Positions 1 to 32,336 of a stretch of DNA of 32,336 bases are shown piece after piece. The translations under genes were made by a program, and so were the position numbers. This DNA is from a virus. Its lineage: Duplodnaviria > Heunggongvirae > Uroviricota > Caudoviricetes > Peduoviridae. The stretch covers positions 1-32,336 of IMG/VR virus record IMGVR_UViG_2974787824_000001. One strand, written 5' to 3'. The notes under the pieces are model-generated. The model saw only the letters and a list, made by a program, of their open reading frames with translations. It did not search any database and was not told where the DNA came from. Positions within the stretch are counted from its first letter, which is position 1, and the number at the start of each line of letters is the position of its first letter.

Positions 1-141
1 TGGCGGTGGTGCTGATTTTATTTTTTCAGCGTCTGAGCGCGTCGTGATGGCGTTTAGATTGTGCGTCGGGGCATTGGTGTGTCTGCGGGGTGTTTTGTGC
101 GGTGGTGAGCGTGTGAGGGCGTGATGACGGGATGTAAAAAA

Positions 142-157
142 GCCGCCCGCAGGCGGC
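142..157 (-). terminator. Putative rho-independent terminator after Q (end of leftward P-Q late operon)
   Basis: Inverted repeat GCCGCC-cgca-GGCGGC at 142-157; on the minus strand it is followed by a T-run (complement of aaaaaa at 135-140), immediately 3' of the Q stop. Confidence 0.5.
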
Positions 158-162
158 GATGT

Positions 163-1197
163 TCAGTCGTTGTCAGTGTCCAGTGAGTAGTTTTTAAAGC
201 GGATGACCTCCTGACCGAGCCAGCCGTTTATCTCTCGGATCCTGTCCTGTAACGGGATAAGCTCATTGCGGACAAAGACCTTTGCCACTTTCTCAATATC
301 ACCCAGCGACCCGACGTTCTCCGGCTTGCCGCCCATCAACTGAAAGGGGATGCGGTGCGCGTCCAGCAGGTCTGCGGCACTGGCTTTTTTGATATTAAAA
401 AAATCGTCCTTCGTTGCCACTTCACTGAGGGGGATAATTTTAATGCCGTCGGCTTTCCCCTGCGGGGCATAGAGAAACAGATTTTTAAAGTTATTGCGGC
501 CTTTCGACTTAACCATGTTTTCGCGAAGCATTTCGATATCGTTGCGATCCTGCACGGCATCGGTAACGTACATGATGTATCCGGCATGTGCGCCGTTTTC
601 GTAATACTTGCGGCGGAACAGCGTGGCCGACTCATTCAGCCAGGCAGAGTTAAGGGCGCTGAGATATTCCGGCAGGCCGTACAGCTCCTGATTAATATCG
701 GGCTCCAGCAGGTGAAACACGGAACCGGGCGCGAAGGCTGTCGGCTCGTTGAAGGACGGCACCCACCAGTAAAGATCCTCCTCCACGCCACGGCGGGTAT
801 ATTTTGCCGGTGAGGTTTCCAGTCTGATGACCTTACCGGTGGGGCTGTAACGCTTTTCCAGAAACGCATTACCGAACACCAGAAAATCCAGCACAAAGCG
901 GCTGAAATCCTGCTGGGAAAGCCACGGGTGCGGGATAAACGTTGAAGCCAGAATATTACGTTTGACGTAAATCGGTGAGCTGTGATGCACGGCAGCACGC
1001 AGGCTTTTTGCCAGACCGGTAAAGCTGACCGGTGGCTCATACCATCTGCCGTTACTGATGCATTCGACGTAATCCAGAATGTCACGGCGGTCGAGTACCG
1101 GCACTGGCTCACCAAAGGTGAATGCCTCCATTTTCGGGGCGCTGGCGGTCATTTTTTTTGCCGCAGGTTGCTGTGTTTTCCCTTTTTTCTTGCTCAT
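163..1197 (-). CDS. Q: Capsid portal protein (P2 gpQ-like)
   Basis: 344-aa ORF; sequence and length match my recollection of P2 portal protein Q (MSKKKGKT...NYSLDTDND); start overlaps the P stop (ATGA coupling). Confidence 0.93.
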   Translation of the reverse strand: MSKKKGKTQQPAAKKMTASAPKMEAFTFGEPVPVLDRRDILDYVECISNGRWYEPPVSFTGLAKSLRAAVHHSSPIYVKRNILASTFIPHPWLSQQDFSRFVLDFLVFGNAFLEKRYSPTGKVIRLETSPAKYTRRGVEEDLYWWVPSFNEPTAFAPGSVFHLLEPDINQELYGLPEYLSALNSAWLNESATLFRRKYYENGAHAGYIMYVTDAVQDRNDIEMLRENMVKSKGRNNFKNLFLYAPQGKADGIKIIPLSEVATKDDFFNIKKASAADLLDAHRIPFQLMGGKPENVGSLGDIEKVAKVFVRNELIPLQDRIREINGWLGQEVIRFKNYSLDTDND

Positions 1198-2969
1198 CAG
1201 TAAAACTCCAGAATGGTGGATGTCAGCGGGGTGCTGATACCGGCGGTGAGTGGCTCATTTAACAGGGCGTGCATGGTCGCCCAGGCGAGGTCGGCGTGGC
1301 TGGCTTCCTCGCTGCGGCTGGCCTCATACGTGGCGCTGCGTCCGCTGCTGGTCATGGTCTTGCGGATAGCCATAAACGAGCTGGTGATGTCGGTGGCGCT
1401 GACGTCATATTCCAGACAGCCACGACGGATAACGTCTTTTGCCTTGAGCACCATTGCGGTTTTCATTTCCGGCGTGTAGCGGATATCGCGCGCGGCGGGA
1501 TAGAACGAGCGCACGAGCTGGAACACGCCGACACCGAGGCCGGTGGCATCAATTCCGATGTATTCGACGTTGTATTTTTCGGTGAGTTTGCGGATGGATT
1601 CTGCCTGGGTGGCAAAGTCCATGCCTTTCCACTGGTGACGCTCAAGTATTCTGAATTTGCCACCGGCCACCACCGGCGGTGCCAGCACCACGCATCCGGC
1701 GCTGTCGCCACGGTGTGACGGGTCGTAACCAATCCATACCGGGCGGGAGCCGAACGGATTTGCGGCAAACGGTGCATAGTCTTCCCATTCTTCCAGCGTG
1801 TCGACCATGCAGCGTTGCAGCTCCTCGAACGGGAACACCGACGCCTTGTCGTCAACAAATTCACACATGAACAGGTTTTTAAAATCGTCGGCGCTGTTTT
1901 CGCGTTTAAGCTGCTCAATGTCGAACAGCGTGCAGCCACCTTTCAGGGCGTCCTCAATGGTGACAATCTGCCGCCACTGGCCGTCTGCACAGAGAAGCCC
2001 ACCGGCAAGGGCGTTATGACTGACGTCGATTTCCACGCGTTCGGCGGCGCTGGCGCGTCCCCGGTTAAACAGTTCACCCGACCAGAACGGGTAGGCGTCG
2101 TGCGCCAGCGTGGACGGGGTGGAGAAATAGGTCGAGCGCAGGTGACTCTGTGAGGCCATACCTGATGCCACCTTACGCAGTACCTGAAAATTCGGGATCC
2201 AGAAAATCTCGTCGACGTACAGGTCGCCGTTATGGCTCTGTGCGGTGTTGGAGTTGGTGCCGAGAAAAATCAGTTTTGCGCCGTTATTGCCCAGGACAAT
2301 CGGGTCACCAGTCAGGTCAACGTCAACCAGCCGGGCAAAGGCGATGATGTATTCGCGGAACACATACGCCTGCGTTTTACTGGCCGACAGAAAAATCTGG
2401 TTATGGCCGGTTTTCAGGGCGCGCAGCAGCGCCTCGCGGGAAAAATAAAACGTCGCGCCAATCTGGCGGGATTTCAGGATATCGCGGATGCGGTGCTCAA
2501 GCCCGGCGCGATACCAGTGCAACTGATATTCGAAAGACTGCTCAAAGAAAATCTGCTCCAGCTTTTCGATGGCCTCGTCACTGAAAAAATTCTTTTTCGG
2601 TTTGCGACGCCCGCCTTTGTTGCGGTTAGCGACGTTCGGATTAAGGTCTGCCTCGTTGCCGGTCTGACTGTAGCGGTTGACCCGCGCCAGTCGTTCAATC
2701 TGGCGTCCCAGCAGGTCAATTTCCTTGAAGTCACCGCCGGTTTTCTGCGGTTTGATGATGAGCTGGGTCAGCCGCGCTTCCAGACTCATTTCGACACGGC
2801 TGATGGGGGCAACGCTGTCCCAGCCGTCGCGCTGCTTCCAGCTCTGCACCGTCGGGCGTTTCATCTGCAACATGGCGGCAATCTGCGGCACGGAAAATCC
2901 CTGCCAGTACAGCAGCGCCGCCTGACGACGCGGGTCGTGTAAAAGAGTGGTGTCTGTGGTGATGGTCAT
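1197..2969 (-). CDS. P: Terminase large (ATPase) subunit (P2 gpP-like)
   Basis: Long ORF divergent from O; start taken at the internal Met (MTITTDTT...), giving about 590 aa as I recall for P2 P; the ORF-track start at 2999 is probably a short N-terminal over-extension. Confidence 0.9.
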   Translation of the reverse strand: MTITTDTTLLHDPRRQAALLYWQGFSVPQIAAMLQMKRPTVQSWKQRDGWDSVAPISRVEMSLEARLTQLIIKPQKTGGDFKEIDLLGRQIERLARVNRYSQTGNEADLNPNVANRNKGGRRKPKKNFFSDEAIEKLEQIFFEQSFEYQLHWYRAGLEHRIRDILKSRQIGATFYFSREALLRALKTGHNQIFLSASKTQAYVFREYIIAFARLVDVDLTGDPIVLGNNGAKLIFLGTNSNTAQSHNGDLYVDEIFWIPNFQVLRKVASGMASQSHLRSTYFSTPSTLAHDAYPFWSGELFNRGRASAAERVEIDVSHNALAGGLLCADGQWRQIVTIEDALKGGCTLFDIEQLKRENSADDFKNLFMCEFVDDKASVFPFEELQRCMVDTLEEWEDYAPFAANPFGSRPVWIGYDPSHRGDSAGCVVLAPPVVAGGKFRILERHQWKGMDFATQAESIRKLTEKYNVEYIGIDATGLGVGVFQLVRSFYPAARDIRYTPEMKTAMVLKAKDVIRRGCLEYDVSATDITSSFMAIRKTMTSSGRSATYEASRSEEASHADLAWATMHALLNEPLTAGISTPLTSTILEFY

Positions 2970-3037
2970 GAATACCTCGCCGTGATGAATACACGGCAAG
3001 GCTACTGAGTCGCGCCCCGCGATTCGCTAAGGTGCTG

Positions 3038-3067
3038 TTGTGTCAGTGATAAGCCATCCGGGACTGA
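3038..3067 (+). promoter_or_regulatory. Candidate late-promoter activator element upstream of O
   Basis: 30-nt motif TTGTGTCAGTGATAAGCCATCCGGGACTGA about 76 nt upstream of the O start; 21 of 30 positions are identical to a motif upstream of FI (17666-17695). Confidence 0.45.
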
Positions 3068-3142
3068 TGGCGGAGGATGCGCATCGTCGGGAAACTGATG
3101 CCGACATGTGACTCCTCTAATCACTATTCAGGACTCCTGACA

Positions 3143-3997
3143 ATGGCAAAAAAAGTCTCAAAATTCTTTCGTATCGGCGTTGAGGGTGACACCTGTGACG
3201 GGCGTGTCATCAGTGCGCAGGATATTCAGGAAATGGCCGAAACCTTTGACCCGCGAGTCTATGGTTGCCGCATTAACCTGGAACATCTGCGCGGCATCCT
3301 GCCTGACGGTATTTTTAAGCGTTATGGCGATGTGGCCGAACTGAAGGCCGAAAAGATTGACGATGATTCGGCGCTGAAAGGCAAATGGGCGCTGTTTGCG
3401 AAAATCACCCCGACCGATGACCTTATCGCGATGAACAAGGCCGCGCAGAAGGTCTACACCTCAATGGAAATTCAGCCGAACTTTGCCAACACCGGCAAAT
3501 GTTATCTGGTGGGGCTGGCCGTCACCGATGACCCGGCAAGCCTCGGCACGGAATACCTGGAATTCTGCCGCACGGCAAAACACAACCCTCTGAACCGCTT
3601 CAAATTAAGCCCTGAAAACCTGATTTCAGTGGCAACGCCTGTTGAGCTGGAATTTGAAGACCTGCCTGAAAGCGTGTTCACCGCCCTGACTGAAAAGGTG
3701 AAATCCATTTTTGGCCGCAAACAGGCCAGCGATGACGCCCGTCTGAATGATGTGCATGAAGCGGTGACCGCTGTTGCTGAACATGTGCAGGAAAAACTGA
3801 GCGCCACTGAGCAGCGCCTCGCAGAGATGGAAACCGCCTTTTCCGCACTTAAGCAGGATGTAGCTGACAGGGCGGATGAAACCAGCCAGGCATTCACCCG
3901 CCTGAAAAACAGTCTCGACCACACCGAAAGTCTGACCCAGCAGCGCCGCAGCAAGGCCACCGGCGGTGGCGGTGACGCCCTGATGACGAACTGCTGA
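3143..3997 (+). CDS. O: Capsid scaffolding protein (P2 gpO-like)
   Basis: ATG at 3143 (MAKKVSKFFRIG...) gives 284 aa, the P2 O length as I recall; first gene of the rightward O-N-M-L capsid operon. Confidence 0.9.
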   Translation: MAKKVSKFFRIGVEGDTCDGRVISAQDIQEMAETFDPRVYGCRINLEHLRGILPDGIFKRYGDVAELKAEKIDDDSALKGKWALFAKITPTDDLIAMNKAAQKVYTSMEIQPNFANTGKCYLVGLAVTDDPASLGTEYLEFCRTAKHNPLNRFKLSPENLISVATPVELEFEDLPESVFTALTEKVKSIFGRKQASDDARLNDVHEAVTAVAEHVQEKLSATEQRLAEMETAFSALKQDVADRADETSQAFTRLKNSLDHTESLTQQRRSKATGGGGDALMTNC

Positions 3998-4055
3998 CCG
4001 GCGTCAGTCAGTCCGGGAAAACCTTCACGATTAACCCTTAATTTCAGGAAAAACT

Positions 4056-5129
4056 ATGCGCCAGGAAACCCGCTTTAAATTTAATGCCTACCTGTCCCGT
4101 GTTGCCGAGCTGAACGGCATCGACGCCGGTGATGTGTCGAAAAAATTCACCGTTGAACCGTCGGTCACCCAGACCCTGATGAACACCATGCAGGAGTCCT
4201 CTGACTTTCTGACCCGCATCAACATTGTGCCGGTCAGCGAAATGAAAGGGGAAAAAATTGGTATCGGTGTCACCGGCTCCATCGCCAGCACCACCGACAC
4301 CGCCGGTGGCACCGAGCGTCAGCCGAAGGACTTCTCGAAGCTGGCGTCAAACAAGTACGAATGCGACCAGATTAACTTCGATTTTTATATCCGCTACAAA
4401 ACGCTGGACCTGTGGGCGCGTTATCAGGATTTCCAGCTCCGTGTCCGTAACGCCATTATCAAACGCCAGTCCCTTGATTTCATCATGGCCGGTTTTAACG
4501 GCGTGAAGCGTGCCGAAACCTCTGACCGCAGCAGCAATCCGATGCTGCAGGATGTGGCGGTCGGCTGGCTGCAGAAATACCGCAATGAAGCCCCGGCGCG
4601 CGTGATGAGCAAGGTCACTGACGAGGAAGGCCGCACCACCTCTGAGGTCATCCGCGTGGGTAAGGGCGGTGATTATGCCAGCCTCGATGCACTGGTGATG
4701 GATGCGACCAACAACCTGATTGAGCCGTGGTATCAGGAAGACCCTGACCTTGTGGTGATTGTGGGGCGTCAGCTACTGGCGGACAAGTATTTCCCCATCG
4801 TTAACAAAGAGCAGGACAACAGCGAAATGCTGGCCGCTGACGTCATCATCAGCCAGAAACGCATCGGTAACCTGCCGGCGGTACGCGTCCCGTACTTCCC
4901 GGCGGATGCGATGCTCATCACGAAGCTGGAAAACCTGTCCATCTACTACATGGATGACAGCCATCGCCGCGTGATTGAGGAAAACCCGAAACTCGACCGC
5001 GTGGAGAACTACGAGTCAATGAACATTGATTACGTGGTGGAAGACTACGCCGCCGGTTGTCTGGTGGAAAAAATTAAGGTCGGTGATTTCTCCACACCGG
5101 CTAAGGCGACCGCAGAGCCGGGAGCGTAA
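4056..5129 (+). CDS. N: Major capsid protein (P2 gpN-like)
   Basis: 357-aa ORF directly after O; sequence recognised as P2-type major capsid precursor. Confidence 0.93.
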   Translation: MRQETRFKFNAYLSRVAELNGIDAGDVSKKFTVEPSVTQTLMNTMQESSDFLTRINIVPVSEMKGEKIGIGVTGSIASTTDTAGGTERQPKDFSKLASNKYECDQINFDFYIRYKTLDLWARYQDFQLRVRNAIIKRQSLDFIMAGFNGVKRAETSDRSSNPMLQDVAVGWLQKYRNEAPARVMSKVTDEEGRTTSEVIRVGKGGDYASLDALVMDATNNLIEPWYQEDPDLVVIVGRQLLADKYFPIVNKEQDNSEMLAADVIISQKRIGNLPAVRVPYFPADAMLITKLENLSIYYMDDSHRRVIEENPKLDRVENYESMNIDYVVEDYAAGCLVEKIKVGDFSTPAKATAEPGA

Positions 5130-5132
5130 CCG

Positions 5133-5876
5133 ATGACGAGTCCCGCACAGCGCCACATGATGCGGGTCTCGGCAGCGATGACCGCGCAGCGGGACGCCGC
5201 CCCGCTGCGACATGCAACTGTCTATGAGCAGATGCTGGTTAAGCTGGCCGCAGACCAGCGCACACTGAAAGCGATTTATTCAAAAGAGCTGAAGGCCGCA
5301 AAAAAACGCGAACTGCTGCCGTTCTGGTTGCCGTGGGTGAACGGCGTGCTGGAGCAGGGCAAAGGTGCACAGGATGACATTCTGATGACGGTCATGCTGT
5401 GGCGTCTGGATACCGGCGATATTGCCGGTGCGCTGGAGATTGCCCGTTATGCCCTGAAGTACGGTCTGACCATGCCGGGTAAATACCGCCGCACCCCGCC
5501 GTACATGTTCACCGAGGAAGTGGCGCTTGCGGCCATGCGCGCTCACGCTGCCGGTGAGTCTGTGGATCCCCGCCTGCTGATGGACACCCTCGAACTGACC
5601 GCCACGGCTGACATGCCTGATGAAGTGCGCGCAAAGCTGCACAAAATCACCGGTCTGTTTCTGCGTGACGCTGGTGATGCCGCAGGGGCGCTGGCACACC
5701 TGCAACGTGCGACACAGCTCGACTGTCAGGCAGGCGTCAAAAAAGAGATTGAACGACTGGAGCGGGAGCTGAAACCGAAGCCGGAGCCGCAGCCCAAAGC
5801 GGCCACCCGCGCCCCGCGTAAGACCCGGAGCGTGACACCGGCAAAACGTGGACGCCCGAAAAAGAAAGCCAGTTAA
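5133..5876 (+). CDS. M: Terminase small (endonuclease) subunit (P2 gpM-like)
   Basis: 247-aa ORF with basic Lys/Arg/Pro-rich C-terminus; position and sequence as in P2 M. Confidence 0.9.
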   Translation: MTSPAQRHMMRVSAAMTAQRDAAPLRHATVYEQMLVKLAADQRTLKAIYSKELKAAKKRELLPFWLPWVNGVLEQGKGAQDDILMTVMLWRLDTGDIAGALEIARYALKYGLTMPGKYRRTPPYMFTEEVALAAMRAHAAGESVDPRLLMDTLELTATADMPDEVRAKLHKITGLFLRDAGDAAGALAHLQRATQLDCQAGVKKEIERLERELKPKPEPQPKAATRAPRKTRSVTPAKRGRPKKKAS

Positions 5877-5975
5877 CAACCGAATGCGCCCCGCGCCAGG
5901 GCGGCACGCCGGTCAGTGAGGGTGAATCACCTGACACTGCACCGGCGTCCACCGCCCGACTTTTCAGAGGTAGTC

Positions 5976-6485
5976 ATGATGACGCTGATTATTCCGCGAA
6001 AGGAGGCTCCCGTGTCCGGTGAGGGTACGGTGGTCATCCCGCAACCGGCAGGCGACGAGCCGGTGATTAAAAACACGTTCTTTTTTCCCGATATCGACCC
6101 GAAGCGCGTCCGGGAACGTATGCGCCTTGAGCAGACCGTCGCCCCCGCCCGTCTGCGTGAGGCCATCAAGTCAGGCATGGCGGAGACGAATGCGGAGCTG
6201 TACGAGTACCGCGAACAGAAAATTGCCGCCGGTTTTACGCGTCTGGCGGACGTCCCGGCGGACGACATCGACGGTGAAAGCATCAAAGTTTTTTACTACG
6301 AGCGCGCCGTGTGTGCGATGGCGACCGCGTCGCTTTATGAGCGTTATCGCGGCGTGGATGCCAGTGCGAAAGGCGACAAGAAGGCCGACAGCATTGACAG
6401 CACCATTGATGAGCTGTGGCGGGATATGCGCTGGGCGGTGGCGCGCATCCAGGACAAACCGCGCTGCATCGTGAGTCAAATCTGA
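5976..6485 (+). CDS. L: Head completion/stabilisation protein (P2 gpL-like)
   Basis: Start at ATG 5976 preceded by GAGG (5967-5970); 169 aa (MMTLIIPRKEAP...), the P2 L length as I recall. Confidence 0.88.
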   Translation: MMTLIIPRKEAPVSGEGTVVIPQPAGDEPVIKNTFFFPDIDPKRVRERMRLEQTVAPARLREAIKSGMAETNAELYEYREQKIAAGFTRLADVPADDIDGESIKVFYYERAVCAMATASLYERYRGVDASAKGDKKADSIDSTIDELWRDMRWAVARIQDKPRCIVSQI

Positions 6486-6688
6486 TGAAGACCTTTGCGC
6501 TACAGGGCGACACGCTCGACGCCATTTGTGTCCGGTATTACGGGCGCACTGAGGGCGTGGTTGAGACCGTGCTCGCCGCAAATCCGGGACTGGCTGAACT
6601 GGGTGCGGTGCTGCCACACGGCACCGCCGTCGAACTGCCCGACGTTCAGACCGCGCCCGTGGCTGAAACTGTCAATCTGTGGGAGTAA
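6485..6688 (+). CDS. X: Tail protein X (P2 gpX-like)
   Basis: 67-aa product MKTFALQGDTLDAICVRYYGRTEG...; start overlaps the L stop (ATGA). Confidence 0.88.
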   Translation: MKTFALQGDTLDAICVRYYGRTEGVVETVLAANPGLAELGAVLPHGTAVELPDVQTAPVAETVNLWE

Positions 6689-6691
6689 CGC

Positions 6692-6973
6692 ATGACAGCA
6701 GAAGAAAAAAGCGTCCTGTCGCTTTTCATGATTGGAGTGCTGATTGTTGTCGGCAAGGTGCTTGCCGGTGGTGAACCCATCACCCCGCGTCTGTTTATCG
6801 GGCGCATGTTGCTCGGTGGTTTTGTCTCGATGGTTGCCGGTGTTGTTCTGGTGCAGTTTCCTGACCTGTCACTGCCTGCGGTGTGCGGCATCGGCTCCAT
6901 GCTGGGTATCGCCGGTTATCAGGTGATTGAGATTGCCATTCAGCGCCGCTTTAAGGGCAGGGGGAAACAGTAA
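6692..6973 (+). CDS. Y: Holin (P2 gpY-like)
   Basis: 93-aa product with hydrophobic transmembrane segments and a charged C-terminus; sits immediately before the endolysin. Confidence 0.9.
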   Translation: MTAEEKSVLSLFMIGVLIVVGKVLAGGEPITPRLFIGRMLLGGFVSMVAGVVLVQFPDLSLPAVCGIGSMLGIAGYQVIEIAIQRRFKGRGKQ

Positions 6974-7470
6974 TGCCGGTAATTAACACGCATCAGAATA
7001 TCGCCGCCTTTCTCGACATGCTGGCCGTGTCCGAAGGGACGGCGAATCATCCGCTGACGAAAAACCGGGGCTATGACGTGATAGTCACCGGACTGGACGG
7101 GAAGCCGGAAATTTTCACCGACTACAGTGACCACCCGTTCGCGCATGGCCGACCGGCGAAGGTGTTTAACCGTCGCGGTGAAAAATCCACGGCCTCCGGT
7201 CGCTATCAGCAGCTTTACCTGTTCTGGCCGCACTACCGCAAACAGCTTGCCCTGCCTGATTTCAGTCCGTTGTCACAGGACAGACTTGCCATTCAGTTGA
7301 TCCGCGAACGCGGTGCACTGGATGACATCCGGGCGGGACGCATTGAACGCGCCATTTCACGCTGTCGCAATATCTGGGCGTCCCTGCCGGGTGCCGGTTA
7401 CGGTCAGCGTGAGCATTCACTGGAAAAACTGGTCACCGTCTGGCGTACCGCTGGCGGCGTACCGGCTTAA
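6973..7470 (+). CDS. K: Endolysin / lysozyme (P2 gpK-like)
   Basis: 165-aa product; lambda-R/T4-lysozyme-like N-terminus (LAVSEGT...); follows the holin. Confidence 0.92.
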   Translation: MPVINTHQNIAAFLDMLAVSEGTANHPLTKNRGYDVIVTGLDGKPEIFTDYSDHPFAHGRPAKVFNRRGEKSTASGRYQQLYLFWPHYRKQLALPDFSPLSQDRLAIQLIRERGALDDIRAGRIERAISRCRNIWASLPGAGYGQREHSLEKLVTVWRTAGGVPA

Positions 7471-7484
7471 ACGGAGTAAACACC

Positions 7485-7910
7485 ATGAAGAAATTATCCC
7501 TTTCACTGATGCTGAACGTGTCGCTGGCGCTGATGCTGGCACTGTCCCTGATTTACCCGCAGAGCGTGGCCGTCAGTTTTGTCGCCACCTGGGCGATTCT
7601 GGCGACGGTTATCTGTGTGGTTGCCGGTGGTGTCGGCATGTATGTCACTGAGTATGTGCTGGAACGCTACGGGCGGGAGCTGCCGCCGGAATCGCTGGCC
7701 GTGCAGATTGTCACGTCGCTGTTTTTGCAGCCGGTGCCGTGGCGCAGACGGGCGGCGGCTCTGGTGGTGATGGTGGCGACGTTTGTCTCGCTGGTCGCTG
7801 CCGGGTGGATTTTTACCGCGCTGATTTATCTCGTGGCGTCGCTGTTCTTCCGGCTGATACGTACGGCCTGCCGTCAGCGTTTTGAGGGGCGGGAACCATG
7901 TCAAAGCTGA
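7485..7910 (+). CDS. lysA: Lysis accessory membrane protein LysA
   Basis: 141-aa multi-transmembrane product after K, as in the P2 lysis cassette. Confidence 0.85.
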   Translation: MKKLSLSLMLNVSLALMLALSLIYPQSVAVSFVATWAILATVICVVAGGVGMYVTEYVLERYGRELPPESLAVQIVTSLFLQPVPWRRRAAALVVMVATFVSLVAAGWIFTALIYLVASLFFRLIRTACRQRFEGREPCQS

Positions 7911-8341
7911 TGATTGTGCTGGTCGTGTTGTTATCGCTGGCGGTGGCCGGTCTGTTTCTGGTGAAGCATGAAAACGCCAGCCTGCGCGCCTCGCTGGACA
8001 GGGTGAACAACGTCGCCAGTGAACAGCAGACGACCATCACTATGCTGAAAAATCAGCTTCATGTTGCCCTCACCAGGGCAGACAAAAACGAGCTGGCGCA
8101 GGTGGCACTGCGTCAGGAACTGGAGAACGCCGCGAAGCGTGAAGCACAGCGCGAGAAAACCATCACGAGGTTACTTAATGAAAACGAAGATTTTCGCCGC
8201 TGGTACGGCGCTGACCTGCCTGATACTGTGCGCCGGTTGCACCAGCGCCCCGCCTGCACCGATGCCAGTGATTGTCCACAACGCCTGCCCGAAAGTGAGT
8301 CTTTGCCCGATGCCGGGCAGCGACCCGGAGACGAACGGTGA
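7898..8341 (+). CDS. lysB: i-spanin (Rz-like) LysB
   Basis: 147-aa product with N-terminal transmembrane anchor (MSKLMIVLVVLLSLAVAGLFLV) and coiled-coil-like periplasmic domain. Confidence 0.88.
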   Translation: MSKLMIVLVVLLSLAVAGLFLVKHENASLRASLDRVNNVASEQQTTITMLKNQLHVALTRADKNELAQVALRQELENAAKREAQREKTITRLLNENEDFRRWYGADLPDTVRRLHQRPACTDASDCPQRLPESESLPDAGQRPGDER

Positions 8342-8468
8342 TTTAAGTGCCGATATCCGGCAGCTTGAGAACGCGCTGGCGCGCTGTGCCAGCCAGGTAA
8401 AAATGATTAAACACTGTCAGGACGAAAACGATGCTCAAACCCGACAGCCTGCGCAGGGCGCTGACTGA
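8178..8468 (+). CDS. lysC: o-spanin (Rz1-like lipoprotein) LysC, embedded out of frame in lysB
   Basis: ATG at 8178 in the +1 frame relative to lysB; product MKTKIFAAGTALTCLILCAGCTS... carries a signal peptide and lipobox (LCAGC), is Pro-rich, 96 aa. Confidence 0.8.
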   Translation: MKTKIFAAGTALTCLILCAGCTSAPPAPMPVIVHNACPKVSLCPMPGSDPETNGDLSADIRQLENALARCASQVKMIKHCQDENDAQTRQPAQGAD

Positions 8469-8898
8469 TGCCGTCACGGTGCTGAAAACTAACCCCGATA
8501 TGCTGCGGATATTCGTGGATAACGGGAGTATTGCCTCCACACTGGCGACGTCGCTGTCATTCGAAAAGCGTTACACGCTCAATGTCATTGTGACCGACTT
8601 TACCGGTGATTTTGACCTGCTCATCGTGCCGGTGCTGGCGTGGCTGCGGGAAAATCAGCCAGACATCATGACCACCGACGCAGGCCAGAAAAAGGGCTTC
8701 ACGTTTTATGCAGACATCAACAATGACAGCAGCTTTGATATCAGTATCAGCCTGATGCTGACCGAGCGCACGCTGGTCAGTGAGGTGGACGGTGCGCTGC
8801 ATGTGAAGAATATCCCGGAACCCACGCCGCCGGAGCCGGTCACCCGCCCGATGGAGCTTTATATCAATGGCGAACTGGTGAGCAAGTGGGATGAATGA
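8431..8898 (+). CDS. R: Tail completion protein (P2 gpR-like)
   Basis: 155-aa ORF; sequence and position as in P2 R. Confidence 0.88.
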   Translation: MLKPDSLRRALTDAVTVLKTNPDMLRIFVDNGSIASTLATSLSFEKRYTLNVIVTDFTGDFDLLIVPVLAWLRENQPDIMTTDAGQKKGFTFYADINNDSSFDISISLMLTERTLVSEVDGALHVKNIPEPTPPEPVTRPMELYINGELVSKWDE

Positions 8899-9343
8899 GT
8901 TTAAGCGTTTTGAAGACCGGCTGACCGGACTGATTGAATCGTTGTCACCGTCAGGGCGTCGGAGACTGAGCGCCGAACTGGCGAAGCGCCTGCGGCAGAG
9001 TCAGCAGCGTCGGGTGATGGCACAGAAAGCCCCGGACGGCACACCCTACGCGCCACGCCAGCAGCAGAGCGCCAGAAAAAAGACTGGTCGTGTTAAGCGA
9101 AAAATGTTTGCGAAACTTATCACCAGTCGTTTTTTGCATATCCGCGCCAGCCCGGAACAGGCATCAATGGAGTTTTACGGCGGGAAGTCACCGAAAATCG
9201 CCAGCGTGCATCAGTTCGGTCTGTCGGAAGAAACCCGGAAAGACGGTAAGAAAATTGATTATCCGGCGCGTCCTCTGCTCGGCTTTACCGGTGAGGATGT
9301 GCAGATGATTGAAGAGATTATCCTGGCTCACCTTGAGCGTTAG
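8891..9343 (+). CDS. S: Tail completion protein (P2 gpS-like)
   Basis: 150-aa ORF overlapping the R stop; sequence as in P2 S. Confidence 0.88.
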   Translation: MNEFKRFEDRLTGLIESLSPSGRRRLSAELAKRLRQSQQRRVMAQKAPDGTPYAPRQQQSARKKTGRVKRKMFAKLITSRFLHIRASPEQASMEFYGGKSPKIASVHQFGLSEETRKDGKKIDYPARPLLGFTGEDVQMIEEIILAHLER

Positions 9344-9373
9344 TTTTATCCAGGCAGAGGCTGATGCGCAATT

Positions 9374-9408
9374 AAACATTGAGCGGCTGTGCAGGTCGCT
9401 CAATGTTT
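9374..9408. terminator. Strong hairpin between convergent S and the S/V-locus cargo gene (probable bidirectional terminator)
   Basis: 12-bp perfect inverted repeat AAACATTGAGCG (9374-9385) / CGCTCAATGTTT (9397-9408) with an 11-nt loop, between the S stop (9343) and the convergent minus-strand gene ending at 9415. Confidence 0.5.
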
Positions 9409-9414
9409 AGAGGA

Positions 9415-10200
9415 TTATGAGTGGTTTTTATTTGATGATTTGTATTCTACAACTTTTTTATTGGCGTAAAGGAATTTTGTATATGACAGAAGTATAACCA
9501 GACCTGAAGTGAAATAGACGAGGGATATTATTAATAATGTTTTTCTGTGGCTGTTATTATCTTTAATCTCCTGACTTAACCATTCGGAGTCCTCCTCGTT
9601 TAGCTGTAAGAGCTTATTGCAGGCGATTGCAGGAAGTGTGTCTGTTACAAAAGTGTTCTGCAGTCTCTTGCAATCGGCAATGCTAAAAGCTTTATAGAAC
9701 TTATCTGTTTTATTGTCGGAGAACAAAAGAACCTTGTCATTATAAACATGGTACATCATATTTTTATATGGTATGGCTATAGCATCCTCTACTATGGCAG
9801 ATTGCTCGTTGTGTATGCAACATGCGAAGGTAATATAAAGAATTCCGGCCAGGACTGCACTCATTGTTTTTGTGATGCATGGCGGTTCTGTTATGTCTCC
9901 CCAGAAGCGAGTAAGGAAAAAATCCGATGTTTTTAGTTTTCCATCAATCAACCCCTGCTGTATCATTTTCACATCTTTGATGCCTGATACATTGATTCCG
10001 TTAATTATTTTAAATAGTTGAATGTCGCGCCACTCGCGGTCCAGTCTTTTTAATTTTTTATCTGAATATCCAAATTTGAAATAATGTGCAATAAGCCTCA
10101 TAAGGTTACTTTTACCAAAGCTAAAAAATGCTAATACTACAAAGACCAAAAGATACAAGACGATTAGCTCCCACACATTAGTCACATTATAGCTGACCAT
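9415..10200 (-). CDS. Hypothetical membrane protein; AT-rich moron at the S/V (P2 orf30) position
   Basis: 261-aa leftward ORF between S and V. Hydrophobic stretches near the N-terminus (LIVLYLLVFVVLAFFSF), middle (MSAVLAGILYITFACCI) and C-terminus (TLLIISLVYFTSGLVILLSY). Visibly AT-rich with A/T-ending codons, unlike neighbours. No motif recognised. Confidence 0.7.
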   Translation of the reverse strand: MVSYNVTNVWELIVLYLLVFVVLAFFSFGKSNLMRLIAHYFKFGYSDKKLKRLDREWRDIQLFKIINGINVSGIKDVKMIQQGLIDGKLKTSDFFLTRFWGDITEPPCITKTMSAVLAGILYITFACCIHNEQSAIVEDAIAIPYKNMMYHVYNDKVLLFSDNKTDKFYKAFSIADCKRLQNTFVTDTLPAIACNKLLQLNEEDSEWLSQEIKDNNSHRKTLLIISLVYFTSGLVILLSYTKFLYANKKVVEYKSSNKNHS

Positions 10201-10283
10201 TACGCTCTCCTTGAATGTTGTCTGGTGGTTCTACAAATGAATCCAGATAGCATAACTTTTATATATTGTGCAATCTCACATGC

Positions 10284-10919
10284 ATGAACACTCTCGCAAA
10301 TATTCAGGAACTCGCGCGCGCACTGCGCAACATGATTCGTACTGGCCTTGTCGTCGAAACCGACCTTAACGCCGGTCGCTGCCGTGTGCAGACCGGCGGC
10401 ATGTGCACCGACTGGCTTCAGTGGCTGACACATCGTGCCGGGCGTTCGCGCACATGGTGGGCACCTTCCGTGGGGGAACAGGTGCTGATTCTGGCCGTGG
10501 GCGGTGAACTCGACACGGCGTTCGTTCTGCCGGGGATTTATTCCGGCGATAACCCCGCGCCGTCTGCGTCGGCGGATGCCCTGCACATACGTTTCCCTGA
10601 CGGGGCGGTGATTGAGTATGAACCTGAAACCAGTGCACTGATGGTAAGCGGAATTAAAACGGCCAGCGTGACGGCTTCTGATTCTGTTACCGCCACGGTG
10701 CCGGTAGTCATGGTGAAAGCGTCAACCCGCATCACCCTGGACACCCCGGAGGTGGTCTGCACCAACAGACTGATTACCGGCACGCTGGAAGTACAGAAGG
10801 GCGGGACGATGCGCGGCAACATTGAACACACCGGCGGTGAACTCTCATCAAACGGTAAGGTACTGCATACCCATAAACACCCCGGCGACAGCGGCGGCAC
10901 AACCGGGGGACCTCTATGA
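10284..10919 (+). CDS. V: Baseplate spike / assembly protein (P2 gpV-like)
   Basis: Start at the internal Met (MNTLANIQELARALRNMIRTG...) gives about 211 aa; sequence recognised as P2 V. Confidence 0.9.
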   Translation: MNTLANIQELARALRNMIRTGLVVETDLNAGRCRVQTGGMCTDWLQWLTHRAGRSRTWWAPSVGEQVLILAVGGELDTAFVLPGIYSGDNPAPSASADALHIRFPDGAVIEYEPETSALMVSGIKTASVTASDSVTATVPVVMVKASTRITLDTPEVVCTNRLITGTLEVQKGGTMRGNIEHTGGELSSNGKVLHTHKHPGDSGGTTGGPL

Positions 10920-11263
10920 CTGCGCGTTATCTCGGAATGAATCGCAGTGATGGCCTGACTGTCACTGACCTTGAGCATATCAGCCAGAGTATCGGCGATA
11001 TCCTGCGCACACCGGTCGGCTCGCGGGTGATGCGTCGTGATTACGGCTCGTTGCTGGCGTCAATGATTGACCAGCCGCAGACTCCGGCGCTTGAGTTGCA
11101 GATTAAGGTCGCCTGTTACATGGCGGTGCTGAAATGGGAACCCCGCGTCACCCTGTCATCCGTCACCACTGAGCGCAGTTTTGACGGGCGAATGACGGTC
11201 ACGTTAACCGGCCAGCACAACGACACCGGCCAGCCACTTTCGTTAACCATTCCTGTGAGTTGA
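10916..11263 (+). CDS. W: Baseplate wedge protein (P2 gpW-like, T4 gp25-like)
   Basis: 115-aa ORF overlapping the V stop; sequence as in P2 W. Confidence 0.9.
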   Translation: MTARYLGMNRSDGLTVTDLEHISQSIGDILRTPVGSRVMRRDYGSLLASMIDQPQTPALELQIKVACYMAVLKWEPRVTLSSVTTERSFDGRMTVTLTGQHNDTGQPLSLTIPVS

Positions 11264-11267
11264 AACC

Positions 11268-12176
11268 ATGCCGATTATCGACCTGAACCAGCTACCCGCA
11301 CCGGATGTGGTCGAGGAGCTGGACTTTGAAACCATTCTCGCCGAACGCAAGGCGACACTGATTTCCCTTTACCCGGAAGACCAGCAGGAGGCGGTCGCCC
11401 GTACCCTGACGCTGGAATCCGAGCCTCTCGTCAAACTGCTGGAGGAAAATGCTTATCGTGAGCTTATCTGGCGTCAGCGTGTGAATGAGGCCGCACGGGC
11501 GGTGATGCTGGCCTGTGCCGCGGGTAATGACCTTGATGTGATTGGTGCCAATTACAACACCACGCGTCTGACTATCACCCCGGCAGATGATTTGACTATC
11601 CCGCCGACACCGGCAGTGATGGAGTCTGACACCGATTATCGTCTGCGTATTCAGCAGGCGTTTGAAGGCTTAAGCGTCGCCGGGTCGGTGGGAGCCTATC
11701 AGTATCATGGTCGCAGTGCCGACGGGCGTGTCGCGGATATCTCTGTCACCAGTCCGTCTCCGGCCTGTGTCACCATCTCTGTGCTGTCACGTGAAAATAA
11801 CGGTGTGGCATCTGAAGACCTGCTGGCTGTGGTGCGCAACGCCCTGAATGGCGAGGACGTCAGACCGGTGGCCGACCGTGTGACCGTGCAGTCTGCCGCC
11901 ATCGTTGAATACCAGATAAATGCCACGCTTTACCTTTACCCTGGCCCCGAAAGCGAACCCATTCGCGCTGCCGCCGTGAAAAAACTGGAAGCGTATATCA
12001 CGGCACAGCACCGGCTGGGGCGCGACATCCGTCTGTCTGCCATTTATGCCGCTTTGCATGTGGAAGGTGTGCAGCGTGTCGAACTGGCTGCACCACTGGC
12101 CGACATCGTGCTCAACAGTACGCAGGCGTCTTTCTGTACCGAATACCGCGTCGTGACCGGAGGCTCGGATGAGTGA
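11268..12176 (+). CDS. J: Baseplate assembly protein (P2 gpJ-like)
   Basis: 302-aa ORF; sequence and order as in P2 J. Confidence 0.9.
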   Translation: MPIIDLNQLPAPDVVEELDFETILAERKATLISLYPEDQQEAVARTLTLESEPLVKLLEENAYRELIWRQRVNEAARAVMLACAAGNDLDVIGANYNTTRLTITPADDLTIPPTPAVMESDTDYRLRIQQAFEGLSVAGSVGAYQYHGRSADGRVADISVTSPSPACVTISVLSRENNGVASEDLLAVVRNALNGEDVRPVADRVTVQSAAIVEYQINATLYLYPGPESEPIRAAAVKKLEAYITAQHRLGRDIRLSAIYAALHVEGVQRVELAAPLADIVLNSTQASFCTEYRVVTGGSDE

Positions 12177-12699
12177 TTCGCGACTGCTGCCGACCGGCTC
12201 ATCACCGCTTGAGGTCGCCGCCGCAAAAGCCTGTGCGGAAATTGAAAAAACGCCGGTCAGTATTCGTGAGCTGTGGAACCCGGACACCTGTCCGGCAAAT
12301 CTGCTGCCGTGGCTGGCGTGGGCGTTTTCGGTCGACAGGTGGGATGAAAAGTGGCCGGAAGCGACAAAACGCGCCGTTATCCGCGATGCGTATTTCATCC
12401 ACTGTCATAAAGGCACAATAGGTGCAATCCGGCGTGTGGTGGAGCCGCTCGGCTATCTCATCAACGTGACGGAGTGGTGGGAAAACAGTGACCCACCTGG
12501 CACCTTCCGGCTTGATATTGGTGTACTGGAAAGCGGCATCACAGAGGCAATGTATCAGGAAATGGAACGGCTGATTGCTGATGCCAAACCTGCAAGCCGC
12601 CACCTTATTGGCCTGAACATTACCCGGGACATTCCCGGCTACCTGTTCGCCGGTGGTGTGGCTTACGACGGCGATGTAATTACGGTTTACCACGGATAA
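12169..12699 (+). CDS. I: Baseplate protein (P2 gpI-like)
   Basis: 176-aa ORF overlapping the J stop; sequence as in P2 I. Confidence 0.88.
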   Translation: MSDSRLLPTGSSPLEVAAAKACAEIEKTPVSIRELWNPDTCPANLLPWLAWAFSVDRWDEKWPEATKRAVIRDAYFIHCHKGTIGAIRRVVEPLGYLINVTEWWENSDPPGTFRLDIGVLESGITEAMYQEMERLIADAKPASRHLIGLNITRDIPGYLFAGGVAYDGDVITVYHG

Positions 12700-12709
12700 G
12701 TGAGGAATA

Positions 12710-15004
12710 ATGAGCACAAAATTCAGAACCGTTATCACCACTGCCGGTGCAGCAAAGCTGGCAGCGGCAACCGCACCGGGAGGGCGGAAGGTCAACATTA
12801 CCACGATGGCCGTCGGGGATGGCGGTGGTAAATTGCCTGTCCCGGATGCCGGACAGACCGGGCTTATCCACGAAGTCTGGCGACATGCGCTGAACAAAAT
12901 CAGCCAGGACAAACGAAACAGTAATTATATTATCGCAGAGCTGGTTATTCCGCCGGAGGTGGGCGGTTTCTGGATGCGTGAGCTTGGCCTGTACGATGAT
13001 GCGGGAACGTTAATTGCTGTGGCGAACATGGCCGAAAGTTATAAGCCAGCTCTTGCCGAAGGCTCAGGGCGTTCGCAGACCTGCCGCATGGTCATTATCG
13101 TCAGCAGTGTGGCCTCAGTGGAGCTGACCATTGACACCACAACGGTGATGGCGACGCAGGATTACGTTGATGACAAAATTGCAGAACATGAACAGTCACG
13201 ACGTCACCCGGACGCCTCGCTGACCGCAAAAGGTTTTACTCAGTTAAGCAGTGCGACCAACAGCACGTCTGAAACACTGGCTGCAACGCCAAAGGCGGTA
13301 AAGGCCGCATATGACCTTGCTAACGGGAAATATACCGCACAGGACGCCACCACAGCACGAAAAGGCCTTGTCCAGCTCAGTAGTGCCACCAACAGCACGT
13401 CTGAAACGCTCGCCGCAACACCAAAAGCGGTAAAAGCAGCATATGACCTTGCTAACGGGAAATATACCGCACAGGACGCCACCACAGCGCGAAAAGGCCT
13501 TGTTCAGCTCAGTAGCGCCACCAACAGCGATTCTGAAACGCTGGCCGCAACGCCAAAGGCGGTAAAGGTCGCGTATGACCTTGCTAACGGGAAATACACT
13601 GCACAGGATGCCACCACCGCGCGAAAAGGTCTTGTCCAGCTCAGTAGCGCCACCAACAGTGATTCTGAAACACTGGCCGCAACACCAAAAGCGGTGAAGT
13701 CTGCCTATGACAATGCTGAAAAACGTCTTCAGAAAGATCAGAACGGTGCGGATATTCCGGGAAAGGATACCTTCACGAAAAATATCGGTGCCTGTCGTGC
13801 TTATAGCGGCGCTTTGAGCACTGAAGCCGGAAACTGGACAACCGCTCAGTTTATTGAATGGCTGGATTCCCGTGGTGCATTTAATCATCCGTACTGGATG
13901 TGCAAAGGCTCCTGGTCATATGCAAATAACAAAATCATTACGGATACCGGATGTGGTGATATCCACCTGGCTGGTTGTGTCGTCGAGGTCATGGGAACAA
14001 AATCTGCAATCACTATTCGAGTGACCACGCCGACAACATCAAGCGGTGGCGGTACAACCAGCGCGCAATTCACTTACATTAATCATGGGGACGGCTACTC
14101 CCCCGGCTGGCGTCGTGACTGGAATCGTCAGGGCGACGCAATGACCGGAACGATTAATCAGGATGGCGGAAGCCAGAATGCCTATATGTCTACGGCCTTA
14201 TGTTCAGGCACCAGAGGCGGCAAAAAATATCTCAGAAAGTTTCGTGGTGGAGAAGGAGACACTATCTGGCATGAAACAGTGCAGGGCGGGGTAATTCGCT
14301 GGGCGACAGGAAACTATGACGCTCAGGAAGAATTATCACTCAGCTCCGCTTATGGTCTCCGTTCTAGAGGTGAAATTACATCACTCAGTGCTAATGGTCT
14401 GCGCATTGCTTATGGCAATTATGGATTCTTTATCAGGAATGATGGTGGCAGCACATATTTAATGCTGACGGCCTCTGGTGATAAATTTGGGACATGGAAC
14501 GGTTTAAGGCCGCTGACTATCAATAACGCTAATGGCGGAGTGTCAATGGGGCATGGCCTGAGTGTTACTGGTGATATTGCCTCAAGTACCAAAGTACGTG
14601 CCGGTAGCGGGAAAAAATTCACGGTCAGCAGCAGTAATACATCCACGAAGGAAGCCGCATTCAATTTGTGGGGAAACTCAAGTCGTCCGGTGGTGGCTGA
14701 ATTAGGTGATGATGCAGGCTGGCATTTTTACAGTCAGAGAAATACAGATAACAGCATCACTTTTGCTGTTAACGGTCAGGTATCACCATCTAACTATAGT
14801 AATTTTGATTCCCGTTATGTACGCGATATCCGGCTTGGGACTCGAGTTGTCCAGACCATGCAGAAAGGGGTGATGTATGAGAAAGCAGGGCACGTAATTA
14901 CCGGGCTTGGTATTGTCGGTGAAGTCGATGGTGATGATCCCGCAGTATTCAGACCAATACAAAAATACATCAATGGCACATGGTATAACGTCGCACAGGT
15001 GTAA
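12710..15004 (+). CDS. H: Tail fibre protein (P2 gpH-like) with expanded internal repeats and a divergent C-terminal receptor-binding region
   Basis: 764-aa ORF; conserved P2-like N-terminus (MSTKFRTVITTAGAAKLAAA...), internal 44-aa repeats, AT-richer C-terminal half. Longer than the roughly 669 aa I recall for P2 H. Confidence 0.88.
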   Translation: MSTKFRTVITTAGAAKLAAATAPGGRKVNITTMAVGDGGGKLPVPDAGQTGLIHEVWRHALNKISQDKRNSNYIIAELVIPPEVGGFWMRELGLYDDAGTLIAVANMAESYKPALAEGSGRSQTCRMVIIVSSVASVELTIDTTTVMATQDYVDDKIAEHEQSRRHPDASLTAKGFTQLSSATNSTSETLAATPKAVKAAYDLANGKYTAQDATTARKGLVQLSSATNSTSETLAATPKAVKAAYDLANGKYTAQDATTARKGLVQLSSATNSDSETLAATPKAVKVAYDLANGKYTAQDATTARKGLVQLSSATNSDSETLAATPKAVKSAYDNAEKRLQKDQNGADIPGKDTFTKNIGACRAYSGALSTEAGNWTTAQFIEWLDSRGAFNHPYWMCKGSWSYANNKIITDTGCGDIHLAGCVVEVMGTKSAITIRVTTPTTSSGGGTTSAQFTYINHGDGYSPGWRRDWNRQGDAMTGTINQDGGSQNAYMSTALCSGTRGGKKYLRKFRGGEGDTIWHETVQGGVIRWATGNYDAQEELSLSSAYGLRSRGEITSLSANGLRIAYGNYGFFIRNDGGSTYLMLTASGDKFGTWNGLRPLTINNANGGVSMGHGLSVTGDIASSTKVRAGSGKKFTVSSSNTSTKEAAFNLWGNSSRPVVAELGDDAGWHFYSQRNTDNSITFAVNGQVSPSNYSNFDSRYVRDIRLGTRVVQTMQKGVMYEKAGHVITGLGIVGEVDGDDPAVFRPIQKYINGTWYNVAQV
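13229..13711 (+). repeat. About 3.7 tandem copies of a 132-bp (44-aa) in-frame repeat inside H
   Basis: Repeat unit KG(F/L)(T/V)QLSSATNS(T/D)SETLAATPKAVK(A/V/S)AYDLANGKYTAQDATTAR, with copies starting at 13229, 13361, 13493 and 13625 (last one partial). Confidence 0.9.
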
Positions 15005-15007
15005 TTT

Positions 15008-15532
15008 ATGCAGCATTTAAAAAATATTACTGCGGGTAATCCAAAAACTGTTGCCCAATATCAACTGACAAAAAATTTTGATGTTATCTGGTTATGGTCC
15101 GAAGAGGGAAAAAACTGGTATGAGGAAGTAAGTAATTTTCAGGAAGACACGATAAAGATTGTTTACGACGAGAATAATATAATTGTCGGCATCACCAGAG
15201 ATGCTTCAACGCTTAACCCTGAAGGTTTTAGCGTTGTCGAGGTTCCTGATATTACCGCCAACCGACGTGCGGATGACTCAGGTAAATGGATGTTTAAGGA
15301 TGGTGCCGTGATTAAGCGGATTTATACGACAGACGAACAGCAGCAACTGGCAGAATCACAAAAGGCAACTTTACTTTCCGAAGCTGAATCCGTGATTTTG
15401 CCGCTGGAGCGCGCTGTCAGGCTGAATATGGCAACAGATGAGGAGCGCAGCCGACTGGAAGCATGGGAACGCTACAGCGTTCTGGTCAGTCGGGTGGATC
15501 CTGCAAATCCCGAATGGCCGGAAATGCCGTAA
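15008..15532 (+). CDS. G: Tail fibre assembly chaperone (P2 gpG-like)
   Basis: 174-aa ORF immediately after H; resembles the tail fibre assembly protein family of P2 and relatives, with the usual variable region. Confidence 0.8.
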
Positions 15533-15933
15533 TAAGTTGTATGATCTCTGGTGTGAGCTTACATATCTATAGCACAGAGTAAAGCCTAATCTGACAGTCC
15601 GCTATGTGCCAAGAGCGGACGTTGGTATGCAAGAGCCCTCCAAAAGTTGATGGTTGGTTTGCAGGGGGGCTTAAAGAAACTACACTTATCAAGTTGAAGT
15701 TCTGTATTCAGCGAAATCGTAGCACTCTGACGATAAGTAACTCCGGTACCCCGCTCTTCGATGAAGAACCAGAGTAATCCCCCCGAAAAACCAGCGCATC
15801 AAAATTGGATCTTCAGCGGTAGCTTATCGGCTATCGGAAGTACAGGTGTGAATTCGTGGTGAATTGCTTTGATAATAAACGATTAATACGGAAAAACGCA
15901 TTAATCATTTATTAGCTTTTAGTAAACCACAAT

Positions 15934-17283
15934 TTATTCCGTTTTATATATCATAGTAGTCGATTGGAGAATATAGTTTCTGGGAATGTATTCTTCAAAG
16001 TGTTCGTCCTTTTTAAATACATGAACTACATTTGGGAATAATTGATAGTCAACAGGGTGTATAGCGTTTGGATTATGGTACATGTATATGGCTGTACACC
16101 ATGGTTCTTGATAGTTAGGGTCACTTACATCGGCTGAAAATGGATGTGGGTCTGCATCCTGATCAGTTTTAACACCACTGACGTACACTTTGAATCCACT
16201 CGCCTCTACACCTGCAAGAATTCCCATCCGGTTAAACTTAGGTATGGTTGCTTGAGTAGTGAGTAAAACGGCAGAAACATAATTATTTTGTTCTGAGCCA
16301 AAAAAGTTCGACTTGATACTTCTATTTTCATCTGTATGTCTTTCAATAGAAATGCCTGACTCAATATCAATCCCGTACAAATAGCTATGCAAGGCTTCGC
16401 TTGAGAAGGCCATGGACATTCTTTTTGAATAATCCTGCATTGCTATGACAAATGGTTTGTTCTTTGTATGGTTGAGTTCCCAGTAATGAACTTTCTCTGG
16501 CTCAGGGCAATGCCGGACTTTTTTTAATAAACTTCTTGCAAACTTAAAAGGCATGACATTTAGAACATGTTTTCTTAATTCATCCATCTGCTCATCGTTA
16601 ATGACTTTTCTTTCAAGAGGGGCTTCTGCTTCAGCAATGCTTACAGCCTCTACAGCAATTTCCACTCCAAATTTAGATAGCAGAAAATCTGGTTGATTGT
16701 ATTCTCTATTCATTTCAAAGTCGAGTTCATAAAATACAGCGTTCAAATATAATTCAAATAGCCTTGAATTAAATGCATCACTTTGAAAATCCCTTATAAA
16801 TATTCCATCAGGATCTTTGAACCAGTATGCAAGTTCCTCAAGAACAATATATGCAGGGAAATGAAGAGGGTCTTCGAGGAGCATTTTTATATAAACATTC
16901 CTTTTTTTCTCTGGGACTTTACTCAAGAATAATGAAAAAGGTTTGGTTGATTCATCGCCTTGCATGAATGTACCGTTTTGGTGCTGCGCCAGCATCTTTG
17001 GTATGTCATCGTTTAAATTATTAAGCAAGACATCCATTGAGTCAAATGAAGCCAAGACGTTTATTGCTCTGAATTTTTTATCTAAATCCCGACCCAATAC
17101 TATTGCGTTAAAATCTTTATCAATATTGCATATGATTATTGTGGATAACAATGTTATCCCATTCCCCTCATATTTAAACCAGCGTATCTCCTCAGAAAAT
17201 GTCTTAAGGTAAGGTGAGCGACCGTAAAAATAAATATCAAATTGTTCTTTGCTGATCTCACTGAAGTGTAATCCTGCGTTCAT
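15934..17283 (-). CDS. Hypothetical protein; AT-rich cargo gene at the G/FI (Z/fun) position - candidate anti-phage defence protein
   Basis: 449-aa leftward ORF interrupting rightward late genes, flanked by about 400 bp and 470 bp of non-coding DNA; AT-rich. No Walker A, HUH, reverse-transcriptase or obvious nuclease motif seen by eye. Confidence 0.75.
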   Translation of the reverse strand: MNAGLHFSEISKEQFDIYFYGRSPYLKTFSEEIRWFKYEGNGITLLSTIIICNIDKDFNAIVLGRDLDKKFRAINVLASFDSMDVLLNNLNDDIPKMLAQHQNGTFMQGDESTKPFSLFLSKVPEKKRNVYIKMLLEDPLHFPAYIVLEELAYWFKDPDGIFIRDFQSDAFNSRLFELYLNAVFYELDFEMNREYNQPDFLLSKFGVEIAVEAVSIAEAEAPLERKVINDEQMDELRKHVLNVMPFKFARSLLKKVRHCPEPEKVHYWELNHTKNKPFVIAMQDYSKRMSMAFSSEALHSYLYGIDIESGISIERHTDENRSIKSNFFGSEQNNYVSAVLLTTQATIPKFNRMGILAGVEASGFKVYVSGVKTDQDADPHPFSADVSDPNYQEPWCTAIYMYHNPNAIHPVDYQLFPNVVHVFKKDEHFEEYIPRNYILQSTTMIYKTE

Positions 17284-17405
17284 ACCAATTCCTTTTCAAT
17301 GAATAATTGGCCTTTAGGAGTGATTCCCTTTGTCTTTAATTCAGTTCTAACTAGTTCTTTAATCCAATAGCCTAAGCTCATCATGCAGTTGGATCATAAG
17401 ACAAC

Positions 17406-17434
17406 GCCCTATAGTGCTCGTGATACTATAGGGC
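17406..17434. promoter_or_regulatory. Palindromic hairpin upstream of the 449-aa cargo gene (candidate operator or insulator)
   Basis: Perfect 10-bp inverted repeat GCCCTATAGT (17406-17415) / ACTATAGGGC (17425-17434) with a 9-nt loop, about 120 bp upstream of the cargo start on the minus strand; no flanking T-run. Confidence 0.35.
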
Positions 17435-17665
17435 ATCTGACCACACTGTTAACTGGAGTAACGACTATGGCAGGAATATAGCATAACCAAACTCACTCCA
17501 AACTTACATAGCGCTTTCTGGCCGTGAGCATAACAAGGCCCACTCCTCGCTCAAAGCAGACTGTCAGATTTGATAGCGTTTTGGCTATGTAAATTGTCAG
17601 TCGGGAAATAAGTGAGTGCAAATCAGGACAGGCGAGCGAATTGCCCGCCTTTTCTTTACCGGTGG

Positions 17666-17695
17666 TTGTGCTGTCGATTAGCCAACCGGGACAAA
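17666..17695 (+). promoter_or_regulatory. Candidate late-promoter activator element upstream of FI
   Basis: TTGTGCTGTCGATTAGCCAACCGGGACAAA, about 63 nt upstream of the FI start; shares TTGTG-N5-GAT-N-AGCCA-N-CCGGGAC with the element upstream of O. Confidence 0.45.
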
Positions 17696-17757
17696 TAGTC
17701 TGACATCTCGGGTACAACTGAAAATACCACTCACCCATTAACCACGGAGTTAAACGG

Positions 17758-18948
17758 ATGAGTGACTATCATCATGGCGTGCAGGTGCTGGAGATTAACG
17801 ACGGCACCCGCGTCATTTCCACCGTATCCACGGCTATTGTCGGCATGGTCTGCACGGCCAGCGATGCGGATGCGGAAACTTTCCCCCTCAATAAACCTGT
17901 GCTGATTACCAATGTGCAGAGCGCAATTTCAAAGGCCGGTAAAAAAGGCACGCTGGCGGCATCGTTACAGGCCATCGCTGACCAGTCAAAACCGGTCACC
18001 GTTGTCGTGCGTGTGGAAGACGGCACCGGCGAAGACGAGGAAACGAAACTTGCGCAGACCGTTTCCAATATCATCGGCACCACCGACGAAAACGGTCAGT
18101 ACACCGGACTGAAAGCCCTGCTGGCGGCGGAGTCGGTAACCGGTGTTAAACCGCGTATTCTCGGTGTGCCGGGACTGGATACCAAAGAGGTGGCTGTTGC
18201 ACTGGCATCCGTCTGTCAGAAGCTGCGCGCTTTCGGATATATCAGCGCATGGGGCTGTAAGACCATTTCCGAGGTGAAAGCCTACCGCCAGAATTTCAGC
18301 CAGCGTGAGCTGATGGTCATCTGGCCGGATTTCCTCGCATGGGATACGGTCACCAGTACCACCGCCACCGCGTATGCCACCGCCCGTGCGCTGGGTCTGC
18401 GCGCTAAAATCGACCAGGAGCAGGGCTGGCATAAAACGCTGTCCAACGTCGGGGTAAACGGTGTTACCGGCATCAGCGCATCTGTATTCTGGGATTTGCA
18501 GGAGTCCGGCACCGATGCTGACCTGCTTAACGAGTCAGGCGTCACTACGCTGATTCGCCGCGACGGTTTCCGATTCTGGGGTAACCGTACCTGCTCTGAT
18601 GACCCGCTGTTCCTCTTTGAAAACTACACCCGCACCGCGCAGGTGATGGCCGACACGATGGCTGAGGCGCACATGTGGGCGGTGGACAAGCCCATCACCG
18701 CAACGCTGATTCGCGACATCGTTGACGGCATCAATGCCAAATTCCGTGAGCTGAAAACAAACGGCTATATCGTGGATGCGACCTGCTGGTTCAGCGAAGA
18801 ATCCAACGATGCGGAAACCCTCAAGGCCGGAAAACTGTATATCGACTACGACTATACACCGGTGCCTCCTCTTGAAAACCTGACCCTGCGCCAGCGTATT
18901 ACCGATAAATACCTGGCAAATCTGGTCACCTTGGTTAACAGCAATTAA
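17758..18948 (+). CDS. FI: Contractile tail sheath protein (P2 gpFI-like)
   Basis: 396-aa ORF; sequence recognised as P2 FI. Confidence 0.93.
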   Translation: MSDYHHGVQVLEINDGTRVISTVSTAIVGMVCTASDADAETFPLNKPVLITNVQSAISKAGKKGTLAASLQAIADQSKPVTVVVRVEDGTGEDEETKLAQTVSNIIGTTDENGQYTGLKALLAAESVTGVKPRILGVPGLDTKEVAVALASVCQKLRAFGYISAWGCKTISEVKAYRQNFSQRELMVIWPDFLAWDTVTSTTATAYATARALGLRAKIDQEQGWHKTLSNVGVNGVTGISASVFWDLQESGTDADLLNESGVTTLIRRDGFRFWGNRTCSDDPLFLFENYTRTAQVMADTMAEAHMWAVDKPITATLIRDIVDGINAKFRELKTNGYIVDATCWFSEESNDAETLKAGKLYIDYDYTPVPPLENLTLRQRITDKYLANLVTLVNSN

Positions 18949-18960
18949 GGAGCCTGACCG

Positions 18961-19479
18961 ATGGCAATGCCGCGCAAACTCAAGTTAATGAACGTCTTTC
19001 TGAACGGCTACAGCTATCAGGGCGTCGCGAAGTCCGTCACGCTACCAAAACTGACCCGTAAGCTCGAAAACTATCGCGGTGCGGGGATGAACGGCAGCGC
19101 ACCGGTAGACCTCGGCCTTGATGACGATGCGCTGTCAATGGAGTGGTCGCTCGGGGGCTTCCCGGATTCGGTTATCTGGGAGCTTTACGCCGCAACCGGT
19201 GTGGATGCCGTGCCGATTCGTTTTGCAGGCTCTTACCAGCGCGACGATACCGGCGAAACGGTGGCCGTTGAAGTGGTCATGCGTGGACGTCAGAAAGAAA
19301 TCGACACCGGCGAGGGGAAACAGGGAGAAGACACCGAGTCGAAAATCTCCGTGGTCTGCACCTATTTCCGGCTGACGATGGACGGTAAGGAGCTGGTCGA
19401 AATTGACACCATCAACATGATTGAGAAGGTGAACGGCGTCGACCGGCTGGAGCAACACCGCCGCAATATCGGCCTGTGA
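18961..19479 (+). CDS. FII: Tail tube protein (P2 gpFII-like)
   Basis: 172-aa ORF following the sheath gene; sequence as in P2 FII. Confidence 0.92.
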   Translation: MAMPRKLKLMNVFLNGYSYQGVAKSVTLPKLTRKLENYRGAGMNGSAPVDLGLDDDALSMEWSLGGFPDSVIWELYAATGVDAVPIRFAGSYQRDDTGETVAVEVVMRGRQKEIDTGEGKQGEDTESKISVVCTYFRLTMDGKELVEIDTINMIEKVNGVDRLEQHRRNIGL

Positions 19480-19486
19480 TTTTCAT

Positions 19487-19507
19487 CCGGTCAGCCTGGC
19501 TGACCGG
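19487..19507 (+). terminator. Hairpin immediately after FII (possible attenuator between tube and chaperone/tape-measure genes)
   Basis: CCGGTCAG-cctgg-CTGACCGG, an 8-bp perfect stem 8 nt after the FII stop; only a weak T-run follows, so partial termination at most. Confidence 0.35.
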
Positions 19508-19535
19508 TTAACCCCGATTCAGAAGTGAGAAAACC

Positions 19536-19811
19536 ATGAACAAAGAAAATGTCATTACCCTGGACAATCCGGTCAAACGTGGTGAGCAGGTTATCGAACA
19601 GGTCACGCTGATGAAACCCAATGCCGGGACGCTGCGCGGTGTCAGTCTGGCTGCGGTTGCAAACTCCGAAGTCGATGCACTGATTAAAGTGCTGCCGCGC
19701 ATGACGGCACCGATGCTGACCGAGCAGGAGGTCGCCGCGCTGGAACTGCCTGACCTTGTGGCGCTGGCCGGTAAGGTGGTCGGTTTTTTGTCGCCGAACT
19801 CGGTGCAGTGA
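19536..19811 (+). CDS. E: Tail assembly chaperone (P2 gpE-like)
   Basis: 91-aa ORF between the tube and tape-measure genes; slippery run near its 3' end. Confidence 0.88.
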   Translation: MNKENVITLDNPVKRGEQVIEQVTLMKPNAGTLRGVSLAAVANSEVDALIKVLPRMTAPMLTEQEVAALELPDLVALAGKVVGFLSPNSVQ

Positions 19812-19963
19812 CGTTTCCGAAAAATCTCTCGGTCGATGACCTGATGGCGGATGTGGCAGTGATATTTCACTGGCCGCCATCAGAACTGTATCCCATGAGC
19901 CTGACCGAACTCATCACATGGCGCGAAAAGGCGCTCCGGCGAAGCGGAAACACGAATGAGTAA
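19536..19963 (+). CDS. E': Tail assembly chaperone frameshift product E+E' (programmed -1 frameshift at T-TTT-TTG, 19784-19790)
   Basis: Heptamer T TTT TTG (X XXY YYZ) in the E frame. Re-reading from 19790 in the -1 frame gives VAELGAVTFPKNLSVDDLMADVAVIFHWPPSELYPMSLTELITWREKALRRSGNTNE with stop TAA at 19961-19963, overlapping the T start. Confidence 0.8.
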
Positions 19964-22403
19964 CAATGTAAAATTACAGGTATTGCTCAGGGCTGTTGAC
20001 CAGGCATCCCGCCCGTTTAAATCCATCCGCACAGCGAGCAAGTCGCTGTCGGGGGATATCCGGGAAACACAAAAATCACTGCGCGAGCTGAACGGTCACG
20101 CATCCCGTATTGAGGGATTTCGCAAGACCAGTGCGCAGCTCGCCGTGACTGGTCATGCACTTGAAAAGGCACGGCAGGAGGCCGAAGCCCTTGCCACACA
20201 GTTTAAAAACACCGAACGTCCGACACGTGCTCAGGCGAAAGTGCTGGAATCCGCGAAGCGTGCGGCGGAGGACTTACAGGCGAAATATAACCGCCTGACG
20301 GATTCCGTTAAACGCCAGCAGCGGGAACTGGCCGTTGTGGGAATTAATACCCGCAATCTTGCACATGATGAGCAGGGACTGAAAAACCGTATCAGTGAAA
20401 CCACCGCACAGCTTAACCGTCAGCGTGACGCGCTGGCGCGTGTCAGTGCGCAACAGGCAAAACTTAACGCAGTAAAACAGCGTTATCAGGCAGGCAAGGA
20501 ACTGGCCGGAAATATGGCCTCAGTGGGCGCTGCTGGTGTGGGGATTGCGGCGGCGGGAACGATGGCCGGAGTTAAGTTGCTGATGCCAGGTTATGAGTTT
20601 GCGCAGAAAAACTCAGAATTGCAGGCCGTGCTCGGAGTGGCAAAAGACTCCGCCGAAATGACCGCACTACGCAAACAGGCGCGCCAGCTCGGCGACAACA
20701 CCGCCGCCTCGGCGGACGATGCAGCCGGTGCGCAGATTATTATTGCGAAAGCCGGTGGGGATGTTGATGCCATTCAGGCGGCAACGCCGGTCACGCTGAA
20801 TATGGCGCTGGCAAACCGCCGCACGATGGAAGAAAACGCCGCCCTGCTGATGGGGATGAAATCCGCCTTTCAGCTTTCAAACGATAAGGTCGCTCATATC
20901 GGGGATGTTCTCTCCATGACGATGAACAAAACCGCCGCCGATTTTGACGGCATGAGCGATGCGCTGACCTATGCCGCACCTGTGGCAAAAAATGCCGGTG
21001 TCAGCATTGAAGAAACCGCCGCAATGGTCGGGGCGCTGCATGATGCAAAAATTACAGGCTCAATGGCGGGGACGGGAAGCCGTGCCGTGTTAAGTCGCCT
21101 GCAGGCACCAACGGGAAAAGCATGGGATGCACTCAAAGAGCTTGGCGTGAAAACCTCAGACAGTAAGGGAAACACCCGACCAGTATTTACCATTCTGAAA
21201 GAAATGCAGGCCAGTTTTGAGAAAAACCGGCTCGGTACTGCCCAGCAGGCTGAATACATGAAAACCATTTTCGGGGAGGAGGCCAGCTCAGCCGCCGCCG
21301 TGCTGATGACTGCCGCCTCAACCGGAAAGCTGGACAAACTGACCGCTGCGTTTAAAGCCTCAGACGGGAAGACCGCCGAGCTGGTAAATATCATGCAGGA
21401 CAACCTCGGCGGTGACTTTAAGGAGTTTCAGTCCGCTTATGAGGCAGTGGGGACAGACCTGTTTGACCAGCAGGAAGGCGCGCTGCGTAAGCTCACGCAG
21501 ACGGCCACAAAGTATGTGTTAAAACTCGACGGCTGGATACAGAAAAACAAATCACTGGCGTCAACCATTGGCCTCATTGCCGGTGGCGCGCTGGCGCTTA
21601 CTGGCATCATCGGTGCCATTGGTCTTGTAGCCTGGCCGGTTATCACCGGCATTAATGCCATCATCGCGGCAGCAGGCGCAATGGGGGCAATCTTCACGAC
21701 GGTTGGCAGTGCTGTTATGACCGCCATCGGGGCGGTTAGCTGGCCGGTTGTGGCTGTGGTGGCCGCTATTGTCGCCGGGGCGTTGCTTATCCGTAAATAC
21801 TGGGAGCCTGTCAGCGCATTCTTTGGCGGTGTGGTTGAAGGGCTGAAAGCGGCATTTGCGCCGGTGGGGGAACTTTTCACGCCACTTAAGCCGGTGTTTG
21901 ACTGGCTGGGCGAAAAGTTACAGGCCGCGTGGCAGTGGTTTACAAACCTGATTGCCCCGGTCAAAGCCACACAGGACACCCTGAACCGTTGCCGTGACAC
22001 GGGCGTCATGTTCGGGCAGGCACTGGCTGACGCGCTGATGCTGCCGCTTAATGCGTTCAACAAACTGCGCAGCGGCATTGACTGGGTACTGGAAAAGCTC
22101 GGGGTCATCAACAAAGAGTCAGACACACTTGACCAGACCGCCGCCAGAACTCATGCCGCCACGTATGGCACCGGTGGTTATATTCCGGCGACCAGCTCTT
22201 ATGCAGGCTATCAGGCTTATCAGCCGGTCACGGCACCGGCTGGCCGCTCTTATGTGGACCAGAGTAAAAACGAATATCACATCAGCCTGACGGGTGGAAC
22301 TGCGCCGGGGACACAGCTTGACCGCCAGTTACAGGATGCGCTCGAAAAATACGAGCGGGATAAACGTGCGCGCGCCCGTGCCAGCATGATGCATGACGGT
22401 TAA
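19956..22403 (+). CDS. T: Tail tape measure protein (P2 gpT-like)
   Basis: 815-aa ORF; alpha-helical Q/A/R-rich N-terminal part, Gly/Ala-rich hydrophobic segment (IGLIAGGALALTGIIGAIGLVAWP...), position after E/E'. Confidence 0.92.
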   Translation: MSNNVKLQVLLRAVDQASRPFKSIRTASKSLSGDIRETQKSLRELNGHASRIEGFRKTSAQLAVTGHALEKARQEAEALATQFKNTERPTRAQAKVLESAKRAAEDLQAKYNRLTDSVKRQQRELAVVGINTRNLAHDEQGLKNRISETTAQLNRQRDALARVSAQQAKLNAVKQRYQAGKELAGNMASVGAAGVGIAAAGTMAGVKLLMPGYEFAQKNSELQAVLGVAKDSAEMTALRKQARQLGDNTAASADDAAGAQIIIAKAGGDVDAIQAATPVTLNMALANRRTMEENAALLMGMKSAFQLSNDKVAHIGDVLSMTMNKTAADFDGMSDALTYAAPVAKNAGVSIEETAAMVGALHDAKITGSMAGTGSRAVLSRLQAPTGKAWDALKELGVKTSDSKGNTRPVFTILKEMQASFEKNRLGTAQQAEYMKTIFGEEASSAAAVLMTAASTGKLDKLTAAFKASDGKTAELVNIMQDNLGGDFKEFQSAYEAVGTDLFDQQEGALRKLTQTATKYVLKLDGWIQKNKSLASTIGLIAGGALALTGIIGAIGLVAWPVITGINAIIAAAGAMGAIFTTVGSAVMTAIGAVSWPVVAVVAAIVAGALLIRKYWEPVSAFFGGVVEGLKAAFAPVGELFTPLKPVFDWLGEKLQAAWQWFTNLIAPVKATQDTLNRCRDTGVMFGQALADALMLPLNAFNKLRSGIDWVLEKLGVINKESDTLDQTAARTHAATYGTGGYIPATSSYAGYQAYQPVTAPAGRSYVDQSKNEYHISLTGGTAPGTQLDRQLQDALEKYERDKRARARASMMHDG

Positions 22404-22417
22404 GGAGGTGACGAAAA

Positions 22418-22897
22418 ATGATGCTCGCGTTAGGTATGTTTGTTTTTATGCGCCAGACGCTGCCACACCAGACCATGCAGCGTGAATCAGATTATCGCTG
22501 GCCGTCAAATTCCCGTATCGGTAAACGGGATGCCTACCAGTTTCTCGGCGTTGGCGAGGAAAACATGACGCTGGCCGGTGTGCTTTATCCCGAACTGACC
22601 GGCGGCAAGCTGACGATGACCACGCTCAGGCTGATGGCAGAGGAAGGTCGGGCGTGGCCGTTGCTGGATGGCACCGGCATGATTTACGGCATGTATGTCA
22701 TCAGCAAGGTGAGTGAAACAGGGAGTATTTTCTTTGCAGACGGCACACCCCGAAAAATTGATTTTACGCTGTCGCTCACCCGCGTTGACGAATCACTGGC
22801 CGCGCTTTATGGCGATATCGGTAAACAGGCGGAATCGCTCATCGGTAAGGCCGGCAGTCTGGCGACCAGATTCACAGGTATGATGGGGGCGGGATAA
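22418..22897 (+). CDS. U: Tail protein (P2 gpU-like)
   Basis: 159-aa ORF; sequence and order as in P2 U. Confidence 0.88.
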   Translation: MMLALGMFVFMRQTLPHQTMQRESDYRWPSNSRIGKRDAYQFLGVGEENMTLAGVLYPELTGGKLTMTTLRLMAEEGRAWPLLDGTGMIYGMYVISKVSETGSIFFADGTPRKIDFTLSLTRVDESLAALYGDIGKQAESLIGKAGSLATRFTGMMGAG

Positions 22898-24060
22898 TGC
22901 TGGATGCGCTGACATTTGATGCAGGCAGTACGCTGACGCCGGATTACATGCTGATGCTCGACAGCAGGGATATTACCGGCAATATCAGCGACCGTCTGAT
23001 GAGCATGACTCTGACGGATAACCGGGGCTTTGAAGCTGACCAGCTTGATATTGAACTGAACGATGCCGACGGGCAGGTCGGGCTGCCGGTTCGTGGCGCT
23101 GTCCTGACGGTGTATATCGGCTGGAAAGGTTTTGCCCTGGTATGCAAAGGGAAATTCACCGTTGATGAGGTTGAACACCGGGGCGCGCCGGATGTGGTCA
23201 CCATCCGCGCCCGGAGTGCAGATTTCCGCGGGACGCTCAATTCCCGCCGGGAAGGCTCCTGGCATGACACCACGCTCGGTGCGATTGTTGAGGCGATAGC
23301 CTCCCGTAACAGGCTGGAAGCCAGTGTCGCTCCGTCACTGGCCGGAATTAAAATCCCGCACATCGACCAGTCGCAGGAGTCTGATGCAAAATTCCTGACC
23401 CGCCTTGCTGAACGCAACGGCGGTGAGGTGTCGGTAAAAATGGGAAAACTGTTGTTTCTCAAAGCGGGGCAGGGGGTGACGGCCAGCGGTAAAAAAGTCC
23501 CGCAGGTCACCATAACCCGCAGCGACGGCGACCGCCATCATTTTGCGATTGCTGACCGTGGAGCCTATACCGGCGTAACGGCAAAGTGGTTACACACCAA
23601 AGACCCGAAGCCGCAAAAGCAGAAGGTAAAACTGAAACGCAAAAAGAAAGAGAAACACCTGCGCGCACTGGAGCACCCGAAAGCGAAACCGGTCACGCAG
23701 AAGAAAGCGCCAAAAGTACCGGAAGCGCGCGAAGGTGAATACATGGCCGGTGAGGCTGACAACGTTTTTGCACTGACCACGGTATATGCCACGAAAGCAC
23801 AGGCCATGCGCGCCGCTCAGGCGAAGTGGGATAAACTGCAACGGGGTGTGGCGGAGTTCTCCATCAGCCTGGCTACCGGTCGGGCAGATATTTACACGGA
23901 AACACCGGTTAAAGTGTCAGGCTTTAAGCGCGTCATAGACGAGCAGGACTGGACAATCACTAAGGTGACTCATTTTCTGAATAATAGCGGCTTCACGACG
24001 TCCTTAGAGCTTGAGGTCAGGCTTTCTGATGTGGAGTACGAAACAGAAGATGATGAGTGA
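22897..24060 (+). CDS. D: Tail protein / late control gene D product (P2 gpD-like)
   Basis: 387-aa ORF overlapping the U stop; contains a lysine-rich block (KPQKQKVKLKRKKKEKHLR); sequence as in P2 D. Confidence 0.9.
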   Translation: MLDALTFDAGSTLTPDYMLMLDSRDITGNISDRLMSMTLTDNRGFEADQLDIELNDADGQVGLPVRGAVLTVYIGWKGFALVCKGKFTVDEVEHRGAPDVVTIRARSADFRGTLNSRREGSWHDTTLGAIVEAIASRNRLEASVAPSLAGIKIPHIDQSQESDAKFLTRLAERNGGEVSVKMGKLLFLKAGQGVTASGKKVPQVTITRSDGDRHHFAIADRGAYTGVTAKWLHTKDPKPQKQKVKLKRKKKEKHLRALEHPKAKPVTQKKAPKVPEAREGEYMAGEADNVFALTTVYATKAQAMRAAQAKWDKLQRGVAEFSISLATGRADIYTETPVKVSGFKRVIDEQDWTITKVTHFLNNSGFTTSLELEVRLSDVEYETEDDE

Positions 24061-24141
24061 TGTAATTTATTTATCTGTTTGTTTTATAAGGATAAATTAA
24101 CTAAAATGGCACCATCAACAAAACCGGAAGAGGTGCTCGCG

Positions 24142-24360
24142 ATGTTTCATTGTCCTTTATGCCAGCATGCCGCACATGCGCGTACAAGCCGCTATATCAC
24201 TGACACGACAAAAGAGCGTTATCACCAGTGTCAGAACGTGAATTGCAGCGCCACGTTCATCACCTATGAGTCGGTACAGCGATACATCGTGAAGCCGGGA
24301 GAAGTCCACGCCGTAAGACCGCACCCGTTGCCATCAGGGCAGCAAATTATGTGGATGTAA
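24142..24360 (+). CDS. ogr: Late gene transcriptional activator Ogr (zinc-finger)
   Basis: 72-aa product MFHCPLCQHAAHARTSRYITDTTKERYHQCQNVNCSATF... with a CxxC...CxxxxC zinc-binding motif; AT-rich upstream region; start taken at the internal Met matching the length I recall for P2 Ogr. Confidence 0.9.
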   Translation: MFHCPLCQHAAHARTSRYITDTTKERYHQCQNVNCSATFITYESVQRYIVKPGEVHAVRPHPLPSGQQIMWM

Positions 24361-24371
24361 TTACAAACAGA

Positions 24372-24398
24372 AAGCCCCTCAGTCGAGGGGCTTTTTTG
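24372..24398 (+). terminator. Rho-independent terminator after ogr
   Basis: AGCCCCTC-agtc-GAGGGGCT stem-loop followed by TTTTTT, 12 nt after the ogr stop. Confidence 0.8.
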
Positions 24399-24575
24399 TC
24401 GATGTGGTCAATGTGTGGACGTGACCAGAAATAAATCCTTTTATTTCATGTGATTAGATATCAAAAAATGTCACCAATAACTGACTTGGTAGCCCCCGCC
24501 GTAGCGGTATTTTCTGTTGTATTACAATTAGTTAAATTACTCATATCGCTTCAATTGGCTCTAGTTAACTCTGGT
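24399..24575. other. Probable attP-containing region (ogr-int intergenic)
   Basis: In P2-type genomes the attachment site lies between ogr and the 3' end of int. The region is AT-rich non-coding and contains a small inverted repeat (TGGTCA...TGACCA near 24404-24430). The core could not be pinpointed without a host attB sequence. Confidence 0.35.
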
Positions 24576-25571
24576 TTATGGACGCATTATGGACATTCCT
24601 GACACCGGGTTAAGAGTCACTGCATCTTGTAAGAAATCCGGTGCAAAGTGTGCGTAGGTCATAGTTTGCTGAATGTTAGAATGACCCAGGATGCGCTGCA
24701 ATGTGATTATGTTACCTCCATTCATTATAAAATGTGTGGCAAATGTATGCCTCAAAACATGCACTGCCTGTCCGTCAGGTAAATCGGGTTTTACTTCCCT
24801 GAGAGCGTTACGCACTTTGTAGTAACTGGCATTAAAAAGCCTGCCTGAATTTTTGGTCTTGATCCGTTTAATCAGGTCCTGCGAAACGGGAATTGTCCTG
24901 CGCTTTCCGTTTTTAGTTTTCATAAACGTAACCATCTGGTTAATGATGTGTTCAGCTTTTAAATTAGACACTTCACTCCAGCGTCCACCAGTAGAAAGGC
25001 AGACCAGAGTCGCATTTAATTCATCACCATCAAGCATGGATAACAGCCGCGTAATCTCTTCACTGGACAAAAAAGCCATTTCTGTAACAGCTTCACGTAA
25101 CCGCTTAACCTCACGGAACGGGTTGTGAGAGTGGTATTCACCGGCGTCAATTAACTTGGTGAACATCCCGCTCATTATTGCCAGATGCCGATTTACGCTG
25201 GCTGGTTTTAGACCATCGTTCATCATTACAACGCGATAATCAGTTATCGTTTTCTTTGTTAGCTGGTCAGCTCTGGACACTCCCATTTCTGCAAATTTGG
25301 CGATTATTGTCGTTAAACGCCCCCGTTCAATATCTCCACGCTCATGTGATTTTCCGTGATATATCCACCATCTGCCTAACAACTCTGTAAGAGTTCGGCG
25401 GTCGGCTGGTTTCTCCAGCCACTCTTTGTTGTGGTAGTTAACCAGTACATGACGTTCGAATGCTTGAGCTTCACCTTTAGTTTTAAATTTCCGCCTGATA
25501 CGTTTTCCATCTGCACCCTGCGGTCTGACGTCCACTTCATAACGACCATCATCGAGCTTTTTAATAGACAT
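24576..25571 (-). CDS. int: Tyrosine integrase (P2 Int family, diverged from P2)
   Basis: 331-aa leftward ORF; N-terminus MSIKKLDDGRYEVD... resembles P2 Int; C-terminal catalytic region has HVLRHTFATH (HxxR) and a Tyr in ...QTMTYAHFAP. Confidence 0.92.
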   Translation of the reverse strand: MSIKKLDDGRYEVDVRPQGADGKRIRRKFKTKGEAQAFERHVLVNYHNKEWLEKPADRRTLTELLGRWWIYHGKSHERGDIERGRLTTIIAKFAEMGVSRADQLTKKTITDYRVVMMNDGLKPASVNRHLAIMSGMFTKLIDAGEYHSHNPFREVKRLREAVTEMAFLSSEEITRLLSMLDGDELNATLVCLSTGGRWSEVSNLKAEHIINQMVTFMKTKNGKRRTIPVSQDLIKRIKTKNSGRLFNASYYKVRNALREVKPDLPDGQAVHVLRHTFATHFIMNGGNIITLQRILGHSNIQQTMTYAHFAPDFLQDAVTLNPVSGMSIMRP

Positions 25572-25664
25572 AAAGCCCTCCGATGACGCTGTTTACTTCT
25601 ACTACTTGAAAATTAATGCAATTTTCTTTCGTACATTTACTACACACATATGCTGAATAAATCG

Positions 25665-25964
25665 TCAGCCAGTTTTCTGGTCTGAGTGGTGCAAGGTTGT
25701 TGAGTCTTGCCCAATGTGTGCGAGAGCCGGGGCTATTTGTCCAGCTGCTGGATCTGTTTCATCAAACATGAACCAGTCACGGTACTTGCGAAAGCGTGGA
25801 TGCTTAAACAGCTTCATACCTGCTTCCATAGGCATTTTTGATTTTCCTGATTCATATCCATGATATGTGTAGTAATTAATTCCAATTAATTCAGCAAGTT
25901 CCTTAGTTTTAAGGCGTTCGGATTCACGGATGAGCTTTAGTTTTTCACTTTGTTCACTTGACAT
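25665..25964 (-). CDS. C: Immunity repressor (P2 C-type, diverged)
   Basis: Start at the internal Met (MSSEQSEKLKLIRESERLKTKELAELIG...) gives 99 aa; helix-turn-helix N-terminus and a C-terminal GQIAPALAH motif as I recall in P2 C; leftward, upstream of int. Confidence 0.8.
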   Translation of the reverse strand: MSSEQSEKLKLIRESERLKTKELAELIGINYYTYHGYESGKSKMPMEAGMKLFKHPRFRKYRDWFMFDETDPAAGQIAPALAHIGQDSTTLHHSDQKTG

Positions 25965-26002
25965 AATTTTGCTAATCTCCAATTATATTGTTACTTGGCA
26001 AT

Positions 26003-26052
26003 TTGTGATTCACTCAAAAAGGCTCTAGATGGCTCCAGTTGGTGAATCGCAA
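26003..26052. promoter_or_regulatory. Candidate Pe/Pc operator-promoter region between C and cox
   Basis: Divergent intergenic region. Imperfect inverted repeat TTGTGATTCAC (26003-26013) / GTGAATCGCAA (26042-26052), 10 of 11 bases complementary, flanking a GGCTC...GGCTC direct repeat (26021-26035). Confidence 0.4.
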
Positions 26053-26057
26053 ATCTT

Positions 26058-26429
26058 ATGGAGGATAGCAAAGTGACGACAAATGTAGAAATTTCTTGTC
26101 CAACTAGCGATGAGGCAAGTTTCGAAAATGAAGCCAAACGTAAAAGCATTCAGATTTCAGAGCGCCCATCTGATTTGCTGTCGAAAGAAGGTTTTGCTCT
26201 TTACATCGGTAAGACACCACGCGCGGTGGCTGAAATGGCTAAAGCAGGAAAGCTGCCAGCCTTCTACATGACAGACCCATTAAAACCAAGAGGGAAAGCT
26301 GAATTATGGATTAATCGCCGTGAGTGGGACAAGTACGCAGCCCAACTGGTTGATGAAGCTCCGACAGAATGGCATGACTGGAAAAATCGCATTAGTTACA
26401 GCAAATCAAGACATGGCCGTGCGGCTTAA
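26058..26429 (+). CDS. cox: Cox-like excisionase / early-promoter repressor
   Basis: First rightward early gene opposite C; the segment EGFALYIGKTPRAVAEMAKAGKLPAFYMTDP resembles the P2 Cox DNA-binding region. Start uncertain: ATG 26058 or GTG 26073 after GGAGG; longer than P2 Cox as I recall it. Confidence 0.65.
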   Translation: MEDSKVTTNVEISCPTSDEASFENEAKRKSIQISERPSDLLSKEGFALYIGKTPRAVAEMAKAGKLPAFYMTDPLKPRGKAELWINRREWDKYAAQLVDEAPTEWHDWKNRISYSKSRHGRAA

Positions 26430-26610
26430 GGTGGAAAGGATGAACGAGCCTCGTTGTATTGCTCAGTTACTGCGTAACGAAAGCCCCAGGGCGATTGACT
26501 TCACCATCACCCACGGGAAGGGACGCAAGGGAATCATTATCCGCACCAAAAAACAGAGTCCGTTAAAGACGGCTCTGACCTTTCTGAAAAGCCGGAGGGG
26601 CTGGAAATGA
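26413..26610 (+). CDS. Small early protein (P2 orf78-position)
   Basis: Short basic ORF (MAVRLKVERMNEPRCIAQLL...) between cox and B, overlapping the cox 3' end in another frame; start chosen at the first ATG after the cox-frame overlap; uncertain. Confidence 0.45.
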   Translation: MAVRLKVERMNEPRCIAQLLRNESPRAIDFTITHGKGRKGIIIRTKKQSPLKTALTFLKSRRGWK

Positions 26611-27107
26611 CAGTGATGACGCTTAATCTCGTTGAAAAACAGCCAGCAGCTATGCGCCGGATAATTGGTAAGCATCTTGCCGTTCCTCGCTGGCAGGAGA
26701 CATGTGATTATTATAATCAGATGATGGAGCGCGAACGGTTAACGGTTTGCTTCCATGCTCAGTTAAAACAGCGTCACGCAACGATGTGTTTTGAAGAAAT
26801 GAACGACGTCGAACGTGAACGACTGGTATGTGCAATTGATGAATTGCGTGGTGCATTCTCAAAACGCCGTCAGGTTGGCGCAAGTGAGTATGCATATATT
26901 AGTTTTTTAACAGTCAGTCAGCGTCGTACTTTATTTATGCATGCCGGATTGACTGAAAAAGAATTCAACCAGCCATACTGGCGAATTAATGAAGAGTCAT
27001 GTTACTGGCGTGATGCTTTATTCCGTGCATTACGTGAATTATTCAGCCTGTTTGAGTATGCACCGACAATTCTGACGTCGGTAAAACCAGAGCAATATCT
27101 GCATTAA
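26607..27107 (+). CDS. B: Replication protein B (P2 gpB-like, helicase-loader-type)
   Basis: 166-aa ORF; sequence and length as I recall for P2 B. Confidence 0.88.
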   Translation: MTVMTLNLVEKQPAAMRRIIGKHLAVPRWQETCDYYNQMMERERLTVCFHAQLKQRHATMCFEEMNDVERERLVCAIDELRGAFSKRRQVGASEYAYISFLTVSQRRTLFMHAGLTEKEFNQPYWRINEESCYWRDALFRALRELFSLFEYAPTILTSVKPEQYLH

Positions 27108-27170
27108 GTAATTAACCAGAGTTTTTAACGCACTTAATTGTGCGGGGCTTCTTTTTGCCTGGAGAAAGTC

Positions 27171-27395
27171 ATGCATACAGTTTCTGAAAATCAGTGCGGT
27201 AAATACGCATTACTGCTGCAACAGGCCAGAACCGAAGCACAGGCCGACGCAGCGACGCGCTTTTCTTCTCATCTTGACGCCATGATTCGCCATATCACAA
27301 AGGCGGAGTTATCCCGCGTGGAGATAGTCGAGCTGCTCAGTCAGGAGTCGGAAAAATTTCACAATATCGGATTGTCTCGCGGGGAGGTGCTTTGA
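27171..27395 (+). CDS. Small early protein (P2 orf80-position)
   Basis: ATG at 27171 preceded by GGAG; 74-aa product in the early operon between B and A. Confidence 0.6.
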
Positions 27396-27697
27396 TGTCC
27401 TGTTCTCATTCAGTTGTATTACTGAATAACGCCTTAAAAATCGCCGTTATGAAAAATGGCGATTTGTCTCTTATTCAACTTGGTATTGATAAAGAAAAAC
27501 GCGAAATAACTGAGTCTGTTATCGCGATTTATCAGAACGAATTAAACCTCCTGTCTGATGTGGTCAATTTACTTGTTAAACGCGCTGTATTTCACAAGCA
27601 AATTTCCTCCGTGGATGAACTGACAAAATTAACGACAGAAATCGCCAGCTATTGCGCTGATGAATTTAAGAAACTGAACGATAAAAGGAGCTGGTAA
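27395..27697 (+). CDS. Small early protein (P2 orf81-position)
   Basis: ATG at 27395 preceded by GGGAGG; 100 aa; overlaps the previous stop. Confidence 0.6.
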   Translation: MSCSHSVVLLNNALKIAVMKNGDLSLIQLGIDKEKREITESVIAIYQNELNLLSDVVNLLVKRAVFHKQISSVDELTKLTTEIASYCADEFKKLNDKRSW

Positions 27698-27921
27698 TGC
27701 CGGACAACGTGGATTTTATTCAGGAACAACAGGCTGAATTACTGGAGCGCCAGATTAACGCGGCAAGGGTAAAACATTGCGGTACTTCTGCGCTGGTTTG
27801 CGAAGAGTGTGATGCGCCAATACCTGCTGCCCGTCGTGCGGCTTATCCGTCAGCCACGCGTTGTGTTTCCTGCCAGTCAGTCTTTGAAGCAAAAAACAAA
27901 CATTACCGGAGAATGGCATGA
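27697..27921 (+). CDS. DksA/TraR-family C4 zinc-finger protein (P2 orf82-position)
   Basis: 74-aa product with CEEC-(17 aa)-CVSC, the C4 arrangement typical of the DksA/TraR zinc-finger family; AAGGAG precedes the start. Confidence 0.7.
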   Translation: MPDNVDFIQEQQAELLERQINAARVKHCGTSALVCEECDAPIPAARRAAYPSATRCVSCQSVFEAKNKHYRRMA

Positions 27922-28193
27922 GTATTCGTATTGAAATTGGCGAACGTTATGTCGTTACCAGTGACAGCTTTCAGTTTATTCTCCACGAGAAAAAGAGAGC
28001 TGAAAGCGGTAAAAACGCCGGTCAGGAATGGCTGGCGGTGGTTGGTTATTACCCGAAATTAAGCCAGCTCGTTTCCGGCCTGATGCATCACGATATTCTG
28101 ACCGGAAGCGCAAAGTCTTTTGCTGATTTAAACGCGCAGGTTGAGCAACTCAGCAAGCGTTGTTCAGAGGCTTTTGGCTCATATGGCCGTTAA
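27918..28193 (+). CDS. Small early protein (P2 orf83-position)
   Basis: 91-aa ORF overlapping the previous stop; its stop overlaps the A start region. Confidence 0.6.
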   Translation: MSIRIEIGERYVVTSDSFQFILHEKKRAESGKNAGQEWLAVVGYYPKLSQLVSGLMHHDILTGSAKSFADLNAQVEQLSKRCSEAFGSYGR

Positions 28194-30489
28194 AGCCTCC
28201 GGGCGTTTTGTCCCTCCGTCAGCATTTGCCGCAGGCACCGGTGAGACGTTTACCGGTGCTTATGCATGGAACGCGCCACGCGAGGCCGTCGGGCGCGAAA
28301 GACCCCTTACACGTGACGAGATGCGTCAGGTGCAAGGTGTTTTATCCACGATTAATCGCCTGCCTTACTTTTTGCGCTCGCTGTTTACTTCACGCTATGA
28401 CTACATCCGGCGCAATAAAAGTCCGGTACACGGGGTTTATTTCCTCACATCCACTTTTCAGCGTCGTTTATGGCCGCGCATTGAGCGTGTGAATCAGCGC
28501 CATGAAATGAACACCGACGCGTCGTTACTGTTTCTGGCAGAGCGTGACCACTATGCGCGCCTGCCGGGAATGAATGACAAGGAGCTGAAAAAGTTTGCCG
28601 CCCGTATCTCATCGCAGCTTTTCATAATGTATGAGGAACTCTGCGATGCCTGGGTGGATGCGCATGGCGAGAAAGAATCGCTGTTTACGGATGAGGCGCA
28701 GGCTCACCTGTATGGTCATGTTGCTGGCGCTGCACGTGCTTTCAATATTTCCCCGCTCTACTGGAAAAAATACCGTAAAGGGCAGATGACCACGAGGCAG
28801 GCATATTCTGCCATTGCCCGTCTGTTTAACGATGAGTGGTGGACTCATCAGCTTAAAGGCCAGCGTATGCGCTGGCATGAGGCGTTACTGATTGCTGTCG
28901 GGGAGGTCAATAAAGACCGTTCTCCTTATGCCAGTAAACATGCCATTCGTGATGTGCGTGCGCGCCGCCAGGCAAATCTGGAATTTCTTAAATCGTGTGA
29001 CCTTGAAAACAAGGAAACCGGCGAGCGCATCGACCTTATCAGTAAGGTGATGGGCAGTATTTCTAATCCCGAAATTCGCCGGATGGAGCTGATGAACACC
29101 ATCGCCGGTATTGAGCGTTACGCTGCCGCAGAGGGTGATGTGGGGATGTTTATCACGCTGACCGCGCCGTCAAAGTATCACCCGACACGTCAGGTCAGAA
29201 AAGGCGAAAGTAAAACCGTCCAGCTAAATCACGGCTGGAATGATGAGGCATTTAATCCAAAGGATGCGCAGCGTTATCTCTGCCGTATCTGGAGCCTGAT
29301 GCGCACGGCATTCAAGGATAATGATTTACAAGCCTACGGTTTGCGTGTTGTTGAACCACACCACGACGGAACGCCGCACTGGCATATGATGCTTTTTTGT
29401 AATCCACGCCAGCGTAACCAGATTATTGAAATCATGCGTCGCTATGCGCTCAAAGAGGATGGCGACGAAAGAGGAGCCGCGCGAAACCGTTTTCAGGCAA
29501 AACACCTTAACCGGGGCGGTGCTGCGGGATATATCGCGAAATACATTTCAAAAAACATCGATGGCTATGCACTGGATGGTCAGCTCGATAACGACACCGG
29601 CAGGCCGCTGAAAGACACTGCCGCGGCTGTTACCGCATGGGCGTCAACGTGGCGCATTCCGCAATTTAAAACGGTTGGCCTGCCGACAATGGGGGCTTAC
29701 CGTGAACTACGCAAATTGCCTCGCGGCGTCAGCATTGCTGATGAGTTTGACGAACGCGTCGAGGCTGCACGCGCTGCCGCAGACAGTGGCGATTTTGCGC
29801 TGTATATCAGCGCGCAGGGTGGGGCAAATGTCCCGCGCGATTGTCAGACTGTCAGGGTCGCCCGTAGTCCGTCGGATGAAGTTAACGAGTACGAGGAAGA
29901 AGTCGAGAGAGTGGTCGGCATTTACGCGCCGCATCTCGGCGCGCGTCATATTCATATCACCAGAACGACGGACTGGCGCATTGTGCCGAAAGCTCCGGTC
30001 GTTGAGCCTTTGACTTTAAAAAGCGGCATCGCCGCGCCTCGGAGTCCTGTCAATAACTGTGGAAAGCTCACCGGTGGTGATACTTCGTTACCGGCTCCCA
30101 CACCTTCTGAACACGCCGCAGCAGTGCTTAATCTGGTTGATGACGGTGTTATCGAATGGAATGACCCGGAGGTCGTGAGGGCGCTCAGGGGCGCATTAAA
30201 ACACGGCCTGAGAACACCAAACCGTCAGCAAAGAAACGGAAGCCCGTTAAAACCGAATGAAATAGCGCCATCGGCCAGGCTGACCCGGTCGGAGCGTATG
30301 CAAATTACCCGTATCCGTGTTGACCTTGCTCAGAACGGCATCTGGCCTCAGCGATGGGAACTTGAGGCGCTGGCGCGTGGCGCGACCGTAAATTATGACG
30401 GGAAAAAATTCACGTATCCGGTCACTGATGAGTGGCCGGGATTCTCAACAGTAATGGAGTGGACATCATGGCAAAAATTCACGAGGTAA
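28183..30489 (+). CDS. A: Replication initiation protein A (rolling-circle HUH endonuclease, P2 gpA-like)
   Basis: Start at ATG 28183 (MAVKASGRF...) gives 768 aa; contains the HUH motif (GTPHWHMMLF) and a catalytic tyrosine cluster (GYIAKYISKN) typical of P2 A-type initiators. Confidence 0.92.
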   Translation: MAVKASGRFVPPSAFAAGTGETFTGAYAWNAPREAVGRERPLTRDEMRQVQGVLSTINRLPYFLRSLFTSRYDYIRRNKSPVHGVYFLTSTFQRRLWPRIERVNQRHEMNTDASLLFLAERDHYARLPGMNDKELKKFAARISSQLFIMYEELCDAWVDAHGEKESLFTDEAQAHLYGHVAGAARAFNISPLYWKKYRKGQMTTRQAYSAIARLFNDEWWTHQLKGQRMRWHEALLIAVGEVNKDRSPYASKHAIRDVRARRQANLEFLKSCDLENKETGERIDLISKVMGSISNPEIRRMELMNTIAGIERYAAAEGDVGMFITLTAPSKYHPTRQVRKGESKTVQLNHGWNDEAFNPKDAQRYLCRIWSLMRTAFKDNDLQAYGLRVVEPHHDGTPHWHMMLFCNPRQRNQIIEIMRRYALKEDGDERGAARNRFQAKHLNRGGAAGYIAKYISKNIDGYALDGQLDNDTGRPLKDTAAAVTAWASTWRIPQFKTVGLPTMGAYRELRKLPRGVSIADEFDERVEAARAAADSGDFALYISAQGGANVPRDCQTVRVARSPSDEVNEYEEEVERVVGIYAPHLGARHIHITRTTDWRIVPKAPVVEPLTLKSGIAAPRSPVNNCGKLTGGDTSLPAPTPSEHAAAVLNLVDDGVIEWNDPEVVRALRGALKHGLRTPNRQQRNGSPLKPNEIAPSARLTRSERMQITRIRVDLAQNGIWPQRWELEALARGATVNYDGKKFTYPVTDEWPGFSTVMEWTSWQKFTR

Positions 30490-30920
30490 AGCTGCACGCA
30501 AAATATTTCGACCTTGTGCTGGAAGGAAAGAAACGTGCAGAGTTTCGGAAAAATGACCGTAATTATGAGCGCGGGGACACGCTGATTTTGCATGAATGGG
30601 TGCAGGGTGTGTTTACGGGGCGAAAGGTTGAAGCCCGGGTAACAGATGTTACTGACCTGTCAGACTGGCTGGAAGATTATGTCTTGCTAAGTATTGAGCT
30701 GCTTAATACAAGCGCATATGAGATTGTGAACTGGAAAGAACTTAGTGAGCGTGGTCTGGTATTCAGAATTAATCATGAAATTATGCATCAGCTCGGCCTT
30801 GCTGTTATGTATGAACCAGAGACGGGGATGTCTGGCGGGGCAATGGTTGCCACGGATGGAGCATGGAACTATTCAGATGAACAGATTGAGAGTGCAAAGC
30901 AAAACGGGTGGCTTGGATAA
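30468..30920 (+). CDS. ASCH/PUA-like small protein (DUF3850-like; P2 orf91-position)
   Basis: Start at ATG 30468 (MAKIHEVKLHAKYFDLVLEGKKRAEFRKNDRNYERGDTLILHEW...); this N-terminal pattern matches what I recall of the ASCH-like DUF3850 family; overlaps the 3' end of A. Confidence 0.6.
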   Translation: MAKIHEVKLHAKYFDLVLEGKKRAEFRKNDRNYERGDTLILHEWVQGVFTGRKVEARVTDVTDLSDWLEDYVLLSIELLNTSAYEIVNWKELSERGLVFRINHEIMHQLGLAVMYEPETGMSGGAMVATDGAWNYSDEQIESAKQNGWLG

Positions 30921-31126
30921 TGCACGGAATACCAGGCGAGATACCGCAACATAACACTAAAAATATCAAGCTGATGGCTATTGTTCACCGTCTACAGCAG
31001 ATTATGGTCAACGAAAATCTGACGCCTGACGAGCTGGTCGGGTGTGCTGAAATAGTCCGGGATAATTACGGGCGGTTTAACTATATCGGTCAGTCCAGAG
31101 TTGCGCCACCACCACGCAGACGATAG
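30920..31126 (+). CDS. Small hypothetical protein
   Basis: 68-aa ORF whose ATG overlaps the preceding stop (ATGA), suggesting translational coupling; no recognisable motif. Confidence 0.4.
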   Translation: MHGIPGEIPQHNTKNIKLMAIVHRLQQIMVNENLTPDELVGCAEIVRDNYGRFNYIGQSRVAPPPRRR

Positions 31127-31199
31127 AGAACGCCGCCAGTCGTGAAACTTGTTTTCAGGGCTGGCGGGGTTGAACAACGAGCGAAGTGAGGCGTTAGCA

Positions 31200-32141
31200 T
31201 TAAGTTAATTTTAATGAATGGTACTCTATCGAGCTGATTGTAGATGCGATATATTTACGATCATTTACAGAGAGTATTGCCGCTAGTAGACGACATACCA
31301 GAGCCTGCATTTGTAGCAATATATCGCTACCATATTGACAATCATTGATACTAGAGAAACCAAGCGGTTGCCCATTAAAAATGGCTTCATGAAAATTATC
31401 ATTGCGTATAACTGAAACATTACATTCATCTGTTGCCCATGACGGGATTTTTACACCGTAATTTTCGCACATCCAATATACTCTATTTTGATGAGATGGT
31501 TTTTTCTCTTTAATGACTTTATCCCTTTCATCCCATGCTATAGCAAAACAGCAATCAAGAGCCATATAAAGATACTGGAATTTCTCAAAGGAAAGGTATA
31601 GTGGGTTATGTGATAGGAATAGGGAGTGTATCACCGCAGCTATTCTTTTAATGGAGCGATCATCTTTTTGTTTGTCTTTTATATAGTTAAGTGCTAGCTC
31701 TATTACTTCTTTTTCAGAGCATCCAACGAGAATAAAGTCAGTTAACTTAGTGGGCTTGATAGTGGTTGCATCAAGAAAACCAGCGTCAGTGGTTGTCAAT
31801 CTTATACCCTTGAAAAAAGAGAGGCACCACACAACAAAGTTGAGAGTTTCTAACGAGGATGTGTTTTTTAATTTTAGTGTGTGCGTTTTGGGCATGCCGA
31901 ATACTCGGTAACTATAAGGCATTGTGCATGTGTCACCATTAAGGTTATATACCTTTCGATTCCCAGGGTATATCCAACCATTAACAACGTTTTTATCATT
32001 GTTAATACGTTCCACTTTCTCAATAAGACCGGGTAAAGTACGCAAAGAAAATTGTTCAGTCTCAATGTTAACTTCTACTGGATAGTATCCAAACTCCGAA
32101 ATAATCTCATTTGGTTGCTGTTCATCAACTTCACCTTGCAT
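31200..32141 (-). CDS. Hypothetical protein; AT-rich cargo gene at the tin/old position - candidate anti-phage defence protein
   Basis: 313-aa leftward ORF next to the right genome end, where P2 carries tin and old. AT-rich with A/T-biased codons. No Walker A motif, so not an Old-type ATPase; no motif recognised by eye. Confidence 0.75.
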   Translation of the reverse strand: MQGEVDEQQPNEIISEFGYYPVEVNIETEQFSLRTLPGLIEKVERINNDKNVVNGWIYPGNRKVYNLNGDTCTMPYSYRVFGMPKTHTLKLKNTSSLETLNFVVWCLSFFKGIRLTTTDAGFLDATTIKPTKLTDFILVGCSEKEVIELALNYIKDKQKDDRSIKRIAAVIHSLFLSHNPLYLSFEKFQYLYMALDCCFAIAWDERDKVIKEKKPSHQNRVYWMCENYGVKIPSWATDECNVSVIRNDNFHEAIFNGQPLGFSSINDCQYGSDILLQMQALVCRLLAAILSVNDRKYIASTISSIEYHSLKLT

Positions 32142-32253
32142 AACTTTCTCCGTTCAAAAACAGGCACGATAATTCTCGTAAGCCTATCATGTTCGCAAAG
32201 TATCCATACCTGTGGATTTTGTAAATTTAAGTTGATTTGTCATTAAATAAGCC

Positions 32254-32265
32254 GTTGCATGCAAC
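32254..32265. promoter_or_regulatory. 12-bp perfect palindrome upstream of the 313-aa cargo gene (candidate operator)
   Basis: GTTGCATGCAAC is its own reverse complement; lies about 115 bp upstream of the cargo start on the minus strand, with a second TTGCATGC copy at 32278-32285. Confidence 0.3.
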
Positions 32266-32336
32266 AAGTGAATGTTTTTGCATGCGTCGGGGATGTCCGT
32301 TCAGGCTGCGTGCGGTCAGGACTGGTGCGGATCCAT

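Follow-up and report, generated by a model that had tools for sequence, protein, structure and literature searches.

Orf30 of a P2-like Yersinia phage: a known accessory gene in an exchanged AT-rich cassette, predicted to encode an inner-membrane protein and a candidate for phage exclusion

T4 Imm, HK97 gp15 and lactococcal Sie2009 are small phage membrane proteins that stop the DNA entry of related phages. They have fewer transmembrane (TM) helices than Orf30, the subject of this study, and to our knowledge they show no detectable similarity to it. [quoted passage not shown]

In P2-like phages, accessory genes occupy fixed slots whose flanking P2 genes are conserved. Hotspot defence morons, such as those of old/tin and Z/fun and including PD-T7-1, are AT-rich cargo that is swapped at these slots, as is orf30 (PMC9122126, PMC9519451, PMC13586616). 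The old/tin and Z/fun loci were the only ones known from earlier studies (PMC9122126, PMC9519451). A survey published in 2026 located the defence hotspots of P2-like prophages at GpA-GpQ, at int-att and, downstream of GpL, "within the tail genes" (PMC13586616). orf30 itself is one of three loci at which P2-like phages carry horizontally acquired genes (PMC3091744; PMC6823313). Its function is listed as unknown (PMC3091744), and the P2 GenBank annotation labels it "nonessential". Our literature searches found no functional study of orf30, DUF6216 or PF19723.

The window analyzed here, a stretch of 32,336 nucleotides, comes from a P2-like phage whose host record is Yersinia pestis. A 940-bp query (9344-10283) matched Yersinia phage VB-YPM-4 (ON146439) at 100% nucleotide identity and phage P2 at about 90%, and the P2 annotations mapped onto the window with a constant offset of 24 nucleotides. 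An earlier note on this DNA, made from the sequence alone, had described a leftward gene between S and V at the position of P2 orf30. Such a gene is present in the ORF list at 9415-10200 on the minus strand, with an ATG start and a product of 261 aa. Pfam identified its flanks as gpS (tail completion; 8891-9343, plus strand; PF05069, E 4.9e-44) and gpV (baseplate spike; 10284-10919, plus strand; PF04717, PF18715 and PF18946, the Apex motif). The position was therefore right, but it understated the relationship: judged by sequence, this is the ortholog of P2 orf30 and more than a gene in the same place. BLASTP aligned the window protein with P2 Orf30 (AAD03281; GenBank AF063097; phrog_2407) over 261 of 261 residues at 80% identity (E 5e-160), and the match to phrog_2407 also covered positions 1-261 of 261 (E 3.8e-136). 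The two genes are of equal length and share their location between gpS and gpV, their antisense orientation, the terminator hairpin and the pV control region. orf30 is a previously known gene, which is re-identified here.

The limits of the exchanged segment could be read from relatives in which the S-V slot is empty (L101, L108 and L021). In these phages, homology to the window ends at 9345, two bases beyond the S stop codon, and picks up again at 10284 with the ATG of V. An unrelated GC-rich spacer of 64 bp takes the place of the cassette, and V is 97-99% identical to that of the window. Because the homology stops and restarts at these points, the mobile unit is 9346-10283, an AT-rich swap cassette of 938 bp that fills the slot with the hairpin, orf30 and the divergent control region. 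These exact limits, which include the O-operon terminator hairpin and the pV promoter region, are new here; those suggested earlier (9344-10283) were almost the same. The AT bias that had been pointed out is also real. GC content is 36.0% in the ORF and 37.0% over 9344-10283, compared with 51.7% for the whole window, and the sliding GC profile falls to 0.35-0.40 only over about 9250-10300. A moron is recognized by its presence or absence between genes that are adjacent in close relatives and by its deviant base composition, and both features were found here, supporting horizontal exchange of the cassette.

The hairpin at the S end of the cassette was detected by RNA folding and is annotated in P2. 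It extends over 9373-9409, with perfect arms of 13 bp (9373-9385 and 9397-9409) around an 11-nt loop; the strong stem of 12 bp at 9374-9408 reported previously is real, only with slightly longer arms. The predicted folding energy was -28 kcal/mol on the plus strand (z = -5.4) and -17.5 kcal/mol on the minus strand (z = -3.95), and none of 200 shuffled sequences folded as well. Its counterpart in P2 (P2 positions 9397-9433, at the 24-nt offset) is annotated as "putative rho-independent terminator for O operon". It lies between the convergent S and orf30 genes, 6 nt after the orf30 stop codon. No U-tract directly adjoins it on either strand, and a scan for consensus terminators gave no call. The hairpin probably terminates both the S-side and the orf30 transcripts.

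At the other end of the cassette, orf30 and V diverge from an 83-bp intergenic region (10201-10283), which is near-identical among orf30 cassettes. A Shine-Dalgarno sequence, AAGGAG, was read at 10207-10212 on the minus strand, 6 nt upstream of the ATG at 10200-10198, and is kept in orthologous cassettes. The same region contains, by homology to P2 10239-10266 at the 24-nt offset, the Ogr activator binding site of the late promoter pV (10215-10242, plus strand), which the P2 record labels "activator binding site; activation of pV promoter" (AF063097). Since the O-operon terminator and the pV promoter of P2 both map to this cassette, orf30 is located between two late transcription units, and the proposal that it interrupts a late operon does not hold. 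The intergenic region had also been put forward as the orf30 promoter. It is mainly the Ogr-dependent control region of pV, and a promoter scan of 10201-10400 found no sigma-70 consensus on the minus strand; any promoter of orf30 would also have to be in this region. By eye, only a TATAAA with a poor -35 is seen upstream of the gene. We infer that orf30 is expressed from the prophage, and H-NS may silence such an AT-rich gene. An Rfam scan of the window gave no match.

The product had been described as having hydrophobic segments near both termini and in the middle. Three segments were found, at about residues 9-29, 108-130 and 220-241, with Kyte-Doolittle means over 19 residues of up to 2.5, 1.75 and 2.2 (all above 1.6). 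To orient them, we used charge statistics for 25 aligned members of the Orf30 family. The N-terminal eight residues contain no K or R in these sequences. A net positive charge is present on loop 1 in all 25 members (mean +4.7) and on the C-tail in 20 of them, whereas loop 2 is neutral, with exactly two aligned Cys residues in every member. This charge pattern and the two-Cys loop 2 are consistent with a topology in which the N-terminus is outside, loop 1 inside, loop 2 outside and the C-terminus inside. The predicted layout of the window protein is TM1 (about 9-29), a cytoplasmic loop (30-107), TM2 (108-130), a periplasmic loop (131-219) containing Cys177 and Cys194, TM3 (220-241) and a basic C-tail, suggesting an N-out/C-in protein with a periplasmic disulfide.

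Structure prediction agreed with this layout. An AF2 model based on only five close orthologs was unusable (pLDDT 48), which was remedied by the family alignment of 25 sequences (pLDDT 81.7, pTM 0.69). The modeled helices 7-40, 109-134 and 202-260 contain the TM segments. A helical cytoplasmic domain was predicted at 48-101, and the periplasmic domain was modeled as a four-stranded sheet (141-173) together with two short helices that bear the Cys pair. The model had no significant structural neighbor in PDB or BFVD. With three hydrophobic helices, the positive-inside rule over 25 members and the AF2 model all in agreement, Orf30 is very probably an integral inner-membrane protein, as the earlier note had supposed. 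The predicted N-out/C-in topology with a conserved periplasmic Cys pair across the family is new here.

The window protein had no domain in Pfam or NCBIfam searches. It belongs to a broader family. A word-indexed search detected four close clusters only, whereas an exhaustive profile search yielded 42 representative homologs with a colinear architecture. About 20 of these 42 are full-length proteins of 250-270 aa with 18-33% identity, and the Orf30 architecture is retained even at 18-20%. Gly68, Gly87, Cys194 and Ile212 are invariant in the family, and Gln61, Asp76, Cys177, Asn247 and Lys254 are nearly so. When distant members were searched with tblastn against sequenced phages, only orf30 orthologs were found. 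In addition, the window protein matched no family of PADLOC-DB 2.0 at E <= 1, and neither the single protein nor the family profile had a match below E 0.1 in PDB sequence searches.

Several of the homologs connect this family to DUF6216 (PF19723), which shares with it a length of about 250-270 aa and a colinear architecture. Nine of the 25 aligned members matched DUF6216 colinearly at E <= 0.1. One of them (P0024), located in the S-V slot and found by the Orf30 profile at E 2.8e-11, scored 28.9 bits over model positions 10-265 of 270 (gathering score 27.3), and another homolog (P0034) scored 24.3 bits. The window protein itself had no DUF6216 match in the Pfam search. Because its relatives match and it does not, the link is at the superfamily level and through intermediates only; on this basis, Orf30 appears to be a distantly related, divergent relative of DUF6216. 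In the literature searched, DUF6216 appears in a single, unrelated paper.

We then examined the S-V slot with gpV as the anchor, in the 160 loci whose gpV homologs matched best; species-representative genomes and IMG/VR contributed 80 loci each. Three states were observed: an empty slot (gap <50 bp), an Orf30-family gene, always antisense, or other AT-rich cargo, which comprised more than 50 unrelated protein clusters. The slot was empty in 62 of the 139 loci of this sample that had both S and V. In all 39 loci holding both a family gene and V, the two were within 400 nt of each other, on opposite strands and divergent. The family gene remains on the V side in multi-gene slots, and cassettes of 768-970 bp contain nothing besides it. 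Divergent representatives also adjoin V in antisense orientation in this slot (P0006, P0008, P0025, P0024 and P0022). Other members are located elsewhere. Those of Pantoea directly follow int at the prophage edge, and P0034 was found immediately downstream of the portal gene, towards the old/tin hotspot. A further one (P0051) is chromosomal, near LysE and biosynthetic genes, and no phage genes were called in 9 kb.

The alternative cargo of the slot includes several defence genes and defence candidates. In L084, an HNH protein comes after Septu PtuA (E 1.9e-143), and L072 has a type-V retron reverse transcriptase (E 7e-156). The PADLOC candidate systems PDC-S33 (L022) and PDC-S59 (L116), a caspase-like protein (L048) and a HEC-04-type ATPase (L096) were also detected, as was, by eye, an apparent C5-methyltransferase/restriction pair (L087). 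In the window itself, the antisense AT-rich moron of the Z/fun locus (15934-17283) is a homolog of PD-T7-1 (E 1.5e-156), with low GC and antisense orientation like orf30. Because the published hotspots include the int side and the portal side (PMC13586616, PMC9122126) as well as the tail genes, members of the Orf30 family occur in three recognized defence hotspots. Guilt by association is a weak argument here, as the slot also holds many unannotated genes.

orf30 is widespread and evolves rapidly. The cassette is intact in about 460 (460-464) of 5,426 complete E. coli genomes, at 483 places, with full-length ORFs of 80-100% nucleotide identity. P2-type V occurs at 1,812 places in these genomes, so that about a quarter of P2-type prophage copies carry orf30. 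Over 19 distinct orthologs, dN/dS was 0.40-0.46, and orf30 dN was 0.10-0.13 compared with 0-0.018 for S and V in the same phages (0-0.015 for gpS alone), a difference of about tenfold. Constraint is unevenly distributed. The soluble loops have dN/dS of 0.15-0.35, with 0.26 in cytoplasmic loop 1 (30-107), 0.20 in the second half of loop 2 (190-219) and 0.15 in the C-tail, whereas the three TM segments are nearly neutral (0.8-1.3). The 20% of residues at which the window allele differs from P2 Orf30 are concentrated in TM1, in TM2 and in the first half of the periplasmic loop. From TM2 through the first half of loop 2, dS is raised as well, suggesting that this segment has undergone mosaic exchange. 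The fast divergence of orf30 relative to S and V resembles that of an arms race.

Over longer distances, V is still 75-85% identical where the Orf30-family gene is only about 25% identical, and the divergence of the family gene tracks that of V (Spearman 0.78). An ordinary swap cargo unrelated to its neighbors was rejected on these grounds. Compared with typical swap cargo, Orf30 has largely co-diverged with V, and the family looks like a long-resident, mostly co-inherited and very fast-diverging lineage that is often lost or replaced.

Our leading interpretation, to which we assign a probability of roughly 40%, is that Orf30 is a prophage-encoded anti-phage protein that acts at the level of the envelope, in the manner of superinfection exclusion. 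A self-contained AT-rich cassette carries orf30 in the S-V slot of a P2-like phage, and the prophage would express a stand-alone, three-pass inner-membrane protein with a periplasmic N-terminus. Facing the cytoplasm would be a helical loop of about 78 aa with positive charge, together with the basic C-tail, and the conserved Cys pair would hold a beta-rich periplasmic loop of about 88 aa. This periplasmic domain could meet the DNA-delivery apparatus of an incoming phage at the inner membrane, so that genome entry of the other phage would fail and the lysogen would be protected. Both the anti-phage activity and the blocked step are what we infer here. The idea of superinfection exclusion or surface modification had been raised in the earlier note; it is reasonable, and is strengthened by the defence cargo of the slot and by the occurrence of the family in two other hotspots.

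SieA of P22 offers a parallel in organization and serves as the working model for blocking DNA delivery at the inner membrane. Like Orf30, it is a single-gene, prophage-borne, multi-pass inner-membrane protein encoded antisense beside late structural genes, and the sequence types of each have diverged widely. However, SieA has 164 aa compared with 261 aa for Orf30, and no Cys-paired periplasmic domain has been described for it; its exclusion activity is demonstrated, whereas that of Orf30 is an analogy. Homology between the two was considered and rejected, as hhalign of the family profile gave a probability of 0.2% (E 0.27). The hotspot defence morons of P2-like phages likewise have shown anti-phage activity, but they are mostly cytoplasmic enzymes, and Orf30 matches none of them. 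We know of no exclusion phenotype for orf30 from classical P2 genetics, by which old, tin and fun were found. Given that these classical tests are silent on orf30, any target would not be among the standard coliphages then tested.

Abortive infection is a related possibility that we regard as unlikely. Here, Orf30 would sense infection, depolarize or permeabilize the inner membrane and kill the lysogen before progeny are made. The hotspot and association evidence applies to this mechanism as much as to exclusion, and TM proteins of known defence systems are usually suicide effectors (PMC9122126). The difference in dN/dS between the TM segments and the cytoplasmic loop could also fit a sensor joined to a generic membrane-disrupting module. 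However, the gene stands alone: the small cassettes hold nothing else, so that there is no partner sensor or antitoxin. The three TM helices form no recognizable pore or channel fold, and periplasmic recognition is suggested by the conserved Cys pair together with the rapidly evolving beta domain. As the fastest-evolving soluble part is predicted to be periplasmic and the protein is stand-alone, exclusion at the envelope would fit better than a suicide effector triggered from the cytoplasm. That Orf30 has an anti-phage function of one kind or the other, exclusion or abortive infection, is somewhat better than an even bet.

Another explanation is lysogenic conversion, in which Orf30 would improve host fitness in ways unrelated to phages, such as envelope modification, transport, stress tolerance or colonization. 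A membrane protein with a periplasmic domain, carried by about 460 of the E. coli genomes and a quarter of the P2-type prophage copies, would be compatible with such a role, as would the chromosomal member next to LysE and biosynthetic genes. Nevertheless, no enzymatic or transporter domain was found, and the soluble domains are only about 80-90 aa long. Very fast divergence tied to one phage position fits conflict better than housekeeping, and the genes reported from P2 accessory loci serve defence, not virulence or resistance (PMC13586616). We consider a role of this kind improbable.

The close association with V raises the question of whether Orf30 serves the phage life cycle, through help with the spike or baseplate or its timing, through lysis, or through protection from re-adsorption of progeny, in which case it may be expressed late. 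The gene is next to and divergent from V in 39 of 39 loci, with a common Ogr-controlled intergenic region; moreover, its divergence follows that of V, and it keeps the V side in multi-gene slots. On the other hand, it is nonessential in P2, is missing from many P2-like phages whose V is 97-99% identical, and is oriented opposite to the late operons, and some members of the family have int or the portal gene as their neighbor instead of V. This makes a life-cycle function quite improbable. Finally, although the window protein has no database domain match and dN/dS is relatively high (0.4), a mere AT-rich spacer with a chance or decaying ORF is effectively refuted by an ORF that is intact in 460 E. 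coli genomes, with low dN/dS in its loops (0.15-0.35), a strong Shine-Dalgarno sequence, 42 colinear homologs sharing invariant Gly and Cys residues and a confident AF2 model.

A more general and tentative proposal, which we hold to be rather doubtful at present, is that Orf30 and its DUF6216-like relatives constitute a widespread, unrecognized family of single-gene inner-membrane anti-phage proteins. Such a family would be an old resident beside V. Its disulfide-stabilized periplasmic domain and the DNA-delivery machinery of rival phages, which might include other P2-like phages with contractile tails, would be locked in an arms race. The S-V slot would then be the third functional immunity locus of P2, beside old/tin and Z/fun.

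In this study, we report the correct re-identification of a known gene together with a plausible functional guess. The family-level picture, comprising the DUF6216 link, the adjacency to V, the Cys pair and the defence slot, is new according to the literature searched; it makes the function of orf30 directly testable and leaves the class of the finding unchanged. P2-like phages, including the window phage and L-413C, serve in the diagnostics and therapy of Yersinia pestis, and orf30 would be relevant to such use because, if envelope exclusion is true, it would change the phage susceptibility of lysogens. If true, it would also assign a function to a DUF family, DUF6216, and provide defence-finding tools, which miss Orf30, with a single-gene membrane system. 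The idea of host defence by prophages goes back to the other three AT-rich accessory genes of P2, old, tin and fun. In the late region, orf30 is an accessory gene of that kind, an orphan for 30 years that envelope exclusion would explain.

Besides the cassette carrying orf30, two AT-rich stretches with a GC content of about 0.36 were present in the window, both on the minus strand. The second AT-rich antisense gene (15934-17283) occupies the Z/fun slot with tail genes on either side, and its 449-aa product gave a full-length match to the PADLOC model PD-T7-1 (E = 1.5e-156) and a weaker one to PD-T7-5; no match was obtained for this protein in a Pfam search. [quoted passage not shown] As this ORF matched nothing in PADLOC or Pfam, it represents an uncharacterised candidate for a defence gene.

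Within orf30 itself (9415-10200), divergence was uneven. Among orthologs, codons 108-189, which span TM2 together with the initial half of the periplasmic loop, showed dS of 0.39-0.46, about twice the values across the remaining codons (0.07-0.32), and this elevation suggests recombinational mosaicism inside the gene. Divergent homologs of orf30 were also detected in other settings. Two Pantoea loci (L003 and L006, 8001-8777 in the local coordinates of each) contain a family gene. In one strain it is located at the extreme prophage edge and shares 8 nt with the 3' end of a 186/P2-type integrase gene. The other strain has its family gene at the same chromosomal site, adjoining acetyltransferase and aroF-tyrA genes; no integrase gene was called before it, and a 79-aa ORF is all that precedes it. 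This locus could be a remnant of a decayed prophage. In addition, the divergent member P0017, on a short metagenomic contig (L015, 66-752), adjoins a gene for a DsbA-family thioredoxin, a neighbour that may be relevant to the conserved periplasmic Cys pair of the family.

Some related loci carried unexpected host labels. Enterobacterial P2-like prophage segments were found in assemblies labelled 'Vagococcus sp. WN89Y', a Firmicute (L024 and L050), and 'Chryseobacterium sp. 18061', a member of Bacteroidota (L054), with gpV identity of 76-85%. Contamination or mislabelling of the assemblies is the probable explanation.

The S-V slot was also compared in its empty and multi-gene states. In P2-like phages with an empty slot (L101, L108 and L021), the S-V junction (about 3432-3500 in local coordinates) consists of an unrelated 64-bp GC-rich spacer with a GC-rich hairpin of its own, GCCGCCGG...CCGGCGGC. 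The P2-type Ogr site present in the orf30 cassette is absent from this spacer, so the expression signals of V vary with slot state. In one lineage with several genes in the slot (L182, 8800-10440; L183, 4199-5839), the family gene adjoins V, and on its S side the slot also holds two small ORFs plus a gene encoding an ORF6N domain. Evidently, new cargo is acquired at the S end of the slot, with the family gene staying beside V.

Recognised or candidate defence systems were identified inside the S-V slot of prophages of Rahnella, Brenneria, Escherichia, Pseudescherichia, Serratia and others. They included Septu PtuA with HNH (L084), a type-V retron RT (L072), PDC-S33 (L022), PDC-S59 (L116), a caspase-like protein (L048), an HEC-04 ATPase (L096) and an apparent C5-MTase/REase pair (L087). 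More than 50 unrelated cargo clusters were also found in this slot. In effect, the S-V slot serves P2-like phages as another hotspot for defence genes.

Follow-up and report, generated by a model that had tools for sequence, protein, structure and literature searches.

The 132-bp tandem repeat in the tail fibre gene H of this P2-like phage is very probably an ordinary array of the Pfam repeat family PF03406 in the proximal shaft of gpH, composed of old units, belonging to a family that turns over by unequal recombination and acting as a putative spacer and homology joint. It consists of three complete 44-aa units followed by a single 29-aa core. In the following, the window denotes the whole stretch of DNA that was analysed (32,336 nucleotides).

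The repeat is contained in an ORF of 764 aa. This ORF is gene H, mosaic in its distal half, of a P2-like member of Peduovirus that is essentially Yersinia phage VB-YPM-4. The ORFs at 10266–15532 are collinear with the annotated P2 genes V, W, J, I, H and G, and over 86% of the first 25 kb the window is 96% identical to P2. Over the first ~690 nt, comprising the N-terminal domain and the repeats that P2 itself contains, H shares 92–100% of its nucleotides with P2 H, and the C-terminal region retains 63–85% nucleotide identity to the P2 H 3' end. Collinear genes annotated as H or tail fibre are also found in P37, vB_YpM_115 and E. coli ETEC1721. The assignment as a P2-type tail fibre gene H made in the first-pass annotation is therefore supported by the PF12571 N-terminus, the V-W-J-I-H-G synteny and the Caudo_TAP gene next to it. 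By homology, gpH would form a trimeric tail fibre that determines adsorption. The features of the region are as follows:

12710–15004, plus strand: gene H, P2-type tail fibre protein of 764 aa (ORF; Pfam PF12571, four times PF03406, PF21446)
12710–13162, plus strand: N-terminal tail-collar/baseplate-attachment domain, aa 1–151 (PF12571 Phage_tail_fib, E 1.7e-58)
13229–13360, plus strand: repeat unit 1, KGFTQLSSATNSTSETLAATPKAVKAAYDLANGKYTAQDATTAR, aa 174–217
13361–13492, plus strand: repeat unit 2, aa 218–261 (identity 87% with unit 1, 88% with unit 3)
13493–13624, plus strand: repeat unit 3, aa 262–305
13625–13711, plus strand: repeat unit 4, core only (29 aa) with the final residues ATPKAVKSAYD, aa 306–334
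13706–14170, plus strand: distal module resembling the phage Mu S' (G(-)) fibre, aa 333–487 (PDB 8ju3_A)
13712–13759, plus strand: junction segment NAEKRLQKDQNGADIP, second mosaic joint, with distal continuations diverging after "NGADIP"
14351–14998, plus strand: C-terminal region similar to Mu S and P2 H, aa 548–763 (PDB 5yvq_A, 156 bits)
15008–15532, plus strand: gene G, tail fibre assembly chaperone (PF02413 Caudo_TAP, E 2.8e-34), at the same position as P2 G

When the PDB was searched with phmmer, H aa 333–487 aligned to residues 176–332 of 8ju3_A with 238 bits. This stretch resembles the variable part of Mu S', the G(-) host-range form, a likeness that may bear on receptor specificity. 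A trimerisation domain of the T4 gp34 type (PF21446) covers aa 541–604 (E 1.2e-25). We also considered an antisense ORF of 214 aa at 13244–13888 on the minus strand as an overlapping gene and rejected it, as no PHROG match was obtained; an 81-aa ORF nested within it at 13240–13485 likewise had no PHROG match. Since the antisense ORF overlaps the array over most of its length, it would most simply be a by-product of the repeat.

Elsewhere in the window we noticed two ORFs on the minus strand. The one at 15934–17283 (449 aa) gave no Pfam hit and a full-length match to the PADLOC anti-phage defence model PD-T7-1 (E 1.5e-156). It is located between G and FI, where P2 has its non-essential Z/fun gene. 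This site is a known cargo hotspot and is occupied by other genes in vB_YpM_115, P37 and E. coli ETEC1721. The other, at 31200–32141 near the right end (313 aa), matched neither Pfam nor PADLOC. In the corresponding part of its genome P2 presumably carries accessory genes (old/tin).

Tandem Repeats Finder detected a single strong array in the window (13256–13711, period 132, 3.5 copies, 89% matches, no indels, score 695). Placed in codon register the array extends over 13229–13711, corresponding to 483 bp or 3.66 units of 44 aa in frame with gene H, with units starting at 13229, 13361, 13493 and 13625 (aa 174, 218, 262 and 306 of the ORF). Both approaches together confirm the size, frame, coordinates and copy number (about 3.7) of the 132-bp in-frame repeat that had been described from the sequence. 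Unit similarity stops at 13711 (D334): in unit 4 the 45-nt linker is replaced by unrelated sequence (24–27% identity). Variation of the peptide includes the previously listed substitutions, which fall on unit positions 13 (T/D) and 26 (A/V/S), and unit 1 reads FT where the other units read LV. The Pfam family PF03406 (Phage_fiber_2) was found in four stretches within aa 170–334 (253.9 bits against a cut-off of 22, E 4.3e-77). All four units match the model end to end, the best stretch covering model positions 1–41 of 42. As in other members of the family, units of about 40 residues are thus arranged in tandem within a tail fibre protein, here with a period of 44 aa, behind a PF12571 N-terminus and with a Caudo_TAP gene downstream.

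To what extent the array is expanded depends on the reference. Motif counts are two for P2 H, three for P37 H and four for the window. With 764 aa the protein is indeed longer than P2 H (669 aa), as the first-pass annotation had supposed, and two extra units supply 88 of the 95 additional residues. Among the 80 nearest IMG/VR loci, a sample biased by its choice for closeness to the query N-terminus, we counted two, three, four and five motifs in 19, 4, 45 and 10 loci, respectively. Bacterial genomes sampled with one genome per species (Enterobacteriaceae species) gave counts of 1–4, and the best 120 protein clusters, which were ranked by the four-copy query and are therefore biased towards query-like arrays, gave 3–6. 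The period is 44 aa in all these samples, so that copy number varies between 1 and 6 among relatives in exact 44-aa steps. The term "expanded" consequently applies relative to the two motifs of P2 only and not in general, as four is the commonest count in the nearest loci. A library-wide profile search found the unit in 3775 cluster representatives, and fibres on other backbones contain up to 11–12 motifs of nearly the same peptide. Three proteins with such backbones (P0121–P0123) have 7–12 motifs in which the 44-aa spacing alternates with a 60-aa spacing containing "APSSHTHPWNQITGVPTASLTA", a second linker type that is absent from the window. These comparisons, although biased, show that four copies are a common state, well below the maximum and no unusual expansion; the allele is also old and stable.

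We then turned to the divergence between the units. Pairwise, full units share 111–116 of 132 nt (84–88%), and the 87-nt cores are 77–87% identical. Units had been described as near-identical at the DNA level; this holds true for the peptides only. Per pair of units 11–13 codons differ synonymously versus 2–4 non-synonymously, resulting in dS values of 0.52–1.16 and dN values of 0.03–0.12 (Nei-Gojobori). The longest in-register exact run amounts to 50 nt between units 1 and 2 and does not exceed 23 nt in any other pair. In the orthologous N-terminal domain the window differs from vB_YpM_115 and P2 by a dS of 0.06–0.10 (0.10 for P2 and 0.07 for vB_YpM_115), 5–10 times less than the units differ from one another. 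The dN/dS ratio of the units (~0.07–0.13) equals that of the N-terminal domain (0.13 in comparison to P2 and 0.06 in comparison to P37).

The order of the units is conserved as well, and many related prophages have a recognisable orthologue of each unit in the corresponding position. In 40 of the 45 four-copy alleles from the nearest IMG/VR loci the units follow each other as 1-2-3-4. Alleles with three copies show the order 1-2-4 or 1-3-4 and those with five copies 1-2-3-3-4 or 1-2-2-3-4; P37 represents 1-2-4, and none of its units matches unit 3 best. Mean identity is 0.92–0.95 for units on the orthologous diagonal versus 0.76–0.87 for paralogous comparisons, and unit 1 orthologues show a mean identity of 95% across 46 four-copy relatives. 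The units are therefore old, diverged paralogues rather than fresh copies, and purifying selection acts on them as it does on the remainder of H: the high dS between units, the dN/dS equal to that of the N-terminal domain and the conserved order together mark the array as an old and selectively maintained allele.

Recent duplications were observed in relatives. Some five-copy relatives have neighbouring units with 0.97–0.99 identity, and units of Buttiauxella arrays are 0.81–0.88 identical within the array versus 0.75–0.78 to the units of the window. Together with the exact 44-aa steps in copy number, the 97–99% identical neighbours show that unequal homologous recombination adds units to arrays and removes them. 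The proneness to recombinational expansion and contraction that had been proposed for the repeat thus applies to the family, with its 1 to 6 copies and near-identical neighbours in some members, but not to the present allele, which is old and conserved in order. A Chi site (GCTGGTGG) as a stimulator of recombination was not present in the window.

In order to locate mosaic breakpoints, H genes of relatives were compared to the window by sliding-window identity. P37 is 63–87% identical up to ~13190–13220 and 93–100% identical from unit 1 onward. For P2 the situation is reversed: the high identity described above extends up to ~13400 and falls to ~30% past the last ATPKAVK of P2. Three other distal classes diverge at ~13520, ~13670 and ~13760, and in an H gene of the DKGRF class (locus L007) identity to the window collapses at ~13760. 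Close relatives show three different distal continuations after "NGADIP", and at least 12 different continuations occur directly after the last ATPKAVK or following NGADIP. In six-copy alleles the array is joined to a different N-terminal domain. In related H genes breakpoints hence cluster at both edges of the array and at the "NGADIP" segment. This clustering could in part reflect selection on functional chimeras and not preferential recombination at the array. An exchange of modules agrees with the classical picture of tail fibre mosaicism, as reportedly drawn by Haggard-Ljungquist et al. 1992 and Sandmeier 1994. It also agrees with L-413C gpH having been described as a mosaic derived from P2 (PMC7460101).

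The array is situated between the N-terminal baseplate-attachment domain and the mosaic distal region that would bind the receptor, and the assembly chaperone is the product of gene G. In the trimeric shaft each unit would be one additional structural module, whereby copy number may set the length or flexibility of the fibre, and the conserved motif may provide a patch of homology at which N-terminal and receptor-binding modules are swapped. Such a role as shaft spacer and recombination joint is suggested by the breakpoints at the array and by a motif that is common to Mu S and other fibre backbones. Structure prediction was informative for the N-terminal domain only. In an AlphaFold2 monomer model of H aa 1–353 (alignment of 36 sequences) this domain reaches a pLDDT of 70–90; in the array the pLDDT is 35–53, rendering the model unusable there, and all that recurs from unit to unit is a helix of low confidence over PKAVKAAYDLA. 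When compared to the PDB with Foldseek, the N-terminal domain matched the Haloferax tailed virus 1 tail (9h4p) and, less well, the tail fibres of phage 7-7-1 (9rkv, a weak hit), and the array had no match. Searching PDB sequences with the array and with a profile built from 20 unit sequences, we found the motif in no solved chain other than Mu S/S'. Our literature search yielded neither a described PF03406 structure nor an effect of PF03406 copy number on fibre length or host range; a 2012 paper gives the function of PF03406 as unknown, and a modelling paper from 2021 counts it among the families without known structure.

Repeats may cause errors in assembly, as had been noted for collapse in short-read data, and the copy number in the window might have been collapsed or inflated. 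The nearest public record, Yersinia phage VB-YPM-4 (ON146439.1, positions 27–32271), is ~100% identical to the window, and the sole length difference of 91 bp (32245 + 91 = 32336) lies inside the array: ON146439.1 lacks 53 bp (window ~13247–13299) and 38 bp (~13373–13410) in units 1 and 2. Sequence errors associated with the repeat hence do occur. P2-type phages are understood to need H for adsorption. Neither gap corresponds to a whole unit, and the missing bases disrupt the reading frame of this gene, although the phage had been isolated on Y. pestis; H is left annotated as two "hypothetical proteins" (L001, 3001–5204). ON146439.1 is therefore likelier to be in error than the window and probably carries a 91-bp sequence error that splits H. 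In the window H is an intact ORF, and the same four-unit gene of 2295 nt is present collinearly, with 96.1% nucleotide identity, in the independent phages vB_YpM_115 and 117. Of 5426 complete E. coli genomes 174 hold at least 80% of the H gene; the best matches are full-length, in a single collinear piece and 97–98.5% identical, and one of them (ETEC1721), situated in a P2-like prophage, carries the annotation of an intact tail fibre protein. In addition, the same unit order recurs in 40 IMG/VR loci, and since any two units are distinguished by at least 16 of their 132 positions, reads of at least 100 nt can place them. Although many database homologues are partial, with contigs ending inside the gene, a wrong copy number in the window is thus extremely unlikely, and the concern about an artefact or collapse can be dismissed on the grounds of its reproduction in complete chromosomes and two phage genomes. 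For the homologues themselves we noticed that most of P0001–P0120 are flagged "partial", and that E. coli genomes with any H match are matched at a median of 2 places and at up to 16. Assemblies from short reads evidently break at H, probably owing to multi-copy prophage fibres as much as to the internal repeat. A true copy number might still be a recent and unstable one, with the array acting as a contingency-type repeat that changes at high frequency in the phage lineage. The polymorphism of the family, the 97–99% identical neighbouring units of some relatives and the 50-nt run in units 1–2, which is enough for RecA-dependent exchange, are compatible with this. Units that are identical or nearly so at the DNA level, as a contingency repeat would contain, are not found here, where no pair exceeds 88% identity; the dS between units is 5–10 times that of the N-terminal domain in comparison to P2, and the order 1-2-3-4 is kept across dozens of independent prophages. 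We therefore regard an unstable expansion as very improbable.

Two further readings concern the function of the array. Repeated carbohydrate-binding modules occur in some phage fibres, and the units might be lectin-like receptor-binding modules, whose extra copies raise avidity for the host surface instead of serving as spacers. This is improbable in view of near-identical units being paired with many different distal and N-terminal domains, and of the motif in Mu being located in the part common to S and S', upstream of their divergence. Furthermore, determinants of host range in P2-like fibres have been mapped near the C-terminus (HR2, aa 716–746 in P88; PMC5285337). Alternatively, copy number might be an adaptive "length dial", in which unequal crossing-over tunes the reach of the tip through O-antigen or capsule, alleles with 1–6 copies track the host surface and synonymous divergence stabilises a favoured length. 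As units and N-terminal domain have the same dN/dS, old duplication followed by purifying selection explains the same numbers, and we consider the adaptive reading unlikely. An ordinary PF03406 array with a role as spacer and joint remains our preferred interpretation.

Among the closest known counterparts is P2 gpH (AF063097), which has the same position in V-W-J-I-H-G, a repeat unit that likewise starts at aa 174, and a related C-terminus of ~130 aa. It differs in having two motifs (one full unit and a core) instead of four, and in its middle part (~aa 240–630), which is unrelated to that of the window with its resemblance to Mu S' and T4 gp34-type domains. The Yersinia phages vB_YpM_115/117 share the architecture of 764 aa with four units. 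P37 has the same distal part and three units, and its divergent N-terminal module is joined at the start of the array. In Mu S/S' (PDB 5yvq, 9ki1, 8ju3) the motif (residues 117–150) is followed by the "NGADIP" segment just upstream of the point at which S and S' diverge, and the window resembles the S' variable part at aa 333–487 and the S C-terminus at aa 548–763. In contrast to the window, Mu S/S' possess a single motif and no array as well as a different N-terminal domain, and the distal part of the Mu fibre is switched by inversion of the G segment. The "phage tail fibre repeat" PF03406 was first noted in lambda Stf and in E. coli side tail fibres of the StfR type. Compared to this family there is no difference in kind: the window represents a sub-type with a fixed 44-aa period, whereas other PF03406 fibres alternate 44-aa and 60-aa spacings.

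Overall, the feature is known in kind: Pfam already lists the repeat family, H is P2's textbook tail fibre gene, and four copies are a common allele. The H gene of the window can be trusted as assembled, and the probable error in ON146439.1 would mislead work on receptor-binding proteins of Yersinia pestis phages. The natural joints of the gene, i.e. the start of unit 1, the ATPKAVK of the last unit and NGADIP, could serve as guides when chimeric P2-type fibres are designed.

Follow-up and report, generated by a model that had tools for sequence, protein, structure and literature searches.

The window analysed here, 32,336 nucleotides in full, is the P2-like Yersinia phage vB_YpM_46, which was isolated on Y. 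pestis. Its ORF list places a 449-aa ORF (15934–17283, minus strand) between two plus-strand ORFs, gene G (15008–15532; 174 aa) and gene FI (17758–18948; 396 aa). G is the tail-fibre-assembly gene and FI the sheath gene, with precomputed Pfam assignments of Caudo_TAP and Phage_sheath_1, respectively; the window DNA aligns to the G and FI of P2, on both sides of P2 fun(Z). The G–FI interval spans exactly 15533–17757, leaving 401 bp and 474 bp on the two sides of the 449-aa gene. A first-pass annotation of this DNA had pointed to a 2.2-kb insert with one opposite-strand gene in this interval, which agrees with the ORF list, and to its AT-rich base composition and codon usage. Indeed, the composition is foreign: the gene has a GC content of 0.364 and a GC3 of 0.336, compared with a GC content of 0.526 for the rest of the window and a GC3 of 0.670 in FI, and the minimum GC among other 1350-bp windows of the stretch is 0.395. 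The annotation's reading of the insert as horizontally acquired cargo in the P2 Z/fun slot holds up, and the slot is, as had been supposed, a documented defence hotspot (PMC9519451).

The 449-aa protein belongs to the PD-T7-1 family. It matches the PADLOC PD-T7-1 profile (PDLC04073) over its full length (E = 1.5e-156, 519.6 bits; residues 8–447 of 449, profile positions 2–448 of 452), an assignment that is a family-profile match, the score alone being no proof of near-identity to the reference protein RCQ85672.1; some 35%-identical relatives outscore the window protein on this profile. The reference ORF (RCQ85672.1, from ECOR46 contig QOYF01000088, 2183–3533) has 450 codons and is equal in length to the gene found here; its source is E. 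coli, as is that of the 99%-identical copies. The window protein and a 99%-identical E. coli copy share one 90% cluster of 528 members, and DNA about 99% identical to the window gene occurs in 201 complete E. coli genomes. Text searches for RCQ85672.1 and for the name of the phage gave no publication that ties either to PD-T7-1. The protein had been put down as unrecognised and its defence function as undescribed; both descriptions fail, since the PADLOC/DefenseFinder check that the first-pass annotation had itself proposed returns PD-T7-1, described in 2022 and retested in 2025, and the claim of novelty falls with them. The matched family is one of defence, whereas the annotation had named a match to a family of non-defence function as counting against its proposal.

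Vassallo et al. (2022, Nat Microbiol; PMC9519451) recovered PD-T7-1 as a single-gene system by functional selection in E. coli, and its defence was retested in 2025 (PMC12409345); the single-gene anti-phage function foreseen for the insert is one validated for E. coli PD-T7-1 on both occasions. Selected on T7, PD-T7-1 shrinks T7 plaque size, and when the E. coli gene was cloned by itself, with the native region upstream, protection was better against T-even phages than against T7; the active clone included 302 bp to one side of the gene, most probably the upstream side (PMC9519451). A Teseptimavirus is also blocked (PMC12409345). The window copy resembles the system of Vassallo et al. in its full-length profile match, its 449 aa, its single-gene form, its own upstream promoter region, its carriage by prophages and its roughly 99% DNA identity to E. 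coli copies. It differs in location, lying in the G/FI slot of a P2-like phage, whereas the E. coli copies lie in Qin/Rac-like lambdoid prophages.

Residues 117–428 also match the PADLOC PD-T7-5 profile (PDLC04110; E = 3.5e-40); in the protein this PD-T7-5-like core is preceded by an N-terminal domain of about 105 aa. This domain is missing from PD-T7-5-like relatives and is C-terminal in permuted ones. PD-T7-5, from the same study, shares the homologous core, and both systems were labelled 'Nuclease' with weak PD-(D/E)xK similarity; proteins of the PD-T7-5 type, however, are without the extra domain, and it is the PD-T7-1 profile that gives the window protein by far the higher score. No partner gene is conserved across the P2-like, lambdoid, Morganella, Serratia, Enterobacter and Burkholderia contexts, in keeping with a single-gene system. 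The sole recurrent neighbour is a 64-aa ribbon-helix-helix (RHH) gene, which is truncated both here and in the E. coli cassette.

The flanks of the gene, previously described as non-coding, hold Z-region inverted repeats, an alpA pseudogene, an RHH remnant, the gene's putative promoter and the pF late promoter. P2-type backbone continues downstream of G on the plus strand (15533–15623, by blastn against P2 and P2-EC46 and by junction alignment) into the left arm of the Z-region inverted repeat (15588–15630, unstranded). This 43-nt arm (repeat I1) is 79% complementary to the right arm (17528–17570, unstranded). Each arm carries a 24-nt core: GTCCGCTATGTGCCAAGAGCGGAC at 15597–15620, an exact match to the pattern, and GCCCACTCCTCGCTCAAAGCAGAC at 17538–17561, a degenerate copy. 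The core consensus at both cassette ends is GTCCGCTnTG-N6-GAGCGGAC. Both arms are annotated as left and right inverted repeats in AJ512680, the left one also in related records. The left repeat gives a DNA hairpin of −7.8 kcal/mol (z = −2.68), and the right repeat folds no better than shuffles (z = 0.02). Within the core, 88% of cells pair, compared with 40–52% in slid controls. We treat the core as a conserved imperfect palindrome rather than a proven hairpin, as there are no compensatory changes and the right copy has a z of only 0.02.

Between the left repeat and the defence gene, and convergent with the latter, lies an alpA pseudogene remnant (15792–15866, plus strand) comprising the C-terminal 25 codons with an in-frame stop. 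A tblastn search with Serratia AlpA identifies it at 76% identity (E = 1e-10); PGAP labels the stretch in E. coli copies 'AlpA family/HTH regulator, missing N-terminus', and satellite-like islands have an intact alpA at the corresponding position. On the other side of the gene, a 34-aa ORF (17280–17384, minus strand, from the ORF list) is the C-terminal remnant of the 64-aa RHH (HicB/Arc-like) gene. Its stop overlaps the PD-T7-1 start (ATGA), and tblastn gives 74–75% identity to residues 38–64 of the satellite RHH protein, which when intact matches Pfam HicB (E = 1.8e-5) and Arc (E = 0.005). Compared with the versions in satellites, the sequence upstream of PD-T7-1 has lost about 167 bp.

An AAGGA ribosome-binding site is kept upstream of PD-T7-1, and the minus strand at 17406–17452 bears a putative promoter with a −35 element TTAACA (17452–17447) and a −10 element TATAGT (17430–17425), 10 of 12 positions matching; from these matches we infer sigma-70-type promoter function. 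A perfect 10-bp palindrome, GCCCTATAGT-N9-ACTATAGGGC (17406–17434; repeat I19, 100% complementary), overlaps this promoter. Its GCCCTA...TAGGGC is kept in all satellite homologues compared, and the DNA fold has a z of −4.32. The 302-bp stretch of the E. coli clone would cover the promoter if the reference upstream sequence is equal. Beyond the right repeat, the pF late-promoter region of the FI operon (17571–17757, plus strand) lies within a segment (17532–17900) of 93.5% ungapped identity to P2; mapping from the P2 annotation places the activator site at about 17661–17689 and the transcription start at about 17732–17734. An 81-aa ORF (17493–17738, minus strand) was rejected as a gene because the right repeat and the conserved pF promoter both lie within it, and Rfam gave on the interval a lone sub-threshold Streptococcus sRNA match, which was discarded.

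The cassette boundaries coincide with the repeats. P2 and P2-EC46 homology ends at 15623, as do the P2 backbone matches in 5426 E. coli genomes, and P2 homology restarts at 17532; lambdoid-prophage homology spans exactly 15597–17562. The resulting 1.97-kb cassette is present, 99% identical, in lambdoid prophages of the 201 complete E. coli genomes and in two other phages. A P2-like G/FI junction with the PD-T7-1 cassette was found in none of the 5426 complete E. coli genomes. PD-T7-1 relatives also occur in satellite-like islands. The insert has the marks of Z/fun hotspot cargo, namely its G–FI position, the Z-region repeats that bound it and the unrelated cargo found there in other P2-like phages: cargos between these repeats include PD-T7-1, a NucC-like PD_DExK gene, Lit-like and endonuclease-effector-like genes, and fun(Z). 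The Z-region repeats and cargos of P2-like coliphages were reportedly described by Nilsson et al. in 2004 (AJ5126xx records). The insert shares with P2 fun(Z) and other Z-region cargos its slot, leftward orientation, AT-richness and the same bounding inverted repeats, whereas the window protein has no similarity to P2 Fun(Z) (BLASTP best E = 2.2) and the P2-EC46 cargo differs in carrying the Lit-like and endonuclease-effector-like ORFs.

How PD-T7-1 might act is suggested by residues 171–284. E177, P198, D199, E212 and K255 do not vary, either in 41 sequences or in a set of 52 that includes core-only relatives and reaches down to 27% identity. In an AF2 model (pLDDT 87.2, pTM 0.86) a helix (171–186) is followed by strands at 190–192, 200–204 and 207–216, a second helix (230–257) and a strand (278–284), a predicted order consistent with the PD-(D/E)xK superfamily. 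Position 214, the site of the canonical (D/E)xK lysine, is Val here and V, A or T in relatives. The statement that no clear PD-(D/E)xK motif is present therefore needs qualification: P198-D199...E212-A-V is there and invariant, but the canonical lysine is indeed missing. The discoverers had flagged weak PD-(D/E)xK/Hjc similarity at residues 171–219 (HHpred, Hjc at 80% probability for residues 177–219; PMC9519451), and a PHROG Holliday-junction-resolvase profile weakly matches residues 196–239 (E = 0.22). Pfam and NCBIfam gave no match for the window protein, and Pfam on the 41 relatives gave scattered weak matches, which neither recurred across members nor indicated a nuclease family. Neither the single protein nor a profile found a match among PDB sequences, and Foldseek against PDB and viral models returned nothing below E = 0.03; its Rad50 and polyprotein matches (TM about 0.1) were dismissed.

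We favour the reading that PD-T7-1 is a non-canonical PD-(D/E)xK nuclease, as sequence conservation and the predicted fold suggest. Four residues would form its active site: E177 on helix 1, D199 where strand 2 begins, E212 on strand 3 and K255, an invariant lysine on the following helix and a candidate for a relocated catalytic residue that replaces the canonical one. Relocated lysines are known in bona fide PD-(D/E)xK enzymes. Compared with nucleases of this superfamily such as Hjc, CdiA-CT, XisH and type II restriction cores, the PD-T7-1 proteins have Val, Ala or Thr in place of the lysine and an invariant K255 in the next helix, give no Pfam or PDB sequence match and, in the window protein, add large N- and C-terminal regions. 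Recognition of a target or trigger may fall jointly to the domain of about 105 aa and the conserved C-terminal half, and it would limit cleavage to nucleic acid of the invading phage or to cells already infected. A restriction-modification reading finds no adjacent methyltransferase, as the other ORFs of the interval are pseudogene remnants and the neighbours are tail genes. The PD-T7-1 texts consulted report no nuclease activity, no substrate and no distinction between direct and abortive action.

It is unlikely that PD-T7-1 is an abortive-infection RNase or tRNase that senses infection, cleaves host or phage RNA and stops growth of the infected cell. Immunity was direct for seven of the 11 putative DNase systems (PMC9519451), the other fold matches are to DNA enzymes, and 201 E. 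coli genomes carry the cassette with a truncated RHH gene, from which it follows that the PD-T7-1 protein is not toxic without RHH. A modification-dependent (type IV-like) restriction enzyme for hypermodified T-even DNA would account for the stronger protection against T2, T4 and T6 than against T7 (PMC9519451) and for a single-chain nuclease-like protein without a methylase. We nevertheless consider it improbable, because the system was selected on T7, whose DNA is unmodified and whose plaques become smaller (PMC9519451), and blocks a Teseptimavirus (PMC12409345), with DNA assumed to be unmodified like that of T7. Moreover, Pfam gives no Mrr, McrBC, GmrSD, SRA or similar domain, and the discoverers see no resemblance to type IV systems in any of the five orphan DNase-like proteins (PMC9519451).

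A nuclease-like core that is catalytically dead and protects by binding or blocking, as a superinfection-exclusion factor does, is very unlikely. The substitution of the canonical lysine by Val, Ala or Thr, the weakness of the profile and fold matches, and the description of fun(Z), the classical occupant of the slot, as an exclusion-type lysogenic-conversion gene (P2 annotation) would fit such a core. The acidic triad E177/D199/E212 and K255 are nonetheless invariant in more than 50 sequences to 27% identity, which is hard to account for without catalysis. Bona fide PD-(D/E)xK enzymes include some with a relocated lysine, similarity to Fun(Z) is absent (best E = 2.2), and no transmembrane or secretion features were noted. 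Least probable is that the gene is a silent passenger in vB_YpM_46, its expression crippled by deletion of the RHH gene and palindrome. About 167 bp are missing upstream relative to the satellite versions, and the phage was isolated on Y. pestis while the PD-T7-1 phenotype is known from E. coli; however, the reading frame is unbroken, 201 E. coli genomes and two other phages carry the same shortened upstream region next to intact ORFs (about 99% identity), the 10-of-12 sigma-70-like promoter and AAGGA site are kept, and the E. coli clone with 302 bp, most likely upstream, is active (PMC9519451).

Overall, we consider it likely that the insert reached the Z/fun hotspot by horizontal transfer, as a self-promoted 'moron' cassette with the known PD-T7-1 defence gene, whose product would act as a non-canonical PD-(D/E)xK nuclease. 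PD-T7-1 would be transcribed leftward in the lysogen from its own sigma-70-type promoter, apart from the flanking Ogr-activated late operons. The cassette probably originated in a satellite-like int-alpA island, retaining the alpA stump and losing most of the upstream RHH regulator gene, and the P2 Z-region inverted repeats around it would be where cargo is exchanged. Much less likely is a wider proposal, that the repeats are the ends of a dedicated cassette-exchange system for single-gene defence cargo, with PD-T7-1 a relocated-lysine nuclease bearing a movable sensor of about 100 aa. Such a system may link P2-like, lambdoid, Morganella and Klebsiella phages and satellites; alternatively, the repeats are merely short homology patches for general recombination.

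A locus flagged as a candidate for an undescribed defence gene thus carries a catalogued, experimentally validated system. PD-T7-1 is now placed in the second P2 hotspot, an arrangement absent from 5426 complete E. coli genomes. The anatomy of the cassette, with its alpA stump, truncated RHH gene and repeat-bounded ends, reads as a record of how the defence gene left satellite-like islands and entered three or more unrelated phage backbones. For the mechanism of the system, the invariant E177, D199, E212 and K255, along with the modular 105-aa domain, provide concrete mutational targets.

The ORF list places a 174-aa ORF at 15008-15532 (+), a leftward 449-aa ORF at 15934-17283 (-) and a 396-aa ORF at 17758-18948 (+), so that the interval 15533-17757 is the exact gap between the two rightward ORFs, and the leftward gene has flanks of 401 bp and 474 bp. 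The bordering ORFs are homologues of P2 G and FI (precomputed Pfam Caudo_TAP and Phage_sheath_1) and align at the DNA level with P2 on either side of fun(Z), the occupant of this slot in P2. The 449-aa gene is AT-rich, its GC of 0.364 and GC3 of 0.336 comparing with a GC of 0.526 in the remaining window and a GC3 of 0.670 in FI; the lowest-GC 1350-bp window outside the gene, in a same-size scan, reaches 0.395. The location, flank sizes and AT-richness described in the first-pass annotation are thereby borne out. Yersinia phage vB_YpM_46 encodes the identical protein (YP_010107791.1/QKE55602.1), and UPI11471.1 of Yersinia phage VB-YPM-4 matches it as well; both are Peduovirus (P2-like) phages, and the VB-YPM-4 record, 100% identical across the whole interval, labels the gene 'hypothetical protein'.

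The gene belongs to the PD-T7-1 family. Its PADLOC match is full-length (E=1.5e-156), residues 8-447 of the 449 aligning with positions 2-448 of a 452-position profile, and a second match, to PD-T7-5, covers residues 117-428 (E=3.5e-40). PHROG 8571, of unknown function, matches residues 111-449; Pfam, NCBIfam and PDB-sequence searches with the protein gave no match. PD-T7-1 came from a functional selection as a single gene of E. coli ECOR46 (RCQ85672.1; Vassallo et al. 2022, PMC9519451), its reference ORF of 450 codons being labelled 'Nuclease' (PMC9519451). The profile score alone is no proof of identity with this reference, since relatives with 35% identity can outscore the window protein on that profile. 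Equal ORF length, copies at 99% DNA identity in 201 of the 5426 complete E. coli genomes and membership, with the E. coli copy, of a single 90% cluster of 528 members suggest that the window protein and the reference are the same.

The E. coli gene alone protects against T-even and T7-like phages (PMC9519451; PMC12409345), and does so better against T-even phages than against T7 (PMC9519451); a 2025 native-host study found a Teseptimavirus blocked and T7 plaque size cut (PMC12409345). The original clone, with native promoter, included ORF flanks of 45 bp and 302 bp (PMC9519451), the longer of which is most likely upstream. Later surveys place PD-T7-1 among single-gene PD-(D/E)xK systems and phage-carried defence systems. 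The PADLOC match and the published E. coli phenotype thus uphold the earlier guess of defence cargo, and the same match overturns its description as unrecognised and undescribed: the feature is real, rightly located and rightly guessed, yet already known. We regard its identity as PD-T7-1 and its defence role as almost certain.

The family is a large one: searched against 1.84 billion representatives, its profile finds 2747 clusters that pass E<=1e-3, and 644 pass E<=1e-30. We compared two alignments, one of 41 sequences (34-94% identity) and one of 52 that extends to 27% identity and includes core-only relatives; D159, E177, P198, D199, E212, K255, W268, R352, E393, W395 and N404 are invariant in both. 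The AlphaFold2 model from the 41-sequence alignment is confident (pLDDT 87.2, pTM 0.86). It predicts a helix at 171-186 carrying E177, a strand at 190-192 with no conserved residue, strands at 200-204, with P198-D199 immediately ahead, and 207-216, with E212-A213-V214, a second helix at 230-257 with K255, and a fourth strand at 278-284 with D284, which is invariant only among the 41 sequences. Val, Ala or Thr occupies the canonical Lys position of the PD-(D/E)xK motif, and the invariant K255 suggests itself as a candidate relocated lysine. The earlier report of no clear PD-(D/E)xK motif is understandable, but it overlooked the conserved PD...E pattern.

The discoverers' HHpred matches were weak and all anchored at residues 171-220, with Hjc at 80% probability and PDDEXK_5, BsuBI/PstI, FokI_C, Vsr and RmuC lower for the reference (PMC9519451). 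Structure searches also return small alpha+beta rolls (cystatin/BLIP-like), which probably correspond to the N-terminal domain; Foldseek of the model against the PDB and viral models found nothing significant. On balance a nuclease core is probable, not proven.

Three layouts occur in the family: a ~105-aa N-terminal domain followed by the core, as here; the core only (~345-385 aa, PD-T7-5-like); and a permuted form that ends in this small domain. In the permuted relative P0168, residues 31-347 match window-protein residues 139-445 (31% identity, E=4e-54) and residues 365-456 match 10-103 (29%, E=5e-8); in P0190 and others, too, the ~100-aa domain lies at the C-terminus. The three layouts mark the small domain as an independent module, one that plausibly serves recognition. 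A 671-aa relative, P0147, has ~230 additional residues at its C-terminus.

The gene is self-contained, has a promoter-like region of its own and lies between two late operons that depend on Ogr. Homology to P2 and to P2-EC46 runs from G to 15623, and P2 backbone (93.5% identity) resumes at 17532, with the pF activator-binding site at ~17661-17689 and the F-operon start at ~17732-17734, as mapped from P2. Between them lie an alpA C-terminal stump (15792-15866, +), which shares 76% identity with residues 29-53 of Serratia AlpA and holds an in-frame stop, and a 34-aa ORF (17280-17384, -), the C-terminal remnant of a ribbon-helix-helix (RHH) gene, which overlaps the PD-T7-1 start codon as ATGA. 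PGAP labels the E. coli copies of the stump a truncated AlpA/HTH pseudogene. An intact 64-aa RHH protein (Pfam HicB, E=1.8e-5; Arc, E=0.005) precedes the PD-T7-1 homologue in satellite-like islands; a ~167-bp deletion took the 5' part of the RHH gene and a 14-bp palindrome. That extra palindrome (GGTGTGTACCTATT...AATAGGTACACAC) stands at the RHH gene start in satellite versions and is deleted in the window. A sigma-70-like promoter (TTAACA-16-TATAGT, 10/12) is predicted for the leftward gene further upstream of the 34-aa ORF, overlapped by a perfect 10-bp palindrome (17406-17434) whose outer GCCCTA/TAGGGC is invariant in satellite versions; GCCCTA-N17-TAGGGC is common to the phage cassette and the Enterobacter and metagenome contigs L014 (~5700-5790) and L016. 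This palindrome is plausibly an operator, and the RHH protein may use both palindromes as operators.

The accessible text of the discovery paper, the 2025 study and later surveys reports no mechanism for PD-T7-1. We suggest that it would be expressed in the lysogen and would cleave through a site formed by E177, D199, E212 and K255, while self and non-self would be told apart by the movable 105-aa domain together with the conserved C-terminal half, a role proposed because no methylase marks self DNA. Catalytic activity of the core is slightly favoured, and DNA as its substrate is less assured than that. Less likely rivals are an abortive RNase and a type IV-like enzyme, the second in keeping with the stronger protection seen against T-even phages. 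A dead nuclease fold working by binding would suit the missing canonical lysine, with the invariant K255 pointing to cleavage instead. Least likely, the gene would be a silent passenger in this phage, the defence phenotype coming from E. coli; its predicted promoter would favour expression.

The PD-T7-1 gene is carried on a cassette common to several phages. A 43-nt inverted repeat, 15588-15630 pairing with 17528-17570, encloses it, and exactly these arms are annotated 'left/right inverted repeat' in the GenBank P2 Z-region series (AJ5126xx). P2 and lambdoid homologies overlap solely in a 24-nt element per end, the left core GTCCGCTATGTGCCAAGAGCGGAC (15597-15620) and the right core GCCCACTCCTCGCTCAAAGCAGAC (17538-17561), immediately inside which the differing cargos begin. 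The pattern GTCCGCTnTG-N6-GAGCGGAC, a conserved 24-nt imperfect palindrome, bounds cassettes in inverted orientation in P2-like, lambdoid, Morganella and Klebsiella phages, with differing cargo of defence type; further copies map to 4002-4035 and 5482-5515 of locus L020 and at the L007 and L002 junctions. In Klebsiella phage ST13-OXA48phi12.3 the same core pair surrounds a 1.5-kb cassette with a NucC-like PD_DExK cargo (E=3.6e-33), and the P2-EC46 cargos at the slot are Lit-like and endonuclease-effector-like. P2 fun(Z) has no PADLOC match and no sequence similarity to the window protein. Core stem positions pair in 88% of cells versus 40-52% in slid controls; we call the cores conserved imperfect palindromes because the aligned copies show no compensatory change or covariation and the window's right copy folds no better than shuffles. 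They may be either dedicated recombinase sites or short homologies for general or Red/RecET-type recombination. Nilsson et al. in 2004, to go by their title, reportedly already proposed site-specific recombination at this locus.

The segment 15597-17562 recurs at ~99% identity in E. coli Qin/Rac-like lambdoid prophages, between a DUF977 gene and hokD, and in phage mEp460_ev081; Morganella phage IME1369_01 has the cassette at 95.8% identity between a tail-fibre gene and umuDC. The P2 G-cassette junction was found in 0 of the 5426 E. coli genomes, where P2-type matches always end at 15623. More distant homologues, at 83-87% identity, are carried by elements of the layout int - alpA - [gene] - RHH - ... 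- primase that are integrated between phage head genes. A Serratia copy (72% identity) sits in a P4-type integrase island adjoining a PIN-TPR-GreABC/HetE-N pair, and around a Burkholderia copy no neighbouring gene is conserved. The alpA and RHH stumps in the phage-borne cassette thus suggest that it came from a satellite-like island. The satellite-like L014/L016 element that carries the 83-87% homologue (with int, alpA, RHH and primase) interrupts a major-capsid-type gene within a cluster of phage head genes, and in L016 has its own capsid and decoration genes too; it resembles a capsid-forming satellite that has integrated into a prophage.

Elsewhere in the window, a 261-aa ORF at 9415-10200 (-), in a second AT-rich patch (GC ~0.37) at the position of P2 orf30, has no Pfam or PADLOC match and is more 'unrecognised' than the 449-aa gene. 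A 313-aa ORF at 31200-32141 (-), in a third such patch (GC ~0.36) after a 782-aa replication-gene-like ORF, occupies the P2 tin/old defence hotspot position; also lacking Pfam and PADLOC matches, it ranks above the 449-aa gene as a candidate for an undescribed defence gene. Tail-fibre gene H (12710-15004, +) encodes three to four near-identical ~44-aa tandem motif copies (…TAQDATTARKGLVQLSSATNS(T/D)SETLAATPKAVK… in translation). PD-T7-1 itself remains of value for its candidate catalytic residues, its modular architecture and the history of the cassette.

Follow-up and report, generated by a model that had tools for sequence, protein, structure and literature searches.

The window, i.e., the entire 32,336-nt stretch of DNA analysed here, derives from a P2-like phage, positions 15001-18000 displaying 100% identity to Yersinia phage VB-YPM-4 (ON146439). 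The region of interest comprises (i) gene G (15008-15532, plus strand), encoding a tail-fibre assembly protein (Caudo_TAP, 2.8e-34); (ii) the interval 15533-15933, directly downstream of G; (iii) the cargo gene PD-T7-1 (15934-17283, minus strand), a 449-aa anti-phage defence protein according to PADLOC (PDLC04073); (iv) the PD-T7-1 upstream region (17284-17537, minus strand); and (v) gene FI (17758-18948, plus strand), encoding the sheath protein with its sheath domains. The interval lies upstream of FI in the Z/fun cargo position, with the same gene order as in P2. The PADLOC PD-T7-1 model matches the cargo protein with an E-value of 1.5e-156, aligning residues 8-447 to profile positions 2-448 of 452, and a Pfam scan of this protein returned no family; the exact 449-aa sequence is recorded only in phage VB-YPM-4. 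The upstream region, homologous to the promoter region that precedes an RHH-like gene at another PD-T7-1 locus (L020), contains a promoter-like site with -35 and -10 elements at 17452-17425, as called by a consensus scan, and a 9-bp palindrome at 17407-17433. The sole recombinase in the window is a P2-type integrase (24576-25571).

The first-pass annotation had described the interval as ORF-free, GC-moderate and structured, and the first two descriptions hold: no ORF of 60 aa or more is present, the longest comprising 57 aa (15604-15777, plus strand), and the GC content is 0.445-0.485 across 15500-15899 compared with 0.31-0.43 in the cargo gene. The G-run GCAGGGGGGC from 15661 and the C-run AATCCCCCCG from 15776 are both present as well. 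The structural claim stands for the whole 401 nt (z-scores against shuffled sequences of -3.3 on the plus strand and -2.85 on the minus strand) but not for the middle part, 15631-15866 (z -1.9 and -1.1), the fold signal originating from two hairpins, one at 15597-15620, with a 7-bp stem GTCCGCT/AGCGGAC and a 10-nt loop, and an AT-rich one at 15873-15914. By an arithmetic estimate, chance alone would yield some 0.2 perfect 7-bp hairpins in every 400 bp, and the hairpin at 15597-15620 acquires its meaning from its recurrence elsewhere. A tRNA/tmRNA scan for an att-site relic returned nothing in the interval. Overall, the interval is a patchwork and not a gene; the original observation is real yet mostly ordinary, and wider interest attaches only to the hairpin at 15597-15620, for reasons other than those first given.

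The patchwork is delimited by two homologies of different origin. The first 64 bases (15533-15596, plus strand), which follow the G stop codon, are a P2-backbone spacer conserved at 90-98% identity in P2 and many P2-like phages with any cargo, falling within the stretch annotated as 'left inverted repeat' in GenBank records of the P2 Z region; homology to the non-P2 contexts of the cassette starts only after this spacer. In BLAST searches of E. coli genomes and phages, bases 1-92 of the interval (15533-15624) are found in hundreds of P2-like prophages and phages regardless of cargo, whereas bases 65-401 (15597-15933) are found at 98-99% identity in a lambdoid context, in about 200 E. coli genomes and phage mEp460_ev081, and at 93.6% identity in Morganella phage IME1369_01. 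Backbone and cassette homologies overlap by exactly the hairpin at 15597-15620, hereafter L. On the other side of the cargo gene the P2 backbone, which is followed up to 15623-15624, resumes from 17532-17543. The segment in between, 15597-17562, spans 1,966 bp, namely PD-T7-1 with 337 non-coding bp on its 3' side and 279 bp on its upstream side, and displays 99% identity in lambdoid prophages; in the Morganella phage the homology extends over 15591-17574 at 95.8%. The same segment occurs with at least eight different flank pairs, including P2-like, lambdoid and Morganella phage sequences. The region 15597-17562 is therefore a discrete mobile cassette, carried nearly unchanged, non-coding DNA included, in several unrelated phage backbones.

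Each end of the cassette coincides with a hairpin. The left joint between backbone and cassette, L, reads GTCCGCT-ATGTGCCAAG-AGCGGAC followed by GTT (15597-15623), the hairpin proper being embedded in a wider imperfect inverted repeat, 15588-15630. The right joint, R, reads GTCTGCT-TTGAGCGAGG-AGTGGGC on the minus strand (17538-17561) and lies in a wider inverted repeat, 17528-17570, with cassette homology stopping at 17562. Compared to each other, 15588-15630 and 17528-17570 form a 43-nt imperfect inverted repeat, 79% complementary, in which each arm carries its own hairpin with a 7-bp stem and a 10-nt loop. Both inverted arms flank fun(Z) in P2, and P2-EC48 displays the same pair.

These hairpins extend well beyond the P2 family. 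A search of IMG/VR for the exact L hairpin disclosed at least 119 sites, a set whose apparent L conservation is biased by retrieval with the exact pattern, and 144 collected sequences contain 291 hairpins, which divide into L hairpins with the loop TGTGCCA and R hairpins with the loop TGAGCGA. Neighbouring hairpins are mostly arranged as L followed by an inverted R, defining 83 units of 0.4-5.8 kb with 43 unrelated cargo types; 24 of these units reside in a lambdoid hotspot after a DUF977 gene and at least 27 in the P2 G-FI hotspot, further contexts including the Morganella phage, a plasmid and several other backbones. Units also occur in arrays, in which the R hairpin of one cassette is separated from the L hairpin of the next by 17-18 nt; in P2-EC48, three ORFs each carry an R hairpin at the end. 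No such hairpin was found in the Rac prophage of E. coli K-12. On the cargo side the sequences become unrelated right after the hairpin and a following RTT, with more than 40 continuations and a collapse of the information content at this point; on the outer side, a few backbone types dominate. Of ten cargo proteins submitted to PADLOC, three match protease-, TIR- or PDC-type defence models. Other cargo proteins, judged by inspection of ORFs and not by a family scan, resemble transporters, regulators or hydrolases. The hairpins also offer a practical marker to delimit cargo units and to find new cargo genes.

The conserved feature is the element as a whole and not only its stem. When the arms alone were used as query, the loop comprised 10 nt in 272 of 314 matches, and the centre was GTGCCA or GAGCGA, or one mismatch away from either, in nearly all of them. 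The stems display one-sided changes only and no compensatory pairs; therefore, the element behaves as a conserved sequence with dyad symmetry and not as a generic hairpin. The R hairpins, which were not used for fetching, allow the joint to be positioned within the 24-mer: copies with the same backbone and different cargo differ only at positions 16-24, whereas copies with the same cargo and different backbone differ mainly at positions 1-8. Sequence variation in the outer arm thus goes with the backbone and that in the inner arm with the cargo, placing the switch from one to the other centrally in the 24-mer, between positions 8 and 16.

According to the mechanism that we propose, the L and R hairpins would be joints at which cargo is swapped between genomes through crossovers in L and R, each joint being a 24-bp element whose 7-bp inverted arms enclose a conserved centre (GTGCCA for L, GAGCGA for R). 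Exchange would occur in the hairpin centre, leaving the outer sequence to follow the host backbone and the inner sequence to follow the cargo. How such crossovers might be catalysed can be answered in several ways. The near-identity at the joints extends over 24-34 bp, close to the shortest length on which homologous recombination can act, and recombination over this length would yield the same breakpoints as a recombinase; short-homology exchange at elements conserved for exchange or for another reason takes most of the probability that a dedicated recombinase and a transposon-like mechanism, both discussed below, leave over.

A rival reading, which we regard as possible though rather doubtful, holds that the hairpins are kept for another job, such as transcription insulation or binding of a host protein, cargo exchange being a by-product of short homology. 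The hairpins are located where operons end, behind G or behind the DUF977 gene, which agrees with it, as does the presence of RecET or Red-type functions in the lambdoid hosts of the cassette, where an exonuclease gene lies nearby. A consensus scan calls a terminator-like stem at the R hairpin (17561-17538). The hairpins lack U-tracts, however, and the same scan does not call the L hairpin a terminator. Moreover, the loop sequence and its exact length are as conserved as the stem, which a plain hairpin would not need, and L and R retain different centres and a fixed mutual orientation.

A second possibility, to which we would assign a still lower likelihood, is that L and R are heterospecific core sites, with identical arms and differing 6-bp centres, for a putative dedicated site-specific recombinase encoded by either host or phage. 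The 7-bp arms, the 10-nt interval, the invariant 6-mer and the central position of the backbone-to-cargo switch are compatible with the architecture of such core sites, although not specific to it; the differing centres of L and R and their fixed inverted arrangement would likewise be expected of core sites that serve cassette exchange. If this were true, L would pair only with L and R only with R, and phages, prophages or plasmids with no other relationship would trade whole cassettes, defence genes included, in a single event; such a system would be the natural equivalent of recombinase-mediated cassette exchange.

On the other hand, L and R could be the terminal inverted repeats of a non-autonomous transposon, i.e., a mobile insertion cassette mobilized by a transposase in trans, in which case the joints would not be crossover sites. 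The 43-nt imperfect inverted repeats at the termini, the discrete units with many cargoes in several target backbones, and the occurrence of cassettes in tandem all recall such elements. Nevertheless, no target-site duplications or direct repeats were observed at the junctions in the window, in the loci L001 and L004 or in the arrays, and inspection of the ORFs in the larger cassettes revealed no evident transposase or recombinase. In addition, the outer arm co-varies with the backbone, which is unexpected if the whole repeat moved with the element, and the hotspot already possesses the hairpin when occupied by other cargo. Taken together, we consider transposition improbable.

The crossover reading of the joints can be placed next to several known systems. 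Among them is the set of P2 Z-region repeats (AJ512676-AJ512685), which share position and sequence with the L and R hairpins of the window: 15506-15624 aligns with positions 1-119 of AJ512681 at 97.5% over 119 bp, the 'left inverted repeat' being annotated there at 3-115. The inverted repeats were annotated already in these P2 GenBank records of 2003; what differs here is that the same hairpins are also found in the lambdoid hotspot, the Morganella phage, the plasmid and the arrays, and that the joint is mapped to the centre. Mobile insertion cassettes and MITE-like elements likewise enclose passenger genes, but no transposase, between terminal inverted repeats; the present units differ in lacking a target-site duplication and in having an outer arm that follows the backbone. 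Integron cassettes with their attC sites also resemble the present units, in that promoter-less or single-gene cargo is delimited by a short imperfect palindrome and may form arrays. An integron cassette, however, has a single directly oriented attC (57-141 bp; cores RYYYAAC/GTTRRRY) and lies next to intI, whereas the units described here display two inverted 24-bp sites, a flanking consensus limited to RTT and no such cores; no integron integrase was found within the window. In Acinetobacter plasmid dif modules and in engineered heterospecific lox/FRT exchange, inverted short sites, made of inverted arms and a 6-8 bp centre, bracket the cargo. The differing centres of L and R (GTGCCA and GAGCGA) are as in heterospecific sites, while the hairpins show no resemblance to the dif sequence. 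Phage morons, reportedly described by Juhala et al. in 2000, are autonomous pieces of cargo, each equipped with a promoter and a terminator. The present cargo is likewise AT-rich, antisense to the late operon, provided with its own promoter-like site and 3' hairpin, and located between essential blocks. To our knowledge, the moron concept includes no defined, shared boundary sequences, whereas the PD-T7-1 unit has conserved 24-bp ends.

A 2004 paper by Nilsson, Karlsson and Haggard-Ljungquist in Mol Biol Evol, associated with the Z/fun-region repeats of P2-like coliphages, refers in its title to site-specific recombination. A 2026 NAR survey of P2/P4 defence hotspots leaves unresolved the mode of defence-system transfer between P2 and unrelated mobile elements, weighing transposons, homologous recombination and illegitimate recombination, with boundary repeats unmentioned; such repeats are equally unmentioned in the other P2-hotspot literature consulted (Rousset 2022; Egorov 2024). 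A full-text literature search for the hairpin sequence returned no relevant paper. The cross-family recurrence of the repeats appears to have gone unreported in the recent P2-hotspot literature consulted here. The PD-T7-1 cassette belongs to a known type of unit, which the cross-family recurrence and the mapped joint extend, an extension that would need confirmation. The transfer question gains a testable handle, as P2-like phages share one PD-T7-1 cassette with lambdoid and Morganella phages, always with the same pair of 24-bp hairpins around it, 43 other cargoes are bracketed in like manner, and the joint maps to the hairpin centre.

Inside the cassette, the non-coding DNA between L and PD-T7-1 comprises three parts, the middle one being an alpA remnant. 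Positions 15792-15872 (plus strand) contain an alpA-family pseudogene reduced to the C-terminal ~27 codons, in which 22 of 26 residues (85%) are identical to the C-terminus of the intact 77-aa AlpA at L020, itself matching Pfam PF05930 at 8e-15. The stump aligns to PF05930 with 20.7 bits (cutoff 21), covering profile positions 31-51 of 51. No alpA homology was detected upstream of 15792, nor any complete ORF with the N-terminal DNA-binding part; together with the TGA at 15849-15851 and the RefSeq annotation of the homologous stretch as an incomplete HTH/AlpA gene without N-terminus, this identifies a pseudogene fragment and not a gene. Such a stump fits the 2026 NAR survey, which reports small intergenic pseudogene remnants as common in P2/P4 hotspots.

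The origin of this fragment is indicated by the native PD-T7-1 loci. L020, where the PD-T7-1 protein is 86% identical, comprises a P4-type integrase followed by an intact alpA convergent on PD-T7-1, and the convergent order is conserved in four lineages at 64-87% protein identity. The native arrangement, with alpA convergent on PD-T7-1, is found again for homologues of 83%, 72% and 64% identity; among them, one Serratia assembly has the integrase on the opposite flank of PD-T7-1, and the other two have none within 3 kb. A gene of 59-77 aa is usually located directly upstream of PD-T7-1, with a weak HicB match in two P0003 contigs, the RHH/HicB assignment resting on L020, and a D5-type primase occurs further along in L149 and L152. 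The shared arrangement indicates that PD-T7-1 originates from integrase-alpA islands and that the stump is a relic of that home. The usual location of PD-T7-1 would be an integrase-alpA-primase island in which a terminator hairpin stands between the gene and a convergent alpA, and capture of PD-T7-1 between the L and R hairpins would have brought along the hairpin at 15873-15914 and the last ~27 codons of alpA. About 170 bp of unrelated DNA (15621-15791) would have come along as well, now drifting neutrally.

The AT-rich hairpin at 15873-15914 has an 18-bp stem and lies 19 nt beyond the stop codon of PD-T7-1. Folded as the sense strand of PD-T7-1, it reaches a dG of -18.7 kcal/mol (z -4.9), G-U pairs making the stem uninterrupted, and substitutions in relatives turn mismatches into pairs. 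Every native locus displays a strong hairpin of different sequence at the same intergenic position between PD-T7-1 and alpA. A strong hairpin at a conserved intergenic position with differing sequence is typical of a terminator between convergent genes. The tail reads GCUUUUAG on the plus strand and is not U-rich on the minus strand, in which PD-T7-1 is encoded, and the structure is absent from the calls of the consensus terminator scan; for these two reasons we infer the terminator role from fold and position. The element is likely a transcript-end or bidirectional terminator hairpin derived from the convergent PD-T7-1/alpA pair, which would end or stabilise the PD-T7-1 transcript and halt late-operon read-through from G. 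The proposal that the interval is a 3' UTR of the cargo gene is accordingly plausible for the ~60 nt past the stop codon (15873-15933), where the position-conserved hairpin lies, and not for the remainder. The hairpin itself did not figure among the features first listed for the interval.

The remaining part, 15621-15791, is cassette-internal filler with no detectable function, displaying neutral-like divergence and neither a conserved fold nor a conserved ORF. Its identity parallels that of third codon positions in the adjacent gene (95.0 versus 93.5% in copy L004; 85.0 versus 86.4% in L019), a comparison that rests on few substitutions, chiefly those of L004 and L019, because most cassette copies are 95-99% identical. 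Within it, 63-66 bp (15707-15772) show 86-89% identity to DNA located ~155 bp upstream of umuD in Rahnella and Klebsiella plasmids. Native PD-T7-1 loci entirely lack 15597-15791. Several candidate features of this stretch were rejected, including (i) the 57-aa ORF, which is frameshifted in four of seven relatives, or without ATG; (ii) a stop-free minus-strand frame at 15597-15800, for which tblastn against plasmids and phages gave only the known DNA-level relatives; and (iii) a decayed internal R-type hairpin near 15698-15724, whose alignment score falls within the shuffled range.

We therefore read the interval, with a probability of about 0.75, as a cassette boundary plus debris, comprising the L hairpin, filler, the alpA stump and the 3' hairpin that accompanies PD-T7-1. 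The suggestion that it represents either a non-coding transcript or an extended, structured 3' UTR that works with or regulates PD-T7-1 is very improbable in comparison, although the 337 non-coding bp accompany PD-T7-1 in every cassette copy, as a function would also predict, the entire region folds better than its shuffles, and a long-range G6:C6 helix is predicted between the G-run (15664-15669) and the C-run (15779-15784) of the filler. The middle part of the interval is not significantly stable, and the helix was discarded since it is not conserved: the runs do not covary among relatives, the G-run being broken in L019 while the C-run gains bases, with slippage indels and variable length in the latter. 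RNAalifold reports no covariation (covariation term +1.0; double changes in 2 of 89 pairs). An Rfam 15 cmscan of 15000-18000 with E-values up to 10 gave five weak hits, all inside a coding gene and none in the interval. Neutral-like divergence, the lack of covariation and of an Rfam match, and native loci (64-87% identity) that carry alpA in place of 15597-15791 leave the idea of a small RNA partner without support. In addition, the validated PD-T7-1 clone spans 2138-3835 with the gene at 2183-3533 (Vassallo et al. 2022, Supplementary Table 2, PMC9519451), which leaves flanks of 45 and 302 bp, and it protects. If the 302-bp flank is the promoter side, as the cloning strategy implies, the 45-bp flank being presumed to be 3', then 15621-15791 is dispensable for defence. 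Most of the interval being debris, a search there for a partner RNA of PD-T7-1 is unwarranted.

That the interval is the leftover of a P2 Z/fun gene replaced by PD-T7-1 is extremely improbable and, on sequence comparison, apparently without support: it occupies the Z/fun position between G and FI, but its similarity to the P2 G-Z intergenic DNA runs to target base 91, inside the boundary hairpin, and stops there, tblastn of P2 Fun(Z) against the interval gave only matches with E-values of at least 4, and the remaining interval is 99% identical to DNA of lambdoid prophages devoid of Z/fun. Decayed coding DNA does exist in the interval, namely in the alpA stump (15792-15872). This stump also accounts for the GTGAATT repeat first described as tandem, which consists of two copies (15848-15854 and 15859-15865) with a period of 11 and is not strictly tandem; a G>A change specific to the window converts an alpA codon from TGG to the TGA at 15849-15851 and creates the duplication, all relatives reading GTGGATT, so that the repeat is confined to the lineage of the window.

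Immediately upstream of PD-T7-1, the 449-aa anti-phage cargo gene, native integrase-alpA islands carry a gene of 64 aa, as seen in the diverged native locus L020 (3783-3977), where the product is RHH/HicB-like, in L149 (2793-2987), where it shows a weak HicB match, and in L152 (2785-2979), where it has no family on record. The cassette form present in the window lacks this gene and retains the promoter region that once stood upstream of it, with window positions 17377-17512 matching that region in L020 (3605-3742). The predicted -10 element of the PD-T7-1 promoter, TATAGT on the minus strand, is overlapped by a perfect 9-bp palindrome, CCCTATAGT-N9-ACTATAGGG (window 17407-17433), which may represent an operator remnant of the lost upstream regulator gene.

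Adjoining cassettes are joined by a recurrent unit of ~66 bp comprising the right boundary hairpin (R), 17-18 nt resembling CTTYAGCTCAGTTAYCTY, and the left boundary hairpin (L), as exemplified by L135 3126-3191, L036 1321-1386, and L052 13872-13937. The 9 bp that flank L and R on their outer sides in P2-like phages (AATCTGACA and TGTCAGATT, respectively) are inverted repeats as well. Some lambdoid prophages (L012, L014-L016, L028, L114, and L127) carry the PD-T7-1 cassette in a nested position, with one additional hairpin-bounded cassette on each side. Read in the orientation of the gene, the four hairpins of these arrays follow the order R+ R+ L- L-; this nested arrangement may indicate that the arrays are built up stepwise.

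Within the non-coding filler of the cassette, a piece of 63-66 bp (window 15707-15772) shows 86-89% identity to DNA located ~155 bp upstream of umuD in Rahnella and Klebsiella plasmids (L021 3001-3063; L022 3001-3066). In addition, the Morganella phage IME1369_01 carries umuDC (L004 7095-8773) just beyond the R hairpin of its PD-T7-1 cassette.

Three other minus-strand ORFs of the window, encoding 313 aa (31200-32141), 261 aa (9415-10200), and 128 aa (10200-10586), display no Pfam or PADLOC match. Judging by its position, the 313-aa ORF may belong to the other P2 cargo region; neither an L nor an R hairpin was found there. Finally, in the P2-EC48 Z-region record (AJ512681; L003), the 'right inverted repeat' annotated in GenBank at 3166-3256 is not the partner of the left repeat, the actual partner being located at 3774-3809.

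What the first reader, a model, noticed from the sequence alone, without database searches (positions are those of the whole stretch)
24361..26072. Lysogeny module is P2-type in organisation but diverged (likely heteroimmune), with a candidate operator
Structural and replication proteins look near-identical to my recollection of P2. Int, C and Cox are recognisably the same families but substantially different in sequence; C keeps the GQIAPALAH motif and the length I recall for P2 C, and Cox is longer than I recall for P2 Cox. The C-cox intergenic region has an imperfect inverted repeat (26003-26013 / 26042-26052) flanking a GGCTC direct repeat. The ogr-int interval, where attP should lie, does not contain the P2 core sequence as I remember it, suggesting a different integration site.
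Basis: partly seen in the sequence, partly recalled or inferred. Interest (0 to 1): 0.4.

Follow-up and report, generated by a model that had tools for sequence, protein, structure and literature searches.

The report
Known P2-like lysogeny cassette, pflA-integrating
This is an ordinary, already-sequenced P2-like phage whose integration-and-immunity cassette is a known non-P2 allele: it inserts at the start of the host pflA gene and should not be repressed by the P2 repressor.

Summary
Against P2, the window is 97% identical in DNA on both sides of a 1,977-bp cassette (24449-26425). Inside the cassette, Int is 53% identical, C 50.5% and Cox 35%. C is 99 aa and keeps GQIAPALAH. Cox is 118 aa, against 91 aa in P2.

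The P2 attP core and the P2 and W-phi operator half-sites are absent from the switch. Prophage junctions show that the phage integrates through a 13-bp core (ACCAATAACTGAC, 24472-24484) at codons 2-5 of pflA. This is the published phiD145/phiD160/ECA29 site.

None of this is new. The window is 100% identical to Yersinia phage VB-YPM-4 (ON146439.1). The cassette is 99% identical in six other named Peduovirus phages. Its switch is present in 143 of 5,426 complete E. coli genomes.

The "GGCTC direct repeat" is most likely a set of Cox boxes. The repeats are 10-bp phased units, and their best match anywhere in the window lies beside the P' arm of attP. The 13-nt inverted repeat is non-random (12 of 2,000 shuffles reach it), but it is not conserved in sister switches, so its role is unresolved.

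One side observation deserves a test. The attP supplies a conserved in-frame ATG and 19 further codons that replace the pflA start codon in lysogens.

The parts
24371..24394 (+). ogr / F-operon rho-independent terminator, shared with P2
   Evidence: Stem-loop detected. It corresponds to the P2 annotated terminator 24265-24288 at an offset of +106. This stretch is 100% identical to P2.
24403..24421 (+). Int arm-type sites of the P arm (TGTGGTCA, TGTGGACG; 11-bp spacing), identical to P2
   Evidence: Motif hits. Corresponds to the P2 P arm annotation. Fits the consensus tgTGGaCa given in PMC3448106.
24449..26425 (.). Swapped lysogeny cassette: part of the IHF region, attP core, Cox boxes, P' arm, int, C, switch and cox
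   Evidence: P2 identity of about 97% ends at 24448 and resumes at 26426.
24472..24484 (.). attP core ACCAATAACTGAC, identical to attB at pflA codons 2-5
   Evidence: attL (L004, L006), attR (L005) and the empty MG1655 site (L007) were compared.
24537..24576 (+). Candidate Cox boxes at attP: four 10-bp phased units TTACTCATAT / CGCTTCAATT / GGCTCTAGTT / AACTCTGGTT, next to the P' arm
   Evidence: This is the best non-self match in the whole window to the switch 20-mer and 30-mer. It occupies the same place as the P2 Cox footprint. The units are conserved in prophages whose Int is 80% identical.
24577..24595 (+). Int arm-type sites of the P' arm (TATGGACG, TATGGACA), overlapping the int stop codon
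   Evidence: Motif hits. Same layout as the P2 P' arm.
24576..25571 (-). int, a 331-aa tyrosine integrase of the pflA-targeting (phiD145-type) kind
   Evidence: The exact protein occurs on at least 1,000 contigs.
25665..25964 (-). C immunity repressor, 99 aa
   Evidence: Same start as annotated in ON146439.1 and phage D8.
25958..25986 (+). Early promoter Pe: TTGACA, 17-nt spacer, AATTAT; the -35 overlaps the C start codon
   Evidence: 10 of 12 consensus positions. The offsets relative to the C start are the same as for the annotated P2 Pe. TTGACAT is invariant in all eight related switches.
26001..26013 (+). Left arm of the inverted repeat (ATTTGTGATTCAC), about 15 nt downstream of the Pe -10
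26011..26040 (+). Candidate Cox boxes in the switch: CACTCAAAAA / GGCTCTAGAT / GGCTCCAGTT
   Evidence: This is a conserved island between variable flanks in sister switches. P2 cox-boxes are spaced 10-11 nt apart (PMC3936717).
26042..26054 (+). Right arm of the inverted repeat (GTGAATCGCAAAT)
26053..26082 (-). Candidate lysogenic promoter Pc: TTGTCG (26082-26077), 18-nt spacer, TAAGAT (26058-26053). It is the mirror image of Pe. Inferred only.
   Evidence: It lies within a 33-nt mirror repeat, 25949-25981 against 26059-26091, matching 24 of 33 positions; none of 500 shuffles reach this. The layout resembles 186 pL, whose -35 lies inside apl. It scores 8 of 12 consensus positions by my hand count, below the 9-of-12 minimum of the promoter scan, which did not list it.
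26073..26429 (+). cox, 118 aa, with a hypervariable N-terminal extension of about 25-30 aa

Best explanation
The window is a P2-like (Peduovirus) phage genome identical to Yersinia phage VB-YPM-4. Its structural and replication genes are about 97% identical to P2. A 1,977-bp lysogeny cassette (24449-26425) is a different, already catalogued allele, exchanged as a block by recombination. The cassette runs from inside the IHF region of attP to the stop codon of cox.

How it works:
(a) Shown. Int recombines a 13-bp core (ACCAATAACTGAC) with the identical sequence at codons 2-5 of the host pflA gene. This is the site published for phiD145, phiD160 and ECA29. P2-type arm repeats lie on both sides of the core.
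(b) Inferred from homology and position. C, a 99-aa HTH repressor of a non-P2, non-W-phi immunity class, represses the early promoter Pe (TTGACA 25958 / AATTAT 25981). The phage should therefore be heteroimmune to P2.
(c) Inferred, with sequence support. Cox (118 aa) binds 10-bp phased boxes (nnCTCYRRWT). One set lies between the face-to-face promoters (26011-26040), where Cox would shut off Pc. A second set lies next to the P' arm (24537-24576), where Cox would direct excision.
(d) Unresolved. The 13-nt inverted repeat flanking the switch boxes lies in the immunity-specific variable DNA. It may contribute to C binding or to Pc, but its role is not settled.
For: Identity and prevalence:
- 100% identity to ON146439.1.
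- The cassette is 99% identical in P24E6b, D8, 11W, 12W, P24A7b and pro483.
- The exact Int, C and Cox proteins each occur on at least 1,000 contigs.
- The switch is present in 143 of 5,426 complete E. coli genomes.

Block boundaries against P2.

Protein identities (Int / C / Cox) to P2, W-phi, 186 and pro147.

Family assignments.

Integration site:
- attL, attR and attB sequences.
- 405 of 5,426 genomes carry the attL junction.
- Nilsson 2011 Table 1 places phiD145 and phiD160 at MG1655 coordinate 950293 and gives ECA29 the same site.
- A 2026 review states that ECA29 integrates in pflA.

Regulatory elements:
- Pe has the same offsets as in P2 and is invariant in eight switch variants.
- The Cox-box 20-mer finds its best match at the attP P' side.
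- The boxes are conserved while the flanking DNA and the C N-terminus vary.
- P2 Cox boxes show 10-11 nt phasing.
- P2 and W-phi operator half-sites are absent from the switch.
Against: - No binding, transcription-start or immunity experiment exists for this allele in what I could read.
- The phiD145 and phiD160 sequences (AM158280, AM159077, AJ298559, AM159075) are not in the collections, and Karlsson 2006 is not held. The match to phiD145 therefore rests on the integration coordinate, not on sequence. The Karlsson class number cannot be assigned.
- The coordinate match needs a 777-bp shift between the old and new MG1655 numbering, which I supply from memory.
- The C operator half-sites could not be identified convincingly. 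The best direct repeats near Pe match only 6 of 8 positions.
- The Pc candidate scores 8 of 12 by my hand count, below the 9-of-12 minimum of the promoter scan, which did not list it, and its -10 is not conserved in sister switches.
Confidence: 0.88

Rival explanations
1. The inverted repeat (26001-26013 / 26042-26054) is the C operator. C dimers would bind the two arms in opposite orientation, one just downstream of the Pe start and one over Pc. The element would then both repress Pe and autoregulate Pc, unlike the direct-repeat operators of P2 and W-phi.
For: - The repeat is non-random: 12 of 2,000 shuffles reach it.
- These are the only two copies in the window.
- Both arms fall in the immunity-specific variable DNA that flanks the conserved Cox boxes.
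- The left arm sits about where W-phi O2 sits relative to Pe.
- The S. manionii switch also has an inverted copy of its own repeat across the boxes.
Against: - P2 and W-phi C proteins bind direct repeats (PMC1904263 and PMC2995052).
- An inverted repeat flanking the boxes is absent in five of eight sister switches.
- The S. manionii C protein has an identical recognition helix but entirely different flanking elements. It shares only the Pe -35, spacer and -10 with this phage.
Confidence: 0.25
2. The GGCTC repeats are the C repressor half-sites, which is the first reader's implicit reading of 'operator'.
For: They are direct repeats, the kind of site P2-family C proteins use. They lie between C and cox.
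Against: - The spacing is 10 bp, not the 22 or 34 bp of known C operators.
- They lie about 35-55 bp downstream of the Pe -10 rather than flanking it.
- The same units recur at the attP P' side, where Cox acts and C does not.
- They stay conserved in sister phages whose C N-terminal HTH domains differ, while their Cox DNA-binding domain is the same.
Confidence: 0.08
3. The inverted repeat acts as an RNA hairpin in the Pe or Pc leader, for example to control cox translation or as a processing site in the overlapping convergent transcripts.
For: The Pe leader folds with the two arms paired (-24 kcal/mol, z = -1.9).
Against: The z-score is weak, and 6 of 200 shuffles fold as well. The opposite strand gives z = -0.9. 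The pairing is not maintained by covariation across sister switches.
Confidence: 0.07
4. The cassette is functionally P2-immune: despite the divergence, P2 C cross-represses it, so the phage is homoimmune.
For: The C-terminal third of C (GQIAPALAH...SDQKTG) and the Pe -35 are conserved with P2.
Against: - Identity is 50.5%, against at least 95% within published classes.
- The HTH recognition helix differs from that of P2.
- No GTTTAGAT half-site is present in the switch, even allowing one mismatch.
Confidence: 0.03

Closest known systems
Yersinia phage VB-YPM-4 (ON146439.1), plus Peduovirus P24E6b, P24A7b and Escherichia phages D8, 11W, 12W, pro483
   Same: VB-YPM-4 is 100% identical over the finding and over window 7400-32336. 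The other phages carry the same int-C-cox cassette at 98.9-99.1% identity, with an identical C protein.
   Different: Nothing differs for VB-YPM-4. The others differ in cargo hotspots and tail-fibre regions outside the finding.
Bacteriophage P2 lysogeny module (AF063097: attP, int, C, Pe/Pc, cox)
   Same: Same gene order and orientation. Same P arm and terminator (100% identical). Arm repeats of the same consensus. Core at the same position. Pe -35 and -10 at the same offsets from the C start. C is 99 aa. Cox acts through 10-11 nt phased boxes at both Pc and attP.
   Different: Int is 53%, C 50.5% and Cox 35% identical. The core sequence and attB differ. The P2 O1/O2 half-site GTTTAGAT is absent. 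Cox carries a roughly 25-aa N-terminal extension. The candidate Pc -35 lies inside cox instead of upstream of it.
phiD145 / phiD160 site-specific recombination system (Mandali 2010; Nilsson 2011, PMC3448106) and Pectobacterium prophage ECA29
   Same: Integration at the same chromosomal point, MG1655 950293 in the old numbering, which is the first codons of pflA. ECA29 is listed with the phiD145 site and is reported to lie in pflA.
   Different: No sequence comparison with phiD145 or phiD160 was possible because the records are not held. Which of the two immunity types corresponds to this window is unknown.
pro147 / S164 type and vB_YpM_115/117 (E. albertii) type switches: sister immunity alleles
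   Same: Int is 99.7% identical and the attP is the same. The C-terminal half of C is identical, as is Cox from residue ~30 onward. The Cox boxes are the same.
   Different: The C N-terminal HTH domain (78-80% identity overall), the Pe spacer, the DNA flanking the Cox boxes and the Cox N-terminal 30 aa all differ. These probably define separate immunity specificities.
Coliphage 186 pR - Apl sites - pL switch
   Same: Face-to-face promoters with a run of phased binding sites for the excisionase/repressor between them. The lysogenic promoter's -35 lies inside the excisionase gene.
   Different: 186 uses an unrelated 192-aa CI plus CII. Its Int is only 39% identical. It has no detectable Cox or C homology to this phage, and it integrates in a tRNA-Ile gene.

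Membership tests
P2-type lysogeny module (Peduovirus int-C / cox switch) | Gene order and orientation: ogr > attP < int < C | cox > orf78 > B | tested here: met
   ORF map and deposited annotations.
P2-type lysogeny module (Peduovirus int-C / cox switch) | A roughly 100-aa C repressor homologous to P2 C | tested here: met
   99 aa, 50.5% identical over the full length. PDB 2XCJ/2L49 at E 1.1e-25.
P2-type lysogeny module (Peduovirus int-C / cox switch) | A Cox-family winged-helix protein as the first gene of the early operon | tested here: met
   Pfam PF10743 at E 3e-29. PDB 4LHF at E 1.9e-6.
P2-type lysogeny module (Peduovirus int-C / cox switch) | Tyrosine integrase with P2-type arm repeats (tgTGGaCa) on both sides of the core | tested here: met
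   Pfam integrase domains. Two repeats at 24403/24414 and two at 24577/24588.
P2-type lysogeny module (Peduovirus int-C / cox switch) | Convergent Pe and Pc promoters in the C-cox interval | tested here: inconclusive
   Pe is found at P2-equivalent offsets. Pc is only a mirror-image candidate that scores 8 of 12 by my hand count, and the scan did not list it.
P2-type lysogeny module (Peduovirus int-C / cox switch) | C binds a pair of direct repeats at Pe | tested here: inconclusive
   Only weak direct repeats are present (6 of 8 at 19-bp spacing, 7 of 8 at 37-bp spacing). Binding cannot be tested with these tools.
P2 immunity class (homoimmune with P2) | C protein at least 95% identical within a class (Karlsson 2006, as quoted in PMC3448106) | tested here: not met
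   50.5% identity.
P2 immunity class (homoimmune with P2) | Operator half-sites GTTTAGAT, two copies 22 bp apart, flanking the Pe -10 | tested here: not met
   No match with up to one mismatch in 25950-26080.
W-phi immunity class | C at least 95% identical, and TATTGGTGAC half-sites at Pe | tested here: not met
   C is 46% identical. The only exact TATTGGTGAC is in attP at 24470-24479; there is none in the switch.
phiD145/phiD160-type integration system | attB at MG1655 950293 (old numbering), the 5' end of pflA | tested here: met
   The core lies at NC_000913.3 951066-951078 and the pflA start is at 951080. Junctions were read in lysogens. Table 1 of PMC3448106 gives the published coordinate. 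The 777-bp renumbering offset is from my own knowledge.
phiD145/phiD160-type integration system | Int and attP sequence matching phiD145 (AM158280, AM159077, AJ298559) | not testable with these tools
   The records are not in any collection.
186-type (Eganvirus) switch | CI of about 190 aa, plus Apl and CII | tested here: not met
   No significant similarity of C to CI or of Cox to Apl. No cII-like gene follows cox.

The most novel reading that the evidence does not exclude
The attP of this phage family does not simply disrupt pflA. It may carry a replacement 5' end for the gene.

What is seen:
- Integration changes the native pflA ATG to AAG.
- The P' side of attP supplies an in-frame ATG (window 24544, minus strand) followed by 19 codons (MSNLTNCNTTENTATAGATK). 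This lies 31 nt downstream of the int stop codon.
- Lysogens would therefore make an N-terminally extended PflA, transcribed from the prophage C-int operon or from a promoter in the P' arm.
- The ATG, the reading frame and the 20-codon length are kept in prophages whose Int is only 76-80% identical, in Scandinavium, Pseudescherichia and Rahnella.
- 405 of 5,426 complete E. coli genomes carry this junction.

If the reading is correct, a widespread prophage family places anaerobic pyruvate formate-lyase activation under phage transcriptional control.
Probability: 0.4. Interest if true: 0.4.

Novelty: already known. Interest (0 to 1): 0.14.

Why it matters
The finding matters little. It is a textbook case of modular exchange of the immunity and integration cassette among P2-like phages, described by Karlsson 2006 and Nilsson 2011, and this exact phage and cassette are already deposited many times.

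Its practical value is in annotation. The deposited VB-YPM-4 record calls C and Cox "hypothetical protein" and Int "XerC". The attP core, arm sites, Pe and the likely Cox boxes can now be placed on the sequence.

It also implies that the natural host is probably E. coli, not Yersinia. That inference rests on where the identical prophages and the attB site are found.

The one thread worth an experiment is the conserved phage-encoded replacement of the pflA start.

Tried and rejected
- Retrieving the phiD145 and phiD160 records (AM159077, AM158280) and the Karlsson 2006 paper (PMC1482927). None is held, so no Karlsson class number could be assigned. Nilsson 2011 has no supplementary text held.
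- Cluster look-ups for source names that would tie the proteins to phiD145. Only generic E. coli names came back.
- RNA-hairpin reading of the inverted repeat. The z-scores are -1.9 and -0.9, which is not convincing.
- Testing whether an inverted repeat flanking the Cox boxes is a conserved, covarying feature across eight sister switches. It is not: only this phage (p about 0.04) and S. manionii (p 0.065) show one.
- Locating the C half-sites by exhaustive 8-mer pair search, and by comparing switches whose C recognition helices are identical (window with S. manionii; E. albertii with S. hiltneri). This gave several weak, mutually inconsistent candidates. I do not commit to any of them.
- A CRP-site reading of TGTGA in the left arm. 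I rejected it by hand alignment because the second half-site is missing.
- A leftward promoter with a perfect TATAAT at 25987-25982 as Pc. I rejected it because its transcript would start downstream of the C Shine-Dalgarno sequence.
- Literature searches for pflA together with P2-like prophages. These found only the review statement about ECA29.
Full report
**What the window is.** Region 24361-26500 is 100% identical to Yersinia phage VB-YPM-4 (ON146439.1). It is 98.9-99.1% identical to Peduovirus P24E6b and P24A7b and to Escherichia phages D8, 11W, 12W and pro483. Window 7400-32336 as a whole is also 100% identical to ON146439.1. The exact Int, C and Cox protein sequences are each recorded on at least 1,000 contigs. 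The C N-terminus, switch and cox N-terminus stretch (25780-26180) is present in 143 of 5,426 complete E. coli genomes. This is therefore a sequenced and common phage type.

**Checking the observation.** A blastn of the window against P2 (AF063097) gives 96.9% identity for 1-13434, 97.2% for 17532-24448 and 97.0% for 26426-30688. Between 24449 and 26425 only two weak patches of 66-69% match. At protein level Ogr is 100% identical, Orf78 96% and B 99%. Int is 53%, C 50.5% and Cox 35%.
- C is 99 aa, as in P2, and keeps GQIAPALAH.
- Cox is 118 aa if it starts at GTG 26073. That position is preceded by GGAGGA and corresponds to the ATG of all relatives. P2 Cox is 91 aa.
- The inverted repeat exists and is 13 nt long: 26001-26013 against 26042-26054, matching 12 of 13. 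Twelve of 2,000 dinucleotide shuffles of the 108-bp intergenic region reach this score.
- The GGCTC repeat is at 26021 and 26031.
- The P2 attP core has no match with up to three mismatches.

All parts of the observation are confirmed.

**Anatomy of attP and the integration site.** P2 identity runs through the ogr terminator and the P arm (TGTGGTCA / TGTGGACG, 24403-24421). It stops at 24448, inside the position of the P2 IHF site. A second pair of arm repeats (TATGGACG / TATGGACA, 24577-24595) overlaps the int stop codon, as the P' arm does in P2.

Searching E. coli genomes with this region gave prophages whose int end abuts pflA and whose ogr end abuts pflB. I compared attL (L004, L006), attR (L005), the phage, and the empty site of MG1655 (L007). 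They share a 13-bp identical core, ACCAATAACTGAC (window 24472-24484), which is the complement of pflA codons 2-5. In NC_000913.3 the core is at 951066-951078.

Nilsson et al. 2011 (PMC3448106, Table 1) place phiD145 and phiD160 at MG1655 950293 and give prophage ECA29 the same site. With the 777-bp shift between the old and current MG1655 numbering, which I supply from my own knowledge, that coordinate falls inside this core. Independently, a 2026 review states that ECA29 integrates in pflA.

The "different integration site" is therefore real and already published. An 80-nt attL junction probe is covered at 80% or more in 405 of 5,426 complete E. coli genomes.

**The switch.** A sigma-70-like promoter, TTGACA (25958-25963), a 17-nt spacer, then AATTAT (25981-25986), sits at exactly the offsets of the annotated P2 Pe relative to the C start codon. 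TTGACAT is invariant in all eight related switches I collected. I take this to be Pe.

The GGCTC repeats are two units of a 10-bp phased array: CACTCAAAAA / GGCTCTAGAT / GGCTCCAGTT (26011-26040). When the 20-mer 26021-26040 is slid over both strands of the whole window, its best non-self matches are 24557 (15 of 20) and 24547 (14 of 20). The 30-mer also finds 24547 first. These hits form a four-unit phased array (24537-24576) immediately next to the P' arm, which is where the P2 Cox footprint lies. P2 Cox binds boxes spaced 10-11 nt apart at both Pc and attP (PMC3936717).

In sister phages that share the Cox DNA-binding domain but have different C N-termini, these units stay conserved while the DNA around them changes. 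I conclude that they are Cox boxes, not C half-sites. This is an inference with good sequence support.

**The inverted repeat.** Its arms lie in the variable, immunity-specific DNA on either side of the Cox boxes, and they are the only two copies in the window. That fits a specificity element.

Three results argue against calling it the C operator:
- P2 and W-phi C proteins bind direct repeats (PMC1904263).
- An inverted repeat across the boxes is absent from five of eight sister switches.
- The Scandinavium manionii prophage has a C with an identical recognition helix. It shares the Pe -35, spacer and -10 with this phage (TTTGCTAATCTCCAATTAT) but has entirely different flanking elements.

An RNA-hairpin role has weak support (z = -1.9 and -0.9). 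I leave its role open. My estimates are 25% that it is a C-binding element, 7% an RNA hairpin, and otherwise part of Pc or without function.

A larger 33-nt mirror repeat (25949-25981 against 26059-26091, 24 of 33 matches, reached by none of 500 shuffles) makes the cox-proximal side a mirror image of Pe. It suggests a Pc of TTGTCG (26082-26077), an 18-nt spacer, then TAAGAT (26058-26053), with its -35 inside cox. Phage 186 has the same layout, with the pL -35 inside apl. This Pc is only a candidate. It scores 8 of 12 by my hand count, the promoter scan did not list it, and its -10 is not conserved in the sister switches.

**Immunity.** C is 50.5% identical to P2 C and 46% to W-phi C. Published immunity classes share at least 95% identity within a class. 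Neither the P2 half-site nor the W-phi half-site occurs in the switch. Heteroimmunity to both is very likely, but it is inferred.

Phages with the same Int and attP, namely pro147/S164 and vB_YpM_115/117, have C proteins with an identical C-terminal half but a different HTH domain (78-80% identity overall) and a different switch. This matches the published picture of new immunity classes arising by recombination within the switch.

**Side observation on pflA.** At attL the native pflA ATG becomes AAG. RefSeq annotates a 265-aa PflA (WP_000067979.1) that starts at an ATG in phage DNA (window 24544, minus strand), 31 nt after the int stop codon. The same in-frame ATG plus 19 further codons (MSNLxxCxxxExT...) is present in prophages at pflA in E. 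albertii, three Scandinavium species and Pseudescherichia vulneris, whose Int is 80% identical. My reading of the L017 P'-side sequence finds it in Rahnella as well (Int 76%), where the native ATG is retained; the motif search did not pick up pflA there.

This could be a phage-borne replacement of the pflA 5' end rather than a disruption. Alternatively, the conservation could reflect protein-binding sites in the P' region, and no strong ribosome-binding site precedes the ATG. I rate the functional reading at about 40%.

**Verdict.** The feature is already known. Interest is low.

Noticed in passing
window 24485-24544 (minus strand); L004 3001-3078; L013-L016 and L019 about 4028-4093; L017 (Rahnella, read on the reverse complement): In lysogens the native pflA ATG becomes AAG. 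An in-frame ATG plus 19 further codons from the attP P' side (MSNLTNCNTTENTATAGATK) extends PflA to 265 aa. The ATG, frame and length are conserved in prophages with 76-80% identical Int in other genera. A promoter-like TTAACC, 16-nt spacer, CATAAT (24613-24586, minus strand) lies just upstream. The literature describes this site as a pflA disruption.
   Followed up: partly
window 15934-17283 (minus strand): In the slot that holds fun(Z) in P2, the window has a 449-aa ORF. It matches the PADLOC defence model PD-T7-1 (E 1.5e-156) and has no Pfam hit.
   Followed up: partly
window 30688-32336, ORF 31200-32141 (minus strand): The slot that holds tin/old in P2 has no similarity to P2 here. It carries a 313-aa ORF with no Pfam or PADLOC match, a possible unknown cargo or defence gene.
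   Followed up: partly
window 30432-30920 (plus strand): A 162-aa ORF overlapping the end of gene A carries DUF3850/ASCH and DUF7415 domains. P2 has orf91 at about this position; the P2 match ends at window 30688, inside this ORF.
   Followed up: no
window 13256-13711: The tail-fibre gene H contains a 132-bp tandem repeat, 3.5 copies at 89% identity. All copies match a single stretch of P2 H (13252-13459).
   Followed up: no
L009 (vB_YpM_117) 745-780: This sister phage has a deletion running from the attP core directly into the middle of int, leaving a truncated 251-aa 'XerC'. It is a derivative that presumably cannot integrate.
   Followed up: partly
window 24470-24479 (minus strand): An exact copy of the W-phi C operator half-site TATTGGTGAC overlaps the attP core. 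By my base-frequency estimate only about 0.06 exact copies are expected in the window by chance. It is probably a coincidence.
   Followed up: no
window 25949-25981 and 26059-26091: A 33-nt mirror repeat (24 of 33 matches, reached by none of 500 shuffles) makes the start regions of C and cox mirror images of each other, including -35-like hexamers, Shine-Dalgarno complements and the first codons.
   Followed up: partly
window 26073-26165; L008 1609-1700; L009 1996-2090: The first ~30 residues of this long Cox family are hypervariable between otherwise near-identical Cox proteins, while the length (118 aa) is kept. The same DNA probably also carries Pc.
   Followed up: partly
L014 (Scandinavium manionii) about 2490-2615, reverse strand: This sister switch has a clean 9-bp direct repeat, ATGTGTCTT twice, 21 bp apart just after the Pe -10. 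It also has an inverted copy (AAAGACAT) beyond the Cox boxes. That is a clearer operator-like pattern than in the window, even though its C recognition helix is identical.
   Followed up: partly

Follow-up and report, generated by a model that had tools for sequence, protein, structure and literature searches.

The gpA-gpQ hotspot of P2-like phages, in which many defence systems have been shown experimentally (Rousset 2022; 2026 preprint), ranks among the best validated places to look for anti-phage systems. In P2 it is occupied by old and tin, two non-essential exclusion genes expressed from the prophage. Cargo without a defence role has been described there as well, namely partition systems and a cytolethal distending toxin (Rousset 2022), and about one fifth of P2 elements have only unannotated cargo in the hotspot (2026 preprint). 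At the related P4 hotspot, most of the unannotated cargo was defensive when tested (2026 preprint).

HEPN ribonucleases that act as single proteins are the described systems with which the present locus is best compared. HepS ("HEPN Solo"), from the Salmonella prophage Gifsy-1, is a tetramer that is triggered by a tail-tip protein and cleaves tRNA anticodons (Sargen et al., Nature 2026, PMC13043305). ApeA forms decamers or dodecamers activated by 5'-phosphorylated deoxydinucleotides, with the ligand pocket located between the N-terminal and HEPN domains; residues H487 and R490 of Ec2ApeA belong to this pocket and their mutants lose both ligand binding and defence (Juozapaitis et al., preprint 10.64898/2026.01.26.701840). 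DARNA, another single-protein HEPN tRNA anticodon nuclease, acts by abortive infection upon an infection-specific cue; it is a dodecamer that senses ssDNA presented by the phage SSB (Puteikiene et al., preprint 10.64898/2026.02.22.705581).

Here we have analyzed a single gene, ORF313, found at the right end of a Peduoviridae genome (IMG/VR record IMGVR_UViG_2974787824_000001; "the window" is the whole stretch of 32,336 nucleotides). We consider that ORF313 probably codes for a self-contained HEPN ribonuclease, carried as prophage hotspot cargo and excluding other phages by abortive infection.

A one-gene cassette at the tin/old position

The features of the region are listed in Table 1. A previous examination of the letters and open reading frames, which we will call the sequence-only reading, had described a leftward, AT-rich 313-aa gene at the tin/old position, after A and the orf91-like gene, and the gene is indeed found there. 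Its GC content is 36.7% (31.5% at third codon positions), versus 53.5% and 54.8%, respectively, in gene A, and 51.7% GC in the window. The slot is the one in which P2 carries tin and old, between A and Q and beside cos.

Table 1 Coordinates of the features discussed, given as positions in the window
Feature	Position	Strand	Description
Portal gene Q	163-1197	-	First gene of the window
Gene A	28141-30489	+	Replication gene of the early operon, before ORF313
orf91-like gene	30432-30920	+	DUF3850/ASCH + DUF7415
orf92-like ORF	30908-31126	+	72 aa
Hairpin	31129-31171		Inverted repeat with 19-bp arms, 84% complementary, 5-nt loop; lies where the early operon and ORF313 converge
Foreign single-gene cassette	about 31198-32249		1,052 bp, GC 36.4%; limits from junction homologies
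ORF313-family gene	31200-32141	-	313 aa + stop; ATG at 32141-32139; from the ORF list
C-terminal helical HEPN-like domain	31203-31715	-	aa 143-313
Predicted catalytic HEPN motif (Rx4H)	31386-31406	-	R246-N-D-N-F-H251-E252; read from the sequence
Near-invariant H217-x2-R220-x2-W223 motif	31473-31493	-	In the helix before the catalytic helix
N-terminal alpha/beta region	31716-32141	-	aa 1-142; beta-rich; putative sensor/regulatory module
Shine-Dalgarno GGAGA	32147-32151	-	5 nt before the ATG; annotated as ORF313 RBS in AM157369
Best candidate promoter inside the cassette	32216-32243	-	-35 ATGACA, 16-nt spacer, -10 CAAAAT; consensus scan, 9/12 matches
Cos-proximal backbone element	32252-32290		Inverted repeat outside the cassette; holds the palindrome 32254-32265 and a second GCATGC

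Megablast homology to the P2, Wphi and P24A7b-type backbones stops at position 31197 (query position 798), and P2-like phages without ORF313 diverge from the window three bases before its stop codon. From about 32250 onward the window is homologous to the cos-proximal right ends of 186 and many 186-like phages. Since the backbone homology ends at the first of these points and resumes at the second, the segment of about 1,052 bp between them is a foreign cassette. It contains ORF313, its Shine-Dalgarno sequence and about 108 bp of upstream DNA, with no second ORF. The upstream stretch is co-inherited with alleles that are 69-100% identical, and the Shine-Dalgarno sequence is kept over the same range; in alleles with identities of 58% or less the upstream stretch is unrelated. 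We found no relevant tandem repeats in the cassette that could point to an RNA antitoxin or structured RNA, and the sole Rfam match was to a yeast snoRNA, far below threshold. The flanks are common to most P2-like phages and ORF313 is absent from most of them. The view of the sequence-only reading that the hotspot cargo had been replaced by a different single gene is supported. ORF313 is cargo of the gpA-gpQ (tin/old) hotspot that varies between related phages, and the hotspot of this virus holds a different, horizontally acquired one-gene cargo.

Two details of that reading had to be modified. It had started the region at 31127, and the first ~70 bp from there are conserved P2-type backbone. 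This stretch includes the hairpin of Table 1, which is shared with other P2-like phages, has no T-run and was not called by the terminator scan; it could be a terminator common to the early operon and ORF313. In addition, the location of the gene on the strand opposite to the early operon had been taken as a difference from tin and old. P2 old and tin are likewise leftward and on one mRNA, and the orientation of ORF313 is therefore the norm for the hotspot.

The gene itself is not new to databases. Positions 30400-32336 of the window are found at 100% identity in ON146439 (Yersinia phage VB-YPM-4), and the ORF313 protein is identical to a hypothetical protein of this phage and to WP_001620979 of E. 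coli prophages. It is also the same gene as "ORF313" of P2-EC67 (AM157369), with 87.7% nucleotide and 81.5% protein identity. To judge in part from its GenBank record, this deposit probably belongs to the work of Odegrip et al. 2006 on this locus. PHROG 5937, of unknown function, matches the protein end to end (E 8.5e-200), and in every matching record the gene is annotated as "hypothetical". Neither the literature nor the supplementary tables of Rousset 2022, as far as they could be searched, record a function, domain or phenotype for it. The suggestion that the protein might be undescribed thus holds for its function in the sources searched, whereas the gene had already been deposited and grouped.

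Comparison with five diverged alleles gave dN/dS values of 0.14-0.26, and these values, together with the hundreds of homologs, show that ORF313 is a real gene under purifying selection. Within it, residues 151-170, 201-240, 261-270 and 291-313 form fast-evolving patches. At a threshold of E <= 1e-3, an exhaustive profile search retrieved no fewer than 646 clusters (defined at 50% identity), 191 of them with E <= 1e-30; most of the clusters are of proteins of about 300 aa that align over their full length. A full-length ORF313 was present in 51 of 5,426 complete E. coli genomes (about 1%), and the hosts of the family also include Salmonella, Klebsiella, Pseudomonas, Acinetobacter and Aeromonas.

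In 40 of 43 IMG/VR loci a homolog (49-100% identity) lies between Q and A. It is always the gene adjoining Q/cos, some 430 bp away from Q, and its direction converges with that of A; other cargo is sometimes inserted between the homolog and A. The slot is used both on P2-type backbones (gene A 98% identical) and on 186-type ones (A about 36% identical), and the same slot was seen in E. coli and Salmonella prophages. Two further phages have the gene at other accessory positions: one carries its homolog inside a structural module with a P22-type portal, and in the other the neighbours are a CI-type repressor and a DUF4145 protein. No neighbour was conserved in six sampled contexts, and outside phages the gene was a lone one in each context sampled. 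In P. aeruginosa the island that holds the homolog also contains a Gabija-like pair, DUF932 and ParB; in Acinetobacter toxin and Peptidase_M78 genes adjoin it within a variable region. The homolog of Stenotrophomonas is in a Tn7-like element and that of P. viridiflava in an integrase/resolvase island. The Aeromonas gene is surrounded by housekeeping genes, and none of its neighbours is obviously related to defence. A few plasmids also carry homologs.

Predicted fold, conserved residues and family searches

The AlphaFold2 model of ORF313 was confident (pLDDT 84.5, pTM 0.85) and places the Rx4H motif on the helix 242-256. In an alignment of 38 sequences (43-79% identity) R246-N247-x3-H251-E252 is invariant, and in a more divergent one (36 sequences, 24-48% identity) the R is conserved in 35, the N in 33 and both the H and the acidic residue (E/D) in all 36. 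H217 and R220 are nearly as constant in the divergent alignment (35 and 33 of the 36 sequences). They form part of a second near-invariant polar set composed of T86-H87, R114, D135, E186, H217, R220 and R284. In the N-terminal region the (near-)invariant residues include F17, G18, Y20, P21, W56, Y58, R79, T86, H87, R114 and D135. A second Rx5H pattern (R166-H172) is incidental, as R166 is not conserved. Modelled alone, the N-terminal region folds poorly (pLDDT 62), which suggests that it is not a domain in its own right but is packed on the HEPN domain; it had no significant structural neighbour.

ORF313 has the conserved Rx4-6H motif of HEPN proteins, and its predicted helical bundle is structurally similar to solved HEPN domains. 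Foldseek against the PDB gave nothing significant. Neither the 74 member scans against Pfam nor the PDB profiles yielded a significant match to a curated family of the HEPN clan. The assignment therefore rests on fold and motif, because neither Foldseek nor the sequence profiles found a significant HEPN match. The best Pfam match among the 74 scans was HEPN_Apea (E 0.15, one divergent member), and one homolog (P0092) is labelled "Apea-like HEPN domain-containing protein" in UniRef. The PDB sequence-profile searches returned no HEPN protein and only chance-level matches, such as the N-terminus of NrdB (E 0.011) and bacterial RyR-repeat domains (per-domain E 0.15-2). With the ORF313 protein as query there were no matches in Pfam (E <= 1), PADLOC or NCBIfam, and Pfam and PADLOC searches with both alignments (38 and 36 members) found nothing significant.

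The sequence-only reading had excluded an Old-type ATPase/TOPRIM nuclease from the lack of a Walker A motif. The motif is indeed absent, there was no Pfam AAA or TOPRIM match, and hhalign detected no homology to either P2 Old (P 0.57) or P2 Tin (P 0.79). The cassette resembles old-tin in its slot (from orf91 to cos/Q), its leftward direction and a promoter abutting the cos-proximal backbone, whereas the proteins differ: P2 Old combines an ABC-ATPase with a TOPRIM nuclease and Tin is unrelated to it, and ORF313 is similar to neither. The DUF4238-type families that had been recommended for comparison gave no Pfam match and PADLOC had none either, which discards the DUF4238 single-gene system of Rousset 2022. 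The "Putative HEPN" (pFR103) of the same study is a different and larger protein. A putative HEPN gene from the P2 locus, other than ORF313, appears there among the additional systems tested, outside the three reported as defensive. No relationship was found by hhalign with the DUF4145 protein that is a neighbour of the homolog at one locus.

RnlA/LsoA and the HepT-type proteins showed no detectable sequence similarity to ORF313; their systems (RnlAB, HepT-MntA) are two-gene toxin-antitoxin modules, whereas the ORF313 cassette has one gene, and no co-inherited antitoxin gene was found in the cassette or conserved in the six contexts. HepS was assigned to HEPN likewise from fold and motif, but it has fewer than 250 aa and no additional domain, whereas ORF313 has an extra N-terminal region of 140 residues. 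DARNA (456 aa) is all-helical; its HEPN domain is N-terminal and is followed by a C-terminal DNA-sensing domain of the Pds5-like type, whereas the HEPN-like domain of ORF313 is C-terminal. With these differences in architecture, identity to either HepS or DARNA can be ruled out.

ApeA (Gao et al. 2020) is a standalone protein with a C-terminal HEPN domain bearing R-N-x3-H, as is predicted for ORF313. Its pocket residues H487-x2-R490-x2-W493 come shortly before the catalytic R502-N-x3-H507, a spacing similar to that of H217-x2-R220-x2-W223 and R246-N-x3-H251 in ORF313. The two differ in that ApeA has about 583 aa in three mostly helical domains and ORF313 only 313 aa, the N-terminal region being beta-rich. 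By size and architecture ORF313 is therefore no ApeA, and it had no PADLOC or PF18739 match. We also compared the two by hhalign, using full-length ApeA relatives fetched with the partial Ec2ApeA sequence of the preprint supplement, without reaching significance (probability 1-2%, P 0.02-0.06). The sole alignment obtained pairs H217/R220/W223 and R246/N247/H251 with H487/R490/W493 and R502/N503/H507 of ApeA. By this pairing, the H217-x2-R220-x2-W223 motif may correspond to the ApeA pocket residues H487/R490/W493. We treat the ApeA-like residue pattern as a lead and not as evidence of membership.

Possible function and alternative explanations

A single-gene abortive-infection role appears the most plausible for ORF313 because it combines a predicted HEPN domain, a solitary presence on mobile elements and a location in a validated defence hotspot. 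We infer from these features its RNase activity, dimerisation, autoinhibition, trigger, RNA target and anti-phage phenotype. By analogy with the described systems, the most plausible form would be an oligomeric HEPN RNase that is autoinhibited, senses infection through its non-HEPN part and halts translation. Its expression in the lysogen would be driven by a promoter at the edge of the hotspot nearest to cos, as happens with P2 old-tin, and the protein would be held inactive by its own architecture, since the cassette leaves no room for a partner or antitoxin. Two subunits would come together through their HEPN domains, R246 and H251 making up a composite active site, with the N-terminal alpha/beta region packed on the HEPN domain. 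This region and the H217-x2-R220 helix, together with T86-H87, R114, D135, E186 and R284, would sense the infection cue, which might be either a protein of the phage or a ligand derived from nucleic acid. Once activated, the enzyme would cut RNA in a metal-independent manner, most likely at tRNA anticodon loops as in HepS, ApeA and DARNA, and translation and phage production would stop.

If this is true, ORF313 would be a compact single-gene addition of 313 aa to the abortive-infection nucleases of the HepS, ApeA and DARNA type, and a small model for the coupling of sensing to HEPN activation. In any case, a large uncharacterised cargo family now has a concrete hypothesis, that of a solo HEPN RNase with R246 and H251 as predicted catalytic residues and H87, H217 and R220 as candidate sensors. 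As counterpoints to a defence reading, the hotspot's non-defence cargo, the putative HEPN gene of the P2 locus that is outside the three defensive systems of Rousset 2022 and the position of the Aeromonas homolog may be mentioned.

ORF313 could also be a toxin or addiction module, serving to keep the prophage or another mobile element in its host and not primarily to sense phages. Its neutraliser would then be hidden: an RNA encoded in cis, a factor of the host or the N-terminal region of the protein itself. We regard this as unlikely, given that ORF313 is the only ORF of the cassette, with just ~108 bp of DNA upstream of it, that neither tandem repeats nor a credible RNA-family match were found and that the neighbours are not conserved across contexts. 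The distinction between addiction and abortive infection is in part semantic, since many such toxins defend. ORF313 might instead benefit the phage directly, as an RNA-processing or regulatory factor or in lysogenic conversion, acting on transcripts of the phage or the host in favour of the phage life cycle or of host fitness, with no role in excluding phages. The gene is however dispensable and patchy, being absent from most P2-like phages and found in only the 51 E. coli genomes mentioned above, and it occurs on transposons, plasmids and islands, a distribution typical of defence cargo and not of a life-cycle function; we do not expect such a role to be the explanation.

Some HEPN domains are non-catalytic, and the HEPN-like domain of ORF313 might be dead, or not be a true HEPN, the protein being then a helical factor that binds a ligand or another protein, or using another active site built from invariant residues (H87, D135, E186, H217). 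We find this quite improbable. The explanation to which we give the least credit is that of counter-defence, in which a nuclease or binding protein would destroy an immune RNA or a signalling nucleotide of the host, or keep it sequestered, and so aid infection by the P2-like phage. Such a role would sit badly with the homologs located in chromosomal islands beside defence systems and in non-phage elements, and with the leftward, lysogen-type placement, which fits old and tin and not early lytic genes; furthermore, there is no sign of a ring-nuclease fold.

Within the abortive-infection reading there is a more specific version, which we hold as tentative and rather doubtful. ORF313 might be a HEPN nuclease in miniature, gated by a ligand and either a distant relative of ApeA or the result of convergence. 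The H217-x2-R220-x2-W223 helix and the non-autonomous N-terminal region (T86-H87, R114, D135) would form a small-molecule pocket that senses a nucleotide-derived infection product and allosterically opens the R246/H251 site. If so, the family would represent a sensor-effector architecture that is both minimal and new, present across Proteobacteria and in several types of phage. A still more unusual variant would make the invariant set of His, His, Glu and Asp a second site, metal-dependent and either catalytic or sensing.

The palindrome beside the cassette and the candidate promoters

The sequence-only reading had pointed to a 12-bp perfect palindrome upstream of the gene as a sign of autonomous regulation. 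The palindrome, GTTGCATGCAAC, is present at 32254-32265, but it is not unusual statistically (19 of 100 shuffles contained at least one match with one mismatch allowed) and the regulatory part of the claim did not survive comparison with other phages. Its core, TGCATGCAAC...GTGCATG...TTTTGCATGCG, does not vary among 186, Midge, SW9 and EtG, where it is found ~45-130 bp from the right end; none of these phages has ORF313. The element is also found in P2, upstream of old, and in the P4 cos-proximal sequences among those printed in Table S2 of Rousset 2022. Furthermore, it persists beside cassettes that are merely 49-53% identical. Since the element belongs to the backbone of 186-like phages and of P2, which lack ORF313, the palindrome was not brought by the cassette, and a role as an operator of the cargo can be ruled out.

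In P2 the starts of the old-tin transcript are annotated at 33424 and 33426. Judging from the sequence, the reverse complement of the element (TTGAAT) would occupy the place of the -35 box there, 17 nt from a TAAAAA that would be the -10. The palindrome is thus corrected to a part of the conserved cos-proximal region, overlapping the inferred -35 of the P2 old-tin promoter, and the element may serve packaging, the hotspot promoter or both. Inside the cassette, ATGACA/CAAAAT is the candidate for the promoter of ORF313. The number of candidate promoter sites was no higher than expected from shuffled sequences, and this one is kept as TTGATA...CAAAAA(T) in cassettes that are 74-79% identical.

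Backbone DNA and the hotspot promoter near cos

The cos-proximal end of the window (32250-32336) was found by blastn to be ~77-81% identical to the right ends of 186-type (Eganvirus) phages (186, SW9, Midge and EtG), and P2 itself was not among the matches of this search. In gene A and the rest of the early region the window is of the P2 type, with ~96-98% identity. The backbone near cos may be a mosaic. The annotated transcript starts of old-tin in P2 place the expected -35 of their promoter within a stretch that the conserved cos-proximal element (GTTGCATTCAA) overlaps. The hotspot promoter may thus be made partly of backbone or packaging-region DNA, and for this reason cargo entering the hotspot might be expressed whatever its kind.

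At the opposite side of the cargo gene ORF313 there is a long hairpin, lacking a T-run and without a call in the intrinsic-terminator scan, that may act as a bidirectional or factor-dependent terminator.

Features of the hotspot region and of the ORF313 protein
Feature	Window position	Other coordinates	Description
Imperfect hairpin	31129-31171		Long, 19-nt arms, GC-rich base; separates ORF313 from the early operon, which converges on it; within conserved backbone
Cos-proximal element region	32250-32336	P2 NC_001895 33381-33593 (= L067 4882-5094)	
RyR-like weak match	about 31944-32135	ORF313 residues 3-66	Via the 'FGYxP ... GWxY' pattern

The cos core is missing from the window, at the junction of positions 32336 and 1, as seen by comparison with IMG/VR relatives such as L024, in which ~69 bp (…AGTATCTATGCAACTGCATTAAAACCGCCCCATGAAGCGGGCGGGCGAGGCGGGGAAAGCACTGCGCGC…) separate what are here the last and first bases. 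The P2 cos 19-mer had no match in the window when up to 3 mismatches were allowed. It is likely that this IMG/VR sequence was linearised around its cohesive ends or was trimmed there.

Weak profile matches of the ORF313 protein

The profile built from the 36 more distant members of the family matched weakly several bacterial RyR-repeat domains (6ug5, 6uag, 3nrt and 4n05, E 0.13-0.47), and Pfam gave no RyR match to support this likeness. The profile of the alignment of 38 ORF313-family sequences matched, also weakly (E 0.011), the N-terminus of the E. coli ribonucleotide reductase R2 (NrdB residues 4-44) at ORF313 residues 243-283. The catalytic R and H are left unmatched there, so this likeness is almost certainly due to chance.

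Other cargo of the hotspot and other settings of ORF313

Alleles of ORF313 share the hotspot with further unannotated cargo. A 199-aa protein and a 161-aa Peptidase_M78 (ImmA/IrrE-like) protein accompany it in a Salmonella P2-like prophage (L016/L017, 9025-10176), and ORF73 and ORF226 in P2-EC67 (L001, 158-1087). Neither the 199-aa nor the 226-aa protein has a Pfam match. In phage 186 (L020) the corresponding place at the right end is taken by orf97, whose annotation reads 'expression from plasmid blocks 186 infection', and Orf97 is a further exclusion-type function at the tin/old locus.

A homolog of ORF313 (42% identity) was found in a siphophage-like contig (L066, 5036-5725), where a CI-like repressor and then a DUF4145 protein immediately precede it. 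Comparison of these last two neighbours, the homolog and the DUF4145 protein, by hhalign revealed no relationship. DUF4145 belongs to the HEPN clan, and on that account two putative HEPN accessory genes would adjoin in this contig. In the prophage of E. coli 2013C-4830 (L002, 4592-5820) an IS2 element interrupts the stretch from the orf92-like gene to ORF313, and the annotation gives gene A as a truncated pseudogene; this prophage may be decaying while its cargo gene ORF313 is kept.
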